From NCBI GenBank assembly GCA_965218885.1, contig OZ244713.1, positions 2,104,638-2,168,637 on the forward strand: 64,000 bases of DNA, in the 5' to 3' direction. Positions within the stretch are counted from its first letter, which is position 1; each line of letters opens with the position of its first letter. Of the stretch, positions 1-64,000 are shown piece after piece. The notes under the pieces are model-generated. The model did no database searches. It saw nothing but the letters and a program-made list of their open reading frames with translations, and was not told the origin of the DNA. The translations under genes were made by a program, and so were the position numbers. Source of the DNA: a bacterium (lineage in GTDB: Bacteria > UBA8248).

Positions 1-199
1 TCACTATCCTCTAATTTGGCGTTTACGCACACGCACAGGATTTCTGTTGACACGGAGAGTGAATTTTGATAGAGGAAAGTTCTCTGGGCTTTCCTTTATC
101 AAAACCAACAATCCGGGTCTGATTCATCCCCATTTGGGGGGGTCGGCCCTCCCCACTAGGGCCAGACGTTAATTATACCACTTCCACAACTCTGGGGGT

Positions 200-1270
200 C
201 AAGGGTGAATTTCACTATCACGCCCACGACTTGACGGAAAATAACTCACGACCTAGATTCAGGTAGACCACCCGTTTTACGGGAATGTGCATTGTCTGCA
301 ATTCGCATTCCATCCTAAACGGAGGTCTCCCGTGACAATCATTGAATTACTCGAGATGTTCCCGGATGAACCTACTGCGCGAAAGTGGTTTGAAGAAATC
401 CGCTGGCCTGGCGGAGAGCGCTTCTGCCCTCTCTGCGGAAGCGTGAGAACCACGCACGTCCACAACGAAAAACCCCTGCCTTATCGGTGCCTCGACTGCC
501 GACAGTTTTTCAGCATTCGGTCAGAAACCCCGATGCACCGAAGCAAGGTCCCGCTCCACAAGTGGGCTGCCGCGATATACCTGATGTCCACGGCCGTCAA
601 GGGGATCTCGAGCATCCGGCTCCACCGGTATATCGGCGTCACCCAGCGGACCGCGTGGTTCATGTTGCACCGCATCCGTGAGGGTTGGCTCAAGGGTGAC
701 GATCTGATGAGCGGTCCGGTCGAATTGGACGAGAGCTATATCGGGGGCAAGGAACGGAACAAGCACGCGAACAAGAAGTTGCGTCCGGGCGGTGGCGGAG
801 CCGGAAAGGTCGTGCTCCTCTGTATGCGCGATCGCGGAACGGAAACCATCCGTTCGGAACCGACCAAGGTATACGGCGAATGGGGATCCGGTTTGGACGC
901 CATGCAGTTGCGCGGCTTCGTGCGGCGCAATGCCGAAGCTGGAGCAACGCTCTTTACCGACAACAACCGCTCATATCGCCGGTTGCGCGAGTACAAGCAT
1001 TCCTACGTGACGCACAGCCGCGGCGAGTACGTTCGCGGCGACACGCACGTCAACGGATGCGAGTCGTTCTTCGCACTGTTCAAGAGAGGGTTTTTGGGAC
1101 CTATCATCAGATGAGCGTCAAGCATCTGCACAGATATTTGAATGAATTTGTCGGCAGATCGAATTCGAGGAAAATGGACACTATTCACCAGATGAAGGCT
1201 CTTGCTGGCGGGTGCGAAGGACGGCGTTTGACTTGGAAACAACTCACGTCATAAGTGATCATAAATTTAT
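200..1270 (+). mobile_element. IS1595-family (ISXO2-like) insertion sequence carrying the transposase below. The ends are approximate and inverted repeats were not identified.
   Basis: It contains a recognisable IS1595 transposase. The GC content drops sharply immediately to the right. The stop codon of the adjacent minus-strand gene lies within ~13 nt of the transposase stop. Confidence 0.45.
287..1254 (+). pseudogene. IS1595-family transposase that is frameshifted; the two ORFs 287-1114 and 880-1254 join with a -1 shift around 1095-1110.
   Basis: The N-terminal region has a zinc-ribbon-like CPLCGS...CLDCRQ motif and the core reads ...ESYIGGKERNKH... The C-terminal GTYHQMSVKHLHRYLNEFVGRSN motif, typical of ISXO2-like transposases, is found in the other frame after the KRGF/GTYH junction. 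The shift lies at a T5/G3 run, gggtttttgggacc. Confidence 0.7.
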
Positions 1271-1670
1271 GATTTCAATCTGTCCCCTAGCCTTTCGATT
1301 AACTCATCGACGGATGTTTCGTTCAGATCTGATTGTTCCTCTAGATCAATTTCCCACAATGGCACATAAATTCCTGTAATCACTTCACGTTTCCTTGACT
1401 CAATGAGTTTTTGATTGTGAGTTATAATGGTTTCCATGATTTTTACGATTTGCTTGATCTCTCTATGGAAGCCTGCCAAATATATGAATCTAATGTCGTC
1501 TTGAGGGAAATTTTCCGTTGGCATTGGTTCAGTGTCCAGCATTTGGATAAGCCTAGCATCTCGTTCTTTTGGTTTTTGTGATGAAGCTAAAAGCCACCCC
1601 AGAATGTCCTGCTGGGCTTTCAGTCTTCCTTCTAATTCCGCGAATTTTTGACCAGATAGGCTCACCATCT
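1267..1670 (-). CDS. Hypothetical protein of ~134 aa in an AT-rich cassette. The longest ORF runs to 1803, but the likely start is MVSLSGQKF.
   Basis: It is an ORF in a low-GC region and co-oriented with the downstream-facing peptidase gene. I recognise no domain. Confidence 0.4.
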
Positions 1671-1931
1671 CGTATCCTCCGGTTTTGGGTTTTAACGCTG
1701 AGAGGTCGCCTCCCACTATGGGAGGCGACCTCTTTGGTTCGTTCGCAATGTTCGATGTTCTCTTGGTTCGACTCGTTCGTACTCCGTGCTGTTCTGGCCT
1801 CACGACTCATTCAGACAATAGCTTAACTCGCACTTTTAGGCTTGGTTGCTACACCCTTTCCGCCAGTAGAACTTGTTCCACGTTCCATTTTTTGATAGGG
1901 ATATACGAGCTTTTGTGGACGGTTTTTAATG

Positions 1932-2792
1932 TCAGATATCCTCTGCTTGTTGGTTTGTTGGCTGTTGGCCGACATGATCGGTCTCCATTGGGTTTAGTGA
2001 TGCGGGATAGTAATGCTTTCGCTTAATCCACTTAAATCCTTCATGCTTCGTAACTGTTGCAATGTCGGTTTCGCCTCCAACGATATTCGCTAGCGGCAAA
2101 AATGAAAAATACTTCTTTGTCAAGTCTACTAGAAAATCAGCTAGATTTATAGCATCTTGAACCGGCATTGCGGGATTCACCAAGGGAGTGTTCGATCTAG
2201 CAGCGTATTCCTCAATGATTGAATCAACTGTATTCTTAGGCAAATTATGTTTTTCTAAAGTCTCATATAAAATGTTTAGCTCAGTACCATAGATTAAACG
2301 CGATATCGCACTTTGCTGACCACCCCAAATTATGTCACTCATATCTGGACCCAGCATAAGCAACGGCTTTCTTAGTGCCCCGTCAAGAATAGAAATTTGC
2401 CATATTTCACCTTGGGCATCATCAGAGCCATAGCCTCCAATCCAAAAATTAAAATTAGAATTCCCTGGGGGAGGATTTAGTTCTTTGTATTTTTGCTCGA
2501 AAAATTTATGTGATTTTTCAGCAATTTCCTCAATGCTGTAATTAGAATTATCAAGGCTTTCTGTCAATTCTAACCTTAAATCCTTAGCCAAGTTGCTGAT
2601 GGACGCGGGACCGAAGTTCCCCATGCCCGCGGTCATTGCAACGACAGGAAGTTTTTTGTGCAGGTTGAATACCTTAATGCCGTATTCCCATATATTGGCG
2701 ACAGTTCCAGGCTGATCACTTAATAAGGTCGATGCGCTATCTGCTGCAAAAACGATGCAGTTATAGACTTTAACGCCAACACATACGGTCAT
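1932..2792 (-). CDS. Standalone HslV/20S-proteasome-like Ntn threonine peptidase (T1 family-like) with a ~100 aa C-terminal extension.
   Basis: The N-terminus MTVCVGVKVYNCIVFAADSAST places Thr immediately after the initiator Met. An Asp sits 16 residues later (as proteasome Asp17) and a Lys follows in GIKV (as Lys33). The GMGNFG Gly-rich segment matches the proteasome beta fold pattern. No HslU-like ATPase is adjacent. Confidence 0.5.
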   Translation of the reverse strand: MTVCVGVKVYNCIVFAADSASTLLSDQPGTVANIWEYGIKVFNLHKKLPVVAMTAGMGNFGPASISNLAKDLRLELTESLDNSNYSIEEIAEKSHKFFEQKYKELNPPPGNSNFNFWIGGYGSDDAQGEIWQISILDGALRKPLLMLGPDMSDIIWGGQQSAISRLIYGTELNILYETLEKHNLPKNTVDSIIEEYAARSNTPLVNPAMPVQDAINLADFLVDLTKKYFSFLPLANIVGGETDIATVTKHEGFKWIKRKHYYPASLNPMETDHVGQQPTNQQAEDI

Positions 2793-3210
2793 TATCGACT
2801 CCCGAATTCTGCGCTGATTTCATCAAGAAGGTTTTGTATGATGTTCGTGGGCGAGAAGCGCGAAAAATTTCTTTCTGTCTCCTATGGTTTCGAGTACACG
2901 GATCCTGCCACCTGCACAAAAAGAGTGTCAAGCTTACTTCTGGGTATTCTTGGAACATGCAAGATTGGATAAGCTTAACACCTACACCTTCCCGGCCCCA
3001 AAAGCCCCAATCGCTTGTGGATGCATGAAAACGCCTCCCACTTCCGAATAACCAGGGCCACAGAATCGGACATGAATGCTCCGTGTGTTCCTTTCCTGAT
3101 TGAAGGAACCAGTTCCGTCAACGATTAGCTCGGACCAGCGCAGGTCCTGAAATCTCGCGCCCGTATTGAGTTTGTAAATGCCCTTGAACGAAACGTCTAG
3201 ATCGTTTCAG

Positions 3211-3849
3211 CACACGTCATAGGTCAGGGGCGCGGCTATCGCCCTGACGAGCTTGAAGCGCATGCTGGCGTACTCGAGCATCGGACATGCGGGCTACGTG
3301 CTGATGGGCGTGGTGGCCACCATGAGCGTTGTGGACGGCAAGGTGACCTTCACATCGATAGGCATCAGCGCGGTGACTTTTTACCTTCTCGCCTACCTGT
3401 TCACGAACCTGGGAGCCTTCGGCATGTTGATTCTCGTGTGCCGGGAGGGCTACCGGGGAGACAACATCGAGGACTGGAGGGGAATCGGCCAAGCCCATCC
3501 CTGGGCGGGGATGGCCTTCGTGGTGTTCCTGCTATCGCTCGGCGGCATTCCGCCGACGGCCGGCTTCGTGGGCAAGCTCTACCTGTTCGCCGCGGCGGTG
3601 CAAAACGAGTATTACTGGCTCGCCGCTATCGGGCTCCTCATGAGCGCGGTTTCGATGTACTACTACGGGCGCATCATGATGGTGATGTTCATGGAGAACA
3701 GGGGAGAGAGCCAGGAGGTGATGAGTCTTTCGAGCGCGCCTTCTCTGTTTTTCGCGCTGGTGGTGCTGGTGGTGGCGACCCTGCTGCTGGGCATCTTCCC
3801 GGGCAGCTTCCTCGACGCGGCGAAGGGCACCGTCGCCGGGTTCATATAG
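3211..3849 (+). pseudogene. nuoN: 5'-truncated NADH-quinone oxidoreductase subunit N (NuoN/ND2 family) fragment. Only the C-terminal ~210 aa are present.
   Basis: ELKRMLAYSSIGHAGYVLMGV... followed by several TM helices is characteristic of the NuoN C-terminal half. The frame opens only at 3211, after a TAG. Upstream DNA is non-homologous AT-rich cassette DNA. Confidence 0.7.
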
Positions 3850-4819
3850 AAACCACACACGACATATAAAGCAGTTACGCCGGCCTCTCGCTCTTACTGA
3901 CCGAGGAGGGAAGAGTCCGATTTTGCGGAATCGGCGCGCTTCATTTCAGGAGCGAACCCCTTGTCGGCCTCGTCTCATGGATTGCGGCTTGCCGTATTGA
4001 AGATGCGGTTACGCAGGAGAACAGGGTGGATTTGCAATCCACTCTTCCGGTTCCATTTCGACCCAAGGGTCAGGTCTTCCGAGAAGGGAAACCCGGGCTT
4101 TTTGAGCAAACCGGCGGTCTGTTTTCCACGCGGCCTCACCACCGCACAATCACTCCCTGCTCGGTCGGGATTGACCCCGCATTTGCCGTATCGGTGAAAT
4201 CTCAAGGTTCGTTATGGTGTGCGCGCACGTGGCGACGCTCACCCAAGTCTTCTCCGAAGCGGCTTCGAGGAGGAGCGAAGGACGGGGTCGCCGGGTTCAT
4301 TCAGAAGTGATGAAACTCAATTTAATACAAAAAATAATATCGATAAAATTAGATAAAATAGCGTGGTTATTCGATAAATTAACGTGGTTTTTCTGAAAAA
4401 TAACGAAGCCTTCAGGATGCGTTCTGCGGGCGTTGTTTTGCGTTATTGGCATTATTTTGGTATTTGAGTCGATCACCCGGATCTCAAGATTGACATTTTG
4501 TCAGAGGCGAATCGCCTATTCCCGAAAAATGGTCAAAGCATGAAGCTGCGCGCCGGAACCCGGAGGCATTTTTACGGGATTTTCCGTACCGAGCAGGTCT
4601 TATATCCTACTGATATGTCTTTGGTTACAGGATTCGCTGATTATCTGCTGGAAACAGGCCTTGTTTGGCATGATTCGTGCATTATATAGGGATGTGAACC
4701 TTTTGCCCTCAATGGGCGCCTTTAGCAGAGGAGCCTTTTCTCCCCGGTGGTCAGTTGAAGGGTCCCCCGATGCTGATTCACTGACATCTCGCCGAATGAT
4801 TCGCTGTTTTTGAGCGAAT

Positions 4820-4862
4820 TCCTTCCAAAATGGGGCATGTCCTTAGGGGCGTGCCCCAAGTC
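4820..4862 (-). terminator. Possible intrinsic terminator downstream of the HAD gene.
   Basis: Minus-strand GGGGCACGCCCCTAAGGACATGCCCC followed by ATTTTGG. The stem is imperfect. Confidence 0.3.
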
Positions 4863-4863
4863 T

Positions 4864-5448
4864 TTATTTATCAAGGAGTTGTTCGAGCAAGGCCGGCGCT
4901 TCCAGTAAGGACGGGAGGGTCAAATCGCTAGGAATGAAGGAATATTCCGACAGATGAACCGACAACATTCCGGCCGTCTTGGCGGCCATCATATCGTATT
5001 TGCCGTCCCCGATGACGATGCATTTTCCGGGCGATACGCCGATTGCCTCGGCTCCTGCGAGCAGGGGCCTCGGGTCCGGCTTCCAATAACCCATATCCCG
5101 GGTGATCAGAACATCGAACGAGATATTGATTTTTTCCGCCATTTTCAGAACATGCCGCTCCGCGTTGTTCGTCACGACCCCGAAGGGGATTCTTTTCGTT
5201 CGCAGATACGCAACCAACTCGTGCGCGCCGTCGTTGGCTTCGGCCATGTCGGCGGCTTTAAGTTCATGTATTTCAAGGATATTCGATATCTCATGCGCAC
5301 GTTCGGGAGAGAGTGTGGGGAGGTGATCCAGAATAGAAATGTCTCCATCGACCAATCCCATCTCCTCTTTCATCGTGGGCCAGTCAAAGGCGGGTTTCGT
5401 GAGGGTACCATCAAAATCAAGCAACACACCCTCCATGGCTCGTTTCAT
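4864..5448 (-). CDS. HAD-superfamily hydrolase (phosphatase-like).
   Basis: It has the LLDFDGTL motif I, a VVTNN motif and the GDGKYD motif IV. A GAGGAAG RBS precedes the ATG at 5448. Confidence 0.75.
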   Translation of the reverse strand: MKRAMEGVLLDFDGTLTKPAFDWPTMKEEMGLVDGDISILDHLPTLSPERAHEISNILEIHELKAADMAEANDGAHELVAYLRTKRIPFGVVTNNAERHVLKMAEKINISFDVLITRDMGYWKPDPRPLLAGAEAIGVSPGKCIVIGDGKYDMMAAKTAGMLSVHLSEYSFIPSDLTLPSLLEAPALLEQLLDK

Positions 5449-5458
5449 ATTTGCTTCC

Positions 5459-6472
5459 TCACAGCACTTTTGAAATTTCATCGGAATCAAATCGTTGAAG
5501 CGGAGAGGTTTTCCCGCCGCGTTGAATCATCACACCAGATTCAGGCGGGCATAATTTGCCGATACGAACACCCATCGCGCCCGTCGTTATGAGCGTTTCC
5601 CGCACGATTTCTTCTCCTTCGGCTGTAACCGCCAGTAAAAGCGCTCCTGATGTAATGACGCCCAAGGGGTCGAGTCCCAATGCTTCGCAAATCTTTTCCC
5701 CTTCAAAAGAGATGGGGATTTGACTCTCCTCCACGATTGCCCCCAAGCCTGCGGCTTCCGCCAATTCGTGAATACCTGTGGCGAGACCGCCCTCGGTCGG
5801 GTCGTGCATCGCGTGCACGCGGCCCGTACCGGCCGCCGCCAGAGCTTGCGACACTATACTGATGCCGGGAGAAACCAGATATCTTTTTGCATTCTCCAGT
5901 ATCTCGATATCCATGATGCTTTTCAGAAAATCGTATTTTGCATCCGCCAGGATCGCCGTTCCTTCAACAGGTATGGGGCGCGTAAGCAGAATCAAGTCAT
6001 CCGTACAAGCGTCCGCGCCTCGTATCAAATTCTCCTTGGATACTTCACCCAGCATGTGGCCCGAAAGAATCGGAAATTCCAATCCCGATGTAATCTCCGT
6101 ATGACCGCCGCATAAGGTAATGCCCAATTCAGTACAGGTATCTCCCACTTCTTCCCAAATACGGTTTATCATCGCCTCATCAGCGCGTCCTTCCGGCAAA
6201 AGGAGAGTCATCAGGAACCACAGAGGGGTAGCTCCCATACAAACGATATCGTTTGCGTTCACATGAACGGCGTAGCGTCCGATATGATGTTCCACAAACG
6301 TGATGGGATCTGATTTTACGACGAGATAACGATCTCCCATGTCGATAACGGCCGCGTCTTCTCCAACCTGTGGACCAACGATGAGGCGCGGGTGAGGATT
6401 CGCGTTTTTGAGTAAAGCGTCCAGCACGTCCGGCGGAAGTTTACCTACGGGAAATGAAGATTTATTCGTCAT
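5459..6472 (-). CDS. AIR-synthase-related protein of the PurM/HypE/ThiL superfamily (HypE-like).
   Basis: It shows the PurM-like N-domain pattern (GEDAAVIDMGDRYLVVKSDPITF) and the C-domain pattern (DPTEGGLATGIHELAEAAGLG). The start is chosen at MTNKSS. Confidence 0.55.
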   Translation of the reverse strand: MTNKSSFPVGKLPPDVLDALLKNANPHPRLIVGPQVGEDAAVIDMGDRYLVVKSDPITFVEHHIGRYAVHVNANDIVCMGATPLWFLMTLLLPEGRADEAMINRIWEEVGDTCTELGITLCGGHTEITSGLEFPILSGHMLGEVSKENLIRGADACTDDLILLTRPIPVEGTAILADAKYDFLKSIMDIEILENAKRYLVSPGISIVSQALAAAGTGRVHAMHDPTEGGLATGIHELAEAAGLGAIVEESQIPISFEGEKICEALGLDPLGVITSGALLLAVTAEGEEIVRETLITTGAMGVRIGKLCPPESGVMIQRGGKTSPLQRFDSDEISKVL

Positions 6473-6665
6473 CCTCTTACCATAAGTGGGAGGTTCAGCA
6501 ACATCAAGCCAGATATCTGGAGCACAAGGCGTTTCAATGTTGACGCCCGGGGTGGAGCGTTTTAGAATCCCGTCTTCCTGATAAAGGCATGGAAACACTT
6601 GCCTTTTACGGAAAATGGGCCGATAAGGAACAACCCTTGGTTGTCTGTCGATTGCTCCACATACT

Positions 6666-6741
<76 letters not shown>

Positions 6742-6768
6742 GAAAGTCTGTAAGAAATTTAGTCCGCG

Positions 6769-7332
6769 TCAATCCGTATTCGTGATTCCTTCTAATACAA
6801 GGTTTTTTCCGTTTATTTCGACAGTGCTCGTGAGTGGAACCGCCGTCTGAACCATTTGCTCGGCATAGCAGCCTTGCTTCGCCAATCGGATGATGTTCAG
6901 GATTTTCTCTTCCGCTTCGCTCGATTCCACCTTGAAATGCGTACGCACCCTTCGGCACCCTGAATTTACATCGCCCTTGAGGACGGAGCCTTTCAGAAAA
7001 TAATCGAATTCAACGCGGCAAGTGGCTTTCGCGAAGGTGGTTTTCGTCATATGGGCGTACCGCCCAAGCTGAGTCAACAGTCAGAATCCGACTCCCATGG
7101 CGATGTATGTGAGAGGCTGCGGATATCTGTCCTCTCCTCCGATGCGGGGTGGTTCGTCGCTAAAGACCTCAAAATGCCGGAAGCGTCCGATTTTGAGTTG
7201 TCCATCGTCCATCGTCTCGGTTTCTGCGAGCATGGTGATCTCATAACCGTCTTTTGGAAGTTCGGGTTTATCAATTGGTCTCTCGCCGGGCACGGTGCTC
7301 TCATGCCAGGGATAGTTTATGCTTTCCACCAT
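6769..7332 (-). CDS. OsmC/Ohr-family (peroxiredoxin-like) protein interrupted by a single in-frame TGA at 7081-7083. It is either a candidate selenoprotein with Sec in place of the first catalytic Cys, or a nonsense pseudogene.
   Basis: ORFs 7081-7332 and 6769-7077 lie in the same frame and are separated only by TGA: ...PLTYIAMGVGF-(TGA)-LLTQLGRYAHMTKTTFAKATCRVEF... The TGA falls where OsmC/YhfA-like proteins have their resolving/peroxidatic Cys (L..G.C..M motif). A second Cys (KATCRV) is retained. A GGGCG-GUA-CGCCC hairpin lies 16-30 nt downstream of the UGA. Confidence 0.5.
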
Positions 7333-7399
7333 ATTTGGTTGTCCTCCAGGGTTTGGACGGGAATGATTCTACTCTGAGAAATGATTGTTTATATGGGTA

Positions 7400-8149
7400 T
7401 TATTCCCATTTCAGCACACAGATGTAACCCTCTTGCGGAATGCTGACGAGCGGTTCCAAGTCTTCCTCTTTTTTGTGCATTTGGATGGTTTTCAAGTGTG
7501 CATACGCCTCCCAGAGCATGTGGCGAAACGTGTATTCCAGGTTGAAATGAAATAGTTCCGTATCCTCCGGGTCAATCCACACGCCTGTGCGATGGGCTTT
7601 GAGGGTGACGTTCTCGCGCCATTGGCGGACATTCTCGCCGGTTCCGGGCCGTATCATGCCCCGCGGCGCGCGCTCGGATATCTTTCTCCCGTCCCGGATG
7701 GATTCGGTCGTCTCCGCTCCCAGCACCTCCCAGGCGAGGGCGAACGAATCCCGCATGACGTCGATAAGGTCTTGAATTTGTGGGCAGTATTCGTCTTTCA
7801 TGATTCGCCCATCGAAGCGCTCGAACAACCCCTTATCGCGCGGAAGCTCATCAGTGAAGAGGATAGCTCCCCAGCGAATGAGCAGCCACCGGTAGGGCAG
7901 AGAGGCCACGTGGCTCACCTGATCCTGGATGGACCAGGAGCCCCAACTCTTCCCCTCTCTCGTTCTCCGCAATGTCCCCTCGGGGAGTCCTTCCGTTTCT
8001 TTTGCATATAATTCAACGACTTGCGGAATTTCGGGGAAAAGCGAGCGCGCTGAATTCTCTCGTTCCTGCATCTTCTTGATTCCTCCGGGCTGGTGTATGA
8101 TGCTCCGCAGTACTGGCCTGAATCGGGCCGGGGATCTCTCGGAAAACAC
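7400..8149 (-). CDS. DinB/YfiT-like (DinB_2 superfamily) putative metal-dependent hydrolase. This is the full-length copy.
   Basis: ORF of 249 aa. The SWSIQDQVSHVASLPYRWLL region resembles the DinB-family helix motif. A second partial copy lies at 11440-11775. Confidence 0.35.
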   Translation of the reverse strand: MFSERSPARFRPVLRSIIHQPGGIKKMQERENSARSLFPEIPQVVELYAKETEGLPEGTLRRTREGKSWGSWSIQDQVSHVASLPYRWLLIRWGAILFTDELPRDKGLFERFDGRIMKDEYCPQIQDLIDVMRDSFALAWEVLGAETTESIRDGRKISERAPRGMIRPGTGENVRQWRENVTLKAHRTGVWIDPEDTELFHFNLEYTFRHMLWEAYAHLKTIQMHKKEEDLEPLVSIPQEGYICVLKWE

Positions 8150-8226
8150 CTCGTTAATTTTCAGAAAAACCCCGTCAATTTATCGAAAAACCCCGTGAAT
8201 TTATCGATATTTTCAGAAATTCCTTA
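8150..8226. promoter_or_regulatory. Tandem 20-bp direct repeat (aaaaaccccgtSaatttatcga x2 plus a partial third copy) immediately upstream of the DinB-like gene. It is a putative operator/promoter element and is duplicated at ~11776-11852.
   Basis: It reads ...tttcagaaaaaccccgtcaatttatcgaaaaaccccgtgaatttatcgatattttcag... in both copies. Confidence 0.4.
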
Positions 8227-9050
8227 TTCTCGAACGCGCCGATTCGCTTCGCAATCATACACGCGCGCGCCTTGAGTCCGATGACGGCAAATGCGGGGAA
8301 ATTAGCCCCTCCGCCGCATCCCGGTGGGTCCGTGTCGGACGATTGCGCAGCCATCTTCCAAAGTCTGATTCGCAACACCTTGCTTACGGTTACGTTCCTG
8401 CGCCCCACAACGTTCACTCAGGAACCACCTCCGATGTGGCGTGCCCCATGAGTTCATTCGAGAAATCACAGAACCTGAGATAGAAATTATATTCGAGAAT
8501 GGATATAAAGCGCAGCCTCCATGGACGCCCTCTTAAGCCCGAGGAAGTTCGGCGCTTCACGGATATGGCGTGGTGGATTGCGAGGATATTGATGTCAATG
8601 GGGAATGATACCGAGGATACACCTCAGGTTTTTTTTGTAGGGGCGGTTCGTCTCTAACCGGGGAAAGATTGGCTGCCTATCTAAACAACCACCTCCCCTG
8701 ATATCATCGCCATCCCGTTCAGATTGTCGTCATTCGCGATTTCGACCACGAACCGGTTCGCCCCTCGTAACCCGTCAGCCTGTCCTTGACGTGGGTGGTG
8801 TAATCGGGCCGGGCCTGCTCGCCGTCGTTGATGACGTCGACTCCCGCCTCCACCTGTTTTCCACGTCGTCTTCTATCGCGCGCGCCACGGCGGCATCGAG
8901 ATCACCGGAATCAGCACCTCCTTCCTCCTGGGCCGGCAACAAATCGACCACTTACTGGGGGCGCGGCAGGCTTCCCGTGTGGGTCGTGGGTATTCTCTCG
9001 GTGCTGCGCTTCATCGTTCGATGCTCCCCTTTCTTCTCAAAAACCGGCCC
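8180..9050 (-). pseudogene. Degenerate cobalamin-independent methionine synthase (MetE C-terminal domain)-like gene remnant in multiple frames. The duplicated copy lies at ~11810-12690.
   Basis: Frame fragments resemble MetE-family motifs: LPAQEEGGADSGDLDVAVARAIEDDVEKRVEAGVDVINDGEQARPD...THVKDRLTGYEG and, further 3', FAVIGLKARA. The reading frame is broken repeatedly. Confidence 0.3.
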
Positions 9051-9752
9051 TTAGCGTTTGCCCCATTTTTTCTTCTCCACCGTCTCTTCTTCTATCTCAT
9101 AGAAGCCCTCGAGGCCGATCAAGTCCTCTACCCCCTGGCGGGCGGCCATGAACTCCTCATGCGTCATGCCCGTGTAATCGCCCGTCTTGCGCACTTCCTG
9201 TAAGGCTTTTTTCATGAAATGGAAACTGACGGTGAGATACAAAATGGCGCGCGATGCCGCCGCCGCCGCCCCGAAAGAGCCGCACGTGCCCGTGGCCCGC
9301 CATCCCTTCAGGCGGTGCGCGGCCATGTTGACCGCCATGCCCACCCGCGCCGCCGTCTCATAACCCGCCGATACCGCTTCTAGAAACGTTTTTCCGTCCG
9401 TTCCCCCAAGTTCACAGGCGGCCAGAGCCGCCGGGATTACGGCCACGCCGGGGTGAAGCTTGGATTTACGGTGCAGATCGTCAAAGATCAGGACGTGGGC
9501 AAGGATGCCGTTCGTAAGAGCAGCGGTGGCCGGGTCGGCCCCGAAATCCCGGCCGATGATCGTACAGGGCCCGTTTCCCGAAGCCGCTTCGGCGGCGCGC
9601 AGGTGAACGCCCGCCTCCTCGGTTCCCAAAGCCCCCAGCGCGCAGCCCAGGTGATCAAGCAGGCAGAACTTCAGAAAATCGGGTATCTCCTTGGGCATAT
9701 CCTCGAGGCGCAGCCCCGACATGAATCCGGCAAGTTGTTTCGAGCGATTCAT
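9051..9752 (-). pseudogene. Chimeric ORF in which the N-terminal ~170 aa of MmgE/PrpD (copy of 14513-15010) is fused in frame to the C-terminal ~65 aa of the PrpB-like gene (copy of 12674-12882). It is the product of an internal deletion in a duplicated segment.
   Basis: The N-terminus [16 protein letters not shown]...GTCGSFGAAAAASRA is ~90% identical to 13628-15010. The C-terminus ILYLTVSFHFMKKALQEVRKTGDYTGMTHEEF...KKKWGKR is identical to the end of 12674-13585. Confidence 0.7.
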
Positions 9753-9779
9753 CGTATCCCTTGGGTGCGATGACGTCTC

Positions 9780-10152
9780 GGCGCAGTGCGCGCACGCGAA
9801 CGGGGCCGACGGGACACTCAAGGCGCACTACAGCAACTGGCGCTGGGTGGTGGCGTCCTGCCGTGATGGTTTCGTGCATACGGCGCCTGTGGGTTCGTTT
9901 CGGGCGAATGGATTCGGATTGCACGATATGCATGGAAATGTATGGGAATGGGTAGTGGATTGTTGGAATGTAAATTATAAAGGCGGCCGGCGCGCCGGCC
10001 ACGGCCCCGGAAAAATAGCATTTGGAGAAGATTGCATTGATGTTTTAACATGGAAACGTTACAATACGGATAAATACTATTGCGATAAAGAAAATGTCCC
10101 ACCTGCATGCTGTACGAGAAAGGTTTCCGGGCGTGCGAACGCCCGTACATAG
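9780..10152 (+). pseudogene. FGE-sulfatase (formylglycine-generating enzyme/SUMF1-like) domain. Only the C-terminal fragment is present.
   Basis: [22 protein letters not shown] is the hallmark FGE-domain motif. The ORF's 5' portion overlaps the antisense strand of the chimeric prpD remnant and has no FGE N-terminal region. Confidence 0.55.
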
Positions 10153-10176
10153 GGTGTGATGCCATAGGGAGGAGCC

Positions 10177-11385
10177 ATGATGCGCATATACTCTTCAAAC
10201 CGGGTCTTGCTCACCTTCTTATGCGCCGCCCTCGCGTTTGTTGCGGCCTCGTTGTGGGGCATGGATTCAGCGCTTGCAGAGGTGCGCAACCCCAAGGGCG
10301 TAGCGGTGATCGTGGGCAACAAGGACTATGAGCACCGCGACATCCCCGACGTCTCTTTCGCCCACCGGGACGCGGACGCCTTTAAGCGCTACGCCGTGGA
10401 CGTGCTGGGTTTCGATCTCAAGAACATCATCGACCTTCGAGACGCTAGGCGCAGAAGGATGTTTGACGCGCTGGGCAGCGAGCGTTCGCCACAGGGGGAG
10501 TTGTGGAGCTACCTCGATCCCGACGGTGGTTCGGACGTCGTGGTGTTCTACTCGGGCCACGGTGTTCCGGGGATGAAGGACAAGCGCGGCTACCTGCTGC
10601 CCGTGGACGGGAGTCCGCACGCGGCGGAAGAAGACGGTTATCCGATCGACCTCCTCTACAAGAACCTGGGGAGTCTCAAGGAAGCGCGTTCGGTGGTGGT
10701 GTATGTGGACGCGTGTTTTTCGGGGAGCAGCGCTGGAGGGAACCTGACGCGTTCGGCGAGTCCGGTCTATGTGCGCGCGGCGCTGCCGAAGGAACTATCG
10801 AAGAAAGTGACGGCGCTGACGGCGGCGAGCGGCAAGCAGTTGGCCTCGTGGGATGATCGTGCGCGTCACGGGTTGTTCACGCATCATCTTCTGGATGCGC
10901 TCTACGGCAAGGGAGATGACGACAAGGACGGCAAGGTGACGGCCAAAGAGGCGAAGAGGTATCTGGACAAGCGGATGACGCGGGCGGCGCGGCGTCAATA
11001 CCGGCGGGTGCAGAATGCGTCGCTGATGGGCTTGAAAGATGCCGTGTTGTCGGTGGCTCGATTCCCGGAGCGCCAGTCTCTGGGCGGCGGGGCGAAGGCC
11101 GTAAAGAAAAAGACAGAAAAAGTCACAACGCTGCTGAAGTCGCCCGTCGTGGACAATGAGCCTGCCCTCGACAGGGAGAAGAAGGTACTGGTGCAGCGCG
11201 GCCTTGGTTCCCTGAAATTCGACCCGGGTCCGGCCGACGGGGCGTTCGGACCGAAGACGCGCGAAGCCATCCGTGGGTGGCAGAAGGCGAAGGGCTACGA
11301 AGAGACGGGCCGCCTCACACAAGAGCAGGCGGATGCGCTGGCCGCTGCAGGAAAATCCGGGAGGAGCGCTCCCTCGGGCGGGTGA
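10177..11385 (+). CDS. Secreted caspase-like (peptidase C14) domain protein with a C-terminal peptidoglycan-binding (PG_binding_1-like) domain.
   Basis: It has an N-terminal signal peptide (LLTFLCAALAFVAASLWG). The caspase core has the His site YSGHG and the Cys site YVDACFSG. The C-terminus GLGSLKFDPGPADGAFGPKTREAIRGWQKAKGYEETGRLT matches the PG-binding repeat. Confidence 0.7.
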   Translation: MMRIYSSNRVLLTFLCAALAFVAASLWGMDSALAEVRNPKGVAVIVGNKDYEHRDIPDVSFAHRDADAFKRYAVDVLGFDLKNIIDLRDARRRRMFDALGSERSPQGELWSYLDPDGGSDVVVFYSGHGVPGMKDKRGYLLPVDGSPHAAEEDGYPIDLLYKNLGSLKEARSVVVYVDACFSGSSAGGNLTRSASPVYVRAALPKELSKKVTALTAASGKQLASWDDRARHGLFTHHLLDALYGKGDDDKDGKVTAKEAKRYLDKRMTRAARRQYRRVQNASLMGLKDAVLSVARFPERQSLGGGAKAVKKKTEKVTTLLKSPVVDNEPALDREKKVLVQRGLGSLKFDPGPADGAFGPKTREAIRGWQKAKGYEETGRLTQEQADALAAAGKSGRSAPSGG

Positions 11386-11439
11386 GGCGGAGCGTGAGTT
11401 TGGGCTACGGTGAAGGAGAGTCAGTCTCCCTCGGACCTC

Positions 11440-11775
11440 GAAGCGCTCGAACAACCCCTTATCGCGCGGAAGTTCATCAGTGAAGAGGATAGCTCCCCAG
11501 CGAATGAGCAGCCACCGGTAGGGCAGAGAGGCCACGTGGCTCACCTGATCCTGGATGGACCAGGAGCCCCAACTCTTCTCCTCTCTCGTTCTCCGCAATG
11601 TCTCCTCGGGGAGATTCTTCGTTTCTTTTGCATATAATTCAACGACTTGCGGGATTTCGGGGAAAAGCGAGCGCGCTGAATTCTCTCGTTCCTGCATCGT
11701 CTGGATTCCTCCGGGCTGGTGTATGATGCTCCGCAGTACTGGCCTGAATCGGGCCGGGGATCTCTCGGAAAACAC
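11440..11775 (-). pseudogene. Duplicated 5' portion (~113 codons) of the DinB-like gene. It is truncated, and the ORF runs on into unrelated antisense sequence of the caspase gene.
   Basis: The first 113 aa are near-identical to 7400-8149, and identity stops at the duplication boundary (~11440). Confidence 0.7.
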
Positions 11776-12673
11776 CTCGTTAATTTTCAGAAAAACCCCG
11801 TCAATTTATCGAAAAACCCCGTGAATTTATCGATATTTTCAGAAATTCCTTATTCTCGAACGCGGCGATGCGCTTCGCAATCATACACGCGCGCGCCTGG
11901 AGTCCGATGACGGCAAATGCGGGAAAATTAGCCCCTCCGCCGCATCCCGGCGGGTCCGTGCCGGATCATTGCGCAGCCATCTTCCAAAGTCTGATTCGCA
12001 ACACCTTGCTTACGGTTACGTTCCTGCGCCCCATAACGTTCACTCAGGAACCACCTCCGATGTGGCGCGCCCCATGAGTTCATTCGAGAAATCACAGAAC
12101 CTGAGATAGAAATTATATTCGAGAATGGATATAAAGCGCAGCCTCCATGGACGCCCTCTTAAGCCCGAGGAAGTTCGGCGCTTCACGGATATGGCATGTC
12201 GAATTGCGAGGATATTGATGTCAATGGGAAATGATACCGAGGATACACCTCAGGTTTTTTTAGGGGCGAATCGTCTCTAACCGGGGAAAGATTGGCTGTC
12301 TATCTAAACAACCACCTCCCCTGATATCATCGCCATCCCGTTCAGATTGTCGTCATTCGCGAGTTCGACCACGAACCGGTTCGCCCCTCGTAACCCGTCA
12401 GCCTGTCCTTGACGTGGGTGGTGCAATCGGGCCGGGCCTGCTCGCCGTCGTTAATGACGTCGACTCCCGCCTCCACCCGTTTCTCCACGTCGTCTTCTAT
12501 CGCGCGCGCCACGGCGACATCGAGATCGCCGGAATCGGCGCCGCCTTCCTCCTGGGCCGGCAACAAATCGACCACTTACTGCGGGCGCGGCAGGCTTTCC
12601 GTGTGGGTCGTGAGATTCTCTCCGTGCTGCGCTTCATGGTTTGACGCCCTTCTTTCTTCTCAAAAACCGGCCC

Positions 12674-13585
12674 TTAGCGTTTGCCCCATTTTTTCTTCTC
12701 CACCGTCTCTTCCTCGATCTCGTAGAAGCCCTCGAGGCCGATCAAATCCTCTACCCCTTGGCGGGCGGCCATGAACTCCTCATGCGTCATGCCCGTGTAA
12801 TCGCCCGTCTTGCGCACTTCCTGTAAGGCCTTTTTCATGAAATGGAAACTGACGGTGAGATACAAAATGGCGTCGATGCAGGCGACGTAGCCCATCTCGG
12901 CCATCTGGGTTTCCGAGTAGAGCGGCCTTCCGTCCCTGTTGCCCCGGCTCTGGACGTACACCAGGGGAATCTTGGACTTCTCGGGGGCGGCGAGGGCTTC
13001 CTTGTGGTTCCGGGGAAAGACGAGGCCCATATCCGCGCCCACGTCCGCGGCCATGTTCACGCGCTTGACCGCCTCGCCGATGCCCCGGAAGCGCGCCGTA
13101 TCCGAACGCGCGATGATGACGAAATCCTTGTCCGTCTCGTCGCGCTGGCGACACGCCATCTTGATCTTGTCGACGAATTCCCTGGCCGGAATCGCGTGCG
13201 CGACGTATTTATGATAGTGCGCGCGCTTGGGGTAGAACTGATCCTCGATGTGAATCCCGGCTATGCCCGCGCGAATGAACTCCCGCACGGAGCGCATGGT
13301 GTGCATCGGCTCGCCGAAGCCCGCCCCGCCGTCTGCGAGGGTGGGTATTTTCACCGCGTTCGCGACGTCTCCGGCCACGTCCACCTGCTCGCGCATCGTC
13401 ACCATCGGCTCGGTGATGCAGCGCGAACCACCCGTCACGAAACCGCCCGTATAGGTCGCCTTAAAGCCCAGGCTCTCCGCCAGCCTGCCCCCGATGGGAT
13501 CGTAGGCGACGGGCATGAAGATGAAATTTCCCCTTTTCAGCAGGGCGCGGAACTTGGTGGTGTTGCGGCGAATGGCCATTTGCAT
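12674..13585 (-). CDS. Isocitrate lyase/PEP mutase-family enzyme (PrpB-like 2-methylisocitrate lyase or carboxyvinyl-carboxyphosphonate phosphorylmutase-like).
   Basis: MQMAIRRNTTKFRALLKRGNFIFMPVAYDPIGGRLAESLGFKATYTGGF... together with the IARSDT/EDQ motifs typical of ICL/PEPM-fold enzymes. Confidence 0.65.
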   Translation of the reverse strand: MQMAIRRNTTKFRALLKRGNFIFMPVAYDPIGGRLAESLGFKATYTGGFVTGGSRCITEPMVTMREQVDVAGDVANAVKIPTLADGGAGFGEPMHTMRSVREFIRAGIAGIHIEDQFYPKRAHYHKYVAHAIPAREFVDKIKMACRQRDETDKDFVIIARSDTARFRGIGEAVKRVNMAADVGADMGLVFPRNHKEALAAPEKSKIPLVYVQSRGNRDGRPLYSETQMAEMGYVACIDAILYLTVSFHFMKKALQEVRKTGDYTGMTHEEFMAARQGVEDLIGLEGFYEIEEETVEKKKWGKR

Positions 13586-13627
13586 CTCCTGTACGGCGAA
13601 ATATGAACCTCTCGGATTTTCCTGGTT

Positions 13628-15010
13628 TTATACTTTTTGAGTTTTCTCGAGGGCAACGAGTTCCTTGAGCTGCGAGAGATTGGGCTGCTCCTCGACACTC
13701 ATCACGAAATCGATGACGGCGTCCTGACTCCCCCGTACAAGCACGGGTGCCGTAAGATCACGGAATTTCTCGACGACCGCCTCCTCGGCGGGCCTGTTTT
13801 CCGGATCGCCCCGGCAGTATTCGACGCGCTCGTGGATGTGCTCGCCATTTTTCAGGTGAAACGTCACGTCGCACGGCTTCTTCTCGTGGTAGATGGCCGT
13901 GAGTTCCGGGTCGGCCTCCACCTGCGTGGCTTTGGCGAATCGCACCAGTTCCGGGTCGTATAAGGATTCGCCCTCGAGATCGGACGGCGAAACCTTGCCC
14001 CGCCTCAGCACAACCGCCATGGCGTATCCCATGTGAAAGATCATCTTGGCGGGCGGACCCGGCTCAAAATCCCAGCCGCACTGGATTTTCGTAATCTCAC
14101 CGGCCCGAATCGAGGTGCGCTCGACGTCCTCGAGCCTCAGGCCATGCTTTTGGCGGGCAAAGAGCGCGGCGTCGATGCCCGTCTGGCTGCTGTGGCAGGT
14201 GGGGTAGAGTTTGATGGAGGTGTCCATGAGCCAATACCGATCGCCCAATCCGTCGGTGAGAATCCCAGGGTTAGGGTCCCTGGTCGTCATGGAGAAAAAG
14301 CCCCCATCGACCGCTTCCAGGGGATCGGATGAGCCTCTGAAGCCTCCCCCGGCCAGAAGCGCCGAGACCACTCCGTTTCTGGCGGCCGTTCCCGCCGCCA
14401 GGTAAAGCTCCATCCCTGAGCCTTGCGTGAAGGCGAAATTACCCGAAGCCTGCCCCGCCGCCGCTGCGATGGCGTGGTGCAGGGTTTCGGACGAGTGATT
14501 CATGGCGCGCGATGCGGCGACGGCGGCCCCGAAAGAGCCGCACGTGCCCGTGGCCCGCCATCCCTTCAGGCGATGCTCGGCCATGTTGACCGCCATGCCT
14601 AAGCGCGCCGCCGTTTCATAACCCGCCGATATCGCTTCTAGAAACGTTTTTCCGTCCGCTCCCCCGAGTTCGCAGGCGGCCAGAGCCGCCGGGATCACGG
14701 CCACGCCGGGGTGAAGCTTGGACTTGCGATGCAGATCGTCAAAGATCAGGAGGTGGGAAAGGATGCCGTTCGTGAGAGCGGCGGTGGCCGGGTCGGCCCC
14801 GAAATCCCGGCCGATGATCATACAGGGCCCGTTTCCCGAAGCCGCTTCGGCGGCGCGCAGGTGAACGCCCGCCTCCTCGGTTCCCAAAGCCCCCAATGCG
14901 CAGCCTACGTGATCCAGCAGGCAGAACTTCAGAAAATCGGGTATCTCCCTGGGCGTATCCGCCAGGCGCAGCCCCGACATGAATCCGGCAAGTTGTTTCG
15001 AGCGATTCAT
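13628..15010 (-). CDS. MmgE/PrpD-family protein (2-methylcitrate dehydratase-like).
   Basis: 460 aa with the typical MmgE/PrpD N-domain and C-domain arrangement. It lies upstream of the PrpB-like gene. Confidence 0.7.
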   Translation of the reverse strand: MNRSKQLAGFMSGLRLADTPREIPDFLKFCLLDHVGCALGALGTEEAGVHLRAAEAASGNGPCMIIGRDFGADPATAALTNGILSHLLIFDDLHRKSKLHPGVAVIPAALAACELGGADGKTFLEAISAGYETAARLGMAVNMAEHRLKGWRATGTCGSFGAAVAASRAMNHSSETLHHAIAAAAGQASGNFAFTQGSGMELYLAAGTAARNGVVSALLAGGGFRGSSDPLEAVDGGFFSMTTRDPNPGILTDGLGDRYWLMDTSIKLYPTCHSSQTGIDAALFARQKHGLRLEDVERTSIRAGEITKIQCGWDFEPGPPAKMIFHMGYAMAVVLRRGKVSPSDLEGESLYDPELVRFAKATQVEADPELTAIYHEKKPCDVTFHLKNGEHIHERVEYCRGDPENRPAEEAVVEKFRDLTAPVLVRGSQDAVIDFVMSVEEQPNLSQLKELVALEKTQKV

Positions 15011-15093
15011 CGCATCCCTTGTGAGCGATGAAAAAGCGCAGCCGCGCCCGCACCCGAGCGGACGCGGCGCGCCGTTTCATCCGGCAAGTGAAA

Positions 15094-16137
15094 TTAGTTG
15101 CCGGTCAGTATCTTGAGCGAGTCCTTGGTCCATTTGTCTCGCATCTTGTCCATCTCGTTCGGGTCCCACCAGTGGTATTTGAGGTCGGAGAGCTTCACGC
15201 CCTCCACGCTGGTGAAATCCTTGCGCAGAGAAAACTTGCCCTTGTCGGAAACCACATTCTGGCCCTCGAGGCTCGAGAGCCATTCGATCAGCACTTTCGC
15301 GCCGGCGGGGTTGGGGCCGCCCTTGGTGATCGCCATCGGGGCGACGAGCAGTGCGCCGCCTTCTTTGGGGAACACCTCTTTGATGGGTGCGTTCTTGCCG
15401 CCCGGGTAGGGGCCGTCGCGGCGAACGAGCATGGAGAGATTCACGCCGAAGTGGCGCTCGCCCGATTTCACCTTGTTGTTCGTGGTGCCGTGGCTGCGCA
15501 CCATCATGGCGTTGTTGTCGCGCGTCTTGATAAACCAGTCGCGCCCGAAGAGCTTGTACATCGTGAACACGAAGTAATAGTGTCCGCCGCCGATCTTCGG
15601 ATCGCCGAAGCTGATCTTGCCCTTCCACTTGGGCTTGTGGAAGTCGAGCCAGCTGTTGGGGATGTCGCCGCCCTTGACGAGTTCGGGGTTGTAGGAAATG
15701 TATTGCAGCCAGGAGGTGTGATAGAAGTAGCCGCAATCCTTCGCCACGGCCCAGTCACGATAGTCCTTGTAGTTCGGGCTGCAATAACGGGTGAGCTGGT
15801 TTTTTCTGTTGAAGCTCAGGAACATTCCCGGATCGGCGGTGGAAATGGCGTCCATGCGCACCTTTCCGGCCCTCAACTCCTGCTTGTAGAGATTGGCGAT
15901 TTTGCCGGACTGGCTCCGGATCATCTTCGCCTTGATGCCGTACTTGGCGAATTTCTTGTTGAACGCCTTGTTCAGTTTTCGCTGGGCGGGCTTGAAGATG
16001 ATGTTGTACACGATGATCTGCCCGCCTTTGGTGCCGGCCGCCATTTTGAGCGTTTCCTTGTCGGCGCCGTGCGCGGCGCCCGCCGCCAGGCCCACCGACA
16101 GCACCAGGCTAATGATGAGGGTTGTCCACTTCTTCAT
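15094..16137 (-). CDS. ABC transporter periplasmic substrate-binding protein (Fe3+/polyamine/phosphonate family, bacterial extracellular SBP family 1).
   Basis: It has a signal peptide and an SBP fold. It is co-oriented with the ATPase and permease. Confidence 0.7.
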   Translation of the reverse strand: MKKWTTLIISLVLSVGLAAGAAHGADKETLKMAAGTKGGQIIVYNIIFKPAQRKLNKAFNKKFAKYGIKAKMIRSQSGKIANLYKQELRAGKVRMDAISTADPGMFLSFNRKNQLTRYCSPNYKDYRDWAVAKDCGYFYHTSWLQYISYNPELVKGGDIPNSWLDFHKPKWKGKISFGDPKIGGGHYYFVFTMYKLFGRDWFIKTRDNNAMMVRSHGTTNNKVKSGERHFGVNLSMLVRRDGPYPGGKNAPIKEVFPKEGGALLVAPMAITKGGPNPAGAKVLIEWLSSLEGQNVVSDKGKFSLRKDFTSVEGVKLSDLKYHWWDPNEMDKMRDKWTKDSLKILTGN

Positions 16138-16167
16138 CTTGCACCTCCTTTGAGATTGAGAAGACAG

Positions 16168-17250
16168 CTACGATTCAACGACGACGCATCGCTCCGGCTT
16201 GGCGGAGACGACCACTTCCTGACCCGTTTCGAACACCTGCGTTGGCTCCGCATGTATCTCGAGCGCCTTTCCGGAAACTTCGACCGCAAATATGGTCGAC
16301 TCCCCCAGGAAAGTAGAATGAATCACCCTGCCATTCCAATGATTCGGTGAATCGCCCCCATCTTGCGGCGCGGACAACCGGAGCGCCTCGGGACGAATCG
16401 AGACGTATACCTTCTCCTCATCCGGCATATGCTGGTCGCCGATGGAAATCTCGATTCCCTCATCCGAAAGAACGAGTGGTTCACCTTCCGCCCCCGCCTT
16501 CTTCGCACCCCCGAAAAGGTTCGTGGTTCCCATGAAACTGGCGACGAAGCGGTTCTGGGGCCGATTGTAGATTTCACGCGGGTCGGCGATCTGCTGCAGC
16601 ACCCCGTGATCCATGATGGCGATGCGATCAGAAAGCGCCATGGCTTCCGTCTGATCGTGGGTGACGTAGACGGCCGTGAAATTCAGCCTCTCCTGCAACT
16701 CCCGAATCTCGAGGCGCATCTGCACGCGCAGATTCGCGTCGAGGTTGCTCAGGGGCTCGTCGAACAACAGCAGGGAAGGTTCCGAAACCAGGCTCCGCGC
16801 GAGGGCTACGCGCTGCTGCTGGCCGCCGCTTATCTGGGTGGAGTAGCGGTGCTCCATGCCGTCGAGTTGAACGAGTTTGAGCGCGTTCATGACTTTTCCG
16901 GAAATGTCTCTGCCCGGCACCCCCCGCGCCCTCAATGGGTAGCCGACGTTCTCGAACAGCGTCATGTGCGGCCAAACGGCGTAGGATTGGAACACCATGC
17001 CCATTTCGCGCTTTTCGGGCAGAACGAAAACGCCGCCATCGATGTCGGTGACGACACCCTCGCCGAGAATGATGCGCCCGGCGGTCGGCCGTTCGAGGCC
17101 CGCGATGCACCGGAGCGTCGTCGTCTTGCCGCATCCGCTCGGGCCGAGGAGGGTCAGCATCTCCCCTTCTTCGACTTCCAGGTCGAGGGCATCCACCGCG
17201 CGCACTTCGTCGAAGTGTTTCGATAGATTCTCGATGGTCAGCGATGGCAA
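16168..17250 (-). CDS. ABC transporter ATP-binding protein (PotA/FbpC-like) with a C-terminal TOBE-like domain.
   Basis: It has Walker A GPSGCGKTT, the signature LSGGQQQRVALAR and Walker B LLLFDEP. Confidence 0.9.
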   Translation of the reverse strand: MPSLTIENLSKHFDEVRAVDALDLEVEEGEMLTLLGPSGCGKTTTLRCIAGLERPTAGRIILGEGVVTDIDGGVFVLPEKREMGMVFQSYAVWPHMTLFENVGYPLRARGVPGRDISGKVMNALKLVQLDGMEHRYSTQISGGQQQRVALARSLVSEPSLLLFDEPLSNLDANLRVQMRLEIRELQERLNFTAVYVTHDQTEAMALSDRIAIMDHGVLQQIADPREIYNRPQNRFVASFMGTTNLFGGAKKAGAEGEPLVLSDEGIEISIGDQHMPDEEKVYVSIRPEALRLSAPQDGGDSPNHWNGRVIHSTFLGESTIFAVEVSGKALEIHAEPTQVFETGQEVVVSAKPERCVVVES

Positions 17251-17265
17251 GGAGCCTCTCCTCCA

Positions 17266-18996
17266 CTATCGGTAGACGGGGGTCACATCCACCTTGAAAA
17301 CCCACTTGAACACGGAAATGACGACGAACATGATCGCCGTCAGAAGCAATGCGCCCGCGCACATGATATTCAACTCCCCGTCCGTCCACTGCTCGAAGAT
17401 CAAAACGGGCAGAACGCGCGTCTCGTGCGTAGTCAAAAGAACCGCCGTGGATATTTCGCGCAGGAAAATGATGAACAGCAAAATCCAGGTGGAATAAATG
17501 CCCGGACGCAAGAGGGGGAAGATGATCCGCCGGAAAGTGAGGAACCAGCTACCCCCGTGAACCCGGCTGCTCTCCTCGAGCTCTCCGTGCACCTGCACCA
17601 CGTTCGCCCCCAGGGCGCGGACGCCGTAGGGCATGAACAGCGTGAGGTACGCGACGACGAGAATCCAGACGGTCGCCCAAATCGGCCACTGGATATACGC
17701 CCATATCATCCCCAGGCCCATGACGATTCCGGGAATTCCCACCGGCATGACGCTCACCTGCTCAAGAATGCCGCGGCCGGGCGCCTTGCTCTTGTGGATG
17801 ATGTAGGCGATGACGGCCGTCATGAGCACGCTGATGGTCGCCCCGCCCGTGGAGAGGTACATCGAGCGGATGAAGGAGTCGAGCAAATCGGGGTTCGTGA
17901 AAAAGACCTCCCAGTTCTCCATCGTCCACAGCCCGAACTTGGGCGTGGCGTAGGGCTGCATGCTGACCTTGATGAGCACCAGCCCGGGCAGGATGACGGC
18001 GAGCAGCGCGTAGAGCGCCGTGAACAAATAGGCGAAGGGCGTCAGGCGGCCGAGAGAGTAGAGCTTGAGGCGAAACCCACGTCCGCTCACCAGGGCGTAG
18101 GAGCCTTTTCTGAGAATCCACCGCTGCAAGAGGATGCAAATGGCGGTGATGGCCATCAGCGTAAGGGCGGCGACGGTCGCCTCCCCGTACAGGGGCGGGG
18201 CGAAAACCGATTTTGCGAAAATATCCGTCGCCAGCACCACGATCCGCGCCGGAAAACCCAAAATGGCCGCCACGCCGAAGATCCCCATCGTAATGACGAA
18301 CACGAGCGTCATGCCCGAGAGGATGGCGGGAAGAATGACCGGAAACGTCACCCGCGTCAGGGTGCGGAACAAGCCCGCTCCCGACATGAACGAGGCCTCC
18401 TCATACGTCGTGTCCACCGAGCGGAGCGCCGCCGAGGTGAACAGAAACATATAAGGCGCCATGTATATGCCCGAGACCCAGATGATCCCCCAGACGGAGT
18501 ACACGTTGATGGGCAGTCCCGTCCAGAGTTTGACCATCCCGTTGGTGGGGTTGCCCAGAAGAATCCAGGCGAGCGCGCCGACGAAGGTGCTGGTGAAAAA
18601 CGGAAGAATGGCGGAAAGCTCCACCCAGCGCTTCCCGCGCATGTCGGTCTTCACGACCAGCCAGGCCAGGGGCGAGCCGATGATCGTCGCCAGGAAGACC
18701 ACGCCGAAACCGACCAGCAGGGTTCTGCCCACCGTGCGCCAGTAGCCCGGATTGCCGAAAACGACGCGGAAGTGCTCGAGCGTCCACACGCCTCCCTCCC
18801 CGGGAGGTTCGGACTGAAACGCGCCGTAGAACAGGTTGAGAACGGGAGCGAGGACGAACCACAGAACCAGCACCGTCATCACAACGACCGTGACGACCTC
18901 GAACGGCGTGACGCCCGCCGCGCGCAGCCTTCTGAGCGGCGCGTGGAAATAGCGCTCGAGCGCCCCTCCCGGGTTCTGAACAACTGTTTCGGCCAT
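17266..18996 (-). CDS. ABC transporter permease with two fused permease domains (FbpB/iron(III)-type).
   Basis: 576 aa and about 12 TM segments, with two EAA-like loops. Confidence 0.8.
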   Translation of the reverse strand: MAETVVQNPGGALERYFHAPLRRLRAAGVTPFEVVTVVVMTVLVLWFVLAPVLNLFYGAFQSEPPGEGGVWTLEHFRVVFGNPGYWRTVGRTLLVGFGVVFLATIIGSPLAWLVVKTDMRGKRWVELSAILPFFTSTFVGALAWILLGNPTNGMVKLWTGLPINVYSVWGIIWVSGIYMAPYMFLFTSAALRSVDTTYEEASFMSGAGLFRTLTRVTFPVILPAILSGMTLVFVITMGIFGVAAILGFPARIVVLATDIFAKSVFAPPLYGEATVAALTLMAITAICILLQRWILRKGSYALVSGRGFRLKLYSLGRLTPFAYLFTALYALLAVILPGLVLIKVSMQPYATPKFGLWTMENWEVFFTNPDLLDSFIRSMYLSTGGATISVLMTAVIAYIIHKSKAPGRGILEQVSVMPVGIPGIVMGLGMIWAYIQWPIWATVWILVVAYLTLFMPYGVRALGANVVQVHGELEESSRVHGGSWFLTFRRIIFPLLRPGIYSTWILLFIIFLREISTAVLLTTHETRVLPVLIFEQWTDGELNIMCAGALLLTAIMFVVISVFKWVFKVDVTPVYR

Positions 18997-19051
18997 AAAA
19001 CCTCGCCTCTCGCCCTACCCTCGGCCTATGAGAGCAGCCGCGCCGGCGGCG

Positions 19052-20314
19052 CTACCCCATGACGCGGCTGATAATCCGCTCGACTTCCGCGTCGGTCGCC
19101 AAGCTCTTCTCCTCGATCAACGCCCGAACGCCCGAGATGATCCGGTCCATCTGGGCCTCGTCCGCCTTTTTGCCCATCTGGTTCACCTTGGCGTCCAGGG
19201 GGCTGTCGGAGCCCTTTTGAAGCGCCGTGGGTCCATACACGATGCGCCTGCCGGCGCCGACGGTCTCCGAGCGCAGGTTCTCCCACAAAAACCAGTCCCC
19301 GCGCAGAATGCCGGGAATGTGGAGCCCGCCGTAGCTGAACATGTTGTGCCCCACCACCGGGGCGTTCTCGGCGACGGGAATCTCATAGAGTTCCGAGACG
19401 AGGCGGCTGAGTTCGGTGATTTTCTTCAGGTCGATTCCCGTCCGATACCCGAAGAAATACTCCAGCCCCACGGCGATCTGCTCGAAGCCCGCGTTGCCGC
19501 AGCGATGCCCCGTCCTGTTGATGCACACGTCGCACCCCATGGCGCCCGCCCTGATGCCCTCGAACGTGATGGCCGTGGCCAGGCCGAAATCGTCATGCGC
19601 ATGAACGGACACCTCTATCTTGTCATCGCTCGCCACACGCACGGCATGGACCACCATCGCCATCGTCTGCGGGAGGAACCACCCGCGCGGATCGTAGCAG
19701 ACCCACCTGTCCACGCCGGCGGCGACGGCGCGGCGAATCGTCTCGGGAATCAGGTCCGCGCGTGGATGATCCGTGCCGAAACCCACCTTGAGGCCCTTTT
19801 CCTTCGCGTAGGCGATGCACTCCTCCATCCGCACGAGAAACGACTCGCCCCGGAGCGTCGGGTGAAGCGCTTCTGTCATCGTGTAGCCCTGCATCCCTAC
19901 GAAATTCACCATGTCGGCCCCGCAACCGGCGATGCCGTCGATGTCGGATTTCCAGTTCGGGAGCCAGCAGCGCGCGTGCATGCCGCAAATGATTTTGGAG
20001 CCGCGCTTTTTGAGTTCACTCACGAATTTCTGATCATCGGGCAGCGAGCCGTAACCCACCTCGGCCTCCTGCACGCCCGCCTCATCGAGCAACTCGGAGA
20101 TCCGCAGCTTCTTCTCCACGCTCGCGTAAACGCCCGGCGTATTCGCGCCCGAGCGCAGCGTGTCGTCGCGCAAGACGATGCGCCGGGGCTGCGCGTTCAC
20201 GGCGTCAGGCACGGCCAGGGAGTTCATCGGGCTGGTTATCCAGCGGTGCTGCTCATCCAGCCGCGCATCGAGGTTCATGGCGTCCTGATCGACCCAGGAG
20301 GGAATCTCTTCCAT
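19052..20314 (-). CDS. DRE-TIM metallolyase (pyruvate carboxyltransferase/HMG-CoA-lyase-like domain protein).
   Basis: RDDTLRSG at the N-terminus resembles the RDGxQ motif. The HxH metal site (VHAHDDFG) is typical of HMGL-like/IPMS-fold enzymes. Confidence 0.55.
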   Translation of the reverse strand: MEEIPSWVDQDAMNLDARLDEQHRWITSPMNSLAVPDAVNAQPRRIVLRDDTLRSGANTPGVYASVEKKLRISELLDEAGVQEAEVGYGSLPDDQKFVSELKKRGSKIICGMHARCWLPNWKSDIDGIAGCGADMVNFVGMQGYTMTEALHPTLRGESFLVRMEECIAYAKEKGLKVGFGTDHPRADLIPETIRRAVAAGVDRWVCYDPRGWFLPQTMAMVVHAVRVASDDKIEVSVHAHDDFGLATAITFEGIRAGAMGCDVCINRTGHRCGNAGFEQIAVGLEYFFGYRTGIDLKKITELSRLVSELYEIPVAENAPVVGHNMFSYGGLHIPGILRGDWFLWENLRSETVGAGRRIVYGPTALQKGSDSPLDAKVNQMGKKADEAQMDRIISGVRALIEEKSLATDAEVERIISRVMG

Positions 20315-20905
20315 GGCGTCTCCAAATCCGGTTCAGTTACGCAAACCTCTCCGAGGGAAGCCTTCCGACACCTTCATCGGAAGCAGTAGAAATTCCCCGC
20401 AAAGATGAAGAGGTGAATTGTGATTGACGAATTGATTACAACACGATTCCCCATGGGCGCGCAATCCAAACCAGCCTCCGGAACAACTACTGAAAGACAA
20501 TCCTCTCCACCCTCTTTCACCAAGCGCAAGAAAAGGCGGGAGAACGAACCCTGGTTCGGATTGGCGCGGCGTCTGAGCAGGATGGGTTGCGCGACTTCGC
20601 TAAGGCCTTTGCCCAAAAGCGCAAAACTCGTGTAAAACTTCTTCTCGAAAACCCCGGATCGACATATCCGCACCATCTTGACGCTGCGCCCAGGAAGCGG
20701 AATGCGCGTGTGGTTTTCCCCTGAAGTTGTAGCGAAAAACCCGGGCGTTGCATGAGTTGGTGCGTTCGCCTCCAAAAACGTCCCGGCGGTGAACGCGCGC
20801 TTGCGAAACGCCTCGCCTTGTACGAAGAACAGAAAACGATTTTGACGGATGAGTGACGCGCCTTTCCGTCCCCTAAATCCACCCAAGTGAAGGAGAGAGA
20901 ATTTC

Positions 20906-22690
20906 ATGCCGGCCGGACGCACGAAAGCGAGCTCGAAAAAAGCGGCCTCGCGCCGCAAACCCATGAAGCGGCGCGCTTCCTCGGTGCCCGATCCGGTCGC
21001 GCTCGAGGTCTTCTCGAACGCCCTGCTCTCGGTGGCCGAGGAGATGGGCGCGGCGCTCATTCGCACGGCCTATTCCACGAACATCAAGGAGCGCCAGGAC
21101 GCCTCGACGGCCATATTCGACGCCGAAGGCCGCCTCATCGCCCAGGCCGAGCACATCCCCATGCACCTGGGCGCGATGCTGAGCATCATCCGCAACATTT
21201 TGAAGCGTTACCCGCTCGAGGAACTAAAACCCGGCGACGCTTTTCTGGCGAACGACGCCTATCACGGCGGCGGAACCCACCTCGCCGACGTCACGGTGGC
21301 CTCTCCGGTGTTCGAGGGTAAACGACTCATCGGCTTCGTCGCCAACATGGGCCACTGGCCCGACGTGGGCGGCATCAAGCCGGGCGCCGCGATGACCGAG
21401 GGCTGCAACGAGATATACCAGGAGGGCTTGAGGATACCGCCCATGAAAATCTTCAAAGAAGGCGAACTGCAAGAAGACCTCTTCTCCTTCATTCTCCTCA
21501 ACATGCGCTTTTCAGAAGACAGGCCGGCCGACCTCCGCGCGCAGGCCGCATGCAACCAGCTCGGCGTCCGCCGTCTCCAGGAACTCAGCGAGAAATACGG
21601 GGCCGAGCGTTTTCTCGAACTCGTGGAGGGCGTGCTCGACTACAACGAGCGAACGATTCGCTCGAAGATCAAGGAACTGCCCGAAGGAACATGGGACTTC
21701 GAGGACCAACTCGACGACGACGCCCACGTGCCCGGCCCGGTTCCCCTGAAGGTGACGCTCACCATCTCCCACAGCCCCGAGCCGCACATGGTTTTCGATT
21801 TCACGGGTTCGAGCCATCAGAGAACGGGCGGCGTGAACGTGGTCTACGAAGCGTTGTTCGCCACCGTCGCCTACGCGCTCAAAGCGACCATCGACCCCGA
21901 ACTCTGGTCGAACGCGGCTTTCGAGCGCGTGGTGAGGCTCGTCGCGCCCGAGGAGAGCATCGTGAACCCGAACGCGCCCGCGCCCGTGGGCGGACGCGGC
22001 ACCACCTGCCAGCGGCTGGCCGATCTGCTCATCGGCGTCATGTCCAAAGTGGCGCCCGAGCGCGTCTGCGCCTGCGGCCACGGCACCACCTCCATCAACC
22101 TCCACGGCTTCGACACCATCCGGCAAAGGCCGTTCATCTGCATCGACGGCATCGGCGGCGGCATGGGCGGCCGCGATACGAGCAATGGCATGGACGCCGT
22201 TCAGATTCACACGAACAACATACCGAACCTGCCGGTCGAGATTCTGGAGAGTGAATATCCCATCCGGGTGGAGCGCTTCGAACTCGTACCCGACAGCGGC
22301 GGCGCGGGACGCCACCGGGGCGGACTCGCCACGCGCAAGGATTTCCGGATGCTCAGCGACACGGGCTTCATCGCGCACGCCGACCGGCACGATTTCTCCC
22401 CCTGGCCTCTTTACGGCGGCAAAGAGGGGGCCCGGGGAATTCATCTGAAAAATCCCGGTGAGGAGAACGAAACGAAGCTGCCGAGCAAGGGCGGCCCCCT
22501 CGAGTTTCGAGAGGGCGAGGTGCTTAGGTGCCAGTCGGCCGGGGCCGGTGGATACGGCGATCCGGCAGAGCATTCCCCCGAAGAGTTGGCGATCGATCTC
22601 GCGGACGGGAAAATTTCGCTCGAATACGCCAGGGCGTCCTACCCGGAACCACTGGTCGCCGAAGCGCTGAAACGCAAGGAGACGCTCTAG
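20906..22690 (+). CDS. Hydantoinase B/oxoprolinase-family protein (HyuB-like; acetone/acetophenone carboxylase-type subunit). This is pair 1.
   Basis: 594 aa of the HyuB family. The next gene starts 3 nt after the stop. Confidence 0.8.
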   Translation: MPAGRTKASSKKAASRRKPMKRRASSVPDPVALEVFSNALLSVAEEMGAALIRTAYSTNIKERQDASTAIFDAEGRLIAQAEHIPMHLGAMLSIIRNILKRYPLEELKPGDAFLANDAYHGGGTHLADVTVASPVFEGKRLIGFVANMGHWPDVGGIKPGAAMTEGCNEIYQEGLRIPPMKIFKEGELQEDLFSFILLNMRFSEDRPADLRAQAACNQLGVRRLQELSEKYGAERFLELVEGVLDYNERTIRSKIKELPEGTWDFEDQLDDDAHVPGPVPLKVTLTISHSPEPHMVFDFTGSSHQRTGGVNVVYEALFATVAYALKATIDPELWSNAAFERVVRLVAPEESIVNPNAPAPVGGRGTTCQRLADLLIGVMSKVAPERVCACGHGTTSINLHGFDTIRQRPFICIDGIGGGMGGRDTSNGMDAVQIHTNNIPNLPVEILESEYPIRVERFELVPDSGGAGRHRGGLATRKDFRMLSDTGFIAHADRHDFSPWPLYGGKEGARGIHLKNPGEENETKLPSKGGPLEFREGEVLRCQSAGAGGYGDPAEHSPEELAIDLADGKISLEYARASYPEPLVAEALKRKETL

Positions 22691-22692
22691 CC

Positions 22693-24816
22693 ATGGCCTC
22701 GAGAAAGAAAGAAAAATATCGCGTCGGCATCGACATCGGCGGCACGTTCACCGACGTCGTCCTCATGGGAGAGGAAGAGGGGCTCATCGCCTCCTACAAG
22801 GTGGACACGACGCCGGTAAATCTGGAGGGCTGTTTCGTGGGCGGACTCCTGAGGGCGACGAAAGGCATATCCCCAGAAGAGGTGGGGCGCATCCTCCACG
22901 CCACTACGGTGGCCACCAACACCGTTTTGGAATCAAAAGGCGCGCGCACCGCCCTGGTCACCACCCGGGGGTTTCGGGACATTCTCGAGATCGCCCGCCA
23001 GCGCAGGCCGAGTCTGTACAACTTACAGGAGGTGAAGGCCAAGCCCCTCATCCCCCGGCGGCTCAGCTTCGAGGTGAACGAGCGGCTGGGATGGAACGGA
23101 GACGTCGTCACCAAACTGACGAAAGCGGAACTCGACCGGCTAGCGGATGCGCTCGATGCCTCGGGCGCCGAATCGGTGGTGATCGCGCTGTTGTTCTCCT
23201 ACGTGAATCCAGCCCACGAGCTTCGGGTGAAAAAACATCTCCTCCGCGCGCTTCCGGGCCGCCACATCGTGGCCTCCTCGGACATCACGCCCGAATTCCG
23301 CGAGTTCGAGCGAACCAGCACGGCAGCGCTCGTCGGCTACCTGAAACCCATATTCGCGCGCTACACGGAAAGGCTGCACGATGAGGTATCCAGGCTCGGC
23401 CACCGCCCCGAAAAGCTGCTCATCATGAACTCCGCCGGCGGGCTGATGTCGCCGGCATCTGCGCGCGAACGCCCCCACACGCTCATCGAATCGGGCCCCG
23501 CGGCGGGCGTCATCGCCGCCACCGTCCTCGCGCGGGAGATCGAAGAACCCGACATCATCTCCTTCGACATGGGCGGCACCACCGCCAAGACGAGCCTGAT
23601 CGAGGGCGGCGTCTACAAGACCACCACCGAATACGAAATCGGGATGGGCATGCACCAGTCCCTGGCGGTCCGTTTTACGGGATATCCCGTCAAGACGCCC
23701 GTCATCGACCTGACCGAATGCGGCGCGGGCGGCGGCTCCATCGCTTCGGTGGACGGCGTGGGCGTTCTGAAAGTCGGCCCCCACAGCGCGGGTTCGGAAC
23801 CAGGCCCGGTCTGCTACGGGCGCGGGGGCGGGGAACCCACCGTCACGGACGCCAACCTCGTTCTGGGCCGCCTGAACCCGGATTATTTCGTCGGCGGAGA
23901 ATCGCGTCTCCATCTTGATTACGCGGAAAAGGCCATCGAAGAGAAGATAGCCGAACCACTCGGGCTATCCACCATGGAAGCCGCCGCGGGTATCATCGAA
24001 GTCGTGAACGCCCACATGGTTCGCACCCTGCGCGTGATCTCGGTCGCCAGAGGCTATGACCCGCGCGATTTCGCGCTCATCAGCTTTGGCGGCGCGGGCC
24101 CCCTGCACGCGGCCGACCTGGCGAACGAACTCGGCATACCGCGCATCATCATCCCCGAGGCGCCGGGCGTTTTCTCCGCCCTCGGCCTGCTCTGGGCGGA
24201 CATGAGAGCGGACTTCACGGCCACGACCCGACTGAGCCTCGACAAAGAAAACGCGGAGCGAATCGCCGCTCTCATGGCCGAGCTCGAAGCGGAGGCGGAC
24301 GAATGGCTCAAAGGCGAAAAGGCGCCCCGGACGAAGCGCATGCTCGTGCGCTCGGCCGACCTGCGCTACCCGCTTCAAAACTATGAGATCAACGTGCCGC
24401 TGCCCGGCGGAAAGATAGGCCCCGCGTGGCTCGGCAAGGCGCGAAGGGCGTTTCACGACGCGCATCTGCGCCAGTACAGCTATTGCGATGAGGCGGAAAG
24501 CGTTCAGGCCGTGACCCTTCGCGTCTCGGCCATCGGCCTCACGGATCGCATTCGCCCGAAAAAAATCGCCGCTGGCTCCCAAAGTCCCAAGGCGGCGTTC
24601 AAGGGCGAGCGGGGGGTGCATTTCCAGGAGGCCGGAAATTTCATCGACTGCCCCATCTATGAACGGGAGTTTCTGAAAGGCGGAAACCGGGTTCAAGGCC
24701 CTGCGGTCATCGAACAACCCGATTCCACGGTGCTCATCCCGCCCTCGTTTCGCGTGGAGGTGGATTCTCTGGGCAGATTCGTTATGACGCGCAAGAAAAC
24801 GAGCCGGACGAAATGA
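22693..24816 (+). CDS. Hydantoinase A/oxoprolinase-family protein (HyuA-like ATPase). This is pair 1.
   Basis: The N-terminus YRVGIDIGGTFTDVVLM is the hallmark ASKHA-fold motif. Confidence 0.85.
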   Translation: MASRKKEKYRVGIDIGGTFTDVVLMGEEEGLIASYKVDTTPVNLEGCFVGGLLRATKGISPEEVGRILHATTVATNTVLESKGARTALVTTRGFRDILEIARQRRPSLYNLQEVKAKPLIPRRLSFEVNERLGWNGDVVTKLTKAELDRLADALDASGAESVVIALLFSYVNPAHELRVKKHLLRALPGRHIVASSDITPEFREFERTSTAALVGYLKPIFARYTERLHDEVSRLGHRPEKLLIMNSAGGLMSPASARERPHTLIESGPAAGVIAATVLAREIEEPDIISFDMGGTTAKTSLIEGGVYKTTTEYEIGMGMHQSLAVRFTGYPVKTPVIDLTECGAGGGSIASVDGVGVLKVGPHSAGSEPGPVCYGRGGGEPTVTDANLVLGRLNPDYFVGGESRLHLDYAEKAIEEKIAEPLGLSTMEAAAGIIEVVNAHMVRTLRVISVARGYDPRDFALISFGGAGPLHAADLANELGIPRIIIPEAPGVFSALGLLWADMRADFTATTRLSLDKENAERIAALMAELEAEADEWLKGEKAPRTKRMLVRSADLRYPLQNYEINVPLPGGKIGPAWLGKARRAFHDAHLRQYSYCDEAESVQAVTLRVSAIGLTDRIRPKKIAAGSQSPKAAFKGERGVHFQEAGNFIDCPIYEREFLKGGNRVQGPAVIEQPDSTVLIPPSFRVEVDSLGRFVMTRKKTSRTK

Positions 24817-24835
24817 CGACGCTAGCCGCGCGCCT

Positions 24836-26554
24836 TCATTCGCCGCGCAGTTTCATCGTCGAGGCTTCATCGAGCGCACCCGCTTCATCGACCGCGACCC
24901 TGTAGACCTCCCGCGCGCGCTGGGGAGAGATTTTCCCGTCCCGCACGTCGAGAGCCACCAGAGCCGGTTCACGCTCCTGCGGCGGACCGTGCCCTCCCGC
25001 TCCGGGAGTGACGTGGACATACACCGTTCCTTCGGGTACGTGAATCGTCTCGTTTCCCTTGAGACGCTTCTCGTTCGGGGTGTCGGGGTCGAGAACATTC
25101 TGGCAGATGGTGCCGTCGTGACCACCGTGAAGCCCCCACGGGGCGTGTTCCGCCCTTCCTGAGCGAACCTGGAGCACTCCGCCCTCGGGCGCGAGAATGC
25201 GAATCTTGCGCCGCACGCCCAGACCGCCCCGAAACTTCCCCGCGCCCTCCGAATCGGGCTCGTAGCCGTATTCCTCCACCAATACCGGATAGGTGCTCTC
25301 CACCATCTCGACGGGCGAGTTCGCCATGTTGGCGGCGACGTTCGCCACGCCGTCGATGCCGTCCATGTGAGGATGACCGCCCCAAGCGCCGACGAGCGCT
25401 TCGCTGAGTATGCTGGGCGCGCCTTTTTTCGTAGCGCCCACCGTATAGCGCGTGGTGCCGCCCTCGCTCGCCGCCCTTACCAGATGCGGAGCCGCCTGCC
25501 CCAGGGCGCCGAAAACGCAATCCGCCACCCGGTAGCCCACCACGCCCATCGCGCCCACGGCCGCCGGGAAGCTGGGATGAACGAGCGTTCCCTCGGGCGC
25601 GACGAGTCGCAGCGGGCGGAAAAAACCCGCCGAGTTGGGAATCTCCTGGTTCATGATGGAGCGCACCGCGAGATAAAACGCCGAGCGCGAATACGCGAGA
25701 GGAGAGTTGATGGCGGTGGGCGCCTGTAAATCCGTGCCCGTGAAATCGGCGGTCAAATCATCCCCGTCTATCGTGACGGTGACGAAGAGGCGCTGCGGCC
25801 CGCCATCCATGCCGTCGTTATCGAGCCAATCCTCAAAAGAATAGACGCCGTCGGGCATCGCGGCGATTTCCGCGCGCGCCATCTTCTCGCTGCGGTCGAG
25901 CAAGCCCGCCATGGCGGCGCGCATCACCTCGTTGCCGTAGCGCCGCGCCAGGGCGGAAAAACGCCTCTCCCCCAGGCGGCAGGCCGTGAGCTGGGCTTCC
26001 AAGTCGCCGAAAAAATCTCTCGGAAGCCGGGAGTTTTTCTCGATCAAGGCCATGAGCGTCGCATCGCGCTTCCCGCCGCGCTCCAGCAAGAGGGGCGGGA
26101 TCCTGAGGCCCTCGGCGAAAATCTCCCGGCTGTTCACCGGAACGCTTCCCGGCACGTGGCCGCCGACGTCCGTCATGTGGGCCATGGCGACCGCATGGCC
26201 CATCAATTCATCGGCGCAGAATATCGGCGTGACGAGCACGATGTTGGGCAGGTGCATACCGCCCTCGTAGGGGTCGTTCATGATGAGGGCGTCGCCCGGG
26301 CGGAGGTTTCCCTCGAACCGTTTGAGCATGGCGGCCACAGCGGTCGGCAATGCGCCCAGGTGAATCGCCATTCCCACGCCCTGAACCACCATCTCCCCTC
26401 GCGGGTTGCAAAGCGCGACGGTGAAATCGAGCAGGTCGCGGACCAGGGGGGAATAGGCCGTACGAACGATGACGGCGGCCATTTCATCGGCCACGCTGAA
26501 CAATCCGCGTTCCACGACGGAGGTCGTCACAGGGTCCAGACGCTTTTCAAGCAT
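24836..26554 (-). CDS. Hydantoinase B/oxoprolinase-family protein (HyuB-like). This is pair 2, transcribed divergently.
   Basis: It is a paralog of 20906-22690. The start is chosen at MLEKRLDPV (26554), which has a GGAGAA RBS. Confidence 0.75.
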   Translation of the reverse strand: MLEKRLDPVTTSVVERGLFSVADEMAAVIVRTAYSPLVRDLLDFTVALCNPRGEMVVQGVGMAIHLGALPTAVAAMLKRFEGNLRPGDALIMNDPYEGGMHLPNIVLVTPIFCADELMGHAVAMAHMTDVGGHVPGSVPVNSREIFAEGLRIPPLLLERGGKRDATLMALIEKNSRLPRDFFGDLEAQLTACRLGERRFSALARRYGNEVMRAAMAGLLDRSEKMARAEIAAMPDGVYSFEDWLDNDGMDGGPQRLFVTVTIDGDDLTADFTGTDLQAPTAINSPLAYSRSAFYLAVRSIMNQEIPNSAGFFRPLRLVAPEGTLVHPSFPAAVGAMGVVGYRVADCVFGALGQAAPHLVRAASEGGTTRYTVGATKKGAPSILSEALVGAWGGHPHMDGIDGVANVAANMANSPVEMVESTYPVLVEEYGYEPDSEGAGKFRGGLGVRRKIRILAPEGGVLQVRSGRAEHAPWGLHGGHDGTICQNVLDPDTPNEKRLKGNETIHVPEGTVYVHVTPGAGGHGPPQEREPALVALDVRDGKISPQRAREVYRVAVDEAGALDEASTMKLRGE

Positions 26555-26662
26555 GCGTTCTCCGTGCCAAGATGGTTCAAATATCAAAGTAGAGCGGGAA
26601 GCTATCATAACACCACGGTGGGACGCCATTCCCGGGCGCTTCCGCCTCCAGAAATCGAGATC

Positions 26663-28759
26663 ATGAGCGGACAATCTTTTCGAATCGGGGTGGACATCGG
26701 AGGTACGTTCACCGACATCGTTGTAATCGACGAGCAGGGATGCGTTCACACGGCCAAAGCCATCTCCACGACGGACGCCTACGAGCGAGGCATCCTGGAA
26801 ACGCTTGAAAATCTGCTGGCGGAGAACCGCTTATCCACCGGAGACTGCGCCGAGGTGGCCCATGGAACCACCGTGGCCACCAACGCCATCATCGAGCGCG
26901 AAGGCGCGCGGACCGGCCTCATCACGACCCGGGGTTTTCGGGACGTCCTCGAGCTGAGGCGAATCCGCATCCCCACCCAGTATGACTTGAACTGGACGAA
27001 ACCTCCGCCTTTGGTGGAGCGGTTCCTCCGCGCGGAAGTGCGTGAGCGAATGAGCCACACGGGCGAGGCGCTCGAAGCCCTGGACGCGGATTCGGCCCGA
27101 AGCGCCATCGCCGAACTCACCCGCCAGGGGGTGGAATCCATCGCGGTCTGTCTGTTGAACGCCTATGCGAATCCCGGGCATGAGCGCGCCGTGCTCGACA
27201 TCATCCGCGCTGAAAGCCCGGGCGTCGACGTCTCCATCTCCTCGGACATCCTGCCCGAAATGAGGGAATACGAACGCACCAGCACGACGGTCATCAACGC
27301 TTTCGTGATGCCGGTGGTCAAGCAGTATCTCGAATCGCTCGAAGCGGGCCTGCGCGCCCGGGAGTTCACGGCCCCGCTGCTGATCATGCAGTCAAACGGC
27401 GGAATCATGACAGCGGAAGTGGCCCGCGCGCAGCCCATTCACATCATCGAATCAGGACCCGCCGCAGGGGTCGTCGCGGCGCATCACCTCGCCAGGCGCA
27501 TTAACGTGAACAACGCCATCACGATGGACATCGGAGGCACCACGGCCAAGGCGAGCCTTATCGAAAACGGCGAGACGACATACTCCCCCGAATACGAGGT
27601 CGGCGGCGGATTCTCCCAGTCGAATCGCCTCGCGCGCGGCGGGGGCTACCTTCTGCGCGCCCCCACCCTCGATATCGCGGAAATCGGCGCGGGCGGCGGC
27701 AGCATCGTCTGGATCGACAAGGGAGGCGCTCTGCAGGTGGGACCCAAGAGCGCGGGCGCGAATCCCGGTCCCGCATGTTATGGACTCGGCGGCGAGGAAC
27801 CCACCCTGACGGATAGCTGCCTGCTCTTGGGCTATCTCGATTCTGAGGGCATCGCGGGCGGTTCGGTGAAGCTCGATTCATCCGCCGCCGAGCGCGCCCT
27901 CGGCGAGAAAGTGGCGAAGCCTCTGGGTCTCGAGATCACGACGCTCGCCCACGGAGTCGTTCAGATCGCGACGTCCAACATGACGCGGGCGATTCGTTCG
28001 GTCTCCACCGAGCGCGGCAAGGACCCTCGGGATTTCAGCCTGTTCGCCTTCGGCGGAAACGGGGGGCTGTTCGCGGCCTCCGTGGCGCGAGAACTGGAAC
28101 TCCCCCAAGTGGTCATTCCCCCTTCTTCGGGTATTTTCTCCGCCTTCGGGCTGCTTTATTCCGACCTGGAGCACCACTTCACCCAAACCCTTTTGGGAAG
28201 AACGGACGAACTCGACCCGGAGTCGGTCGAGGCCTATTGGGCGCATCTCGAGGTCGAGGCGCGCGATTTGCTCTCCAGGGAGGGATACCCGGGCGAGAGA
28301 TGCCGCCTCCGCAGGCGCGGGGAGCTCCGCTACTACGGGCAAACGCATGAGCTGTCGATTCCCTGGCCCGAGAACGGCTCGGCCGGCGATGCGCTCGCGC
28401 AAGCCTCCGAGGCCTTTGAAGATGAACACGAGCGCACCTACGGACACCGGGGAGGCGACGGACTCGTGGAACTGGTGAACCTCCACCTGGTCGCCACGGG
28501 CGTTCCCGAAACGCCGCGTTTCCCCGACTCGCTCTTGTTCCCGGAAATCCTGAAAACCAAGACGGGCGAGCGGCAAGCCTATTTCGGCGCCGAGATGGGC
28601 TGGGCCGCCGCGAAACTCATCAACCGCTCCATGCTCGATGAAACCATGACAAAAGGGCCTTTCATCTTACAGGAGTTCGACGCCACCATACTCGTTCCCC
28701 CCGATTTCACCGTCGCGAGGGATGCGTTCGACAACATCATCATGCGGCTTGAACGATGA
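26663..28759 (+). CDS. Hydantoinase A/oxoprolinase-family protein (HyuA-like). This is pair 2.
   Basis: The N-terminus FRIGVDIGGTFTDIVVIDEQG is the HyuA motif. It is a paralog of 22693-24816. Confidence 0.85.
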   Translation: MSGQSFRIGVDIGGTFTDIVVIDEQGCVHTAKAISTTDAYERGILETLENLLAENRLSTGDCAEVAHGTTVATNAIIEREGARTGLITTRGFRDVLELRRIRIPTQYDLNWTKPPPLVERFLRAEVRERMSHTGEALEALDADSARSAIAELTRQGVESIAVCLLNAYANPGHERAVLDIIRAESPGVDVSISSDILPEMREYERTSTTVINAFVMPVVKQYLESLEAGLRAREFTAPLLIMQSNGGIMTAEVARAQPIHIIESGPAAGVVAAHHLARRINVNNAITMDIGGTTAKASLIENGETTYSPEYEVGGGFSQSNRLARGGGYLLRAPTLDIAEIGAGGGSIVWIDKGGALQVGPKSAGANPGPACYGLGGEEPTLTDSCLLLGYLDSEGIAGGSVKLDSSAAERALGEKVAKPLGLEITTLAHGVVQIATSNMTRAIRSVSTERGKDPRDFSLFAFGGNGGLFAASVARELELPQVVIPPSSGIFSAFGLLYSDLEHHFTQTLLGRTDELDPESVEAYWAHLEVEARDLLSREGYPGERCRLRRRGELRYYGQTHELSIPWPENGSAGDALAQASEAFEDEHERTYGHRGGDGLVELVNLHLVATGVPETPRFPDSLLFPEILKTKTGERQAYFGAEMGWAAAKLINRSMLDETMTKGPFILQEFDATILVPPDFTVARDAFDNIIMRLER

Positions 28760-29420
28760 ATTTCATGACGCGGGCGGAGAAAACCCCGGTTTTAATGAAA
28801 ACGGGGATCAGGCGGAACCCTGCTTCTTCAACAGGGAAGTCCGCTTCAGAAAAACGATGATGAGGTAGATCAAGCCCAAGGCCAGAAACATCAGGCTTAT
28901 CGGCTTGCGGAAGAAAATCCCTGGGTCGCTATCAGAGAGAAAAAGAGACATTCCGCCCGCATAGACAGAGAGCGGTCTTCATCAGCGATGAAATCCCGTT
29001 ATCCATTGATATCATTGGGAAACTTGCATTGTTCCCAGTTTCGTTCGAAACCTTCCTTCCGCAGCGTGTAGTCAAACCGAAAGCGGATGAATAAAAACTC
29101 CCGCGCATCCCGGAGGGTATCTGTCGAATCATTCTCCGCTTTTCCAGAAAAAGCCCGTCTCGCAACGGATTGCCTGCGACGGGCTGTACGTCTCTTCTCG
29201 CCGGGGGCTAGGGGTTCATGCTCAGGCGGGTCGAGGAGGCCGGCCGGGACGTACGGCCGCGCCTCGCGCACGACGCCTGCGATGATGTTTCAGGGGTTCT
29301 GTCCGCGCATCCGGTTCGGCGCCGGCAGGCATGAACGACTCCGGGTTCGCCCCTTTATGGTTCGCGTATGTATGGGTATAGTGCTTGAAAATTCACACTC
29401 TCATAATAAGAGCAAACCAC

Positions 29421-30803
29421 ATGAGAAATAAAAATCGTTTCGCTCAGAAGGCTTTCACCGTTCTTCTCTCGTTCGCATTGATATTGCCCGGCTGCGGCGG
29501 CGGAGGCGGCGGCGGATCGTCTTTCCCCAGGCAGCCCGCCCTGATACCGGCTCAGGCGGTAAATGCGCCGGTCATTTATAGAAGAGATGGCGTCCAGATT
29601 GGCGGTGATGTCAGGCCGTCACGCCGCAGCTTGTCGCCGGCCGGAACGCACGGGGAGGTGTATGTATCAACTGGCCGCATAAGCGATGGAGAGAGTGCCG
29701 AGCGCGTACTTGATTTCATAGAAAAAATAGTGTTCTGGTATTCAAGTGATCCGGGAAAAAAATACTTGGAACTATTCGAAGGGACTCCAGTTGTCCGCAT
29801 TCGGGATACAACGCCGGACAGATATATCGATGATGTGATCCGTGTTGTGCAGCTTATGAATACCGCACTGCCCTACGATAAAAGAATCATTGTTTCCCCG
29901 GAGCGCGCCCCGCGTCCTGGCCTTGATGAATCATGGCCTAGTTACATTCCCGGCAAACATATATTCGTTGGCATCGAACCGCAAGGCTCGTGGCCTCCGG
30001 ATGAAATACCGCCAGTGCGTGTAGCAGGAGTTCAAGTAGGAGGCAGTTCGCTGGGCATCTATATCTGGCTCAATACGGACCTTCTAGACAATACAATTGA
30101 AATGAGGAAGGTCCTGGCTCACGAGCTTGGACATGCGATCGGTTTACTGGATCATATCGAGCGGAGTGACTACAACTCTATTATAAATATAGATTATCGG
30201 GACATTTTCATTCCGGCGCATATCCTTCATCAGATTGATACGGATGTGCTCTATGCACTTTACACTCGCTTCCTGGAACAATACGGAGACAGCCTGTACG
30301 ACCCTGACAAGCTAGGCCCGTGGACGGACGTATCCTTTCACCTGCGCGGCGATATGGATGACGTATCGTTCGGAGCCTCGTCGAGGAACGGGCTTATTCA
30401 GCCCTGGGCGCACGGTCAAAGCCCTGAAACGAATCTGGCGGATAATCAGTCGCTATTGGGAAGCGCAAGCTGGGCAGGCAGGCTCCTGGGGTTCACTTCC
30501 GAATCGGAATCGCTCGCAGGCGCTACGGATCTGACCATCAACCTCTCAACGCTCAGGGGCCGGATTGACTTTACCGGCCTCGAGCATTGGGGCGTGAACG
30601 CGACGCCGGGGCCTGCAGGCTCAGGAACGATGTGGAACGACGGCGACCTGCGGTACAGCGTCATCGTCCGGGGCAATACGTTCAATCAAACTGGCGGCGA
30701 TGCCGGAGAGGTTACGGGCGCGTTCTTTGGAGCACGGCACGAAGGAATGGGCGGTGTCGTCGAGAGGAGCGATATGTCCGCCGGATTCGGCGGAACCCGA
30801 TAG
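29421..30803 (+). CDS. Lipoprotein zinc metallopeptidase (HExxH).
   Basis: It has a lipobox (LILPGC) followed by a Gly-rich linker, and an HELGHAIGLLDH zincin motif. It sits in a local lower-GC region. Confidence 0.6.
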   Translation: MRNKNRFAQKAFTVLLSFALILPGCGGGGGGGSSFPRQPALIPAQAVNAPVIYRRDGVQIGGDVRPSRRSLSPAGTHGEVYVSTGRISDGESAERVLDFIEKIVFWYSSDPGKKYLELFEGTPVVRIRDTTPDRYIDDVIRVVQLMNTALPYDKRIIVSPERAPRPGLDESWPSYIPGKHIFVGIEPQGSWPPDEIPPVRVAGVQVGGSSLGIYIWLNTDLLDNTIEMRKVLAHELGHAIGLLDHIERSDYNSIINIDYRDIFIPAHILHQIDTDVLYALYTRFLEQYGDSLYDPDKLGPWTDVSFHLRGDMDDVSFGASSRNGLIQPWAHGQSPETNLADNQSLLGSASWAGRLLGFTSESESLAGATDLTINLSTLRGRIDFTGLEHWGVNATPGPAGSGTMWNDGDLRYSVIVRGNTFNQTGGDAGEVTGAFFGARHEGMGGVVERSDMSAGFGGTR

Positions 30804-32084
30804 AAAAAGAAGAAAAGGCAAGAATGAAGGAGTAGGGATCGCGAAATATCAAGCTGATCTGTATCTTTTTTCCGCTCTAACAATTGAGTCTGGAGTTTGT
30901 CGACTCTTCCTGGCAATTCCTGAAGAATCACTCCCCTCGGTACTGACTCTCGCCCGCTTTCAGACGGTAGGGTATTTCCAACGGCTATGAAATACAGTTA
31001 TCCTGTTGATATTGGTAGGACAAGTTCATTGTTCCCGATCCCGGCTGGAATTCGCCTACCGAAGAATGTAATCAAAACGGAAACGAGGAAATTCTAACTC
31101 CTGCGCATCCCGGCGCGTCCGTGTCGGTAAGCGTTCGGACGGGCGTGATAGCAGCACCCGAGTAGCGATAGTTCGGTGTCATGTCAGAACGTACCTAGTC
31201 CGGCCAAATGCTATCGCCCCATACAAGTCGGCAGAATCTCTAAGCACTTGTGGTGCATAGCTAGTATTCTCATCTTAGCCATCATGTCGTTGAACCCGCC
31301 GTCAAGCTCGACCCAGCCGATACTGTGGTCCGCTCTATCACGGCACGAGCAAACGCTTACCTCCTGTCGGAGCGTTGTACAACGCTCCTCCAAAGTCCGA
31401 CCCGAAACGGCTTGCTCATGGTCATGTTCCAGTACTCCTCAACCGCCCGGATTACCGGGGAAGTTCGAATTTTAATTTTGTTACAACATTCCAGAGTCAA
31501 CCCTTCTACTATACATATAGCAGGGTCGTATGCATTTTGTGATTTTCGCCGGGAGGAGTCGTTGGAGGGTCGAAGCCGTTTGCGGCGACCCAGGCGCAGT
31601 CGGCATCGAAAAGACGTTCCTCTTTCTTGATGACGCTTCGCCGATGAAGAGTAGGGAAGACGGTTTTGGAATAATCGACGTTCGACGATTGAGAAGGGAT
31701 TCAGGGAATCGGGGTTCCCCCTCTTCCATGTTCGCCGTCCGCCCAGCCGGCCACGACCTCCTCCCCACCCGGACCTCCGCCATGAGCGGAGCGACGTCGC
31801 TGCACCTCGCCTTGAGCTTGTCGAGATGGCGGATGATCTTGACTGCGTCCGCCTCCTCTATCCCGCCTGCCACGGCGACGAGGGTTCCCTGCGGTCGCAG
31901 TCATGCGGGCCGAAAAATCACATTGACATCTCGGCCGCTCAAACCTATCCTTTTGATATAGGCGCAAGATAAGCGCATCGTTGGACCCACGGAATTAGAC
32001 CCCCGTTCGGGGGGAGGAGAAAGGAGCCGGAGAAGATTCGTCCCGCCGACATAAGAGCAGAAACTGTTCGAGAGGAGAGGAGTT

Positions 32085-32825
32085 ATGAAGAAGTGGCGCT
32101 CATCCTTGGTTCCCGTCGGTTTTCTCCTCACTTCTTTGCTCATCGTCACATTCCTTTTCCCCACCGAAACCAAGGCTTTTGAGCGGGATTCCAAATGGGA
32201 TTCCGTCTATTCGAAGGGTAGCCGGCTTTACCTGACACACTGCGCGGCCTGCCACGGGAAGGACGGCGAAGGAGGCGTGGGTCTCCCCCTGAACCTGCAA
32301 AGCTTCCTGTCCGTCGCACCCGAAGGGTACATCCGCCGCTCTATCTTCTACGGACGGTTGCCGCGTCATATGCTCCCGTTCGGGATTTTCCTGAAGAAAG
32401 AAGACATCGAAGCCATCGCCTCCTACGTGCGAAGCTGGCAGCTCCGCGACTATGCAGGGATCGATCAAAACCGGGTGGCGGGCTCCGTTTCCCGCGGAAA
32501 GCTCTTCTTCGACGGGATGTGCTCCGGTTGCCATGGGCGGGACGGCCTCGGCGGCCCCCATGTGGGTGGAGGGCACGTGACCAATGCCATGGCGGGTTAC
32601 GCCGGACCCGCCCTGAACAACCAGGGTTTTCTGAAATCCGCCACCGACGGCTACATCAAGGCGACGATGATGCAGGGCCGGGTCGGTACGCCGATGGGCG
32701 CCTACCTCAAAGGAAAGCAAGGGATGGTGGAACTGACCGAGGAAGAGATTAACGACATCGTCGCTTACATCCGCACCTGGGAAAAGCATGGTTCGGGACC
32801 TGTAGACCCATGGAGGGCCAAGTGA
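32085..32825 (+). CDS. Diheme c-type cytochrome (class I-like) with a signal peptide.
   Basis: It has two CxxCH motifs (CAACH and CSGCH). Its stop overlaps the next start (TGATG). Confidence 0.8.
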   Translation: MKKWRSSLVPVGFLLTSLLIVTFLFPTETKAFERDSKWDSVYSKGSRLYLTHCAACHGKDGEGGVGLPLNLQSFLSVAPEGYIRRSIFYGRLPRHMLPFGIFLKKEDIEAIASYVRSWQLRDYAGIDQNRVAGSVSRGKLFFDGMCSGCHGRDGLGGPHVGGGHVTNAMAGYAGPALNNQGFLKSATDGYIKATMMQGRVGTPMGAYLKGKQGMVELTEEEINDIVAYIRTWEKHGSGPVDPWRAK

Positions 32826-35461
32826 TGCCGAGGTTTAATCGCCGTACGTTTCTGCAGTCGTCCACTGCCCTGGCCACCGGACTCGCCATGGGCGGAACCC
32901 TGACCCGCGACAAGGAGTTGTTTCAACTCGTCGGAGCAGCGGAAGGCGCCCAGGACACGCGAAAGCTGGTCCCCACGCAATGCCCCTACTGCGGAGTGGG
33001 ATGCCACACCTACTACGTCGTCGAGAATGAAAAGATCGTGGCGTGCATTCCGGACAAGGACTCCCCCGTCAACCTGGGTCTGCAGTGCATCAAGGGTCTC
33101 ACGGCCGCGGAGGCCCTCTACGTCGACCGGTTGGACGAGATCCTGATACGCAAGGACATGTCCAACCCGCTGACCGGGCACGTCTCGAAGACGAAAGGGC
33201 GTTTCGATGACGATGTCTTCCGGGTCGGCACGTGGGAAGAAGGCATGGACATCGTCTCCAACATGGTCGTCGGGATCGTGAAGAAACACGGGGGAAACTC
33301 CGTCGGGATCTATCAGTCCGGCCAGTTGACCATGGAGGAGCAATGGCTGGACAACATCCTCTACAAGGGCGTTCTCCAGTCGAATACCATCGAGGCCAAC
33401 GCCCGGATGTGCATGACCTCGGCCGTGACGGGCTACATTCACAGCCTCGGAAGCGACCATCCACCGGGGAACTATTCCGATATCGAAGATGCCGACTTCA
33501 TCAATCACTGGGGCCATAACGCGCGCGGGTCGCACCCCGTCCTCTTCTGGCGCGTGGCCGCCACCAAGGAAAAACGGAACATCCCGACCATGGTGGTCGA
33601 CCCGCGCTATACCGGGACCATGGACGGCTATGCCCAGGTCAACCGCAACAACAGCCTCTCGATCACCATTCGCCCCAACGGCGATCTCTCCCTTCAGAAC
33701 GCCATCGCCCACACCCTGATGAAGGAGTTCCCCCAAGCCGTGGACGAGGCCTTCATCCGGCAGCACACGGACGGGTTCGACGATTACCGCGAGGGAATCA
33801 TGGCCCGGTACAGCCCGGAGCAGGTCATCGATCGAACGGGGATCGCCCCCTCCGTGGTCAGGCGGATCGCCTCGATCTGGGCGGACGCCACCCTGAAGGG
33901 TCGGCGGCGCAAGAAAGGCGGCGTCCTCTCTTTCTGGGGGATCGGGTACAACCAGTCGATCCATGGACAGCACCGCACCATCAACCTCATCAACCTCCAT
34001 CTGCTGACCGGAAACATCGGCCGGCCGGGAGCCGGCCCGTTCTCCATGACGGGACAGCCCAACGCCATGAGCGAGCGCCTCATGGGCGGCCTTACCGGAC
34101 GGCTTCCGTTCAACGAGGGCATCAAGAACACCGGGCACCGCCGGAAGATAAACGAGGCCTGGGGCCTCCCTCCGGGACGGCTCGACGTCACCGCCGCCGC
34201 CCCGAACAAGGGCATGACCATCGGCATGTTCGAGCGCGCCTTGAAGGGTGAAGTCAAGGTGATGCAGTTCGCCTACGCCACCCACGTGGATCTGCCGGAG
34301 GTGGAAACCCTCATCCGGCCCGCCATCACCAAGACGTTTACCTACATGGTGGAGGCCTACCGGCACGCCCCGAATCTTCTCTACGGCGATGTCATCTTCC
34401 CCGCCGCCACCCACGGGGAGAAAGGGGGGGTGTACCAGAACAGCGAGCGAAAGATGTACGTCACGGACAAGGCCATGGAGCCGCCCAGGAACTGCAGGCC
34501 CGATCTGGACGTCATCATCGACGAGGGCAAGTCCATCGCCAGGAAACTCGGCCTGGACGCGGAGAAGATCTTCCCCTATGAGAGGAAGGCGGATGGTTTC
34601 TATGACCCGGAGGAGGTCTATCGGGACATCTGCCGGGCCAGCAAGGGAACGGATGCGGATTTGACGGGAATCGTGGAGGTGGAAAAGCGGGACAAGCTCT
34701 CTCCCTATGAGCAGCTCCGAAAGCGCAAGGGGATATTTTATCCCGCCCCCACGTATGAGATCGCCAAAGAGGGAGGGGTCGCGCGCAAGTACATGGCGCA
34801 GGAGAAGGGCTGGAAGGACAAGCCCTACAGCGCCTTCCGCCGCAAGAACGGCAGGGCGAAGTTCAAGCTCACCGAGCAGGACTATTCACGCGCCAAGGAG
34901 CTGACGGATATCTTCGCGAAAGCGGGCAAAGACCCGAATTTCTTCGCCATGGACCATTACGACGTCCTGATCCAGATGCGCGACAACGGGTTGACGCCGG
35001 AACTTCCGGATTTCGACTACTACGGAAAAGCCATGGCGGAGATTCAGAAAGCCGACAAGTACCCGTTCTGGCTGAGCCTGGGAGTCGTCTTCGAGCACTT
35101 CCACACCACCAAGACGATCCGGGCGCCCACCACCCGCCGGCTGGTGCCGGAACAGTATCTCGAATTAAATCCCCGCGACGCTCGAAAACTGGGAATCGAA
35201 GACGGGGAATGGGTCCGGGTCGTAACGCCGCGGGGTAGTTACGAGGCGCGTGCCAGCATCGGCACGAAGAGCAAGGTCAAACCCGCGCGCAACAAGGTCA
35301 TGCCGGGGCAGCTGTTCTCCCCGTGGAACTTATCCGTCGCGGACAGCGCCGACCCGAAGAAGAACCGCTGGCTCGTCAACGCGGTCACGCACCGGGCCTT
35401 TGATCCGGTATCCGGCCAGGTGGACTTTAAGCACGTAAAAGCAAGGATCGAGAAGATATGA
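32825..35461 (+). CDS. napA: Periplasmic molybdopterin oxidoreductase catalytic subunit of the NapA (periplasmic nitrate reductase) family, with a Tat signal.
   Basis: It has a twin-arginine signal (RRTFLQSSTALATGLAMGG). The N-terminal 4Fe-4S site CPYCGVGC...VACIPD...LQCIKG parallels NapA CRFCGTGC...VACQGD...LNCIKG. CMTSAVTGY aligns with the NapA Mo-ligand Cys segment CMASAVVGF. LLTGNIGRPGAGPFSMTGQPNA matches NapA [22 protein letters not shown]. The C-terminal VFEHFHTT is like NapA VLEHWHTG. Confidence 0.7.
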   Translation: MPRFNRRTFLQSSTALATGLAMGGTLTRDKELFQLVGAAEGAQDTRKLVPTQCPYCGVGCHTYYVVENEKIVACIPDKDSPVNLGLQCIKGLTAAEALYVDRLDEILIRKDMSNPLTGHVSKTKGRFDDDVFRVGTWEEGMDIVSNMVVGIVKKHGGNSVGIYQSGQLTMEEQWLDNILYKGVLQSNTIEANARMCMTSAVTGYIHSLGSDHPPGNYSDIEDADFINHWGHNARGSHPVLFWRVAATKEKRNIPTMVVDPRYTGTMDGYAQVNRNNSLSITIRPNGDLSLQNAIAHTLMKEFPQAVDEAFIRQHTDGFDDYREGIMARYSPEQVIDRTGIAPSVVRRIASIWADATLKGRRRKKGGVLSFWGIGYNQSIHGQHRTINLINLHLLTGNIGRPGAGPFSMTGQPNAMSERLMGGLTGRLPFNEGIKNTGHRRKINEAWGLPPGRLDVTAAAPNKGMTIGMFERALKGEVKVMQFAYATHVDLPEVETLIRPAITKTFTYMVEAYRHAPNLLYGDVIFPAATHGEKGGVYQNSERKMYVTDKAMEPPRNCRPDLDVIIDEGKSIARKLGLDAEKIFPYERKADGFYDPEEVYRDICRASKGTDADLTGIVEVEKRDKLSPYEQLRKRKGIFYPAPTYEIAKEGGVARKYMAQEKGWKDKPYSAFRRKNGRAKFKLTEQDYSRAKELTDIFAKAGKDPNFFAMDHYDVLIQMRDNGLTPELPDFDYYGKAMAEIQKADKYPFWLSLGVVFEHFHTTKTIRAPTTRRLVPEQYLELNPRDARKLGIEDGEWVRVVTPRGSYEARASIGTKSKVKPARNKVMPGQLFSPWNLSVADSADPKKNRWLVNAVTHRAFDPVSGQVDFKHVKARIEKI

Positions 35462-35542
35462 ATCCTCGATGAAACGAGAGGGATGGGGAGGGGACTCTCG
35501 CCTTCCTCATCTTTCCGGGCTTGGAGTTTTGGAGGTGGGAGA

Positions 35543-36133
35543 ATGGGCCTAAACAGACGGAGGTTCCTTCTTGCGGGGGCGCTGGCGCTATCCGGCGTCG
35601 CCTCCTGGGTCGCGGCCGGGCGGAGGGGTTTCGCGAGTTCCAAAACGCGTTTTCGCCGTCTCCTTCGCCCGCCCGGGGCTCTGAGCGAGCAGGATTTCCT
35701 CGATCGGTGCATTCGCTGCGCGAGGTGCGCCGCCGTCTGTCCGAACACCGCCATTCAGATGGCCGGGTTCGGGGAGGGCCTTCGAAACCTCAACACACCC
35801 TACATCGTCCCCCGCGAACAGGCTTGCATGCTTTGTATGAAGTGCACCGAAGTCTGCCCGACGGGGGCCTTGACCCAAATCGCCCCGGACGACGACTCCG
35901 TCCGCACTCAGGTCAAGATGGGACGCGCGGTGGTGGATCAATCCATGTGCTACTCGTACCAGAAGCGCACCTGCGGGGTGTGCATTCGCGCCTGTCCTTT
36001 TCCCGGGGTGGCCATGAAGACCGGAATGTACGAGCAGCCCATCGTGACGGACGCCTGCGTGGGTTGCGGGCTCTGCGAGCGCGCCTGCATCCACGTTCCG
36101 CAGGCGATCCGGATCGTCCCGGTGGAGTCCTGA
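35543..36133 (+). CDS. napG: NapG/MauM-family periplasmic ferredoxin (4x[4Fe-4S]) with a Tat signal.
   Basis: It has RRRFLLAGALALSG and the NapG-signature LRPPGALSEQDFLDRCIRCARCAAVCP. Four Cys clusters are present. Confidence 0.75.
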   Translation: MGLNRRRFLLAGALALSGVASWVAAGRRGFASSKTRFRRLLRPPGALSEQDFLDRCIRCARCAAVCPNTAIQMAGFGEGLRNLNTPYIVPREQACMLCMKCTEVCPTGALTQIAPDDDSVRTQVKMGRAVVDQSMCYSYQKRTCGVCIRACPFPGVAMKTGMYEQPIVTDACVGCGLCERACIHVPQAIRIVPVES

Positions 36134-36137
36134 TACC

Positions 36138-37661
36138 GTGGTTCGGTGGCTTCGAAGAGGGATTCAGTTGGGGGCCCTCGGTCTTCTCCTGGCCGTCCCC
36201 GCCCTCAATTACGGGGGGATCCTCTACCAGCAGTACGGCAAAAACGGGTACCACAAGATATCCCTGACGGGAACCGTTTTTGAACAATGGCTCTTCCACT
36301 TGTTTTCGGTCACGGTCGGGCGCCTGGCGGATCCCGCCGTCTGGTCGATGGACTGGGTGGGCAATTTCGGGTCGTTCTCCGTGTTCGGGTTCCCGATTCT
36401 CGATCCGGTGGTTGCGGCGGAGACCGTGATCCGCACCCCGGGCGCCTGGCTGGCTCTCCTGGCGGGGGCCGCGCTCCCGGTTGTTGTGGCCGTCGCCTTC
36501 GGGCGGATCTTCTGCGGGTGGGTCTGCCCGGTGAACACCCTCCTGGAGGGATTCGACCTCCTGAGACGGCGCGCGCTGCCGAAGATCGGCATCCGCCCGC
36601 CGGACCTCGTCGTTCCCCGGTGGGCCAAGTGGCTCCTGCTCTTCGTCGGGCTGAGCGCGGCGGTCGTCTTCGACATCGCCCTCTGGGCGAACCTCCTCCC
36701 CCACGTTCAGATCGGGCGGGACGTGTTCTCCCTCATGGTGTTCGGCGTCACCAACGGCGGCGTCCTGGTTTTCTCGGCGGTCATTCTGGCCGAACTGCTC
36801 CTCTCACGCCGGGCGTGGTGCCGCTCCCTTTGCCCGACCGGCGCGCTTCTGGGCTTCTTCGGCTCCCTGGCCCCCTTTCGGGTGCGAAAGGCCGAGCGTT
36901 CCTGCATCGATAATTGCACGGCCTGTGCGAGAGCCTGCCCCATGGGGGTCAATCCGGCGAAGCCGTTCTCCCTGGTCGAGTGTTACAACTGCGGGATCTG
37001 TACGACCGCGTGCCCCATCGACCTCCTGACCCTGGGATTCGCTCCCTCCCGCAGACGCTTTCCGGCCAGGCTCCTCTCGCGCCTGAGAAGGGGCGTCTCC
37101 TTGGGGTTGGGGGTGGCTTTGTTCCTGATCCCGGTCGCCGCTTCCGGCCACCATATGCGGGGAAAGCCCCACTACGGTTATGCAGAGAATTACCCCCAGA
37201 TCCCCACGCGCGAAACGCGCGTCCGGGTCGGCCGTTACGACATCACCGTGGTGAGCTATTTTTTCGAGGGGCTGCGCCGGCAAACTTCGGACACGCCGGA
37301 CGACGTGCAGTTCTACGTCAGCCTCACGGACTCTCGGACCGGCCAAAGCTACACGGGTCCCCTGACCATCGAGGTGCGCCGGGGGGAAACCCGGCTTGCG
37401 GTCTTCCAGCACGACCGGCCTCTCGAGGAAGCCGTGTACCGGGTCCGCCAGTCGGTGCCGGGAACGGGGCTTTATAACCTCAGGCTCGTCGCCGACGGGT
37501 TTCAGGGGTCCGTCTCGGTCGACGTCCGGGGCGATACCGTCTCCTGGATGCCGTACGCGGCATCGGGCGGGGTCCTGCTGTTCGTCTTACTCCTCTTTTT
37601 CCATCGCAGGCGAGCCCGGTCGGCCCGCCGAAGGAAGGCTCATGTGGCGCCTGGCGCGTAA
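36138..37661 (+). CDS. napH: NapH/MauN-family membrane polyferredoxin with an extra C-terminal FixH/CcoG-like periplasmic domain and a terminal TM anchor.
   Basis: GRIFCGWVCPVN and AWCRSLCPTGALLGF match the NapH CxxC motifs. There are two CxxCxxCxxxCP ferredoxin motifs. The protein is ~200 aa longer than canonical NapH and ends in a hydrophobic helix followed by RRRARSARRRK. Confidence 0.65.
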   Translation: MVRWLRRGIQLGALGLLLAVPALNYGGILYQQYGKNGYHKISLTGTVFEQWLFHLFSVTVGRLADPAVWSMDWVGNFGSFSVFGFPILDPVVAAETVIRTPGAWLALLAGAALPVVVAVAFGRIFCGWVCPVNTLLEGFDLLRRRALPKIGIRPPDLVVPRWAKWLLLFVGLSAAVVFDIALWANLLPHVQIGRDVFSLMVFGVTNGGVLVFSAVILAELLLSRRAWCRSLCPTGALLGFFGSLAPFRVRKAERSCIDNCTACARACPMGVNPAKPFSLVECYNCGICTTACPIDLLTLGFAPSRRRFPARLLSRLRRGVSLGLGVALFLIPVAASGHHMRGKPHYGYAENYPQIPTRETRVRVGRYDITVVSYFFEGLRRQTSDTPDDVQFYVSLTDSRTGQSYTGPLTIEVRRGETRLAVFQHDRPLEEAVYRVRQSVPGTGLYNLRLVADGFQGSVSVDVRGDTVSWMPYAASGGVLLFVLLLFFHRRRARSARRRKAHVAPGA

Positions 37662-37778
37662 GACAACCCAGACTCTCGCCGGCACGCCCTGGGCCCTTCG
37701 CCTAGTCGACTGGACCCTCGTGGAGTCGCTGAACGCCCTGGGGGCGCTGGCGGTCGCCGGCTGGTCTGAGGATGCGCG

Positions 37779-38357
37779 ATGAAGCCGATCGAATTCGACC
37801 GACGGACTTTCCTGCAAAAAGGGCCTTTCGCCTTTCTCCAGGCGGTCCTCTCCGGGTCTTCAACCGCTAGCGCCGATCCGCCCCGGCCGCCGCTCCGGCC
37901 GCCGGGCGCAGCACCGGAGGAGGAATTCCTCGAGCTGTGCTGTGGCGTCGGCGCGTGCGCGGAGGTCTGCCCGGCCGAAGCCATCCGGCTGGTCCCCGGG
38001 ACGGACGATTCAGGAGCCCTCCATCCGGTCATCGTCCCCCAGGAGGCCGCCTGTATCGTCTGTGAGGACCTCGCCTGTATGAAGGCCTGCCCGAGCGGCG
38101 CCCTCTCCCTGGTGTCCCGCGAGGAGATCCGGATCGGGCGCGCGCAGGTGAGCCCCGACCGCTGTCTCGTGTGGAGCGGGACGGACCCGGGCTGCGATTA
38201 TTGCGTGGACCGGTGCCCGCTCGGGACACAAGCCATCAGGTTCGAACGCGCCGGATCGGTTCGGGGTCCCGTAGTCGAGAAAGGGTGTATCGGGTGCGGC
38301 GTCTGTGAGTATTTCTGCCCGACGCAGCCTTCCGCCATTCGGGTGTACGGCTGCTGA
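37779..38357 (+). CDS. Second NapG/MauM-like Tat-dependent ferredoxin.
   Basis: It has RRTFLQKGPFAFL and LRPPGAAPEEEFLELCCGVGACAEVCP, plus further Cys clusters (CIVCEDLACMKACP, CDYCVDRCP, CIGCGVCEYFCP). Confidence 0.7.
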   Translation: MKPIEFDRRTFLQKGPFAFLQAVLSGSSTASADPPRPPLRPPGAAPEEEFLELCCGVGACAEVCPAEAIRLVPGTDDSGALHPVIVPQEAACIVCEDLACMKACPSGALSLVSREEIRIGRAQVSPDRCLVWSGTDPGCDYCVDRCPLGTQAIRFERAGSVRGPVVEKGCIGCGVCEYFCPTQPSAIRVYGC

Positions 38358-38953
38358 ATCCCGCCTGAAACCTCCGGTTCCGCCGGTTGCACGGCGGCGA
38401 ATGGATTGACGGAACAAAGTCCCCTGCCTTTCGATACGTAACGGAAAATTCCCGTACATTCTCGAATACATGGTTTCACTCCCGGCTTTTCGGGAGATGC
38501 CGGGAAGGTCTTTCTTCGCCCCTCGGCTTGAACAAGTTTGGGGGAGAATGGTAAATGCGGGAGGGGTATGATTTTGGGCCACAACGTTCTTTATGGAATC
38601 GAGCGTGCCTCGTCATGACGAATCTCGAATGCCGAAAGAACCCGACGAACCCCGCGCCACGCCCCCAGATCGATTGGGCCGAAAAAACCGACTCGCCCCG
38701 TCACCATACCCGCGCCCTCTCCCTGTCCCGCCGCCACAAATGCGGGGGAATGCGTCCCTCATATAGGGGTCGTCTCATGATGGTTCATTCCCGGTCGATG
38801 AGAAAAGTTCAATCCCGACCGAGAGGTGAGCGAGGAAAGCCTTCGATGTCGAGCCTTCGATTTCGTGGACAAATGACGCCCCGGCATGTAGATTGACGGT
38901 TCATCCATCGGTCCTCATTTTTTAGGATTCACTTCTTCATTCAGGAGTAAGCC

Positions 38954-41254
38954 ATGGCGGAAGCCAAAGACATGGGCGGCGCCGTAATCGGCGAATCTCT
39001 GCCCTTTTTGGACGATCCCGAAAAGGCGACCGGCGCTGCGGATTATCTCGACGATCTCCAGCTACCGGGAATGTTAACGGGCAAGGCGCTTCGCAGCGAA
39101 TACGCGCATGCCGAGATATGTTCGATCGACACGCGCGAAGCCCTGCGCGTCCCCGGCGTCGTTGCCGTTCTCACGGGCGATGACCTGCCGAACCATTCCC
39201 ACATCATTCCCCACGAGCGGGCCATGCCCGTCATCGCCTACGACAGGGTGCGCTATATGGGCGAAGTGGTCGCCCTCATTGCGGCGGAGACGCTCGAGGC
39301 GGCCGAGGCGGCGATGCGGCTGATACAGGTCGAATACCGCCCCCTGCCCGTCGTCTCCGATCCGCGCGAGGCGATGAAGAGAGGGGCGGAAAAACTCTTT
39401 CCCGGTGGAAACGTCCTGAACCAGGCGAAGATACGGAAAGGGGATGTCGGTGACGGCTTCGAGAAAGCCGACGTGATTGTCGAGAATGAATACTCGACTC
39501 CCTCCGTCGATCATCTTTATCTCGAGGTGGAGGCGGCGTGCGCGAGTCCGAACCCCGGCGGCGGAATTCAAATCTGGGGCTCGACCCAGCAGCCCTTTCT
39601 GGTGCGGCAGAACGTCGCCCGGATGCTGGGGCTCAAGGGTGAGAGTTCGGTTCGTTTCGTCCAGACGATCACCGGCGGGGCTTTCGGCGGAAAGAGCGAA
39701 GCGAGTCTCGACGTGTGCCTGCGCGCCGCGGCGCTCGCCGATGCCGCGGGCAGGCCCGTGAAGCTCGTGTATTCGCGCGAAGAAAGCATGATCGCCTCCT
39801 CGAAGCGTCACGCCACGTTCATCCGCTCGAAAACGGGAGCGACGAAAGACGGCCGCCTGGTGGCCGTTGAAGTGGAGGTATGGCTCGACAAGGGGGCGTA
39901 TGCGGCCAACGGGGGGGATAATCCGCCCGCTTTCAAGCGCGCGACCTACCATGCCGCCGGTCCCTATCAGGTGGCCAACACGAAGGTGGACGTGCACTGC
40001 GTGCACACGAATCACCCCTACGGAGGCCAGATGCGCGGGCCGGGATGTCCCCAGGTTCACTTCGCAGGTGAGCAGCAAATCGATGAAATCGCCAAGGTAT
40101 TGGGTATGGACCCCATCGAGATCAGGCGTATCAACGGGCTCCGGGTCGGTTCCCGTACGGCGTGGAACCAGCATTTGCCCGAGAGCGTCGGTTTTCTCGA
40201 TACGCTGAAGGAAGTGGGGGAGGCCTCATCCTGGGGAAGAGAGGGTGATGGAAACCGGAGACACGAAGATGGCCGTTTGCGTGGGCGCGGCGTGGCGAGT
40301 TGTCTGTATGGGACGGGGAACGCCTATTCTCCGGCCGAGGCGCACGTTTTTCTCCGGGCGGACGGCAAGGTGCAGGTGGCCGCCGGGGTCGTGGATTTCG
40401 GCCAGGGGAGCAAGACGGTGCTTTGCCAGATCGCTTCGGAGACGCTGGATATCCCGTACTCCGAGTTTTTGATGGATAGCGTGGATACCGCCATCGATCC
40501 GTTTGGCGGCACCAGTTCGAGTTCCCGAATCACCATGCAGGGCGGAAAGGCGGTCTACAACGCTTCTCTCAAGGCGCGCGTCGAATTGTTGCGCCTCGGC
40601 GGAATTCTGCTGGAGGCGGACCCCGAAGATCTGGAATTGCGAGGCGGCGTGGTTCGTTCGCGCTCGTATGAGGAAACGAGCATCACGCTTGCCGAGATCG
40701 CCAAGGCGTTCGTCGCCGATGAACTCAAACAAATCGCCGCTGCGGACAGCATTCCACCGCCTGCGAAAACCGACAAGGAAACGGGCCTGGGCGAGCCGTA
40801 TGAAGTCTACGGATTCGGCAGCCAGGTGGCCGAGGTGCTGGTGGACGAAGAGACCGGAGAGGTGGAGATCACCGGCGTCTGGGCAGCGCACGACGTGGGC
40901 CGGGCGATAAGCCCCATGGGCGTGGAGCAGCAGATCGAGGGCGGCGTGTATATGGGCATCGGTTTTTGCATGATGGAGGAAGTCGTTCAGCGGGAGGGTT
41001 TGATGCAAAACCCCGACATGCACGGCTACCTCGCTCCGACGGTGGAGGACGTGCCGGACCGGGTGGCGTCCGTCATCGTGGAGGATTCCTACTCGAACGG
41101 CCCTTACGGGGCGAAGGGAGTCGGGGAGCAGGTGAATGTCCCCACCGCGGCCGCCATCGCCAATGCGATTTACGACGCCACGGGCGTCCGGTTCCATGAC
41201 TTGCCCCTGACGCCGGATAGAGTCGCGATGGCGCTTTTGAAGGCGAGGTCGTGA
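38954..41254 (+). CDS. Xanthine dehydrogenase/aldehyde oxidase-family molybdopterin-binding large subunit (CoxL/XdhA-like). No FeS or FAD subunit genes are adjacent.
   Basis: 766 aa with the a/b-hammerhead and MoCo-binding domains. The GGAFGGK-type motif (TGGAFGGKSE) is typical of the family. Confidence 0.75.
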   Translation: MAEAKDMGGAVIGESLPFLDDPEKATGAADYLDDLQLPGMLTGKALRSEYAHAEICSIDTREALRVPGVVAVLTGDDLPNHSHIIPHERAMPVIAYDRVRYMGEVVALIAAETLEAAEAAMRLIQVEYRPLPVVSDPREAMKRGAEKLFPGGNVLNQAKIRKGDVGDGFEKADVIVENEYSTPSVDHLYLEVEAACASPNPGGGIQIWGSTQQPFLVRQNVARMLGLKGESSVRFVQTITGGAFGGKSEASLDVCLRAAALADAAGRPVKLVYSREESMIASSKRHATFIRSKTGATKDGRLVAVEVEVWLDKGAYAANGGDNPPAFKRATYHAAGPYQVANTKVDVHCVHTNHPYGGQMRGPGCPQVHFAGEQQIDEIAKVLGMDPIEIRRINGLRVGSRTAWNQHLPESVGFLDTLKEVGEASSWGREGDGNRRHEDGRLRGRGVASCLYGTGNAYSPAEAHVFLRADGKVQVAAGVVDFGQGSKTVLCQIASETLDIPYSEFLMDSVDTAIDPFGGTSSSSRITMQGGKAVYNASLKARVELLRLGGILLEADPEDLELRGGVVRSRSYEETSITLAEIAKAFVADELKQIAAADSIPPPAKTDKETGLGEPYEVYGFGSQVAEVLVDEETGEVEITGVWAAHDVGRAISPMGVEQQIEGGVYMGIGFCMMEEVVQREGLMQNPDMHGYLAPTVEDVPDRVASVIVEDSYSNGPYGAKGVGEQVNVPTAAAIANAIYDATGVRFHDLPLTPDRVAMALLKARS

Positions 41255-41373
41255 TTTCGGGATTTTTTAATTCACTCACCGTTGCCGGCTCAGACGCCAG
41301 GAAAAATCTGTCCTAGAAATTGTATGTCACGCTCAGCGCGATGAAGCTGTCTAGCGGGTGAGACGAGCGCGCA

Positions 41374-43668
41374 TCATAATTCCTTCCGGTCGAGAGCCAT
41401 CAGCAGAGTCGGCAGAAGCAGGAAATCGGCCAAAAGCGCAAAGACGAGCGTGATCCCGACCAGAAGGCCGAGTGACCAACTGAGTTCGAATCCCGAGAAA
41501 GAGAACACCAGAAAGCCCAACGATAAAACCGCGGTCGTGGTCCACAGCGCATGACCTACGGTGTTGAAGGTGGCGCGTACCGCATCGGGCGGGGATAGAC
41601 CCTCCTCACGGCGGGTTTTCAGATATTTGCTCAGAAAGTGAATCGTGTCGTCCACGATGATTCCGAAGGCGATGGCGACGACGACCGAGGAGGCAATACC
41701 TACCCGGCCGACCAGATGACCCCACAGGCCGAAGCTCATGGCCGCGGGAATGAAGTTGGGCACCAGGCTGATCAGACCCAGGCGAATGCTTTTGAAAACC
41801 AGTATCAAAATGAACGAAATAAGGGCCATGGCGATGATCGTGCCGCGCAGCATGCTGTGGATGTTTCGTTGGGAAAGGTGGGCGAAGATCATGCTGATGC
41901 CCGACGCTTCGGCCGCGAATTCGGGTAAGTTGGCGCGGAGCCAGGCCTGTGCGCGTGCGTCGAGATCGCGGTGGTCCCGGGAGGATATGCTGCGGACCAC
42001 GACGGTCATGCGCGTTGTGGATTTGGAGACGTCGATGCGGTTGTTGAGGTCGCTGCCGAAGGGAAGCGAGAACTCGTAGAGCAACAGATATTGCGCGGCG
42101 AGTTTGGGGTTGTCCGGTATTTGGTAGAAGGCCGGATTATCCCCGTGCATGTTCTTGTTCAGGCGCTTCATGATGTCCGGGAAGGCACGGACGTGACTCA
42201 CTTGGGGCTGCTTCCTGTACCATTCTGCGAAGGCGTCGACTTTTTTCAGGTATGCGGGGTCGGTGATGCCGCCTTCGCGTCCCGCTTTCAGCGCGTATTC
42301 CAGCGAATCCACGCCGGTCAGGTTTTCGATGACGAAGTCCGTGTCGCGCCGGAACTCGTAGCGCTCGTCGAAATAGTGCGCCCATCTGTCGGTCAACTCG
42401 TTGCGGGGAATGCCGCTGATGAGAACAACCGTCAGAATGGCGATGAACCAGAGCAGAGGCGTGCGGCGCTCGACGACGAAAGCGCCGAAGCGGTCGAAGA
42501 AGGCGGGCCGCTCGGCGCGGCGGCGCGGCGCGCGCAGCGGCAGGATGGAAAGCAGCGCCGGCAGAAGCGTCATGGAGTAGACGAAGGCGCACACCACGCC
42601 GAACGCCACGAAATTGCCCAGGACGTGAAAAGGCGGCGAATCCGAGGCGTTCAGGCTCAAAAATCCGATCACGGTCGTGATCGAGGTCAGGAACACGGGC
42701 CAGACGTTCTCTCGAAACGATTCCGCGATCGCCGCGTTCCTGTCTAGCCCACGCCCCATGCCCATCAGCGTGGCCGTGACGATGTGGACCGAATGGGCGA
42801 CGGAAACCGCCATAATGATGATCGGGACACCGGAATTGGCGGGGCTGAACACCGTGCCGAGCCAGCCTGCGACCCCCATGGTGTTCATGACGATGAACAC
42901 GAGCGCGATGATGATGGACAAGGTGCCGAGCACAGAGCGCAGGAGGAGTATGGTGGTGGCTACGATGATGAGAAACACAATCGGCGTGAGGATTTCGAGA
43001 TCGTCCTTCGTGGCGTCGGAGAAGGCGCGATGCATGACGACGTCGCCGGTCAGGTAATAGGCGATGTCCGGATGTTTCGCGCGCGCCTCCTTCAAAGCGG
43101 CGTTCAGATAATCGTTTATTTCGAGCACCGCGGCGTCGAGGTTGTCAGGCAGGATGAAAGTGACGGCCAGAGCTCCCACGCGTCCGTCGCGGGAGACGAG
43201 GCGCCCGGCGATTTCTGTGGCGCCCAGCGCGATTTTCCTGATTAGCGCGAGGTCGGCGTCTGTAAGCGCGCTCGCGTCGTCGACGAGCGGCTCGACAATC
43301 AGATCGTCTCCCTCCGCCCGGCTGTGGGAATAGTTGGTGAGGGAGTCGACCCGGCTGGAATGTGGCGTCTTCCACGCGGCTTTGGTCAGATCCTCGATAG
43401 CGCCGAGCGCCTCTTTGGTGAACACCGAGCCTTTTCGGGGCGCGATGGCGATGAGCGCCGTGTCGGATGTGGAGAAGGTGTTCTCGAGCGCGTTGAAAGC
43501 GGCGAGTTGCGGATTGTTTTCGCCGAACATAATGCGGTAATCGTTCGTGGTCTTGATGAAGCGCCCGCCCCCCGCCGTGATCAGCATGAGCAGCGTGGCG
43601 AGCGCGACGACCAGCCACCGATGGCGCAGAACGACGTCGATATAGCGGTCCAATTGCACGGGATTCAT
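41374..43668 (-). CDS. RND-superfamily MMPL-type exporter (COG1033-like). This is copy 1.
   Basis: 764 aa with two 6-TM bundles and two periplasmic domains. It is ~60-70% identical to 48450-50738. Confidence 0.8.
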   Translation of the reverse strand: MNPVQLDRYIDVVLRHRWLVVALATLLMLITAGGGRFIKTTNDYRIMFGENNPQLAAFNALENTFSTSDTALIAIAPRKGSVFTKEALGAIEDLTKAAWKTPHSSRVDSLTNYSHSRAEGDDLIVEPLVDDASALTDADLALIRKIALGATEIAGRLVSRDGRVGALAVTFILPDNLDAAVLEINDYLNAALKEARAKHPDIAYYLTGDVVMHRAFSDATKDDLEILTPIVFLIIVATTILLLRSVLGTLSIIIALVFIVMNTMGVAGWLGTVFSPANSGVPIIIMAVSVAHSVHIVTATLMGMGRGLDRNAAIAESFRENVWPVFLTSITTVIGFLSLNASDSPPFHVLGNFVAFGVVCAFVYSMTLLPALLSILPLRAPRRRAERPAFFDRFGAFVVERRTPLLWFIAILTVVLISGIPRNELTDRWAHYFDERYEFRRDTDFVIENLTGVDSLEYALKAGREGGITDPAYLKKVDAFAEWYRKQPQVSHVRAFPDIMKRLNKNMHGDNPAFYQIPDNPKLAAQYLLLYEFSLPFGSDLNNRIDVSKSTTRMTVVVRSISSRDHRDLDARAQAWLRANLPEFAAEASGISMIFAHLSQRNIHSMLRGTIIAMALISFILILVFKSIRLGLISLVPNFIPAAMSFGLWGHLVGRVGIASSVVVAIAFGIIVDDTIHFLSKYLKTRREEGLSPPDAVRATFNTVGHALWTTTAVLSLGFLVFSFSGFELSWSLGLLVGITLVFALLADFLLLPTLLMALDRKEL

Positions 43669-43798
43669 CGCCTCGGTATCACGGGCCGGGTGCGGCTAGG
43701 GGCTCACCGATTCGAGCGCGCGGCACCATCGACGCGACCAGGCTTTCTTTTGACGGATGGAGACGGGCGCGCCACGATACGCACAATATGAACATCGC

Positions 43799-44965
43799 TT
43801 ACCAGTCGCTTGATTCTGCCGTGTGTACGTGGTCGGGCATCTTGTAACTCAGTCCACCTTCGTCGTACACCGAGATTTGGATAAGCTGGGAGAAATTCTG
43901 TGATCTGACGAACTGTTTGTTCTTCAAAAATCGCTGGATGCGTTGTTTCAGCCGGAAACTGAACAGGGTCGTCGCGTTTTCAAAGAAAGAGAACCTCGGA
44001 AAATCGAACTGTTCGGCGAGGTCTTTTCCAATCAACGACCGCGAAAGGCGGTAGGCCAGATTCGTCAACTCTTTCTGCTCATCCGGATCCGTTACGCCCG
44101 CGACTATCGGAATGGCCGTGATCAGCGTATTCGCCACGGCTACCGAGTCGGCGTCCGCCCGGGGTTCGCACATATAGCCGATCTCGTATATTTTTTGCGC
44201 CTCAGCACCTGTGGTATAGAGGATGGTTTCGGGTATCCCCATGAGATAGCCGGCGTAGCGCCAAATGGCGAGAACGCTTTCTTGTTCTTCCTTGTTGTAG
44301 CGCGCGCCCATCGCCATCGAGTATTCCAACAGGCGCATGGAGAAGACGGAGATGGCGAAACCCAGGTGCGCCGCGCTTACCGGCGCGCCCCAGGCTCCGT
44401 GGTCCCAATCCTCGGATTGATTCAGCAGGTGCCTGATTCGGGCATGAATGAAGCGAATGCGCATGGACAGCTTCCATCCATCGCCGTTTCTCAACATGCC
44501 ACCCGGGAAAAATATCTCCATCATGTGGCGGTTGTTCTGCTGGAGGCGTCTTTTGGTCATCGCCACTCGCCCGGTAATCGAGAAAGACTTGGCGATGAGC
44601 GTCGAGAAGCCCTCCACCAGCACTCCCGTAACGAATGCGGTGAGCATGAGGTCTACGTTTACGTTAAAGGAGCGAATCCCTGGCTGGAAGGCTTTGTAGC
44701 CGAGCCAGGGAGGTTCTTCGAAGTTGTTGAAGAAATCGCGCAGGATTTTTGGCGCAATAGCCAGAGTCTCATCCTGCTGCTCTATGCCGGCCTCGACGAA
44801 CCGATGCAGGATCCTGGGAGGCAACGAGGAGAGTTCCTCCATGATCTCGTCCATCACGGGGTCGCCAATCATGGTGTGCTTGATATAGTTGTCGGCCGCG
44901 GCTTTATCGCGGGGAAGAACCTTCTTCTCGTAACCCTCAACGTATGCCGATGGGATTTCCGTCAT
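43799..44965 (-). CDS. Hypothetical protein, possibly DUF2236/MpaB-like. It was not confidently recognised.
   Basis: ORF of 388 aa with good coding look. No motif was confidently identified. Confidence 0.3.
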   Translation of the reverse strand: MTEIPSAYVEGYEKKVLPRDKAAADNYIKHTMIGDPVMDEIMEELSSLPPRILHRFVEAGIEQQDETLAIAPKILRDFFNNFEEPPWLGYKAFQPGIRSFNVNVDLMLTAFVTGVLVEGFSTLIAKSFSITGRVAMTKRRLQQNNRHMMEIFFPGGMLRNGDGWKLSMRIRFIHARIRHLLNQSEDWDHGAWGAPVSAAHLGFAISVFSMRLLEYSMAMGARYNKEEQESVLAIWRYAGYLMGIPETILYTTGAEAQKIYEIGYMCEPRADADSVAVANTLITAIPIVAGVTDPDEQKELTNLAYRLSRSLIGKDLAEQFDFPRFSFFENATTLFSFRLKQRIQRFLKNKQFVRSQNFSQLIQISVYDEGGLSYKMPDHVHTAESSDW

Positions 44966-45189
44966 CTTATCAGACCCTCTCTGATGTTTATCTACATGCG
45001 TTCACGAATCTACAAGACTTTAGAAATATGAAGCCATCTTGAAAAAAGTCAAGAGCTCATACTCGTCAGCGTAGATAGAACTTAGAGAATGCCCTCGTGA
45101 AGGTAACTTCTGCACCCGTTTGTTCCATTTTTCTTTAACATATCCTTACAACTTGTTTAATATACTATCCATGCGTTCTCTTATGCAAT

Positions 45190-45330
45190 AGATTTTTCAG
45201 CCGATTCCGGACGGGTATCCCAGCCTCTTGGTTCGCCCACAATTCCTGCGACAGGATTCACGCGGAATCTCTCACCCTTTGTCCCAAGGGTGAGACGAGC
45301 GCGCCCTATCACTCCCTCCGGTCGATGGCC
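45190..45330. repeat. ~230-nt repeat unit (degenerate livF 3'-end remnant, a short hairpin and the last ~8 codons plus 3' flank of an MMPL gene). Related copies lie at ~48340-48470 and ~47940-47990, in part at ~50950-51050 (the intact livF end), and at the 3' end of MMPL copy 1 (~41345-41410).
   Basis: Shared strings were read directly: ...tttcagccgaKYccggacggg...cctcgttcgcccMMaattSc...aggattcacgSg...ccctttgYYccaagggtRagaYgRgc...tcactccYtccgRtcRatggcc. Minus-strand translation of the 45300-45330 copy gives ...AIDRRE*, the MMPL C-terminal motif. Confidence 0.6.
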
Positions 45331-45772
45331 CTCACCGCGCCGCTTCCTCATGGAGTGCCTGCGCATGTACCCGATTGTCCCGATGTCTATGCGAGACGTG
45401 ATGAATTCGTTTGTGGTCGAGGGCTACGAACTACCGGTGGGGTCACGGATCTACATTGCCCAGACGGCCTCGCATTACGTGGACGACGTCTTCCCGGACC
45501 CCTACTCATTCGATATCGATCGCTATCTGCCTCCACGCAACGAGCACCGCAGTCCCGGGTACGCGCCGTACGGGCTGGGCACGCACACGTGTCTCGGCTC
45601 CCGGTGGGTGGAGCTGCAACTGGCCGTCAACGTGCTGATGGTCGCGCATTACTTTACCCTCGAGGTGTCCCCCGCGAACTATAAGCTCCGGTTCAGCCCG
45701 CTTCCGTCGATGAAACCGAGCAAAAAGCTGAAGTTCCACATCACCGGGCAGAAGCGCGAACTGCCCGTCTGA
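45326..45772 (+). pseudogene. Cytochrome P450 C-terminal fragment (~140 aa including the heme-binding loop). The N-terminal ~260 aa are missing.
   Basis: It has the ExxR motif (ECLRMYP), a PERF-like region and the heme Cys loop YGLGTHTCLGSRW. The homology starts abruptly at a junction with an MMPL 3'-end remnant. Confidence 0.7.
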
Positions 45773-45902
45773 CGCACCAGGGCCTCCGGATCCGGGGCAC
45801 GGGGTAGGTGGGTTTTCCGCACTTGAACACCTTCTGCGCACAAGTCCGAAGGTGTCCACCAAAACGGGGTAACTCCAGGCACAGAGGCAAGAAAAATCTG
45901 CT

Positions 45903-47159
45903 CTAGAAGTTGTACGTCACGTTCAGCGCCACGAAGCTGTCTCGCCTCGTGTCATAGATGATGTCCTCTTCGTCGACATCCATGAGAACAATCGCTTCGA
46001 GCTTCAGGGACCACTGGTCCGAAAGTCGGCGTCTCATTTCGATGCTCAGGGTGCGTGTTGTATGATCCGCGTCCGCGAGAACACCGGCGATGAGTTCCGT
46101 GCTCTGGGTGTCGTTCAGCGCAAGGCGAACGGCGTAGAAGAGGTCGTTCTGGAACTCGGAGTTCGAACGCAGTCCCCGCTCGTCGTAATTCCATTCGGCG
46201 AGCAGGCCGAGATCGGCGGCCGAGCCCCAGATGGAGTTGAAGGTGTATTCACCCCCGATAACGAAAGCGGCGTAGTCTTCTTTCACGCCCCGGAGGTTTC
46301 GGGCGCCTTCGCGCTGAAGGGCTTCCAACTTGAACAGCCAAGACTCCACGGTAAACTGGGCGTCCACGCTGAACTGGCGCATCTGCTCGTAGTGTTGGCT
46401 TAAGGTCACCGCGCCGCGAGAGTCCACGCGCGGCATGAAAAAAGGCTCCCGGCTGGTGCCCTCGAATACGCTGAGCCCTAAATCGAAAGGCCCGAAGCTG
46501 TGGCTGTAGCGCGCCGCGAGGTCCACGCGCCACTCCTTGGCGGCGCTTTCGTATGAAACGTGCTCATCGTCTATGAGAATCGAGGAGCGCAGGCGGCCAT
46601 GGCGGCCCGGGAAGGTGCGCGCGCGGTGATAGGTCAGGGCGAAAAATTCCAGGATGCCCCACTCCGCCGACCAGGTGAGGTGGGCCATGGGCTGGCCCAG
46701 TTTGGCCTCTTTGTTCGGATGTTCGATGAGGTCGGTCTGGTTGATGATGTCGACCAAGTGCTGCGATTCGGTGACTCCCCAGAACACGCGGTCCACACCC
46801 AGTCGTAACTCCCATTCCCCATGGCTGATTTCACCAAACACCAAGAGATAGGCTTCGCGCAGATCGGCATGGGTGCGGCGCGAGTCCGCCCCGTCGTAGC
46901 GAAAAAACGGCGCGATCGTGAAACTCCAGTTGCCCTCGTCTTTGAGATGGAGTTTCGGCTCGGCGGCGAAACCGCTCACATGTGCGCGCTGGCCGGGATG
47001 GGCCGCGTCCTGGGGATACCACCGGCTGTCGACGTCCAGGCTGCCGGAGAGTTCGTGCTCGATGCTTTCGGCCCCGTGGCTCGACCCGGCGAAAAAGAAA
47101 ACAGCCAGGAAGGGGACGGCGGCGAGCACCGCGCGGTGAAGAGCGGCGCGCAGCGGCAT
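45903..47159 (-). CDS. Outer-membrane beta-barrel protein with a signal peptide and a C-terminal aromatic residue.
   Basis: It has a signal peptide, alternating amphipathic strands and a C-terminal ...VTYNF. It is cotranscribed with the LolA-like gene and an MMPL gene. Confidence 0.5.
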   Translation of the reverse strand: MPLRAALHRAVLAAVPFLAVFFFAGSSHGAESIEHELSGSLDVDSRWYPQDAAHPGQRAHVSGFAAEPKLHLKDEGNWSFTIAPFFRYDGADSRRTHADLREAYLLVFGEISHGEWELRLGVDRVFWGVTESQHLVDIINQTDLIEHPNKEAKLGQPMAHLTWSAEWGILEFFALTYHRARTFPGRHGRLRSSILIDDEHVSYESAAKEWRVDLAARYSHSFGPFDLGLSVFEGTSREPFFMPRVDSRGAVTLSQHYEQMRQFSVDAQFTVESWLFKLEALQREGARNLRGVKEDYAAFVIGGEYTFNSIWGSAADLGLLAEWNYDERGLRSNSEFQNDLFYAVRLALNDTQSTELIAGVLADADHTTRTLSIEMRRRLSDQWSLKLEAIVLMDVDEEDIIYDTRRDSFVALNVTYNF

Positions 47160-47977
47160 CAGCGCACCCGTTTCAGCCCGGTCCGGGTGAAGTCGCGGTC
47201 TTTGAGGTTGGTGCGGAACTTGTAGTCCTTCCAGCGCAGCACGGTGCTTTTGCCCGTCAGGTGGTTCACCATCTTCATTTCGCTGGCCTGCCAGTAGCGA
47301 TCCAGATACTTCTTGTATTTCCCCAGCGTGAGCGTCTTTAAGTGTGAGTTCTTCCGGTCGTAGTACTGCACCTTCCAGGCGCGAAGATCGCCCTTATCCT
47401 GCCAGACGATTTGGCGCCGGTAGCCCGACCTCTTGCTCACAGGGAAGCGCTCGACGACCGTGCAGGTCAGTTTGCCGCAAGCCTCATCGCGCAGGTAGCG
47501 GTATGTGTATTTCTCCACCTCCTGGGTGCCCATGTCCTCATAAGCGAATTCGCTTCCCATGAATGAGCCGGATTGGTTCGACGAACTGATGCGCTTGACC
47601 CGTTTGAGAGCGGGCAGGTAGAGCCATTGATCGTCGTTCTTCTTCTTGTGTGTGTGGACGAGCAGCGCGGTGCCTTTGACGTCGCGCGGGCGATCGAAGA
47701 CGAACAGGCTCTTGTTGCCTCCTCCGTCCGTCTCGAGAACCTTCACGCGGAGCCGGCGCCGGCTCTCCTGCCCGTGCTTGTTGCGCAGCACCATGTTCTG
47801 CTCGGCCGTGAAATTCCCAAAACCTTTCGCTTTCTCGCGGGTCTCGCTAGCGATCTTCAGCCCTTTTTCTTCGGGCGTCGCGCCCTCGGCACTCGGCGGG
47901 GCAAGCGGATGAACCAGAACGCAAGCGCAGATCGCGAGAAGCAGGAGAGTCGAGCGGGCGAGACGAGCGTGCATCAT
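47159..47977 (-). CDS. Outer-membrane lipoprotein-sorting (LolA-like) family protein, commonly partnered with COG1033 RND exporters.
   Basis: It has a signal peptide. The family assignment rests on overall similarity and context, so confidence is moderate. Confidence 0.45.
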   Translation of the reverse strand: MMHARLARSTLLLLAICACVLVHPLAPPSAEGATPEEKGLKIASETREKAKGFGNFTAEQNMVLRNKHGQESRRRLRVKVLETDGGGNKSLFVFDRPRDVKGTALLVHTHKKKNDDQWLYLPALKRVKRISSSNQSGSFMGSEFAYEDMGTQEVEKYTYRYLRDEACGKLTCTVVERFPVSKRSGYRRQIVWQDKGDLRAWKVQYYDRKNSHLKTLTLGKYKKYLDRYWQASEMKMVNHLTGKSTVLRWKDYKFRTNLKDRDFTRTGLKRVR

Positions 47978-48180
47978 GGTTCCCTCCTGTCGATGGCCAT
48001 CAGCAGAGTCGAGAAAAGCAGAAAATCGGCCAGGAGCGCGATAACAATCGTTATCCCGAGCAGGAGGCCGAGCGCCCTGTCATTTGCCAATCCCGATGCG
48101 GCGAAAGCCATGAAACCCAGGGCAAAAACAGCGGTTGTCATACATAACGCATGGCCTGCGGTGCGAAAGACTGACCGCAC
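47974..48180 (-). pseudogene. MMPL exporter C-terminal fragment (last ~68 aa).
   Basis: MRSVFRTAGHALCMTTAVFALGFMAFAASG...LLADFLLFSTLLMAIDRREP aligns with the C-termini of both full MMPL copies. Confidence 0.75.
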
Positions 48181-48449
48181 GGCCTCGGGCGACGAAAACC
48201 CCTCTTACCGGGCATTCTTTCGAAAAGCCGTTAAAATACCCTCTTAAATGCTTGCCTGCAATTATTTGTTTCAGGGCTCCTTACAACTTCTTTCCATTTC
48301 CTTGACATCTTATCAAATTCGTTCATCAGCGCAATATGCATTTCAGCCGAGCCCGGACGGGTTTTCCGGCTTCCTCGTTCGCCCCAAATTGCCCGGCAGG
48401 ATTCACGGGCAGTCCAGTACCCTTTGCTCCAAGGGTAAGATGGGCATCA

Positions 48450-50738
48450 TCACTCCTTCCGATCAATGGCCATCAGCAGAGTCGGCAGAAGCAGAAAATC
48501 GGCCAGGAGCGCGAAGATGATCGTGATCGACACCATCAGGCCGAGCGCCCTGCTGCCCTCGAATCCCGATAAGGCGAATACCAGGAAACCGAGCGTCAAG
48601 ACCGTGGTTGTCGTCCATAGCGCCTGGCCTACGATTCGAAAGGTGGCGCGCACGGCCTCGGGTGCTGCGAGGCCCATGCGTCGGGCATTGAGATATCGGC
48701 TCATGAAGTGAATCGTATCGTCCACGATGATACCGAATGCGATGGCGCTCATCACGGAGCCGGCGAGACCCACGCGACCAACCAGATAGCCCCACAGGCC
48801 GAAGGTCATGGCCGCGGGAATGAAGTTGGGCACGAGGCTGATGAGGCCCAGGCGGACGCTTTTGAAAACCAGGATCAGGAGGAAAGAGATGAGCAGCATG
48901 GCGATGATCGTGCCGCGCAGCATGCCGTGGATATTTCTCAGGGAAAGATGCGCGAAGATCATGGTGATGCCCGACGCCTCGTCCGCAAATTCGGGTATGT
49001 TGGCGCGGAGCCAGCCCTGTGCGCGCTCGTCGAAATCGCGCTGGTCCCGGGAGGAGAGGCTGCGAATCACGACGGTCATGCGCGTCGCGGATTTCGCGAC
49101 GTCGATGCGGTTGTTGAGGTCCATACCGAAGGGAAGCGAAAACTCAAAGAGCAGCAGATATTGCGCGGCGAGCCTGGGATCTTCAGGGATTTTATAAAAG
49201 GCCGGGTCGTCGCCGTGCATGTTCTTGTTCAGGCGCTTCATGATGTCCGAAAAAACCTGGACTTGAGTCACTTCGGTTTGTTTCCGGCACCATTCGGCGA
49301 ATGCCTCGACTTTTCTCAGGTATTCAGGCTCGGTGATGCCGCCTTCGCGCCCCGCTTTCAGCGTGTATTCCAGGAAATTGAGACCGGTCATGTTTTGGGT
49401 GATGAAATCCGTGTCGCGCCGGTATTGATAGCGTTTGTCGAAGTTGTGCGCCCACCTCTCGGTCAACTCGTTGCGGGGAATGCCGCTGATGAGAACGAGC
49501 GCCAGGATGGCGACGAACGAGAGCAGAAACGCGCGACGTTTGACCACAAAAGCGCCGAAGCGATCGAAGAAGGGGGATTTATCGGAGGGAATTCGGCGCG
49601 CGCGCAAGGGCAGAAGCGATAGCAGCGCCGGTAGCAGGGTCATCGAATAGATGAAGGCGCAGACCACGCCGAGCGCCACGAAATTGCCCAGGATGCGAAA
49701 GGGAGGCGAATCCGAGTAGTTCAGGCTGAGAAACCCTATGGCAGTCGTGAGCGAGGTCAGAAACACCGGCCAGGCGTTGCTGCGAAGCGATTCGGCAATC
49801 GCCTTATCCTTGTCCAACCCATGGCCCATGCCCAGCAGAGTGGTCGTGATGATGTGGACCGAGTGGGCGACGCATGTCGCCATGACGATGGTCGGTACAC
49901 CGGCGTTGGCGGGGCTGAACACCGTGCCGAGCCAGCCCGCGATTCCCATGGTGGTCGTGACGACGAACCCGATCACGACGATGATGGACACCGTGCCGAG
50001 AAGCGAGCGCAGGAGAAGGGTGGTGGTGGCGATGATCATGAGAAACGCGATTGGACCCAGGGTGACGAAATCATCGAAAGTCGCCTCGGCGAAGGCGCGG
50101 TTGAGGATCACGTCGCCGCTCATGTAGTAGGCGATGTCCGGGTGTTTCGTCCGGGCTTGCTTCAGAAGAGCGTTCAGATAGTCGCTTATCTTGAGGACCG
50201 CGGCGTCCATGTTGTCGGGCAGGATGAAACTAATCGCCAGCCCGCCCACGCGCTCGTCGCGGGAGACGAGACGTCCGGCCAGGTCGGCCGATTCAAGCGC
50301 GATTTTCCTGATTCGCGCGATGTCGGCATTGCTCAGCGAGCGCGCGTCGTCGACGAGCGGCTCGACGATCAATTCATCGCCCTGCGCACGGCTGTGCGTG
50401 TAATTCGTAAGGGAGTCGACCCGTCTGGAATGAGGCGTTCGCCAAGCGGCTTCCGTCAACTCCTCGAGCGCGCCGAGCGCCTCGCGGGTGAAAACCGATC
50501 CCTTTCGAGGAGCGATGGCGATGAACACCATGTTGGATGTGGAAAAAGTGTTCTCCAGGGCCTTGAAAGCGGCGAGTTGCGGATTGTCTTCGCCGAACAT
50601 GATGCGGTAATTGTTCGTGACGGTGATGAAGAGCGCGCCGACTCCCGTGACCAGCATGATCGATACGGCCAGCGCGACCACCGGCCACCGATAGCGAAGA
50701 ACGGCGTAGATGTAGCGATCCAATTGCACGGGAGTCAT
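48450..50738 (-). CDS. RND-superfamily MMPL-type exporter (COG1033-like). This is copy 2.
   Basis: 762 aa and collinear with copy 1. The 5' leader region is shared. Confidence 0.8.
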   Translation of the reverse strand: MTPVQLDRYIYAVLRYRWPVVALAVSIMLVTGVGALFITVTNNYRIMFGEDNPQLAAFKALENTFSTSNMVFIAIAPRKGSVFTREALGALEELTEAAWRTPHSRRVDSLTNYTHSRAQGDELIVEPLVDDARSLSNADIARIRKIALESADLAGRLVSRDERVGGLAISFILPDNMDAAVLKISDYLNALLKQARTKHPDIAYYMSGDVILNRAFAEATFDDFVTLGPIAFLMIIATTTLLLRSLLGTVSIIVVIGFVVTTTMGIAGWLGTVFSPANAGVPTIVMATCVAHSVHIITTTLLGMGHGLDKDKAIAESLRSNAWPVFLTSLTTAIGFLSLNYSDSPPFRILGNFVALGVVCAFIYSMTLLPALLSLLPLRARRIPSDKSPFFDRFGAFVVKRRAFLLSFVAILALVLISGIPRNELTERWAHNFDKRYQYRRDTDFITQNMTGLNFLEYTLKAGREGGITEPEYLRKVEAFAEWCRKQTEVTQVQVFSDIMKRLNKNMHGDDPAFYKIPEDPRLAAQYLLLFEFSLPFGMDLNNRIDVAKSATRMTVVIRSLSSRDQRDFDERAQGWLRANIPEFADEASGITMIFAHLSLRNIHGMLRGTIIAMLLISFLLILVFKSVRLGLISLVPNFIPAAMTFGLWGYLVGRVGLAGSVMSAIAFGIIVDDTIHFMSRYLNARRMGLAAPEAVRATFRIVGQALWTTTTVLTLGFLVFALSGFEGSRALGLMVSITIIFALLADFLLLPTLLMAIDRKE

Positions 50739-50972
50739 TGTCTTGCCATCACGGTTGAGTGCGGCGGCAGGTCACCGATTCGAGTCCACGACTCCCTCGC
50801 CGCGGCTTGGTTTTCTTCGGGTGATGGAGAGAGGCGCGCCAGAGTTCGAACTCGTTTTCTGGTATGAAACTTTGGAAACGCCCTCGTGGAACCACCTCTT
50901 CGTTCATCTGTTTCACTTCCGACGCAACTATCCAACCATACTATGAAAACATTTCGTTTTGCGAGGTTTTTT

Positions 50973-51683
50973 TCAGCCGATGCCCAGGTGGGTTTTTCTG
51001 ACTTCCTCGTTCGCCCACAATTCCCCCGGCGAGGATTCATGGACGACCTTTCCGTTCGCGATGACGCAAACCCTGTCCACCGTCTTGACGGCGAAGGCGG
51101 CGTTTTGCTCGACGAGCACGACGGCGAGTCCTTCGGCCTTGAGTGATTGTATGGCGTTTCCGATGTCCTGGATGATCATGGGCGCCAGCCCTTCGGAGGG
51201 CTCATCGAGAATGAGGCAACTCGGGTTGGTCATCAGGGCGCGGCCCACGGCCAGCATCTGTTGCTCGCCGCCCGAGAGGGAACCCGCCCGCTGGTTGGCT
51301 CGCTCCCCGAGACGGGGGAAGAGTTCGTAGACTTCCTTGAAATCCCAGCGATAGCCCACGTCGTGTTCCTGCTGGGCCACCAGTAGGTTTTCGCGCACCG
51401 AGAGGGTCGGGAACACGCGCCTTCCCTGCGGGCACAGGCCGATTCCCATTTTAGAGATGTCGAAGCTGCTTGTGGTGGTGATGTCTTCTCCCCGGAAATG
51501 GATGGCGCCCCGCCTCGGCGGCACGAAACCCATGATCGAGTTGATCAGCGTCGTCTTGCCCATGCCGTTTCTGCCGAGAATGCCCAGCGTCTCCCCCTCG
51601 TCGACGTGGATGCTCAAACCCTGTAGGACGTAGGAATCGCCGTAGTAGGTATGAATGTCGCTCACGCTCAGGAGGGCCGACAC
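50973..51683 (-). CDS. livF: Branched-chain amino acid ABC transporter ATP-binding protein LivF.
   Basis: Walker A GRNGMGKTT and the signature LSGGEQQMLAVGRAL. Confidence 0.85.
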   Translation of the reverse strand: MSALLSVSDIHTYYGDSYVLQGLSIHVDEGETLGILGRNGMGKTTLINSIMGFVPPRRGAIHFRGEDITTTSSFDISKMGIGLCPQGRRVFPTLSVRENLLVAQQEHDVGYRWDFKEVYELFPRLGERANQRAGSLSGGEQQMLAVGRALMTNPSCLILDEPSEGLAPMIIQDIGNAIQSLKAEGLAVVLVEQNAAFAVKTVDRVCVIANGKVVHESSPGELWANEEVRKTHLGIG

Positions 51684-51684
51684 G

Positions 51685-52443
51685 TCATTCCGCCTTTCCG
51701 AGGTAGATTTCCTGCACCTTGGGGTCGTTGCGGATGTCGTCGCTGGGCCCCTCGGCGAGAACCTCGCCGTAGTGTAGAACGCTGATGTGGGAGACGACCT
51801 CGAATATGACGTCCAGATCGTGCTCGATGATGAGAATGGCTATTTCCGGATCGAGTGATTTCAGGAAATTGGCCATCTCGTGGGATTCTCCCGTGGCCAG
51901 GCCGGCGGAGGGTTCGTCGAGAAGCAAAACCTTGGGGTCGCTCGCCAGGGCGAGGACGATTTCGAGTTGGCGCTGTTCTCCGTGGGAGAGGTTGCGGACT
52001 TCCTGGTCTCTCAAATGCCAGAAGTTGACATCGCTGAGCAGTTTTTCGGCTTTTTCATACACGTCCTTGTACATGAAGAGGGGTTTCAGCATCATCATCT
52101 TCATCTTCCGCAAGCCCTGCACGGCGAGCAGAACGTTCTCGAGCACGGTGAGCCTGGGAAACAGGCTGGTGATCTGAAAAGTGCGCGCCATGCCCAAGGC
52201 CACGCGCTTGTGGGTGGCCCACCCCGAGACATCCTGTCCGAAAAGGCGGATGCGGCCCGAGGTGAGTGGAAGCACGCCCGTTATCAGGTGAAACAAGGTG
52301 GTCTTCCCCGCTCCGTTCGGCCCCAGGATTCCCCGCCGCTCGCCGAGGCTCAGGCGCAGGTTCACGTCCTCGACGGCGTGGAGGCCGCCGAAATGCTTGG
52401 TGACGCTCTCCAGTTCCAGCCCTGGTTGCTGCCCGTTCGCCAA
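51685..52443 (-). CDS. livG: Branched-chain amino acid ABC transporter ATP-binding protein LivG.
   Basis: Walker A GPNGAGKTT and the signature LSHGEQRQLEIVLAL. Confidence 0.85.
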   Translation of the reverse strand: MANGQQPGLELESVTKHFGGLHAVEDVNLRLSLGERRGILGPNGAGKTTLFHLITGVLPLTSGRIRLFGQDVSGWATHKRVALGMARTFQITSLFPRLTVLENVLLAVQGLRKMKMMMLKPLFMYKDVYEKAEKLLSDVNFWHLRDQEVRNLSHGEQRQLEIVLALASDPKVLLLDEPSAGLATGESHEMANFLKSLDPEIAILIIEHDLDVIFEVVSHISVLHYGEVLAEGPSDDIRNDPKVQEIYLGKAE

Positions 52444-52526
52444 AATCTGGTTGCTCCTTCGAAAAGTCCGCTGGCGCGAATCCGCCGCCCGGGCTGGAGA
52501 GGTCCGGGCGGCGGGAACTTCGCCCT

Positions 52527-53780
52527 TTACTTACAATTCGTGCACGGCGGGAACTTCTTGCTGTACACGGGGTCCTTTAGGAAATCCTTCGCCGGCCACT
52601 TCCAGAACTGGCCCACGGCAGGATAGGTTTTAATCACGAGGTTCCAGAGCGAGTTCGCTTTCACGCCCAGACCCAGGCGATCGCCCTTCACGCGGGTCAC
52701 CCGGCGGATGTAGCTGTTGTGCACCGGGTTTCCGTAAGCGTCCAGATACACCGGTCCCCTGATGGCGTTGATGCGAATGGTCTTGAACGCCTTGAGGAAC
52801 GCATCGGTGTTCTCCGGCTTGTAGCCGATCTTCTTCAGCGTGAGGTCCACCCACTGGGCCGTGGTGTAGCAGGACTCCGAGTAGTAGGAGGCCATCTTCC
52901 CGTAGCGCTGCTGATACTCCTTGACGAACGCCTTGTTTTTGTCCGTCATGAGAGCGGCGCTGTACTGCGAGGCCGTCACGTAGCCGAGCGCCTCATCGCC
53001 CATGCTGGGGAGGATGAACTCGTCCGCGCTCGTCACGCCGCCGAGCATCGGCATCTTGAAGCCCGCGGCGCGGAACTGTTTCGGGAAGGCCAGGGACATG
53101 GGGCCGACCATCAGGGTGAAGATGGCGTCGGCGTCCTTGGGAATCTGCGGCAGATAGGGACCGAAATCCTTCGTGCCGAGTTTCGCCCATATCTTCTTGA
53201 CGACCTTGCCGCCGCGCGCCTCGAAGGCCTTGTGGAAGCCGCCCACGGTCTCGTAGCCGAACGCGTAGTCCGCGCCGATGGTGACCACGTTGCGGTAGCC
53301 CTGGTCGTACGCCCATTCTCCGAGGGGGTGGCTGTTCTGGCTGCTTGTGAAGCCGCTGCGCAGGAAATGCTTGAAGAGCTTGCGCTGGGTGAGGTCGTCC
53401 GCCGCCGGCACGGGCGAGATGTAGGGCACCTTGAAGCGGTTGGACACTGGCGCGAGCGCATAGCCTGTGCTGGCGAGCAGGCCGCCGATGAACATGTGCA
53501 CCTTGTCGCGCTTGATGAGCTTGAGCGCCTTGCGCACGTTCACGGCCGGCTTGCCGGTCGAGTCCTCTAGGATGAACTTGACGTCCAGGGGACCCATCTT
53601 GTTCTTCGAGTGCGCCATGTACATCTTAAAGCCGTTGCTCATGTCTTTGCCGATCTGGGCGAAGATGCCCGTCATCGGCGCGATGAACCCGATGCGAACC
53701 TCGGCGGCCTGGGCGCCGCCGAGACCGGCGGTAAAGGCGATGCCGAGTGCTGCGATGATGGTGATGAGTTTCCGTTTCAT
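52527..53780 (-). CDS. livK: Branched-chain amino acid (Leu/Ile/Val-type) ABC transporter substrate-binding protein.
   Basis: Signal peptide and type-I periplasmic binding fold. It lies between the permease and ATPase genes. Confidence 0.75.
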   Translation of the reverse strand: MKRKLITIIAALGIAFTAGLGGAQAAEVRIGFIAPMTGIFAQIGKDMSNGFKMYMAHSKNKMGPLDVKFILEDSTGKPAVNVRKALKLIKRDKVHMFIGGLLASTGYALAPVSNRFKVPYISPVPAADDLTQRKLFKHFLRSGFTSSQNSHPLGEWAYDQGYRNVVTIGADYAFGYETVGGFHKAFEARGGKVVKKIWAKLGTKDFGPYLPQIPKDADAIFTLMVGPMSLAFPKQFRAAGFKMPMLGGVTSADEFILPSMGDEALGYVTASQYSAALMTDKNKAFVKEYQQRYGKMASYYSESCYTTAQWVDLTLKKIGYKPENTDAFLKAFKTIRINAIRGPVYLDAYGNPVHNSYIRRVTRVKGDRLGLGVKANSLWNLVIKTYPAVGQFWKWPAKDFLKDPVYSKKFPPCTNCK

Positions 53781-53828
53781 GTTTTTCCCTCCTTCATTTC
53801 GTTTAGGAGACGCGGGGCCGCTCCGTCC

Positions 53829-54854
53829 TCAACCCTCCGGGGTTTCAGGCGGGGCGGCGGGTTTGCGGAACTTGCCGAACAATCCGAGAATTCCCTCGAC
53901 GCCGTAGAGGCGTCCCAACATGATGGTGATGATGTAGATGGCGCCCAGAATCAGCGGCCAGCGCTCCACGTAGATGCTGATGAATTGTTGCAGCGATCGG
54001 ATGATCGCCGAGCCGATCACCGGGCCGATCAGGGTGGCGGGCCCTCCCAGCGCCACCATGAAGAGCGCCTCGGCCGAGGTGATGAGTTCGATGTCCGGTG
54101 GACTCACGAAGAGGTTGAACAGCGTCCACATCACGCCAGAAACGCCGCTGAACACCCCTGCGATGATGAACGCGAGGTATTTGTGGAGCCAGATGTTGTA
54201 GCCGAGCATCTCCATGCGCTCCTCGCGCTCCCTGATGCCGACCAGCGTTTTTCCGAAGGGGCTTCTCACGAACAAATACATCAGCCCCAGGCAGATGAGA
54301 AACACCGCGAGTGTGAAATAGAAGAACGGAATTTCCGATTCCAGCGATATGCCGAACAGAGACGGTCTCCCCAGGACGTTGATGCCGTTGTCTCCTTCCG
54401 TCACGGCGCTCCAGCGATAGGCCAGACCCCAGACGACCATGGCGAGAGAGAGGGTGATCATCAGAAAATACACGCCCACGGCGCGTATGGCCAGAAAACC
54501 GAAGAACGCGGCGAAGGCCATGGCCACGATCAGCGCGAATATGAAGATGTAGAAAAGGCCCAGCCCCAACGAGTTTGTCCACTGGAAGGCGGCGTAGGTC
54601 CACGTCCAGTCTTCTTTCGTCATGATGATGGCCGTGGTGTAGGAGGCGACCCCGAAATAGGCGGCGTGTCCCAGAGAGGCCAGCCCGGTGAAACCCAGGA
54701 GAAGGTCGAGGCTCATGGCCAGGATGCCGAAGACGAGGATCTCCGTCACCAGGCTCTGCATGAAGAGGTCGAGAAACGGCGTGAAGACGCCGAGCGCGAC
54801 GAAGGCGCCCAGCACGATGAGCACCCTTCTTTTCTCCGCCAGATTCTCCGCCAA
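53829..54854 (-). CDS. livM: Branched-chain amino acid ABC transporter permease LivM.
   Basis: 341 aa, multi-TM, LivM-like. Confidence 0.8.
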   Translation of the reverse strand: MAENLAEKRRVLIVLGAFVALGVFTPFLDLFMQSLVTEILVFGILAMSLDLLLGFTGLASLGHAAYFGVASYTTAIIMTKEDWTWTYAAFQWTNSLGLGLFYIFIFALIVAMAFAAFFGFLAIRAVGVYFLMITLSLAMVVWGLAYRWSAVTEGDNGINVLGRPSLFGISLESEIPFFYFTLAVFLICLGLMYLFVRSPFGKTLVGIREREERMEMLGYNIWLHKYLAFIIAGVFSGVSGVMWTLFNLFVSPPDIELITSAEALFMVALGGPATLIGPVIGSAIIRSLQQFISIYVERWPLILGAIYIITIMLGRLYGVEGILGLFGKFRKPAAPPETPEG

Positions 54855-54857
54855 GGT

Positions 54858-55955
54858 TTAACCCTTTCCGAACAGGCCGGTCGGCTTGATCGCCAGAATG
54901 ATGGCCATGGGCGCGAAGAGCGCGAAATAGGAGAGTTCGGGAAACAGCGCGGTCCCGAAGTTCTCGATGAAGCCGACCACGATGCTGCCGAGGACGGCGC
55001 CGCCCAGGCTGCCGAGACCCCCGATGATCACTACGGCGAACGCATAGGGGAGTATCTCGAAATCGAGCCCCGGGTAGACGCCGAAGAACGCGCCGCCCAC
55101 CACGCCGCCCGTGGCGGCCAGCATCGCCCCGATGGCGAATATCGCCATTTGCACGACGTTGGTGTTGATGCCGATGCCGCGCGCCATCTCGGGGTCGTCC
55201 ACCGCCGCGCGCATGATGGCGCCGAGACGGGTGCGCTCTATCCCCAGGAACAGGGCCACGGCCACCAAGACGGCGATGAAGATCATGAAGGCGCGGTACT
55301 GCGGCAGCGACAGGCCCCAGACGACGGCGCTGTAGTTGAGGGGCCAGGGTTGTTTGAGCATGAAGTTGTCCCCGCCCCAGGTGTAAAGCGAGCCGTCTTG
55401 TAAGATGAAGGCGAAGCCGATGGTCACCAGCACCTGCGCGAGCGTGTCCTGCCCGAGAAGGCGTAGGAAAAATCGTTCGATGAACATCCCGCACAGCGCC
55501 GCGATGGAAAGCGCGACGGCGATGGCGGCTATCATCCCTGCGAAGTTGATCCTGTCGACCGGCTTGATGGGCACGTGCGGGAAGAAGAGTTCGAAGAATT
55601 TAAAGCCCCATATCAGGCTGCTCAGGGCTTCCAAGACGATATAGGTCAGCAGGAGCGCCAACGCGGCGTGTCTGGGAGCGATGTATCCCGTGAGTCCCCG
55701 CCATGCGAGATACAGCAGGGCCCACGAAATGAGTTGGATGATTCGCGGCATCAGGCTCAGGGAGCCGAAAATGATGTTGTAGAATTCCAGGGCGAGATAG
55801 CCGGCGAAGAGGAAAAAAGCGGCGTGCGCGAGGTTCACGATGCGCATCACGCCGAAGATGAGCGAGAGTCCGCTTGCGAGGAGAAAAAGAATCGCGGCGT
55901 AGGAGAGGGAATTATAGCTGAGAACGAGGATGTTCGTGAAACTCAGAGTGGTCAT
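54858..55955 (-). CDS. livH: Branched-chain amino acid ABC transporter permease LivH.
   Basis: 365 aa, multi-TM, LivH-like. Confidence 0.8.
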   Translation of the reverse strand: MTTLSFTNILVLSYNSLSYAAILFLLASGLSLIFGVMRIVNLAHAAFFLFAGYLALEFYNIIFGSLSLMPRIIQLISWALLYLAWRGLTGYIAPRHAALALLLTYIVLEALSSLIWGFKFFELFFPHVPIKPVDRINFAGMIAAIAVALSIAALCGMFIERFFLRLLGQDTLAQVLVTIGFAFILQDGSLYTWGGDNFMLKQPWPLNYSAVVWGLSLPQYRAFMIFIAVLVAVALFLGIERTRLGAIMRAAVDDPEMARGIGINTNVVQMAIFAIGAMLAATGGVVGGAFFGVYPGLDFEILPYAFAVVIIGGLGSLGGAVLGSIVVGFIENFGTALFPELSYFALFAPMAIILAIKPTGLFGKG

Positions 55956-56250
55956 GCAAGTCTCTCTTTTGTCCGGGAATGGCGCGTCGCGCGATCAAAC
56001 GCCACCTCGCGTCACCGGGTCGTCAAGCCGCGTGAGAACCGAGATGAAATATGACCCTGAATCCTTCATTATGTTCACGATTCCAGGTGTGGGTCAAGTT
56101 GACGGGAAACGGGTTTTTTCAGGCTTCCTCCTTTTTCGCTGGCGAAAATTCGCGCGGAAAGATAGAGTTCGTAATGTCGAGTTTCTCCATTTTACGACTA
56201 TGGACGATGCGCGTTTCGTATCTGTTAAGGTGATATTTCACTCCGGTTAA

Positions 56251-57519
56251 ATGGTCATGAGCGCCGAGATTACGAACGATAGAATTTTTAGGAACGCCAG
56301 AATCGACTTAGGGGGACCCTTGGTGGATTTGTGCGTCGCCGGAGGCCGGTTTTCGGGAATATCGCCTGGAATCGAGAACGATGCCGGCTGCGAGGAGATC
56401 GACCTGGGCGCACGCGTCGTGTTGCCCGCGTTCGTGGAGAGCCATATTCATCTGGACAAGGCGTTTTTGGAAGAGCGTGAGCCCAATCTTTCCGGCACGC
56501 TCGAGGACGCCATATCCATCACGCTCGCCCTGAAAAAAAGTGTCACGAAACAAGACATGATGGAGCGCGCCGAGCGCGCGCTTCGCATGGCCATCCGGCA
56601 CGGCGCCACCTGGTTTCGCGCGCAGGTGGAGGTCGACCCCATCGTCGGACTGAAGGGGGTGGAAGTCGCCCTGGCGCTCAAGGAAAAATACGCCGGTCTG
56701 GCGGATTTTCAATTCGTTATTTTTCCGCAGGAGGGCATCGAGCAGCAGCCGGGAACGGAGGATTTGATGCGCGAGGCCATGCGGATGGGCGGGGACCTGG
56801 TGGGCGGAATCCCGTATAACGACCTGGACGCCGAGCGGCATCTGGATATCGTTTTCGCGATGGCCGAGGCGTTTGGCTGCGGCCTGGATTTTCATCTCGA
56901 TTTCGCGGACGACCCGCGGGTAAGGAACATCGAATCCGTGGCCGCCCGCACGATGGCCGCCGGTTTGCAGGGCAGGGTGGCCGTGGGGCATCTCACTTCC
57001 CCGGGCGCCATGTCGCGGGATGAGGCCGCGCCGGTCATCGAGAAGATTCTGGAGGCGGGCATCTCCGTCCTGCCCTTGCCGGCGACGGATTTGTTCCTGG
57101 GCGGCAGGGGAGAGGAGCCGCCTCGCTTCAGGAGTCTCGCCCCCGTGAAGGACTTACTCAATGCGGGCGTCAACGTGGCCATTTCATCGAACAACATCCG
57201 GAACGCCTTTACGCCCTCGGGTCGCGGTGATTTGCTCGAAATCGGCCTTCTCCTCGCCCATGTGCTCCACATGAGCGGCGCATCGGATAGGGCTGTGGTT
57301 CCCCAGCTTTTCACGACCAACGGCGCAAAGGCGTTGGGGGTGGAGGATAGTTACGGCCTGCGGCCCGGCTGCTCGGCCGATTTCGTGGTACTCGATTCTC
57401 GGAATTTCGACGACGTTCTCATCGATCAGCCCGAGAAGAGATTCGTGGTGAAGGGCGGGCGTCCCATCGTGGAGAACGTCGCGGAGACGACCTGGCGGGA
57501 GATGGCTGGATGGGCGTGA
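56251..57519 (+). CDS. Amidohydrolase-superfamily enzyme (cytosine deaminase/CodA-like, AtzC-like subgroup).
   Basis: It has HIHLD metal-binding motif 1 and downstream His/Asp ligands. Its stop overlaps the start of the next gene. Confidence 0.65.
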   Translation: MVMSAEITNDRIFRNARIDLGGPLVDLCVAGGRFSGISPGIENDAGCEEIDLGARVVLPAFVESHIHLDKAFLEEREPNLSGTLEDAISITLALKKSVTKQDMMERAERALRMAIRHGATWFRAQVEVDPIVGLKGVEVALALKEKYAGLADFQFVIFPQEGIEQQPGTEDLMREAMRMGGDLVGGIPYNDLDAERHLDIVFAMAEAFGCGLDFHLDFADDPRVRNIESVAARTMAAGLQGRVAVGHLTSPGAMSRDEAAPVIEKILEAGISVLPLPATDLFLGGRGEEPPRFRSLAPVKDLLNAGVNVAISSNNIRNAFTPSGRGDLLEIGLLLAHVLHMSGASDRAVVPQLFTTNGAKALGVEDSYGLRPGCSADFVVLDSRNFDDVLIDQPEKRFVVKGGRPIVENVAETTWREMAGWA

Positions 57520-58760
57520 TCACGGACGCGAACACGGAGGCGCTCTCGCGCATCACCGAAGCGGAACCCGTTTTGGTGGACGTGCGCCCGGCGGGGGAGA
57601 TGATACCGGGTTTGGAGGATGGTGTTCTCCTGCATGCAGGCCCCCCGATCGAGTGGGAGCGGATGTGCGGTCCCCTGCGCGGAGCCGTCGCGGGAGCGGC
57701 CGTTCTGGAAGGCTGGGCGGATGATTTGACCTCAGGCGAAGCCCTCGCCGCCTCGGGCGGTGTCGTGTTCCACCCGAATCATCATTTCGACGCCGTAGGT
57801 CCCATGACGGGCATCACCACGCGCTCGATGCCGGTGATGATCGTGGAGAACAGAAAATTCGGGAACCGGGCGTACTGCGCCCTGAATGAAGGCTTGGGGA
57901 AGGTGATGCGCTTCGGCGGAAACGACGAAGAGGTGCTGAACCGGCTTCGCTGGCTGGCGGAGCGCCTGGCGCCCGCGCTCTCAGGCGCCCTCCAGGCCAT
58001 AGGGGGCATGCCGCTCAAGAGCATCATCGCGCGGGGGCTTTCGATGGGGGATGAAATGCACCAGCGCAACGTGGCCTGCACGAGTCTCTTCATGCGCGAG
58101 GCGGCTCCTGCGCTGGCGCGCGTCGTGAGGGAAAGCGGGGCGCTGGAGGAGGTTTTGTCCTTCATCGGCGGAAATGATCAGTTTTTCCTGAACGTCGCGA
58201 TGGCTACCGGGAAGGCGGTGATGGACCCGGTGCGCGATATCGAGGCATCGAGTGTCGTCACGGCGATGTGTCGCAATGGAACGGACTTCGGCATTCGAGT
58301 AAGCGCGACGGGGGATGAGTGGTTCACGGCGCCGGTGGAGATGCCCGAGGGGTTGTATTTCCCCGGCTTCGGCGAGGACGACGCCAATCCGGACATGGGT
58401 GATTCCACGATCATCGAGACGATGGGACTGGGGGGATTCGCCATGGCCGCGGCTCCCGCCGTCGTCGGGTTCGTAGGCGCGGGCAGTGCGGCGGACGCGC
58501 TGAACTACTCCCGCGCCATGTATGAGATTACCCAGGGCCGAAACCCCGAGTGGACGATTCCCGCTCTTGATTTTCAGGGGGTTCCCACGGGCATCGACAT
58601 CACGAAGGTGGTGAAACTCGGCGTCACGCCCGTCATCAACACAGGCATCGCGCACAAAGAACCAGGCGTCGGCCAGGTTGGCGCGGGTGTGGTTCGCGCG
58701 CCGCTCGCCTGTTTCGAGCAGGCCCTGGAAGCCTATGGGGAGAAGATGGGCGTTGCCTGA
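57510..58760 (+). CDS. ylbE: DUF1116-family protein (YlbE-like; in E. coli a component of the oxamate carbamoyltransferase system).
   Basis: It aligns strongly with E. coli YlbE. LHAGPPIEWERMCGPLRGAVAGAAVLEGWA matches LHAGPPMRWQEMTGPMKGACVGACLFEGWA, and HHFDAVGPMTGITTRSMPVMIVENRKFGNRAYCALNEGLGKVMRFG matches HHVNAVGPMGGITSASMPMLVVENVTDGNRAYCNLNEGIGKVMRFG. Confidence 0.8.
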   Translation: MGVITDANTEALSRITEAEPVLVDVRPAGEMIPGLEDGVLLHAGPPIEWERMCGPLRGAVAGAAVLEGWADDLTSGEALAASGGVVFHPNHHFDAVGPMTGITTRSMPVMIVENRKFGNRAYCALNEGLGKVMRFGGNDEEVLNRLRWLAERLAPALSGALQAIGGMPLKSIIARGLSMGDEMHQRNVACTSLFMREAAPALARVVRESGALEEVLSFIGGNDQFFLNVAMATGKAVMDPVRDIEASSVVTAMCRNGTDFGIRVSATGDEWFTAPVEMPEGLYFPGFGEDDANPDMGDSTIIETMGLGGFAMAAAPAVVGFVGAGSAADALNYSRAMYEITQGRNPEWTIPALDFQGVPTGIDITKVVKLGVTPVINTGIAHKEPGVGQVGAGVVRAPLACFEQALEAYGEKMGVA

Positions 58761-58764
58761 GCCC

Positions 58765-60438
58765 TCAGTTCTCCAGGCGTTCGTATTCGATGTGGGCGTC
58801 GATTAAATACGGTTTGCCGCTCGCCAGTCCTTTGCTCATGGCCTCTTTGAGTTCCGCAGGCGTTTTCGCCCGGATGGCGTCCACGCCCATGGAACGGGCC
58901 ATCTGAATGAAATCGAGTTCGGGCTCCTTGAAATCCATGGCGACGAATTGCCGGTGTTCCTGCGTTTTGCCGTCGAGCCTCAAGACTCTCTCTTTGAGAA
59001 TCCGGTAGCTTTTGTTGTTCAGAATCACGAATACGGCGTCCAGACCGTATTTCGCGGCGCTCCAGAGCGCCTGAATGCCGTACATGGCGGAGCCGTCTCC
59101 CGACAGGCAGACAACGGGCGTATCGGGCAGGGCTTTTTTCACCCCGAGCGCGCTGGGAAGGCCCAGGCCGATGCCGCCTCCCTTCATTCCGAAGATGGAA
59201 TCTATCTTGCCGGCGACCGCGCTTTTGAGGCCTCCCCCGTGTCCCATGGTGAGGGATTCATCCACCAGCGCCGTCCCTTGAGGCAGGGCTTCCCCGAATG
59301 CGGCCTGAAAGGACTCTTTCGTCAAGGGGCCTCCATCGTCGCCTGCTTTTGGGGCAATCTCTTTTCTCGCGGCCGCCAGTTCTTTCTCGATCCACGCGCG
59401 GCGCTCGCTTGCGCTTTGAAGGCCCGGTTCGCCCAGTTTCTTCTCCACCTCCCCGGTGAGTTCGACGAGCGTGGCCTTGGGGTCTCCCAGCATGGCGACA
59501 TCGACGGGGAAGTTCTTGCCGATCTCCCAGGGGTCCAGGTCCAGATGAATGATTCGAGCACCGCGCGGAGCCAGCGGAATTTCCGGCGGGAAGGAGAAGG
59601 TGTAGGTTTCGGTGCCGATGAAGAACACGACGTCCGCGTCTTCGATCTGATCCAGAAGCGGCCCGATCGTGTTCAGGAGTTCTCCCGCATACAGGGGATG
59701 GGTGAGGGAGAACGAAAGAGAGTTCGGGCGGTTGTCGGAAAACACTTTCGCACCGATGCGCTCCGCCAGCCGGGCGACTTCGCCCACCGCGCCCGAGCGG
59801 GTGACGCGCGAGCCGGTGACGATGTATGGATTCTCCGCTTCGGCGAGCATCTGCGCCGCGCGATCGATGGATTCAGAAGATGCGGGAAAGGCGCTCGAAA
59901 GCCGCGTGGGACGGCCTGTAGGGCCTCCCGTCTCGGCGAGCATGACGTCCCCAGGCAATGAGAGAAAAACCGGACCCGTAGGGGGTGTGAGCGCGTATTT
60001 GATCGCCCGGCGTACGCTTTGCTCCAAATCCTCCACCCTGCGCACTTCATAGGACCATTTGGTGAGCGGCTCCGCCATGCGCGGCAAATTATCCCAGAGC
60101 ACGGGTTCTGAGAGTTGGCCGCGCTGGCCCTGGTTGCCCGCCGTGACGATAAGTGGAGTGCCGGCCCGCTTGATGTTGTACAGCATGCCCATCGCGTTGC
60201 CGAGACCCGGTGCTACGTGGAGATTGACCACTCCCACGCCGTCCGTGGCGTATGCGTAGCCCTCGGCCGCGCCGATGGTGACGGATTCCTGAAGGCAGAG
60301 GATGTAATCGAGCCTGCTCTCGTTCACCAGCGCGTCCATGAGAGGCAGTTCGGTGGTGCCCGGGTTGCCGAACATGCAGCGGACACCCTCGTCGATGAGT
60401 GTTTCCAAAAACAGGTCCGAGCCGTTTCCGCTATTCAT
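58765..60438 (-). CDS. Thiamine-diphosphate-dependent enzyme (benzoylformate decarboxylase/acetolactate synthase-like).
   Basis: N-terminal TPP Pyr domain (GNPGTTELPLMDA...), a central domain and a GDGS...NN TPP-binding motif (CLSGDGSAMYGIQALWSAAKYGLDAVFVILNNKSY). Confidence 0.75.
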   Translation of the reverse strand: MNSGNGSDLFLETLIDEGVRCMFGNPGTTELPLMDALVNESRLDYILCLQESVTIGAAEGYAYATDGVGVVNLHVAPGLGNAMGMLYNIKRAGTPLIVTAGNQGQRGQLSEPVLWDNLPRMAEPLTKWSYEVRRVEDLEQSVRRAIKYALTPPTGPVFLSLPGDVMLAETGGPTGRPTRLSSAFPASSESIDRAAQMLAEAENPYIVTGSRVTRSGAVGEVARLAERIGAKVFSDNRPNSLSFSLTHPLYAGELLNTIGPLLDQIEDADVVFFIGTETYTFSFPPEIPLAPRGARIIHLDLDPWEIGKNFPVDVAMLGDPKATLVELTGEVEKKLGEPGLQSASERRAWIEKELAAARKEIAPKAGDDGGPLTKESFQAAFGEALPQGTALVDESLTMGHGGGLKSAVAGKIDSIFGMKGGGIGLGLPSALGVKKALPDTPVVCLSGDGSAMYGIQALWSAAKYGLDAVFVILNNKSYRILKERVLRLDGKTQEHRQFVAMDFKEPELDFIQMARSMGVDAIRAKTPAELKEAMSKGLASGKPYLIDAHIEYERLEN

Positions 60439-60468
60439 GCGCTCTCCCTCACGAGAATTTTTTTAGAC

Positions 60469-61644
60469 TTAGAAGATGGATGCTGCCTCATCTTGACTTA
60501 AAACGAAGTTCGACGCCATTTGCAGGCACTTCTCCGTGCTGGGCGGCATCACCAGCGCGGCCCTGGCGTCGCGATGAAACCGCTGGAGCGGCTTGTCGTT
60601 CAGCAGGCCGGGGCCGCCCGCGATTTTCAGGGCCTTTTCCGTCATGGAAGCCGCCGCTTCGGAAGCGGTGTATTTCGCCTCGTTGATGAAGGGAATTGCT
60701 TTGGCCGCGCCCTGGGTCTCCAGCACCCAGGCGGCTTTCTGGATCATGATGAGCGCGGTTTCCAAGGCGATTTTCATTTCGCCGATCTGGCGCTGAATCG
60801 CAGGATAGCTCGCGATGGGCAGGTTATCGGGCAACAGCTTGCGCTTGAGCGCGTAGTCCACAATCCAGTCCATGGCGGCGGCGCCCGCGCCCAGATAAAC
60901 GGCGGCGTAGCCCAGGCCGAACCTGGGCACGAAATCGGGTTGGAGGATGTCCTCGCCCGTGCCCACGATGTTGCGCGCCGGGACCCTCACGTTCTCATAG
61001 GCGAGGGAGTGGCTGGCCGTGCCCCGCATGGCGAAGGCGTCCCAGCGGCTGGGGATACTGATGCCCTCTGAGTTTTTATCCAGCACCGCCCAGCGCAGGC
61101 CGAGCTTAAGCTCCTCGACCCCCTCGAGCAGACACCAGAGCACGTAATAATCCGCCTCCCCGGCCATGGAGCAAAAATGCTTTTTGCCGTTGATGACATA
61201 TTCATCGCCCTCTCTGCGCGCGCGCGTAGAGATAGTGCGGTTCCACTGGGGGCTGGAACTCGCCTCGCCCGCGTGGCTGCCGAAGATGGCCCCGTTTTGG
61301 GCCGCCTCGGCGAAGCGGTGCTTTTGCTCTTCATCCGAGAGTGTGAGGAGAAAGTATAGAATCGAACTGTGCATGTGCAGCGTCATGGCGGTGTTCGCGC
61401 AGCCCTTGCCCAGTTCGTGGAACACCATGGCGTAGCAGACGGGGTCGCGCCAGAGCGCTTGCCCGCCATAGGATTCAGGCAGCGTGAGGCGCGTGAAGCC
61501 CTCCCGGATCAAGGCGTCGAAACTCTCTCTCGGGAAGCGTTGTTCCTGGTCGCAGCGATCCGCGTGCGTGGCCAGCACGTTTCTGGCGAGTTCCCTGGCT
61601 TGCGTGATCAAAGCATCGTTTTTCGGGTTTAGGCGAAGGTCCAT
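60469..61644 (-). CDS. Acyl-CoA dehydrogenase.
   Basis: 391 aa with the ACAD N/M/C domain pattern. It is a paralog of the partial gene at 63272+. Confidence 0.75.
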   Translation of the reverse strand: MDLRLNPKNDALITQARELARNVLATHADRCDQEQRFPRESFDALIREGFTRLTLPESYGGQALWRDPVCYAMVFHELGKGCANTAMTLHMHSSILYFLLTLSDEEQKHRFAEAAQNGAIFGSHAGEASSSPQWNRTISTRARREGDEYVINGKKHFCSMAGEADYYVLWCLLEGVEELKLGLRWAVLDKNSEGISIPSRWDAFAMRGTASHSLAYENVRVPARNIVGTGEDILQPDFVPRFGLGYAAVYLGAGAAAMDWIVDYALKRKLLPDNLPIASYPAIQRQIGEMKIALETALIMIQKAAWVLETQGAAKAIPFINEAKYTASEAAASMTEKALKIAGGPGLLNDKPLQRFHRDARAALVMPPSTEKCLQMASNFVLSQDEAASIF

Positions 61645-61676
61645 GAATTCTCGTTGAAGCGCTCGAAAATGATTCT

Positions 61677-63251
61677 TTACGCTTGTTCTTTAAGCAATCG
61701 GCGCAATATTTTCCCGCTGCCCGATTTCGGGATGGCGTCGGTGAAGGCCACCGCGCGAATGTGTTTATAGCCCGCTATTTTTTCGTTCACGAAATCCATC
61801 AAGGCTTCTTCGTCGATTTGGGTGCCTTCTTTGGGAACAACGAAGGCCATGGGTATCTCGCCCGCCTCGGGGTCCGCCCGGGGGACGACGGCCGCGTCCG
61901 CAACGTCGGGGTGTAAGTGCAGGCAGGCTTCCAGTTCGGCGGGCGCAACGGCGAAGCCCTTGTATTTGATCATCTCCTTTTTCCTGTCCATCAGATAGAC
62001 GTAGCCCTGCTCGTCCACCCGCCCGATGTCGCCCGTATAAAGCCAGCCGTCGCGCAGCGCTTCGGCCGTGGCTTCGGGCGCGTTCCAGTAGCCTTTCATG
62101 ATGTGCGGGCCCCTGATTATCAGCTCGCCCGCCTCGCCCACGGGCAATTCCGTTTTTCCGGTTTCCACGTCGACGATTTTTTGCTCCTGATCGGAGACGG
62201 GAGGCCCCACGGACTCCTCCCGGATGAGCGCCTCCACGGGAGGGTTCAGGTGCGTGAGGGGCGAGGCTTCGGTGAGGCCGTAGGCCATAAAGGTGAGCAC
62301 GCCCGTTCTCTCCTGTACGACCCGCCTCACCTCGGGCGGAAGGGGCGCCGCCCCGCTCATGATGTACCTGAGGGAGGAGAGGTCGTATTCGCCCAGGTTT
62401 TCATGGTGCGCGATGGCCAAGAGCGCGGGCGGCACGCCATAGAAGAGCGTGAGCTTGTGCTCTTGCACGAGGCGCAGGGCGTCATCCACCGTGAATCGCT
62501 TCATCAGCACCTGGGTGGCGCCGGCGAGAATCAACCCGCCCATGATCAGCGCCCCGTATATGTGATAAAGGGGGAGAAACAAGAGACCCGCATCCTGGTC
62601 CGTGATTTGATGATTCGCCACGCACTGGTGGTAGTTCGATACCAGATTTCTGTGGGTCAGCATCACTCCCTTGGGAAGACCCGTGGTGCCGCTCGAATAG
62701 GGCAGGGCGATTAAATCTTGGGCAAAGTCGATTTGAGGCTCGGGCAAGCTCTCCGGCGAGTGCGCGCTTATCCAGTCCTCGAAAAGTATATGTTCTCCTG
62801 CGGCGTCATCCGTGACGATGATGGTCTCGAGCGTCGGGAGTTCTTTTTGCACTTCTCGAACCACGGCGGCTCCCTCCGCCGTAGTGATCAGAATCTTCGC
62901 GCCCGAATCGTTGAGCTGATACGCAGCCTCGGCTTCTTTGTACGCGGGGTTCATCGGCGTGAAGACGGCGCCTATCTTCGATGCGCCGAAAGCGGCGATC
63001 TCGAATTCGGCCGAATTGGGCAGGAACAGGCCGACGCGATCCCCGATTCCCACGCCCTCGGTGAGCATGGCGCGGGCGCAGGCGTTCGAGAGTACGTCGA
63101 GTTCCCGGAAACTCATGCGGATATCCCCATCCACCAGGGCGATGGCGTCCGGGCGACGCGCGCACGCCGTTTTGAGCAGGCCGTGAAACGCGTAATCGGG
63201 ATATTCCAGTGGCGGACGGAAATAAGGAGGAAGACGGACGCTTTCATTCAT
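61677..63251 (-). CDS. AMP-dependent synthetase/ligase (acyl- or aryl-CoA ligase).
   Basis: AMP-binding motif LPYSSGTTGLPKGVMLTHRNL, YGLTE, and a C-terminal GKI lysine motif. Confidence 0.8.
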   Translation of the reverse strand: MNESVRLPPYFRPPLEYPDYAFHGLLKTACARRPDAIALVDGDIRMSFRELDVLSNACARAMLTEGVGIGDRVGLFLPNSAEFEIAAFGASKIGAVFTPMNPAYKEAEAAYQLNDSGAKILITTAEGAAVVREVQKELPTLETIIVTDDAAGEHILFEDWISAHSPESLPEPQIDFAQDLIALPYSSGTTGLPKGVMLTHRNLVSNYHQCVANHQITDQDAGLLFLPLYHIYGALIMGGLILAGATQVLMKRFTVDDALRLVQEHKLTLFYGVPPALLAIAHHENLGEYDLSSLRYIMSGAAPLPPEVRRVVQERTGVLTFMAYGLTEASPLTHLNPPVEALIREESVGPPVSDQEQKIVDVETGKTELPVGEAGELIIRGPHIMKGYWNAPEATAEALRDGWLYTGDIGRVDEQGYVYLMDRKKEMIKYKGFAVAPAELEACLHLHPDVADAAVVPRADPEAGEIPMAFVVPKEGTQIDEEALMDFVNEKIAGYKHIRAVAFTDAIPKSGSGKILRRLLKEQA

Positions 63252-63271
63252 CGGCGATGGTCCTCCATTGG

Positions 63272-64000
63272 TTATGAGCCCAGCACGTTCGCGCTGCCCT
63301 CCAGCACGGTTTTGGCGGTGAGTTCCAGGCACTTTTCCGTGTTGGGCGGCATAATGAGTCCGGCTCTCGCCTCGCGGTGAAAGCGCTGGAGCGGATTATG
63401 CCGGAACAGCCCCGGGCCGCCGGCCACCTTGAGCGCTTTTTCCGTGATGAAGGCGGAGGCTTCCGCGCAAACGTATTTCGCCTCGTTGATGGCGCCATAC
63501 GCTTTGTCTGCTCCTTGGGCGTTGATCATCCACCCCGCTCTCAGGAGCATGAGAATCGCGCCCTCGAGCGCAATTTTCATCTCCCCTATCTGGCGCTGTA
63601 TGGCGTGATATGAAGCGATGGGCACGTTGTCGGGCATGAGCTTTCGGGTTTGCGCGTAGTTGACCACCCAGTCGAAGGCGCCTCCGCCCGCGCCCAGGTA
63701 GACGGCGGAGTAGCCGAAGCCGAACTTGGGCAGAACGTCCGGGCGTATCGGGTCTCCGCCACGGCCCACCAGATCCTCCACCGGTATTTGCACGTCGTCG
63801 TATATCATCGAGTGGCTCATCGTTCCGCGCATGGCGAAGGAGTTCCACTCCTGATCTATCTTGAAGCCGGGGTTGTCCGAGGGCGCGATGAGGAGCCCTA
63901 AGCTTTTCGTGAGGTCTTCCTCGTCTTCAAGCTGTACCCAAAGCACGTAGTAGTCCGCCTCTCCGGCCATGGAGCAAAAGTATTTTCTGCCGTTGATCCT
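63272..64000 (-). CDS. Acyl-CoA dehydrogenase. Partial: the N-terminal part lies beyond the window end.
   Basis: The C-terminal ACAD domains are paralogous to 60469-61644. The ORF runs off the window. Confidence 0.7.
   Translation of the reverse strand, partial: RINGRKYFCSMAGEADYYVLWVQLEDEEDLTKSLGLLIAPSDNPGFKIDQEWNSFAMRGTMSHSMIYDDVQIPVEDLVGRGGDPIRPDVLPKFGFGYSAVYLGAGGGAFDWVVNYAQTRKLMPDNVPIASYHAIQRQIGEMKIALEGAILMLLRAGWMINAQGADKAYGAINEAKYVCAEASAFITEKALKVAGGPGLFRHNPLQRFHREARAGLIMPPNTEKCLELTAKTVLEGSANVLGS

What the first reader, a model, noticed from the sequence alone, without database searches (positions are those of the whole stretch)
41340..51060. Tandem array of MMPL exporter modules scarred by repeated recombination at the MMPL 3' end
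There are two full MMPL genes (41374-43668 and 48450-50738), one C-terminal fragment (47974-48180) and one ~8-codon stump (45303-45330). Each is followed by the same 3'-flank motif (gggtgagacgagcgcgc or a variant), and in two cases by a hairpin (ccctt-N6-aaggg) and a degenerate livF 3'-end remnant. The leaders upstream of both full copies are also homologous. The organisation looks like serial head-to-tail duplication of a [livF-end/leader, MMPL, 3'-flank] unit, followed by deletions. Alternatively it is cassette-like recombination that exchanges MMPL-associated partner genes (LolA-like plus beta-barrel, or DUF2236-like). The repeatedly used junction right at the MMPL stop codon suggests a preferred recombination site.
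Basis: seen in the sequence. Interest (0 to 1): 0.6.

Follow-up and report, generated by a model that had tools for sequence, protein, structure and literature searches.

The report
Decaying tandem array of lipid-exporter operons
This region is the worn-down remains of a four-gene membrane lipid-transport operon that was copied head-to-tail several times next to the livF gene and then eroded by deletions and crossovers; the erosion differs in almost every related genome examined, but the process itself is ordinary gene-family turnover.

Summary
There are two intact MMPL genes, a 77-codon MMPL tail, a ~10-codon stump, repeated junction motifs, two livF 3'-end remnants and homologous leaders, all on the minus strand and all above chance.

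It is the first 8 codons of the LolA-like gene, whose start overlaps the MMPL stop.

The ancestral unit is a four-gene operon: MpaB/Lcp-like oxygenase, MMPL (HAE3 RND), LolA-like protein and a DUF1302-like outer-membrane barrel. It is intact in 56 of 82 related loci from many phyla.

One composite junction, J, marks the unit boundaries. J is the MMPL end plus LolA' (22 nt), about 14 nt of filler, the last 79 nt of livF and a leader. It occurs 1-3 times in every syntenic relative, so it formed once and was then amplified.

Eight close relatives (91-96% nt) show seven further layouts. These include single B/A hybrid MMPL genes, microhomology deletions and a 100% gene-conversion tract.

Serial duplication plus deletion is supported. 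A dedicated recombination site is not: no recombinase gene is present, the hairpin is not conserved, and breakpoints are scattered.

Verdict: a new member of a known kind, of moderate interest.

The parts
50971..51051 (-). Last 79 nt of the intact livF gene (gene 50973-51683). This is the source sequence of the livF' remnants.
   Evidence: ABC_tran Pfam hit. Positions 64-142 of the J profile align here at E 5.8e-17.
50739..50972 (-). Leader of MMPL-B. D_B is the distal part, ~150 nt, homologous to D_1 and D_2. It is fused to P_B (50739-50841), which is homologous to the MpaB-MMPL-A spacer. I read it as a D-MpaB-P unit that has lost MpaB.
   Evidence: Self-BLAST extends to 50841/43774. D_B versus D_2 alignment has z 2.8; the L007 equivalents give z 5.8.
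48450..50738 (-). MMPL-B, an intact HAE3/MMPL RND transporter with a sterol-sensing domain (762 aa).
   Evidence: PF03176 and PF12349. TIGR00921 HAE3 is the best NCBIfam hit. Orthologs in relatives are 84-87% nt identical.
48341..48476 (-). Junction J1. It comprises the MMPL-B end, LolA' (48433-48450, ATGATGCCCATCTTACCC), filler with a 7-bp hairpin (48418-48437), and a livF' remnant (48341-48408).
   Evidence: Full-length J-profile hit, E 1.1e-32. Sequence read directly.
48205..48340 (-). D_1, a copy of the leader/promoter-like region. It is now placed upstream of the MMPL tail and the LolA-barrel pair.
   Evidence: 93-95% identical in L002 and L011. Homologous to D_2 (z 5.6).
47974..48204 (-). 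MMPL C-terminal tail (pseudogene fragment, ~77 codons). It retains the AGGAGG Shine-Dalgarno sequence and the ATGA stop/start overlap for the LolA-like gene.
   Evidence: 70-75% identical to both MMPL-A and MMPL-B. Frameshifted in L002. Sequence read directly.
47159..47977 (-). LolA-like periplasmic protein (272 aa). It is the only intact copy in the window.
   Evidence: PF17131 E 1.7e-62; DUF1329 at 30.9 bits.
45903..47159 (-). DUF1302-like outer-membrane beta-barrel (418 aa, ends ...TYNF). It is the only intact copy in the window.
   Evidence: Weak PF06980 hit, but many homologs carry PF06980. The AF2 model is an all-beta barrel with pLDDT 72. It matches porins and AlgE with TM up to 0.56.
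45773..45902 (-). 3' flank of the barrel gene. Its first ~28 nt are homologous to the flank in scar 3.
45325..45772 (+). Cytochrome P450 C-terminal pseudogene. It is the remnant of an accessory island that is intact in L011.
   Evidence: PF00067 profile positions 327-458. L011 has a full 568-aa P450 plus OMP, Rieske/KshA_C and FAD oxidase genes. The deletion junction was read.
45195..45334 (-). MMPL stump (45303-45334) plus junction J2. J2 comprises LolA' (45288-45304), a 10-bp hairpin (45270-45295) and a livF' remnant (45193-45260).
   Evidence: Full-length J-profile hit, E 4.4e-33. Shared with L110 and L113.
44966..45192 (-). D_2, the leader upstream of MpaB.
   Evidence: 92% identical in L011. 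Homologous to D_B and D_1.
43799..44965 (-). MpaB/Lcp-like oxygenase (388 aa). It is the only copy in the window.
   Evidence: PF09995 E 1.7e-17.
43669..43798 (-). P_A, the spacer/leader between MpaB and MMPL-A. It is homologous to P_B.
   Evidence: (D20).
41374..43668 (-). MMPL-A, an intact HAE3/MMPL RND transporter (764 aa).
   Evidence: PF03176 and PF12349. 93-97% nt identical to orthologs in L002, L011, L109, L110 and L113.
41287..41377 (-). Scar 3. LolA' (41354-41377, MMRARLTR then TAG) is fused to the last ~41 nt of a barrel gene (41314-41353) and its 3' flank.
   Evidence: 41287-41355 versus 45878-45945, 83%, E 8.6e-13. Sequence read directly. The same scar is in L113. L041 also keeps a barrel-end remnant next to MoCo.
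38954..41254 (+). Convergent molybdenum hydroxylase large subunit. It is the conserved right-hand border of the variable locus.
   Evidence: Pfam. Syntenic in all relatives.

Best explanation
The region is a decaying tandem array of one conserved operon.

The operon encodes:
- an MpaB/Lcp-like oxygenase;
- an HAE3/MMPL RND inner-membrane pump;
- a LolA-like periplasmic carrier whose start codon overlaps the pump's stop codon;
- a DUF1302-like outer-membrane barrel.

How the array arose (inferred from the shared junction and its distribution):
- In an ancestor of this lineage the operon sat directly downstream of livF.
- A segment was amplified head-to-tail. It began 79 nt before the livF stop and ended ~22 nt into the LolA-like gene.
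- Every unit boundary therefore carries the same composite junction J: MMPL end, LolA' stump, ~14 nt filler, livF' remnant, leader.

How it was edited afterwards:
- unequal homologous crossovers between the ~80%-identical MMPL paralogs (shown in relatives);
- microhomology-mediated deletions (shown);
- gene conversion (shown);
- gain and loss of an accessory oxygenase island (shown).

What the window retains:
- two intact pumps;
- one each of MpaB, LolA-like and barrel;
- an MMPL tail that still supplies the ribosome-binding site and coupled start for LolA;
- an MMPL stump;
- a P450 pseudogene;
- a LolA'/barrel' deletion scar.

Inferred function: the two pumps share the single LolA-barrel pair to move a hydrophobic, probably isoprenoid- or sterol-like, substrate across the envelope. 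Each of the three transcription units is driven by a copy of the duplicated leader.
For: Repeats and their identities.

The motif is the LolA start:
- direct reading of the sequence;
- conserved LolA N-termini in other loci;
- ATGA overlap in 57 and a 1-nt overlap in 4 of 65 LolA starts.

Canonical four-gene order: 56 of 82 loci.

J composition by nhmmer:
- positions 1-49 match the MMPL end plus LolA 5' end (E 1e-7 to 1e-10);
- positions 65-142 match the last 80 nt of livF (E 1e-14 to 1e-19).

J distribution: present in every syntenic genome. Window, L002, L011, L109 and L110 have two full copies each; in L110 the second, J3, follows MMPL-A. L041 has three. The distant relatives have one.

All three units start with homologous D leaders.

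Structural states in close relatives:
- L109 is window-like without the P450 fragment.
- L110 and L113 lack MMPL-B through a deletion at a 7-nt GTTTCAT microhomology.
- L111, L112 and L114 carry a single B/A hybrid MMPL, with different switch points.
- L002 has LolA1 = LolA2 at 100%.
- L011 has the full island.

Function: Pfam and NCBIfam assignments and the barrel model.
Against: - The order of events is inferred, not shown.
- The internal LolA-barrel pair and the MMPL tail are not simply explained by a unit that ends inside LolA. The tail is equidistant (70-75%) from MMPL-A and MMPL-B. They need a second, larger duplication or an import.
- The window's MpaB/MMPL-A pair is closer to an unlinked module (L001: 79% and 84% nt) than to the syntenic MpaB of distant relatives (74%). 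This points to replacement by transfer.
- Three distinct junction types truncate LolA within ~8 nt of each other. Pure chance would not predict this.
- Promoter function of the D leaders is not supported by the consensus scan.
- No expression or substrate data exist.
Confidence: 0.72

Rival explanations
1. The MMPL-stop/LolA-start sequence is a preferred recombination site. Modules and partner genes are exchanged there in a cassette-like way, and this produces the repeated junctions.
For: - Three junction types break LolA at nt ~21-29: J, the window/L113 scar 3, and the L011/L070/L111/L112 type.
- The L002 conversion tract and the window's apparent loss of J3-MpaB2-MMPL-D both end in the last ~30-90 nt of MMPL.
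- That stretch is a local island of high paralog identity: 0.85-0.87 against 0.81 overall, after a trough of 0.69-0.74.
- L083 and L084 independently keep a 50-nt MMPL stump before LolA.
- The window-clade segment LolA-barrel-P450-...-FADox-stump-LolA' is colinear, in circular permutation, with the L083 order FADox-stump-LolA-barrel-P450.
Against: - J1, J2, J3 and the J of distant relatives share the filler and livF' parts, so they are copies of one event.
- The L011/L070-type flank aligns to the J profile through the filler (position 61). This suggests the same ancient truncation.
- The hairpin is not conserved.
- No integrase, transposase or recombinase appears in any +-10 kb gene table.
- Most strain-level breakpoints lie elsewhere.
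- Selection alone may explain the clustering: it would keep the coupled start and lose the signal-peptide core.
Confidence: 0.15
2. The array was built mainly by repeated horizontal acquisition of separate, already diverged modules at one insertion-prone locus, rather than by amplification in place.
For: - The module family is 67-75% aa identical across many phyla.
- MMPL-A, MMPL-B and the tail are mutually 70-80% identical, as different as modules from other genomes.
- The window's MpaB is 74% nt identical to the syntenic MpaB but 79% to that of unlinked L001.
- The accessory island is present or absent among sisters.
Against: - Every unit boundary carries a remnant of livF, the local neighbour. 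An imported module would not bring this.
- The D leaders of all units are homologous to the one after the real livF.
- The two ideas are not exclusive. Amplification followed by replacement of some units fits best.
Confidence: 0.2
3. The repeated structure is an assembly artefact: a chimeric or mis-joined repeat.
For: None found. The source contig could not be retrieved.
Against: - The repeats are only 72-83% identical, too diverged to mis-assemble.
- Scar 1, the MMPL tail, J2 and scar 3 recur in independent assemblies from other samples.
Confidence: 0.02

Closest known systems
Tandem segmental gene amplification with subsequent birth-and-death decay (unequal crossing-over between paralogs; established bacterial genetics, my own knowledge)
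   Same: - The units are head-to-tail.
- One novel junction is shared by all unit boundaries.
- Copy number varies among relatives.
- Hybrid genes arise from crossovers between paralogs.
- Microhomology deletions and gene-conversion tracts are present.
   Different: - The amplification is old: units are 70-83% identical. It is fossilised across species rather than transient.
- The units have decayed in a complementary way, so one full operon's worth of genes plus an extra pump survives.
AmeABCD of Castellaniella defragrans: an HAE3 RND pump with a DUF1302 outer-membrane protein and a DUF1329/LolA-like protein (PMC6394551). The cofit DUF1302/DUF1329/BNR/RND genes of Pseudomonas are related (bioRxiv 10.1101/2020.07.04.188060).
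   Same: An HAE3/MMPL-type RND pump is encoded together with a LolA-superfamily periplasmic protein and a DUF1302-type outer-membrane barrel. It is linked to the metabolism of hydrophobic isoprenoid substrates.
   Different: - Gene order is reversed (pump first).
- There is no AmeC/BNR (COG4447) component.
- The LolA-like protein is the short PF17131 type (272 aa against 451).
- The barrel is 418 aa against 605.
- An MpaB/Lcp-like oxygenase leads the operon.
- Function is untested.
HpnN hopanoid transporter / BstA sterol transporter (HAE3 RND)
   Same: These are the best-scoring named RND relatives after the generic HAE3 model. A sterol-sensing domain is present.
   Different: Scores are far below the family cut-offs (99.7 against 751.85 bits for HpnN; 27.8 against 1400 for BstA). 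The partner genes are different.
Integron cassette arrays
   Same: A row of same-orientation units, each ending in a similar short sequence with, in two cases, a hairpin.
   Different: - There is no integrase.
- The hairpin is not conserved.
- The shared sequence is coding DNA of the next gene plus a remnant of the neighbouring livF.

Membership tests
Tandem segmental amplification | Units are in head-to-tail orientation. | tested here: met
   All MMPL copies, remnants and J junctions lie on the minus strand in the same order.
Tandem segmental amplification | The same novel junction lies between units, made of the two ends of the amplified segment. | tested here: met
   J is the LolA 5' end joined to the livF 3' end. 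Copy numbers: two in the window, three in L041, and a further one (J3) after MMPL-A in L110.
Tandem segmental amplification | Copy number is polymorphic among relatives, with recombinant (hybrid) genes. | tested here: met
   Relatives carry one to four MMPL units. B/A hybrid MMPL genes with different switch points occur in L111, L112 and L114.
Integron-like / site-specific cassette system | A site-specific recombinase gene is adjacent to the array. | tested here: not met
   Pfam annotation of all array ORFs and of the gene tables within +-10 kb in six relatives shows none.
Integron-like / site-specific cassette system | A conserved structured recombination site lies at each unit end. | tested here: not met
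   The consensus fold of 11 J copies gives -1.65 kcal/mol with no hairpin at the LolA' position. Stems differ or are absent in relatives.
Dispersed REP/MITE repeat (as the origin of the motif) | Copies are scattered in unrelated intergenic regions. | tested here: not met
   Both motifs occur only at MMPL ends or at livF within the 64-kb window. In relatives they always follow an MMPL end.
AmeABCD-type HAE3 export system | HAE3/MMPL RND inner-membrane pump. | tested here: met
   PF03176 at 133.7 and 91.8 bits, above the cut-off. TIGR00921 HAE3 is the best NCBIfam hit but falls below its cut-off.
AmeABCD-type HAE3 export system | LolA-superfamily (DUF1329) periplasmic partner. | tested here: met
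   PF17131 E 1.7e-62. PF07044 (DUF1329) at 30.9 bits, above the 23.1 cut-off, though it covers only part of the profile.
AmeABCD-type HAE3 export system | DUF1302 outer-membrane protein. | tested here: inconclusive
   The window protein scores 17 bits, below the 23.2 cut-off. About a third of its close homologs carry PF06980. The model is an outer-membrane beta-barrel.
AmeABCD-type HAE3 export system | BNR/COG4447 (AmeC) fourth component. | tested here: not met
   No such ORF exists in the array or in the canonical modules. The fourth gene is an MpaB/Lcp-like oxygenase.
AmeABCD-type HAE3 export system | Transport of or tolerance to hydrophobic terpenoid substrates. | not testable with these tools
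   Only gene context bears on this: MpaB/Lcp-like, P450, Rieske/KshA_C and FAD oxidase neighbours.

The most novel reading that the evidence does not exclude
The highly conserved MMPL-stop/LolA-start overlap may act as a recombinase-free 'splice point'. Its features are the last ~50 nt of the pump gene, a Shine-Dalgarno sequence, and the first 8 codons of LolA. At this point diverged HAE3 lipid-transport modules and their accessory oxygenase islands would be swapped by short-homology recombination, within genomes and between phyla of sponge symbionts. The result would be a modular, rapidly diversifying envelope lipid-handling locus.
Probability: 0.15. Interest if true: 0.6.

Novelty: new member of a known kind. 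Interest (0 to 1): 0.38.

Why it matters
**A documented case of operon amplification and decay.** One junction sequence can be traced through about 15 genomes. Closely related genomes (91-96% nt) show nearly every possible intermediate, including collapse to a single hybrid pump gene. This makes it a useful natural data set on how unequal crossover, microhomology deletion and gene conversion reshape operon arrays.

**An unstudied module.** The work exposes an uncharacterised four-gene module: MpaB-like oxygenase, MMPL, LolA-like protein and barrel. It is shared at unusually high identity across many phyla of apparently sponge-associated bacteria. Its rapid turnover suggests changing selection on handling of a hydrophobic substrate, possibly terpenoid or sterol.

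**Limits.** The finding does not reveal a new recombination mechanism.

Tried and rejected
- **Rfam.** A scan of 41000-51500 at E<=1 gave only two sub-threshold snoRNA-like chance hits inside MMPL-A. No known RNA element lies in the leaders or junctions.
- **Promoters and terminators.** The sigma-70/terminator consensus scan found 4 promoter-like and 10 terminator-like sites, no more than in shuffles. None coincides with the conserved TTGCRY...TATATT block of the leaders or with the two hairpins. Promoter and terminator roles therefore remain inference.
- **Hairpin conservation.** The test for conservation and covariation across 11 J copies was negative.
- **Barrel remnant in J.** I tested whether the J filler contains a barrel remnant. 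There was no nhmmer signal.
- **Source contig.** Exact look-ups of the window's own LolA-like and MMPL-A proteins were not on record, so the source sample and organism name are unknown.
- **Metagenome scan.** A scan with the LolA-like protein gave no relative closer than those already found. It did yield L083 and L084.
- **Donor of the J2 patch.** A search for the donor of the window-specific J2 'patch' (45247-45345) gave only a 38-nt match to the L070 MMPL-A end.
- **Leader comparisons.** Leader (D) identity comparisons meant to decide orthology of D_1 and D_2 were too noisy (all 67-79%).
- **Literature.** Searches for MMPL + LolA + sponge and for DUF2236 + MMPL gave nothing.


Full report
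**1. Observation**

All genes of the region run on the minus strand. Reading 5' to 3' on that strand the order is as follows.

| Element | Coordinates |
|---|---|
| livG | 51685-52443 |
| livF | 50973-51683 |
| leader | 50739-50972 |
| MMPL-B | 48450-50738 |
| junction J1 | 48341-48476 |
| leader copy D_1 | 48205-48340 |
| MMPL C-terminal tail | 47974-48204 |
| LolA-like gene | 47159-47977 |
| barrel gene | 45903-47159 |
| barrel 3' flank | 45773-45902 |
| P450 fragment (opposite strand) | 45325-45772 |
| MMPL stump + junction J2 | 45195-45334 |
| leader copy D_2 | 44966-45192 |
| MpaB-like gene | 43799-44965 |
| spacer P_A | 43669-43798 |
| MMPL-A | 41374-43668 |
| scar 3 | 41287-41377 |
| convergent Mo-hydroxylase gene | 38954-41254 |

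- Self-BLAST gives MMPL-A against MMPL-B at 79.8% over 2404 nt, including ~105 nt of leader.
- The tail is 72-76% identical to both MMPL ends. J1 against J2 is 73.6% over 140 nt.
- 41287-41355 matches 45878-45945 at 82.6%.
- Motif counts exceed shuffles: 4 against 0.62 for the 17-mer and 3 against 0.01 for the livF 22-mer.

**2. What the '3'-flank motif' is**

On the coding strand the motif reads GCGCGCTCGTCTCACCC. At 47977 it is the start of the intact LolA-like gene (ATGATGCACGCTCGTCTCGCCCGC = MMHARLAR), whose ATG overlaps the TGA of the MMPL tail.

- The same arrangement holds in related operons from many phyla. There is a 4-nt ATGA overlap in 57 and a 1-nt overlap in 4 of 65 LolA starts.
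- The last codons of MMPL (GAC AGG AGG GAA) contain the Shine-Dalgarno sequence for LolA.
- Each occurrence of the motif after an MMPL end is therefore a stump of the next gene, not a flank.

**3. The unit**

Mapping the window's proteins on 82 loci found with MMPL-A shows the order MpaB-like, MMPL, LolA-like, barrel in 56 of them. The loci come from Latescibacterota, Acidobacteriota, Nitrospirales, Binatia, Alpha- and Gammaproteobacteria, Opitutales and others.

- MMPL is an HAE3-type RND protein with a sterol-sensing domain.
- The LolA-like protein is PF17131 (E 1.7e-62).
- The barrel hits DUF1302 only weakly, but many close homologs carry that domain.
- The barrel's AlphaFold model (pLDDT 72) is an outer-membrane beta-barrel. 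It is most similar in TM-score to AlgE (0.56) and to general porins.

**4. The junction J and synteny**

The frame liv operon ... Mo-hydroxylase is conserved in more distant genomes that carry MMPL-B, J, MpaB and MMPL-A between the two borders. Some of these are titled Nitrospinota, and their liv genes are 90-94% nt identical to the window's. They are L004, L005, L007, L051, L070, L041, L043 and L048.

- All of them have, after MMPL-B, the same composite: ATGATG-LolA' stump, ~14 nt, then a livF 3'-end copy, then an AT-rich leader.
- A profile of 11 J copies aligns positions 1-49 to the MMPL end plus LolA 5' end (E 1e-7 to 1e-10). Positions 65-142 align to the last 80 nt of livF (E 1e-14 to 1e-19).
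- Full J copies number two each in the window, L002, L011, L109 and L110, three in L041, and one in each distant relative. In L110 the second copy, J3, follows MMPL-A.
- One junction that joins the two ends of a segment and is repeated between units is the signature of tandem amplification. The amplified segment ran from 79 nt before the livF stop to ~22 nt into LolA.
- The leaders after the real livF (D_B), after J1 (D_1) and after J2 (D_2) are homologous for ~125-170 nt.
- D_B then jumps to the MpaB-MMPL spacer P, so MMPL-B has lost its MpaB. D_1 jumps into the MMPL tail, so the middle unit has lost MpaB, P and about 690 codons of MMPL.

**5. Variation among close relatives**

The 90%-identity cluster of MMPL-A holds 29 sequences on several ~4-Mb contigs. 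Six of these, plus L002 and L011, give the following layouts.

| Locus | Layout relative to the window |
|---|---|
| L109 | As the window, but almost the whole accessory island is deleted by another route (barrel flank joined to the last ~110 nt of the FAD-oxidase gene). The scar after MMPL-A is different. |
| L110 | MMPL-B deleted. Keeps the P450 fragment and stump. Carries J3, MpaB2 and an internally deleted MMPL after MMPL-A. |
| L113 | The same MMPL-B deletion. A longer P450, an OMP gene and a truncated Rieske gene. |
| L011 | Full island: P450, OMP_b-brl, Rieske/KshA_C and FAD amine oxidase. |
| L002 | No island. A second LolA 100% identical to the first, plus the first ~70 nt of a barrel gene. 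|
| L112, L114 | livF, leader, then one intact MMPL. |
| L111 | The same, but mosaic and frameshifted. |

- The single MMPLs are B-like at the 5' end and A-like thereafter. The switch point is ~200 nt into the gene in L112 and ~500-650 nt in L114. These are independent unequal crossovers.
- The L110/L113 deletion joins D_B to the tail at a 7-nt GTTTCAT microhomology.
- The window's P450 truncation joins at GCGCG.
- Scar 3 joins LolA GCTCGAC to barrel GCGAGAC.
- L110's MpaB2 is 86-91% nt identical to the MpaB of the distant relatives, while the window's MpaB is only 74%. The window has therefore lost the unit next to the Mo-hydroxylase gene. The last ~30 nt of its MMPL-A look like L110's MMPL-D end, which suggests a crossover in the conserved 3' end.

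**6. Reconstruction (inferred)**

- An operon next to livF was amplified to several units.
- The last unit kept LolA-barrel next to the Mo-hydroxylase gene. A barrel-end remnant survives there in the window, L113 and L041.
- Units then decayed in complementary fashion.
- The internal tail-LolA-barrel segment, followed by the island and a stump, needs either a second, larger duplication or an import from a configuration like L083/L084. There, FAD oxidase, a 50-nt MMPL stump, LolA, barrel and P450 are colinear with the window-clade segment in circular permutation.

**7. Is there a preferred site?**

Most of the apparent reuse is descent from one junction.

- The flank after MMPL-A in L011, L070, L111 and L112 aligns to the J profile through the filler (position 61, 33-35 bits). 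This suggests that the LolA truncation predates the amplification.
- The hairpin is specific to a few copies, and no recombinase gene is nearby.
- Still, J, the window's scar 3 and the L011/L070-type scar all cut LolA at nt ~21-29. Two other events end in the last 30-90 nt of MMPL, a local peak of paralog identity.
- Selection may contribute: a deletion must spare the MMPL stop, and a stump that stops at the boundary between the charged and hydrophobic parts of the signal peptide may be harmless.
- I give a true hotspot about 15%.

**8. Function (inferred)**

- By analogy with AmeABCD (PMC6394551) and HpnN, the pump passes a hydrophobic substrate to the LolA-like carrier and the barrel.
- The MpaB/Lcp-like oxygenase and the P450, Rieske/KshA-like and FAD-oxidase island point to isoprenoid- or sterol-type compounds.
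- In the window, two pumps would share one carrier-barrel pair.

**9. Verdict**

The region is a real, well-resolved example of an amplified and decaying operon array. It is not a new kind of element.

Noticed in passing
Loci L008-L082; window 41374-47977: The four-gene module (MpaB-like, MMPL, LolA-like, barrel) is 67-75% aa identical (MMPL) across at least ten phyla of MAGs. Isolate names and ankyrin-repeat neighbours look like marine-sponge symbionts. Identity this high across phyla suggests horizontal spread of an uncharacterised lipid-transport operon within one habitat.
   Followed up: partly
L011:2977-8399; L083:5360-6886 and 9524-11569; window 45325-45772: An accessory island (cytochrome P450, OMP_b-brl, Rieske/KshA_C-like oxygenase, FAD amine oxidase) accompanies the module in some genomes. 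The P450 carries an N-terminal GPP34 (Golgi phosphoprotein 3-like) domain (E 3.5e-26 in L083). This is a eukaryote-type domain and unusual in bacteria.
   Followed up: partly
L004:12289-13120, L007:12280-13400, L011:12315-12752, L051, L006, L070: In relatives the spacer between MMPL-A and the Mo-hydroxylase gene is packed with REP/MITE-like palindromic repeats (GGGGTTGTTGAAAAA, CCCCCCTTGTCAGGGGGG, TGTAGGGGCCGCA...TGCGGCCC). L007 has a perfect 62-nt inverted repeat (12468-12529 / 13192-13253). The window has none there.
   Followed up: no
L002:12763-13581 and 18840-19658: Two LolA-like genes in one genome are 100% identical, while the adjacent MMPL genes are ~83% identical. This is a very recent gene-conversion or copy event.
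   Followed up: yes
L011 MpaB (8766-9927), L109 and L113 barrel, L113 MMPL-A, L111 MMPL, L002 MMPL tail: Several module genes in relatives are split by frameshifts. This may be real pseudogenisation of a dispensable system or indel errors of long-read assemblies. The window's copies are intact.
   Followed up: no
window 48450-50738 vs L002:10001-12292: MMPL-B is only 87% nt identical to its L002 ortholog, while the flanking liv genes are 92-96% and MMPL-A is 95%. MMPL-B either evolves faster or has been partly exchanged.
   Followed up: no
window 50735-51040 (minus strand): A 101-aa ORF overlaps the livF end and the MMPL-B leader. It is probably spurious and was not tested.
   Followed up: no
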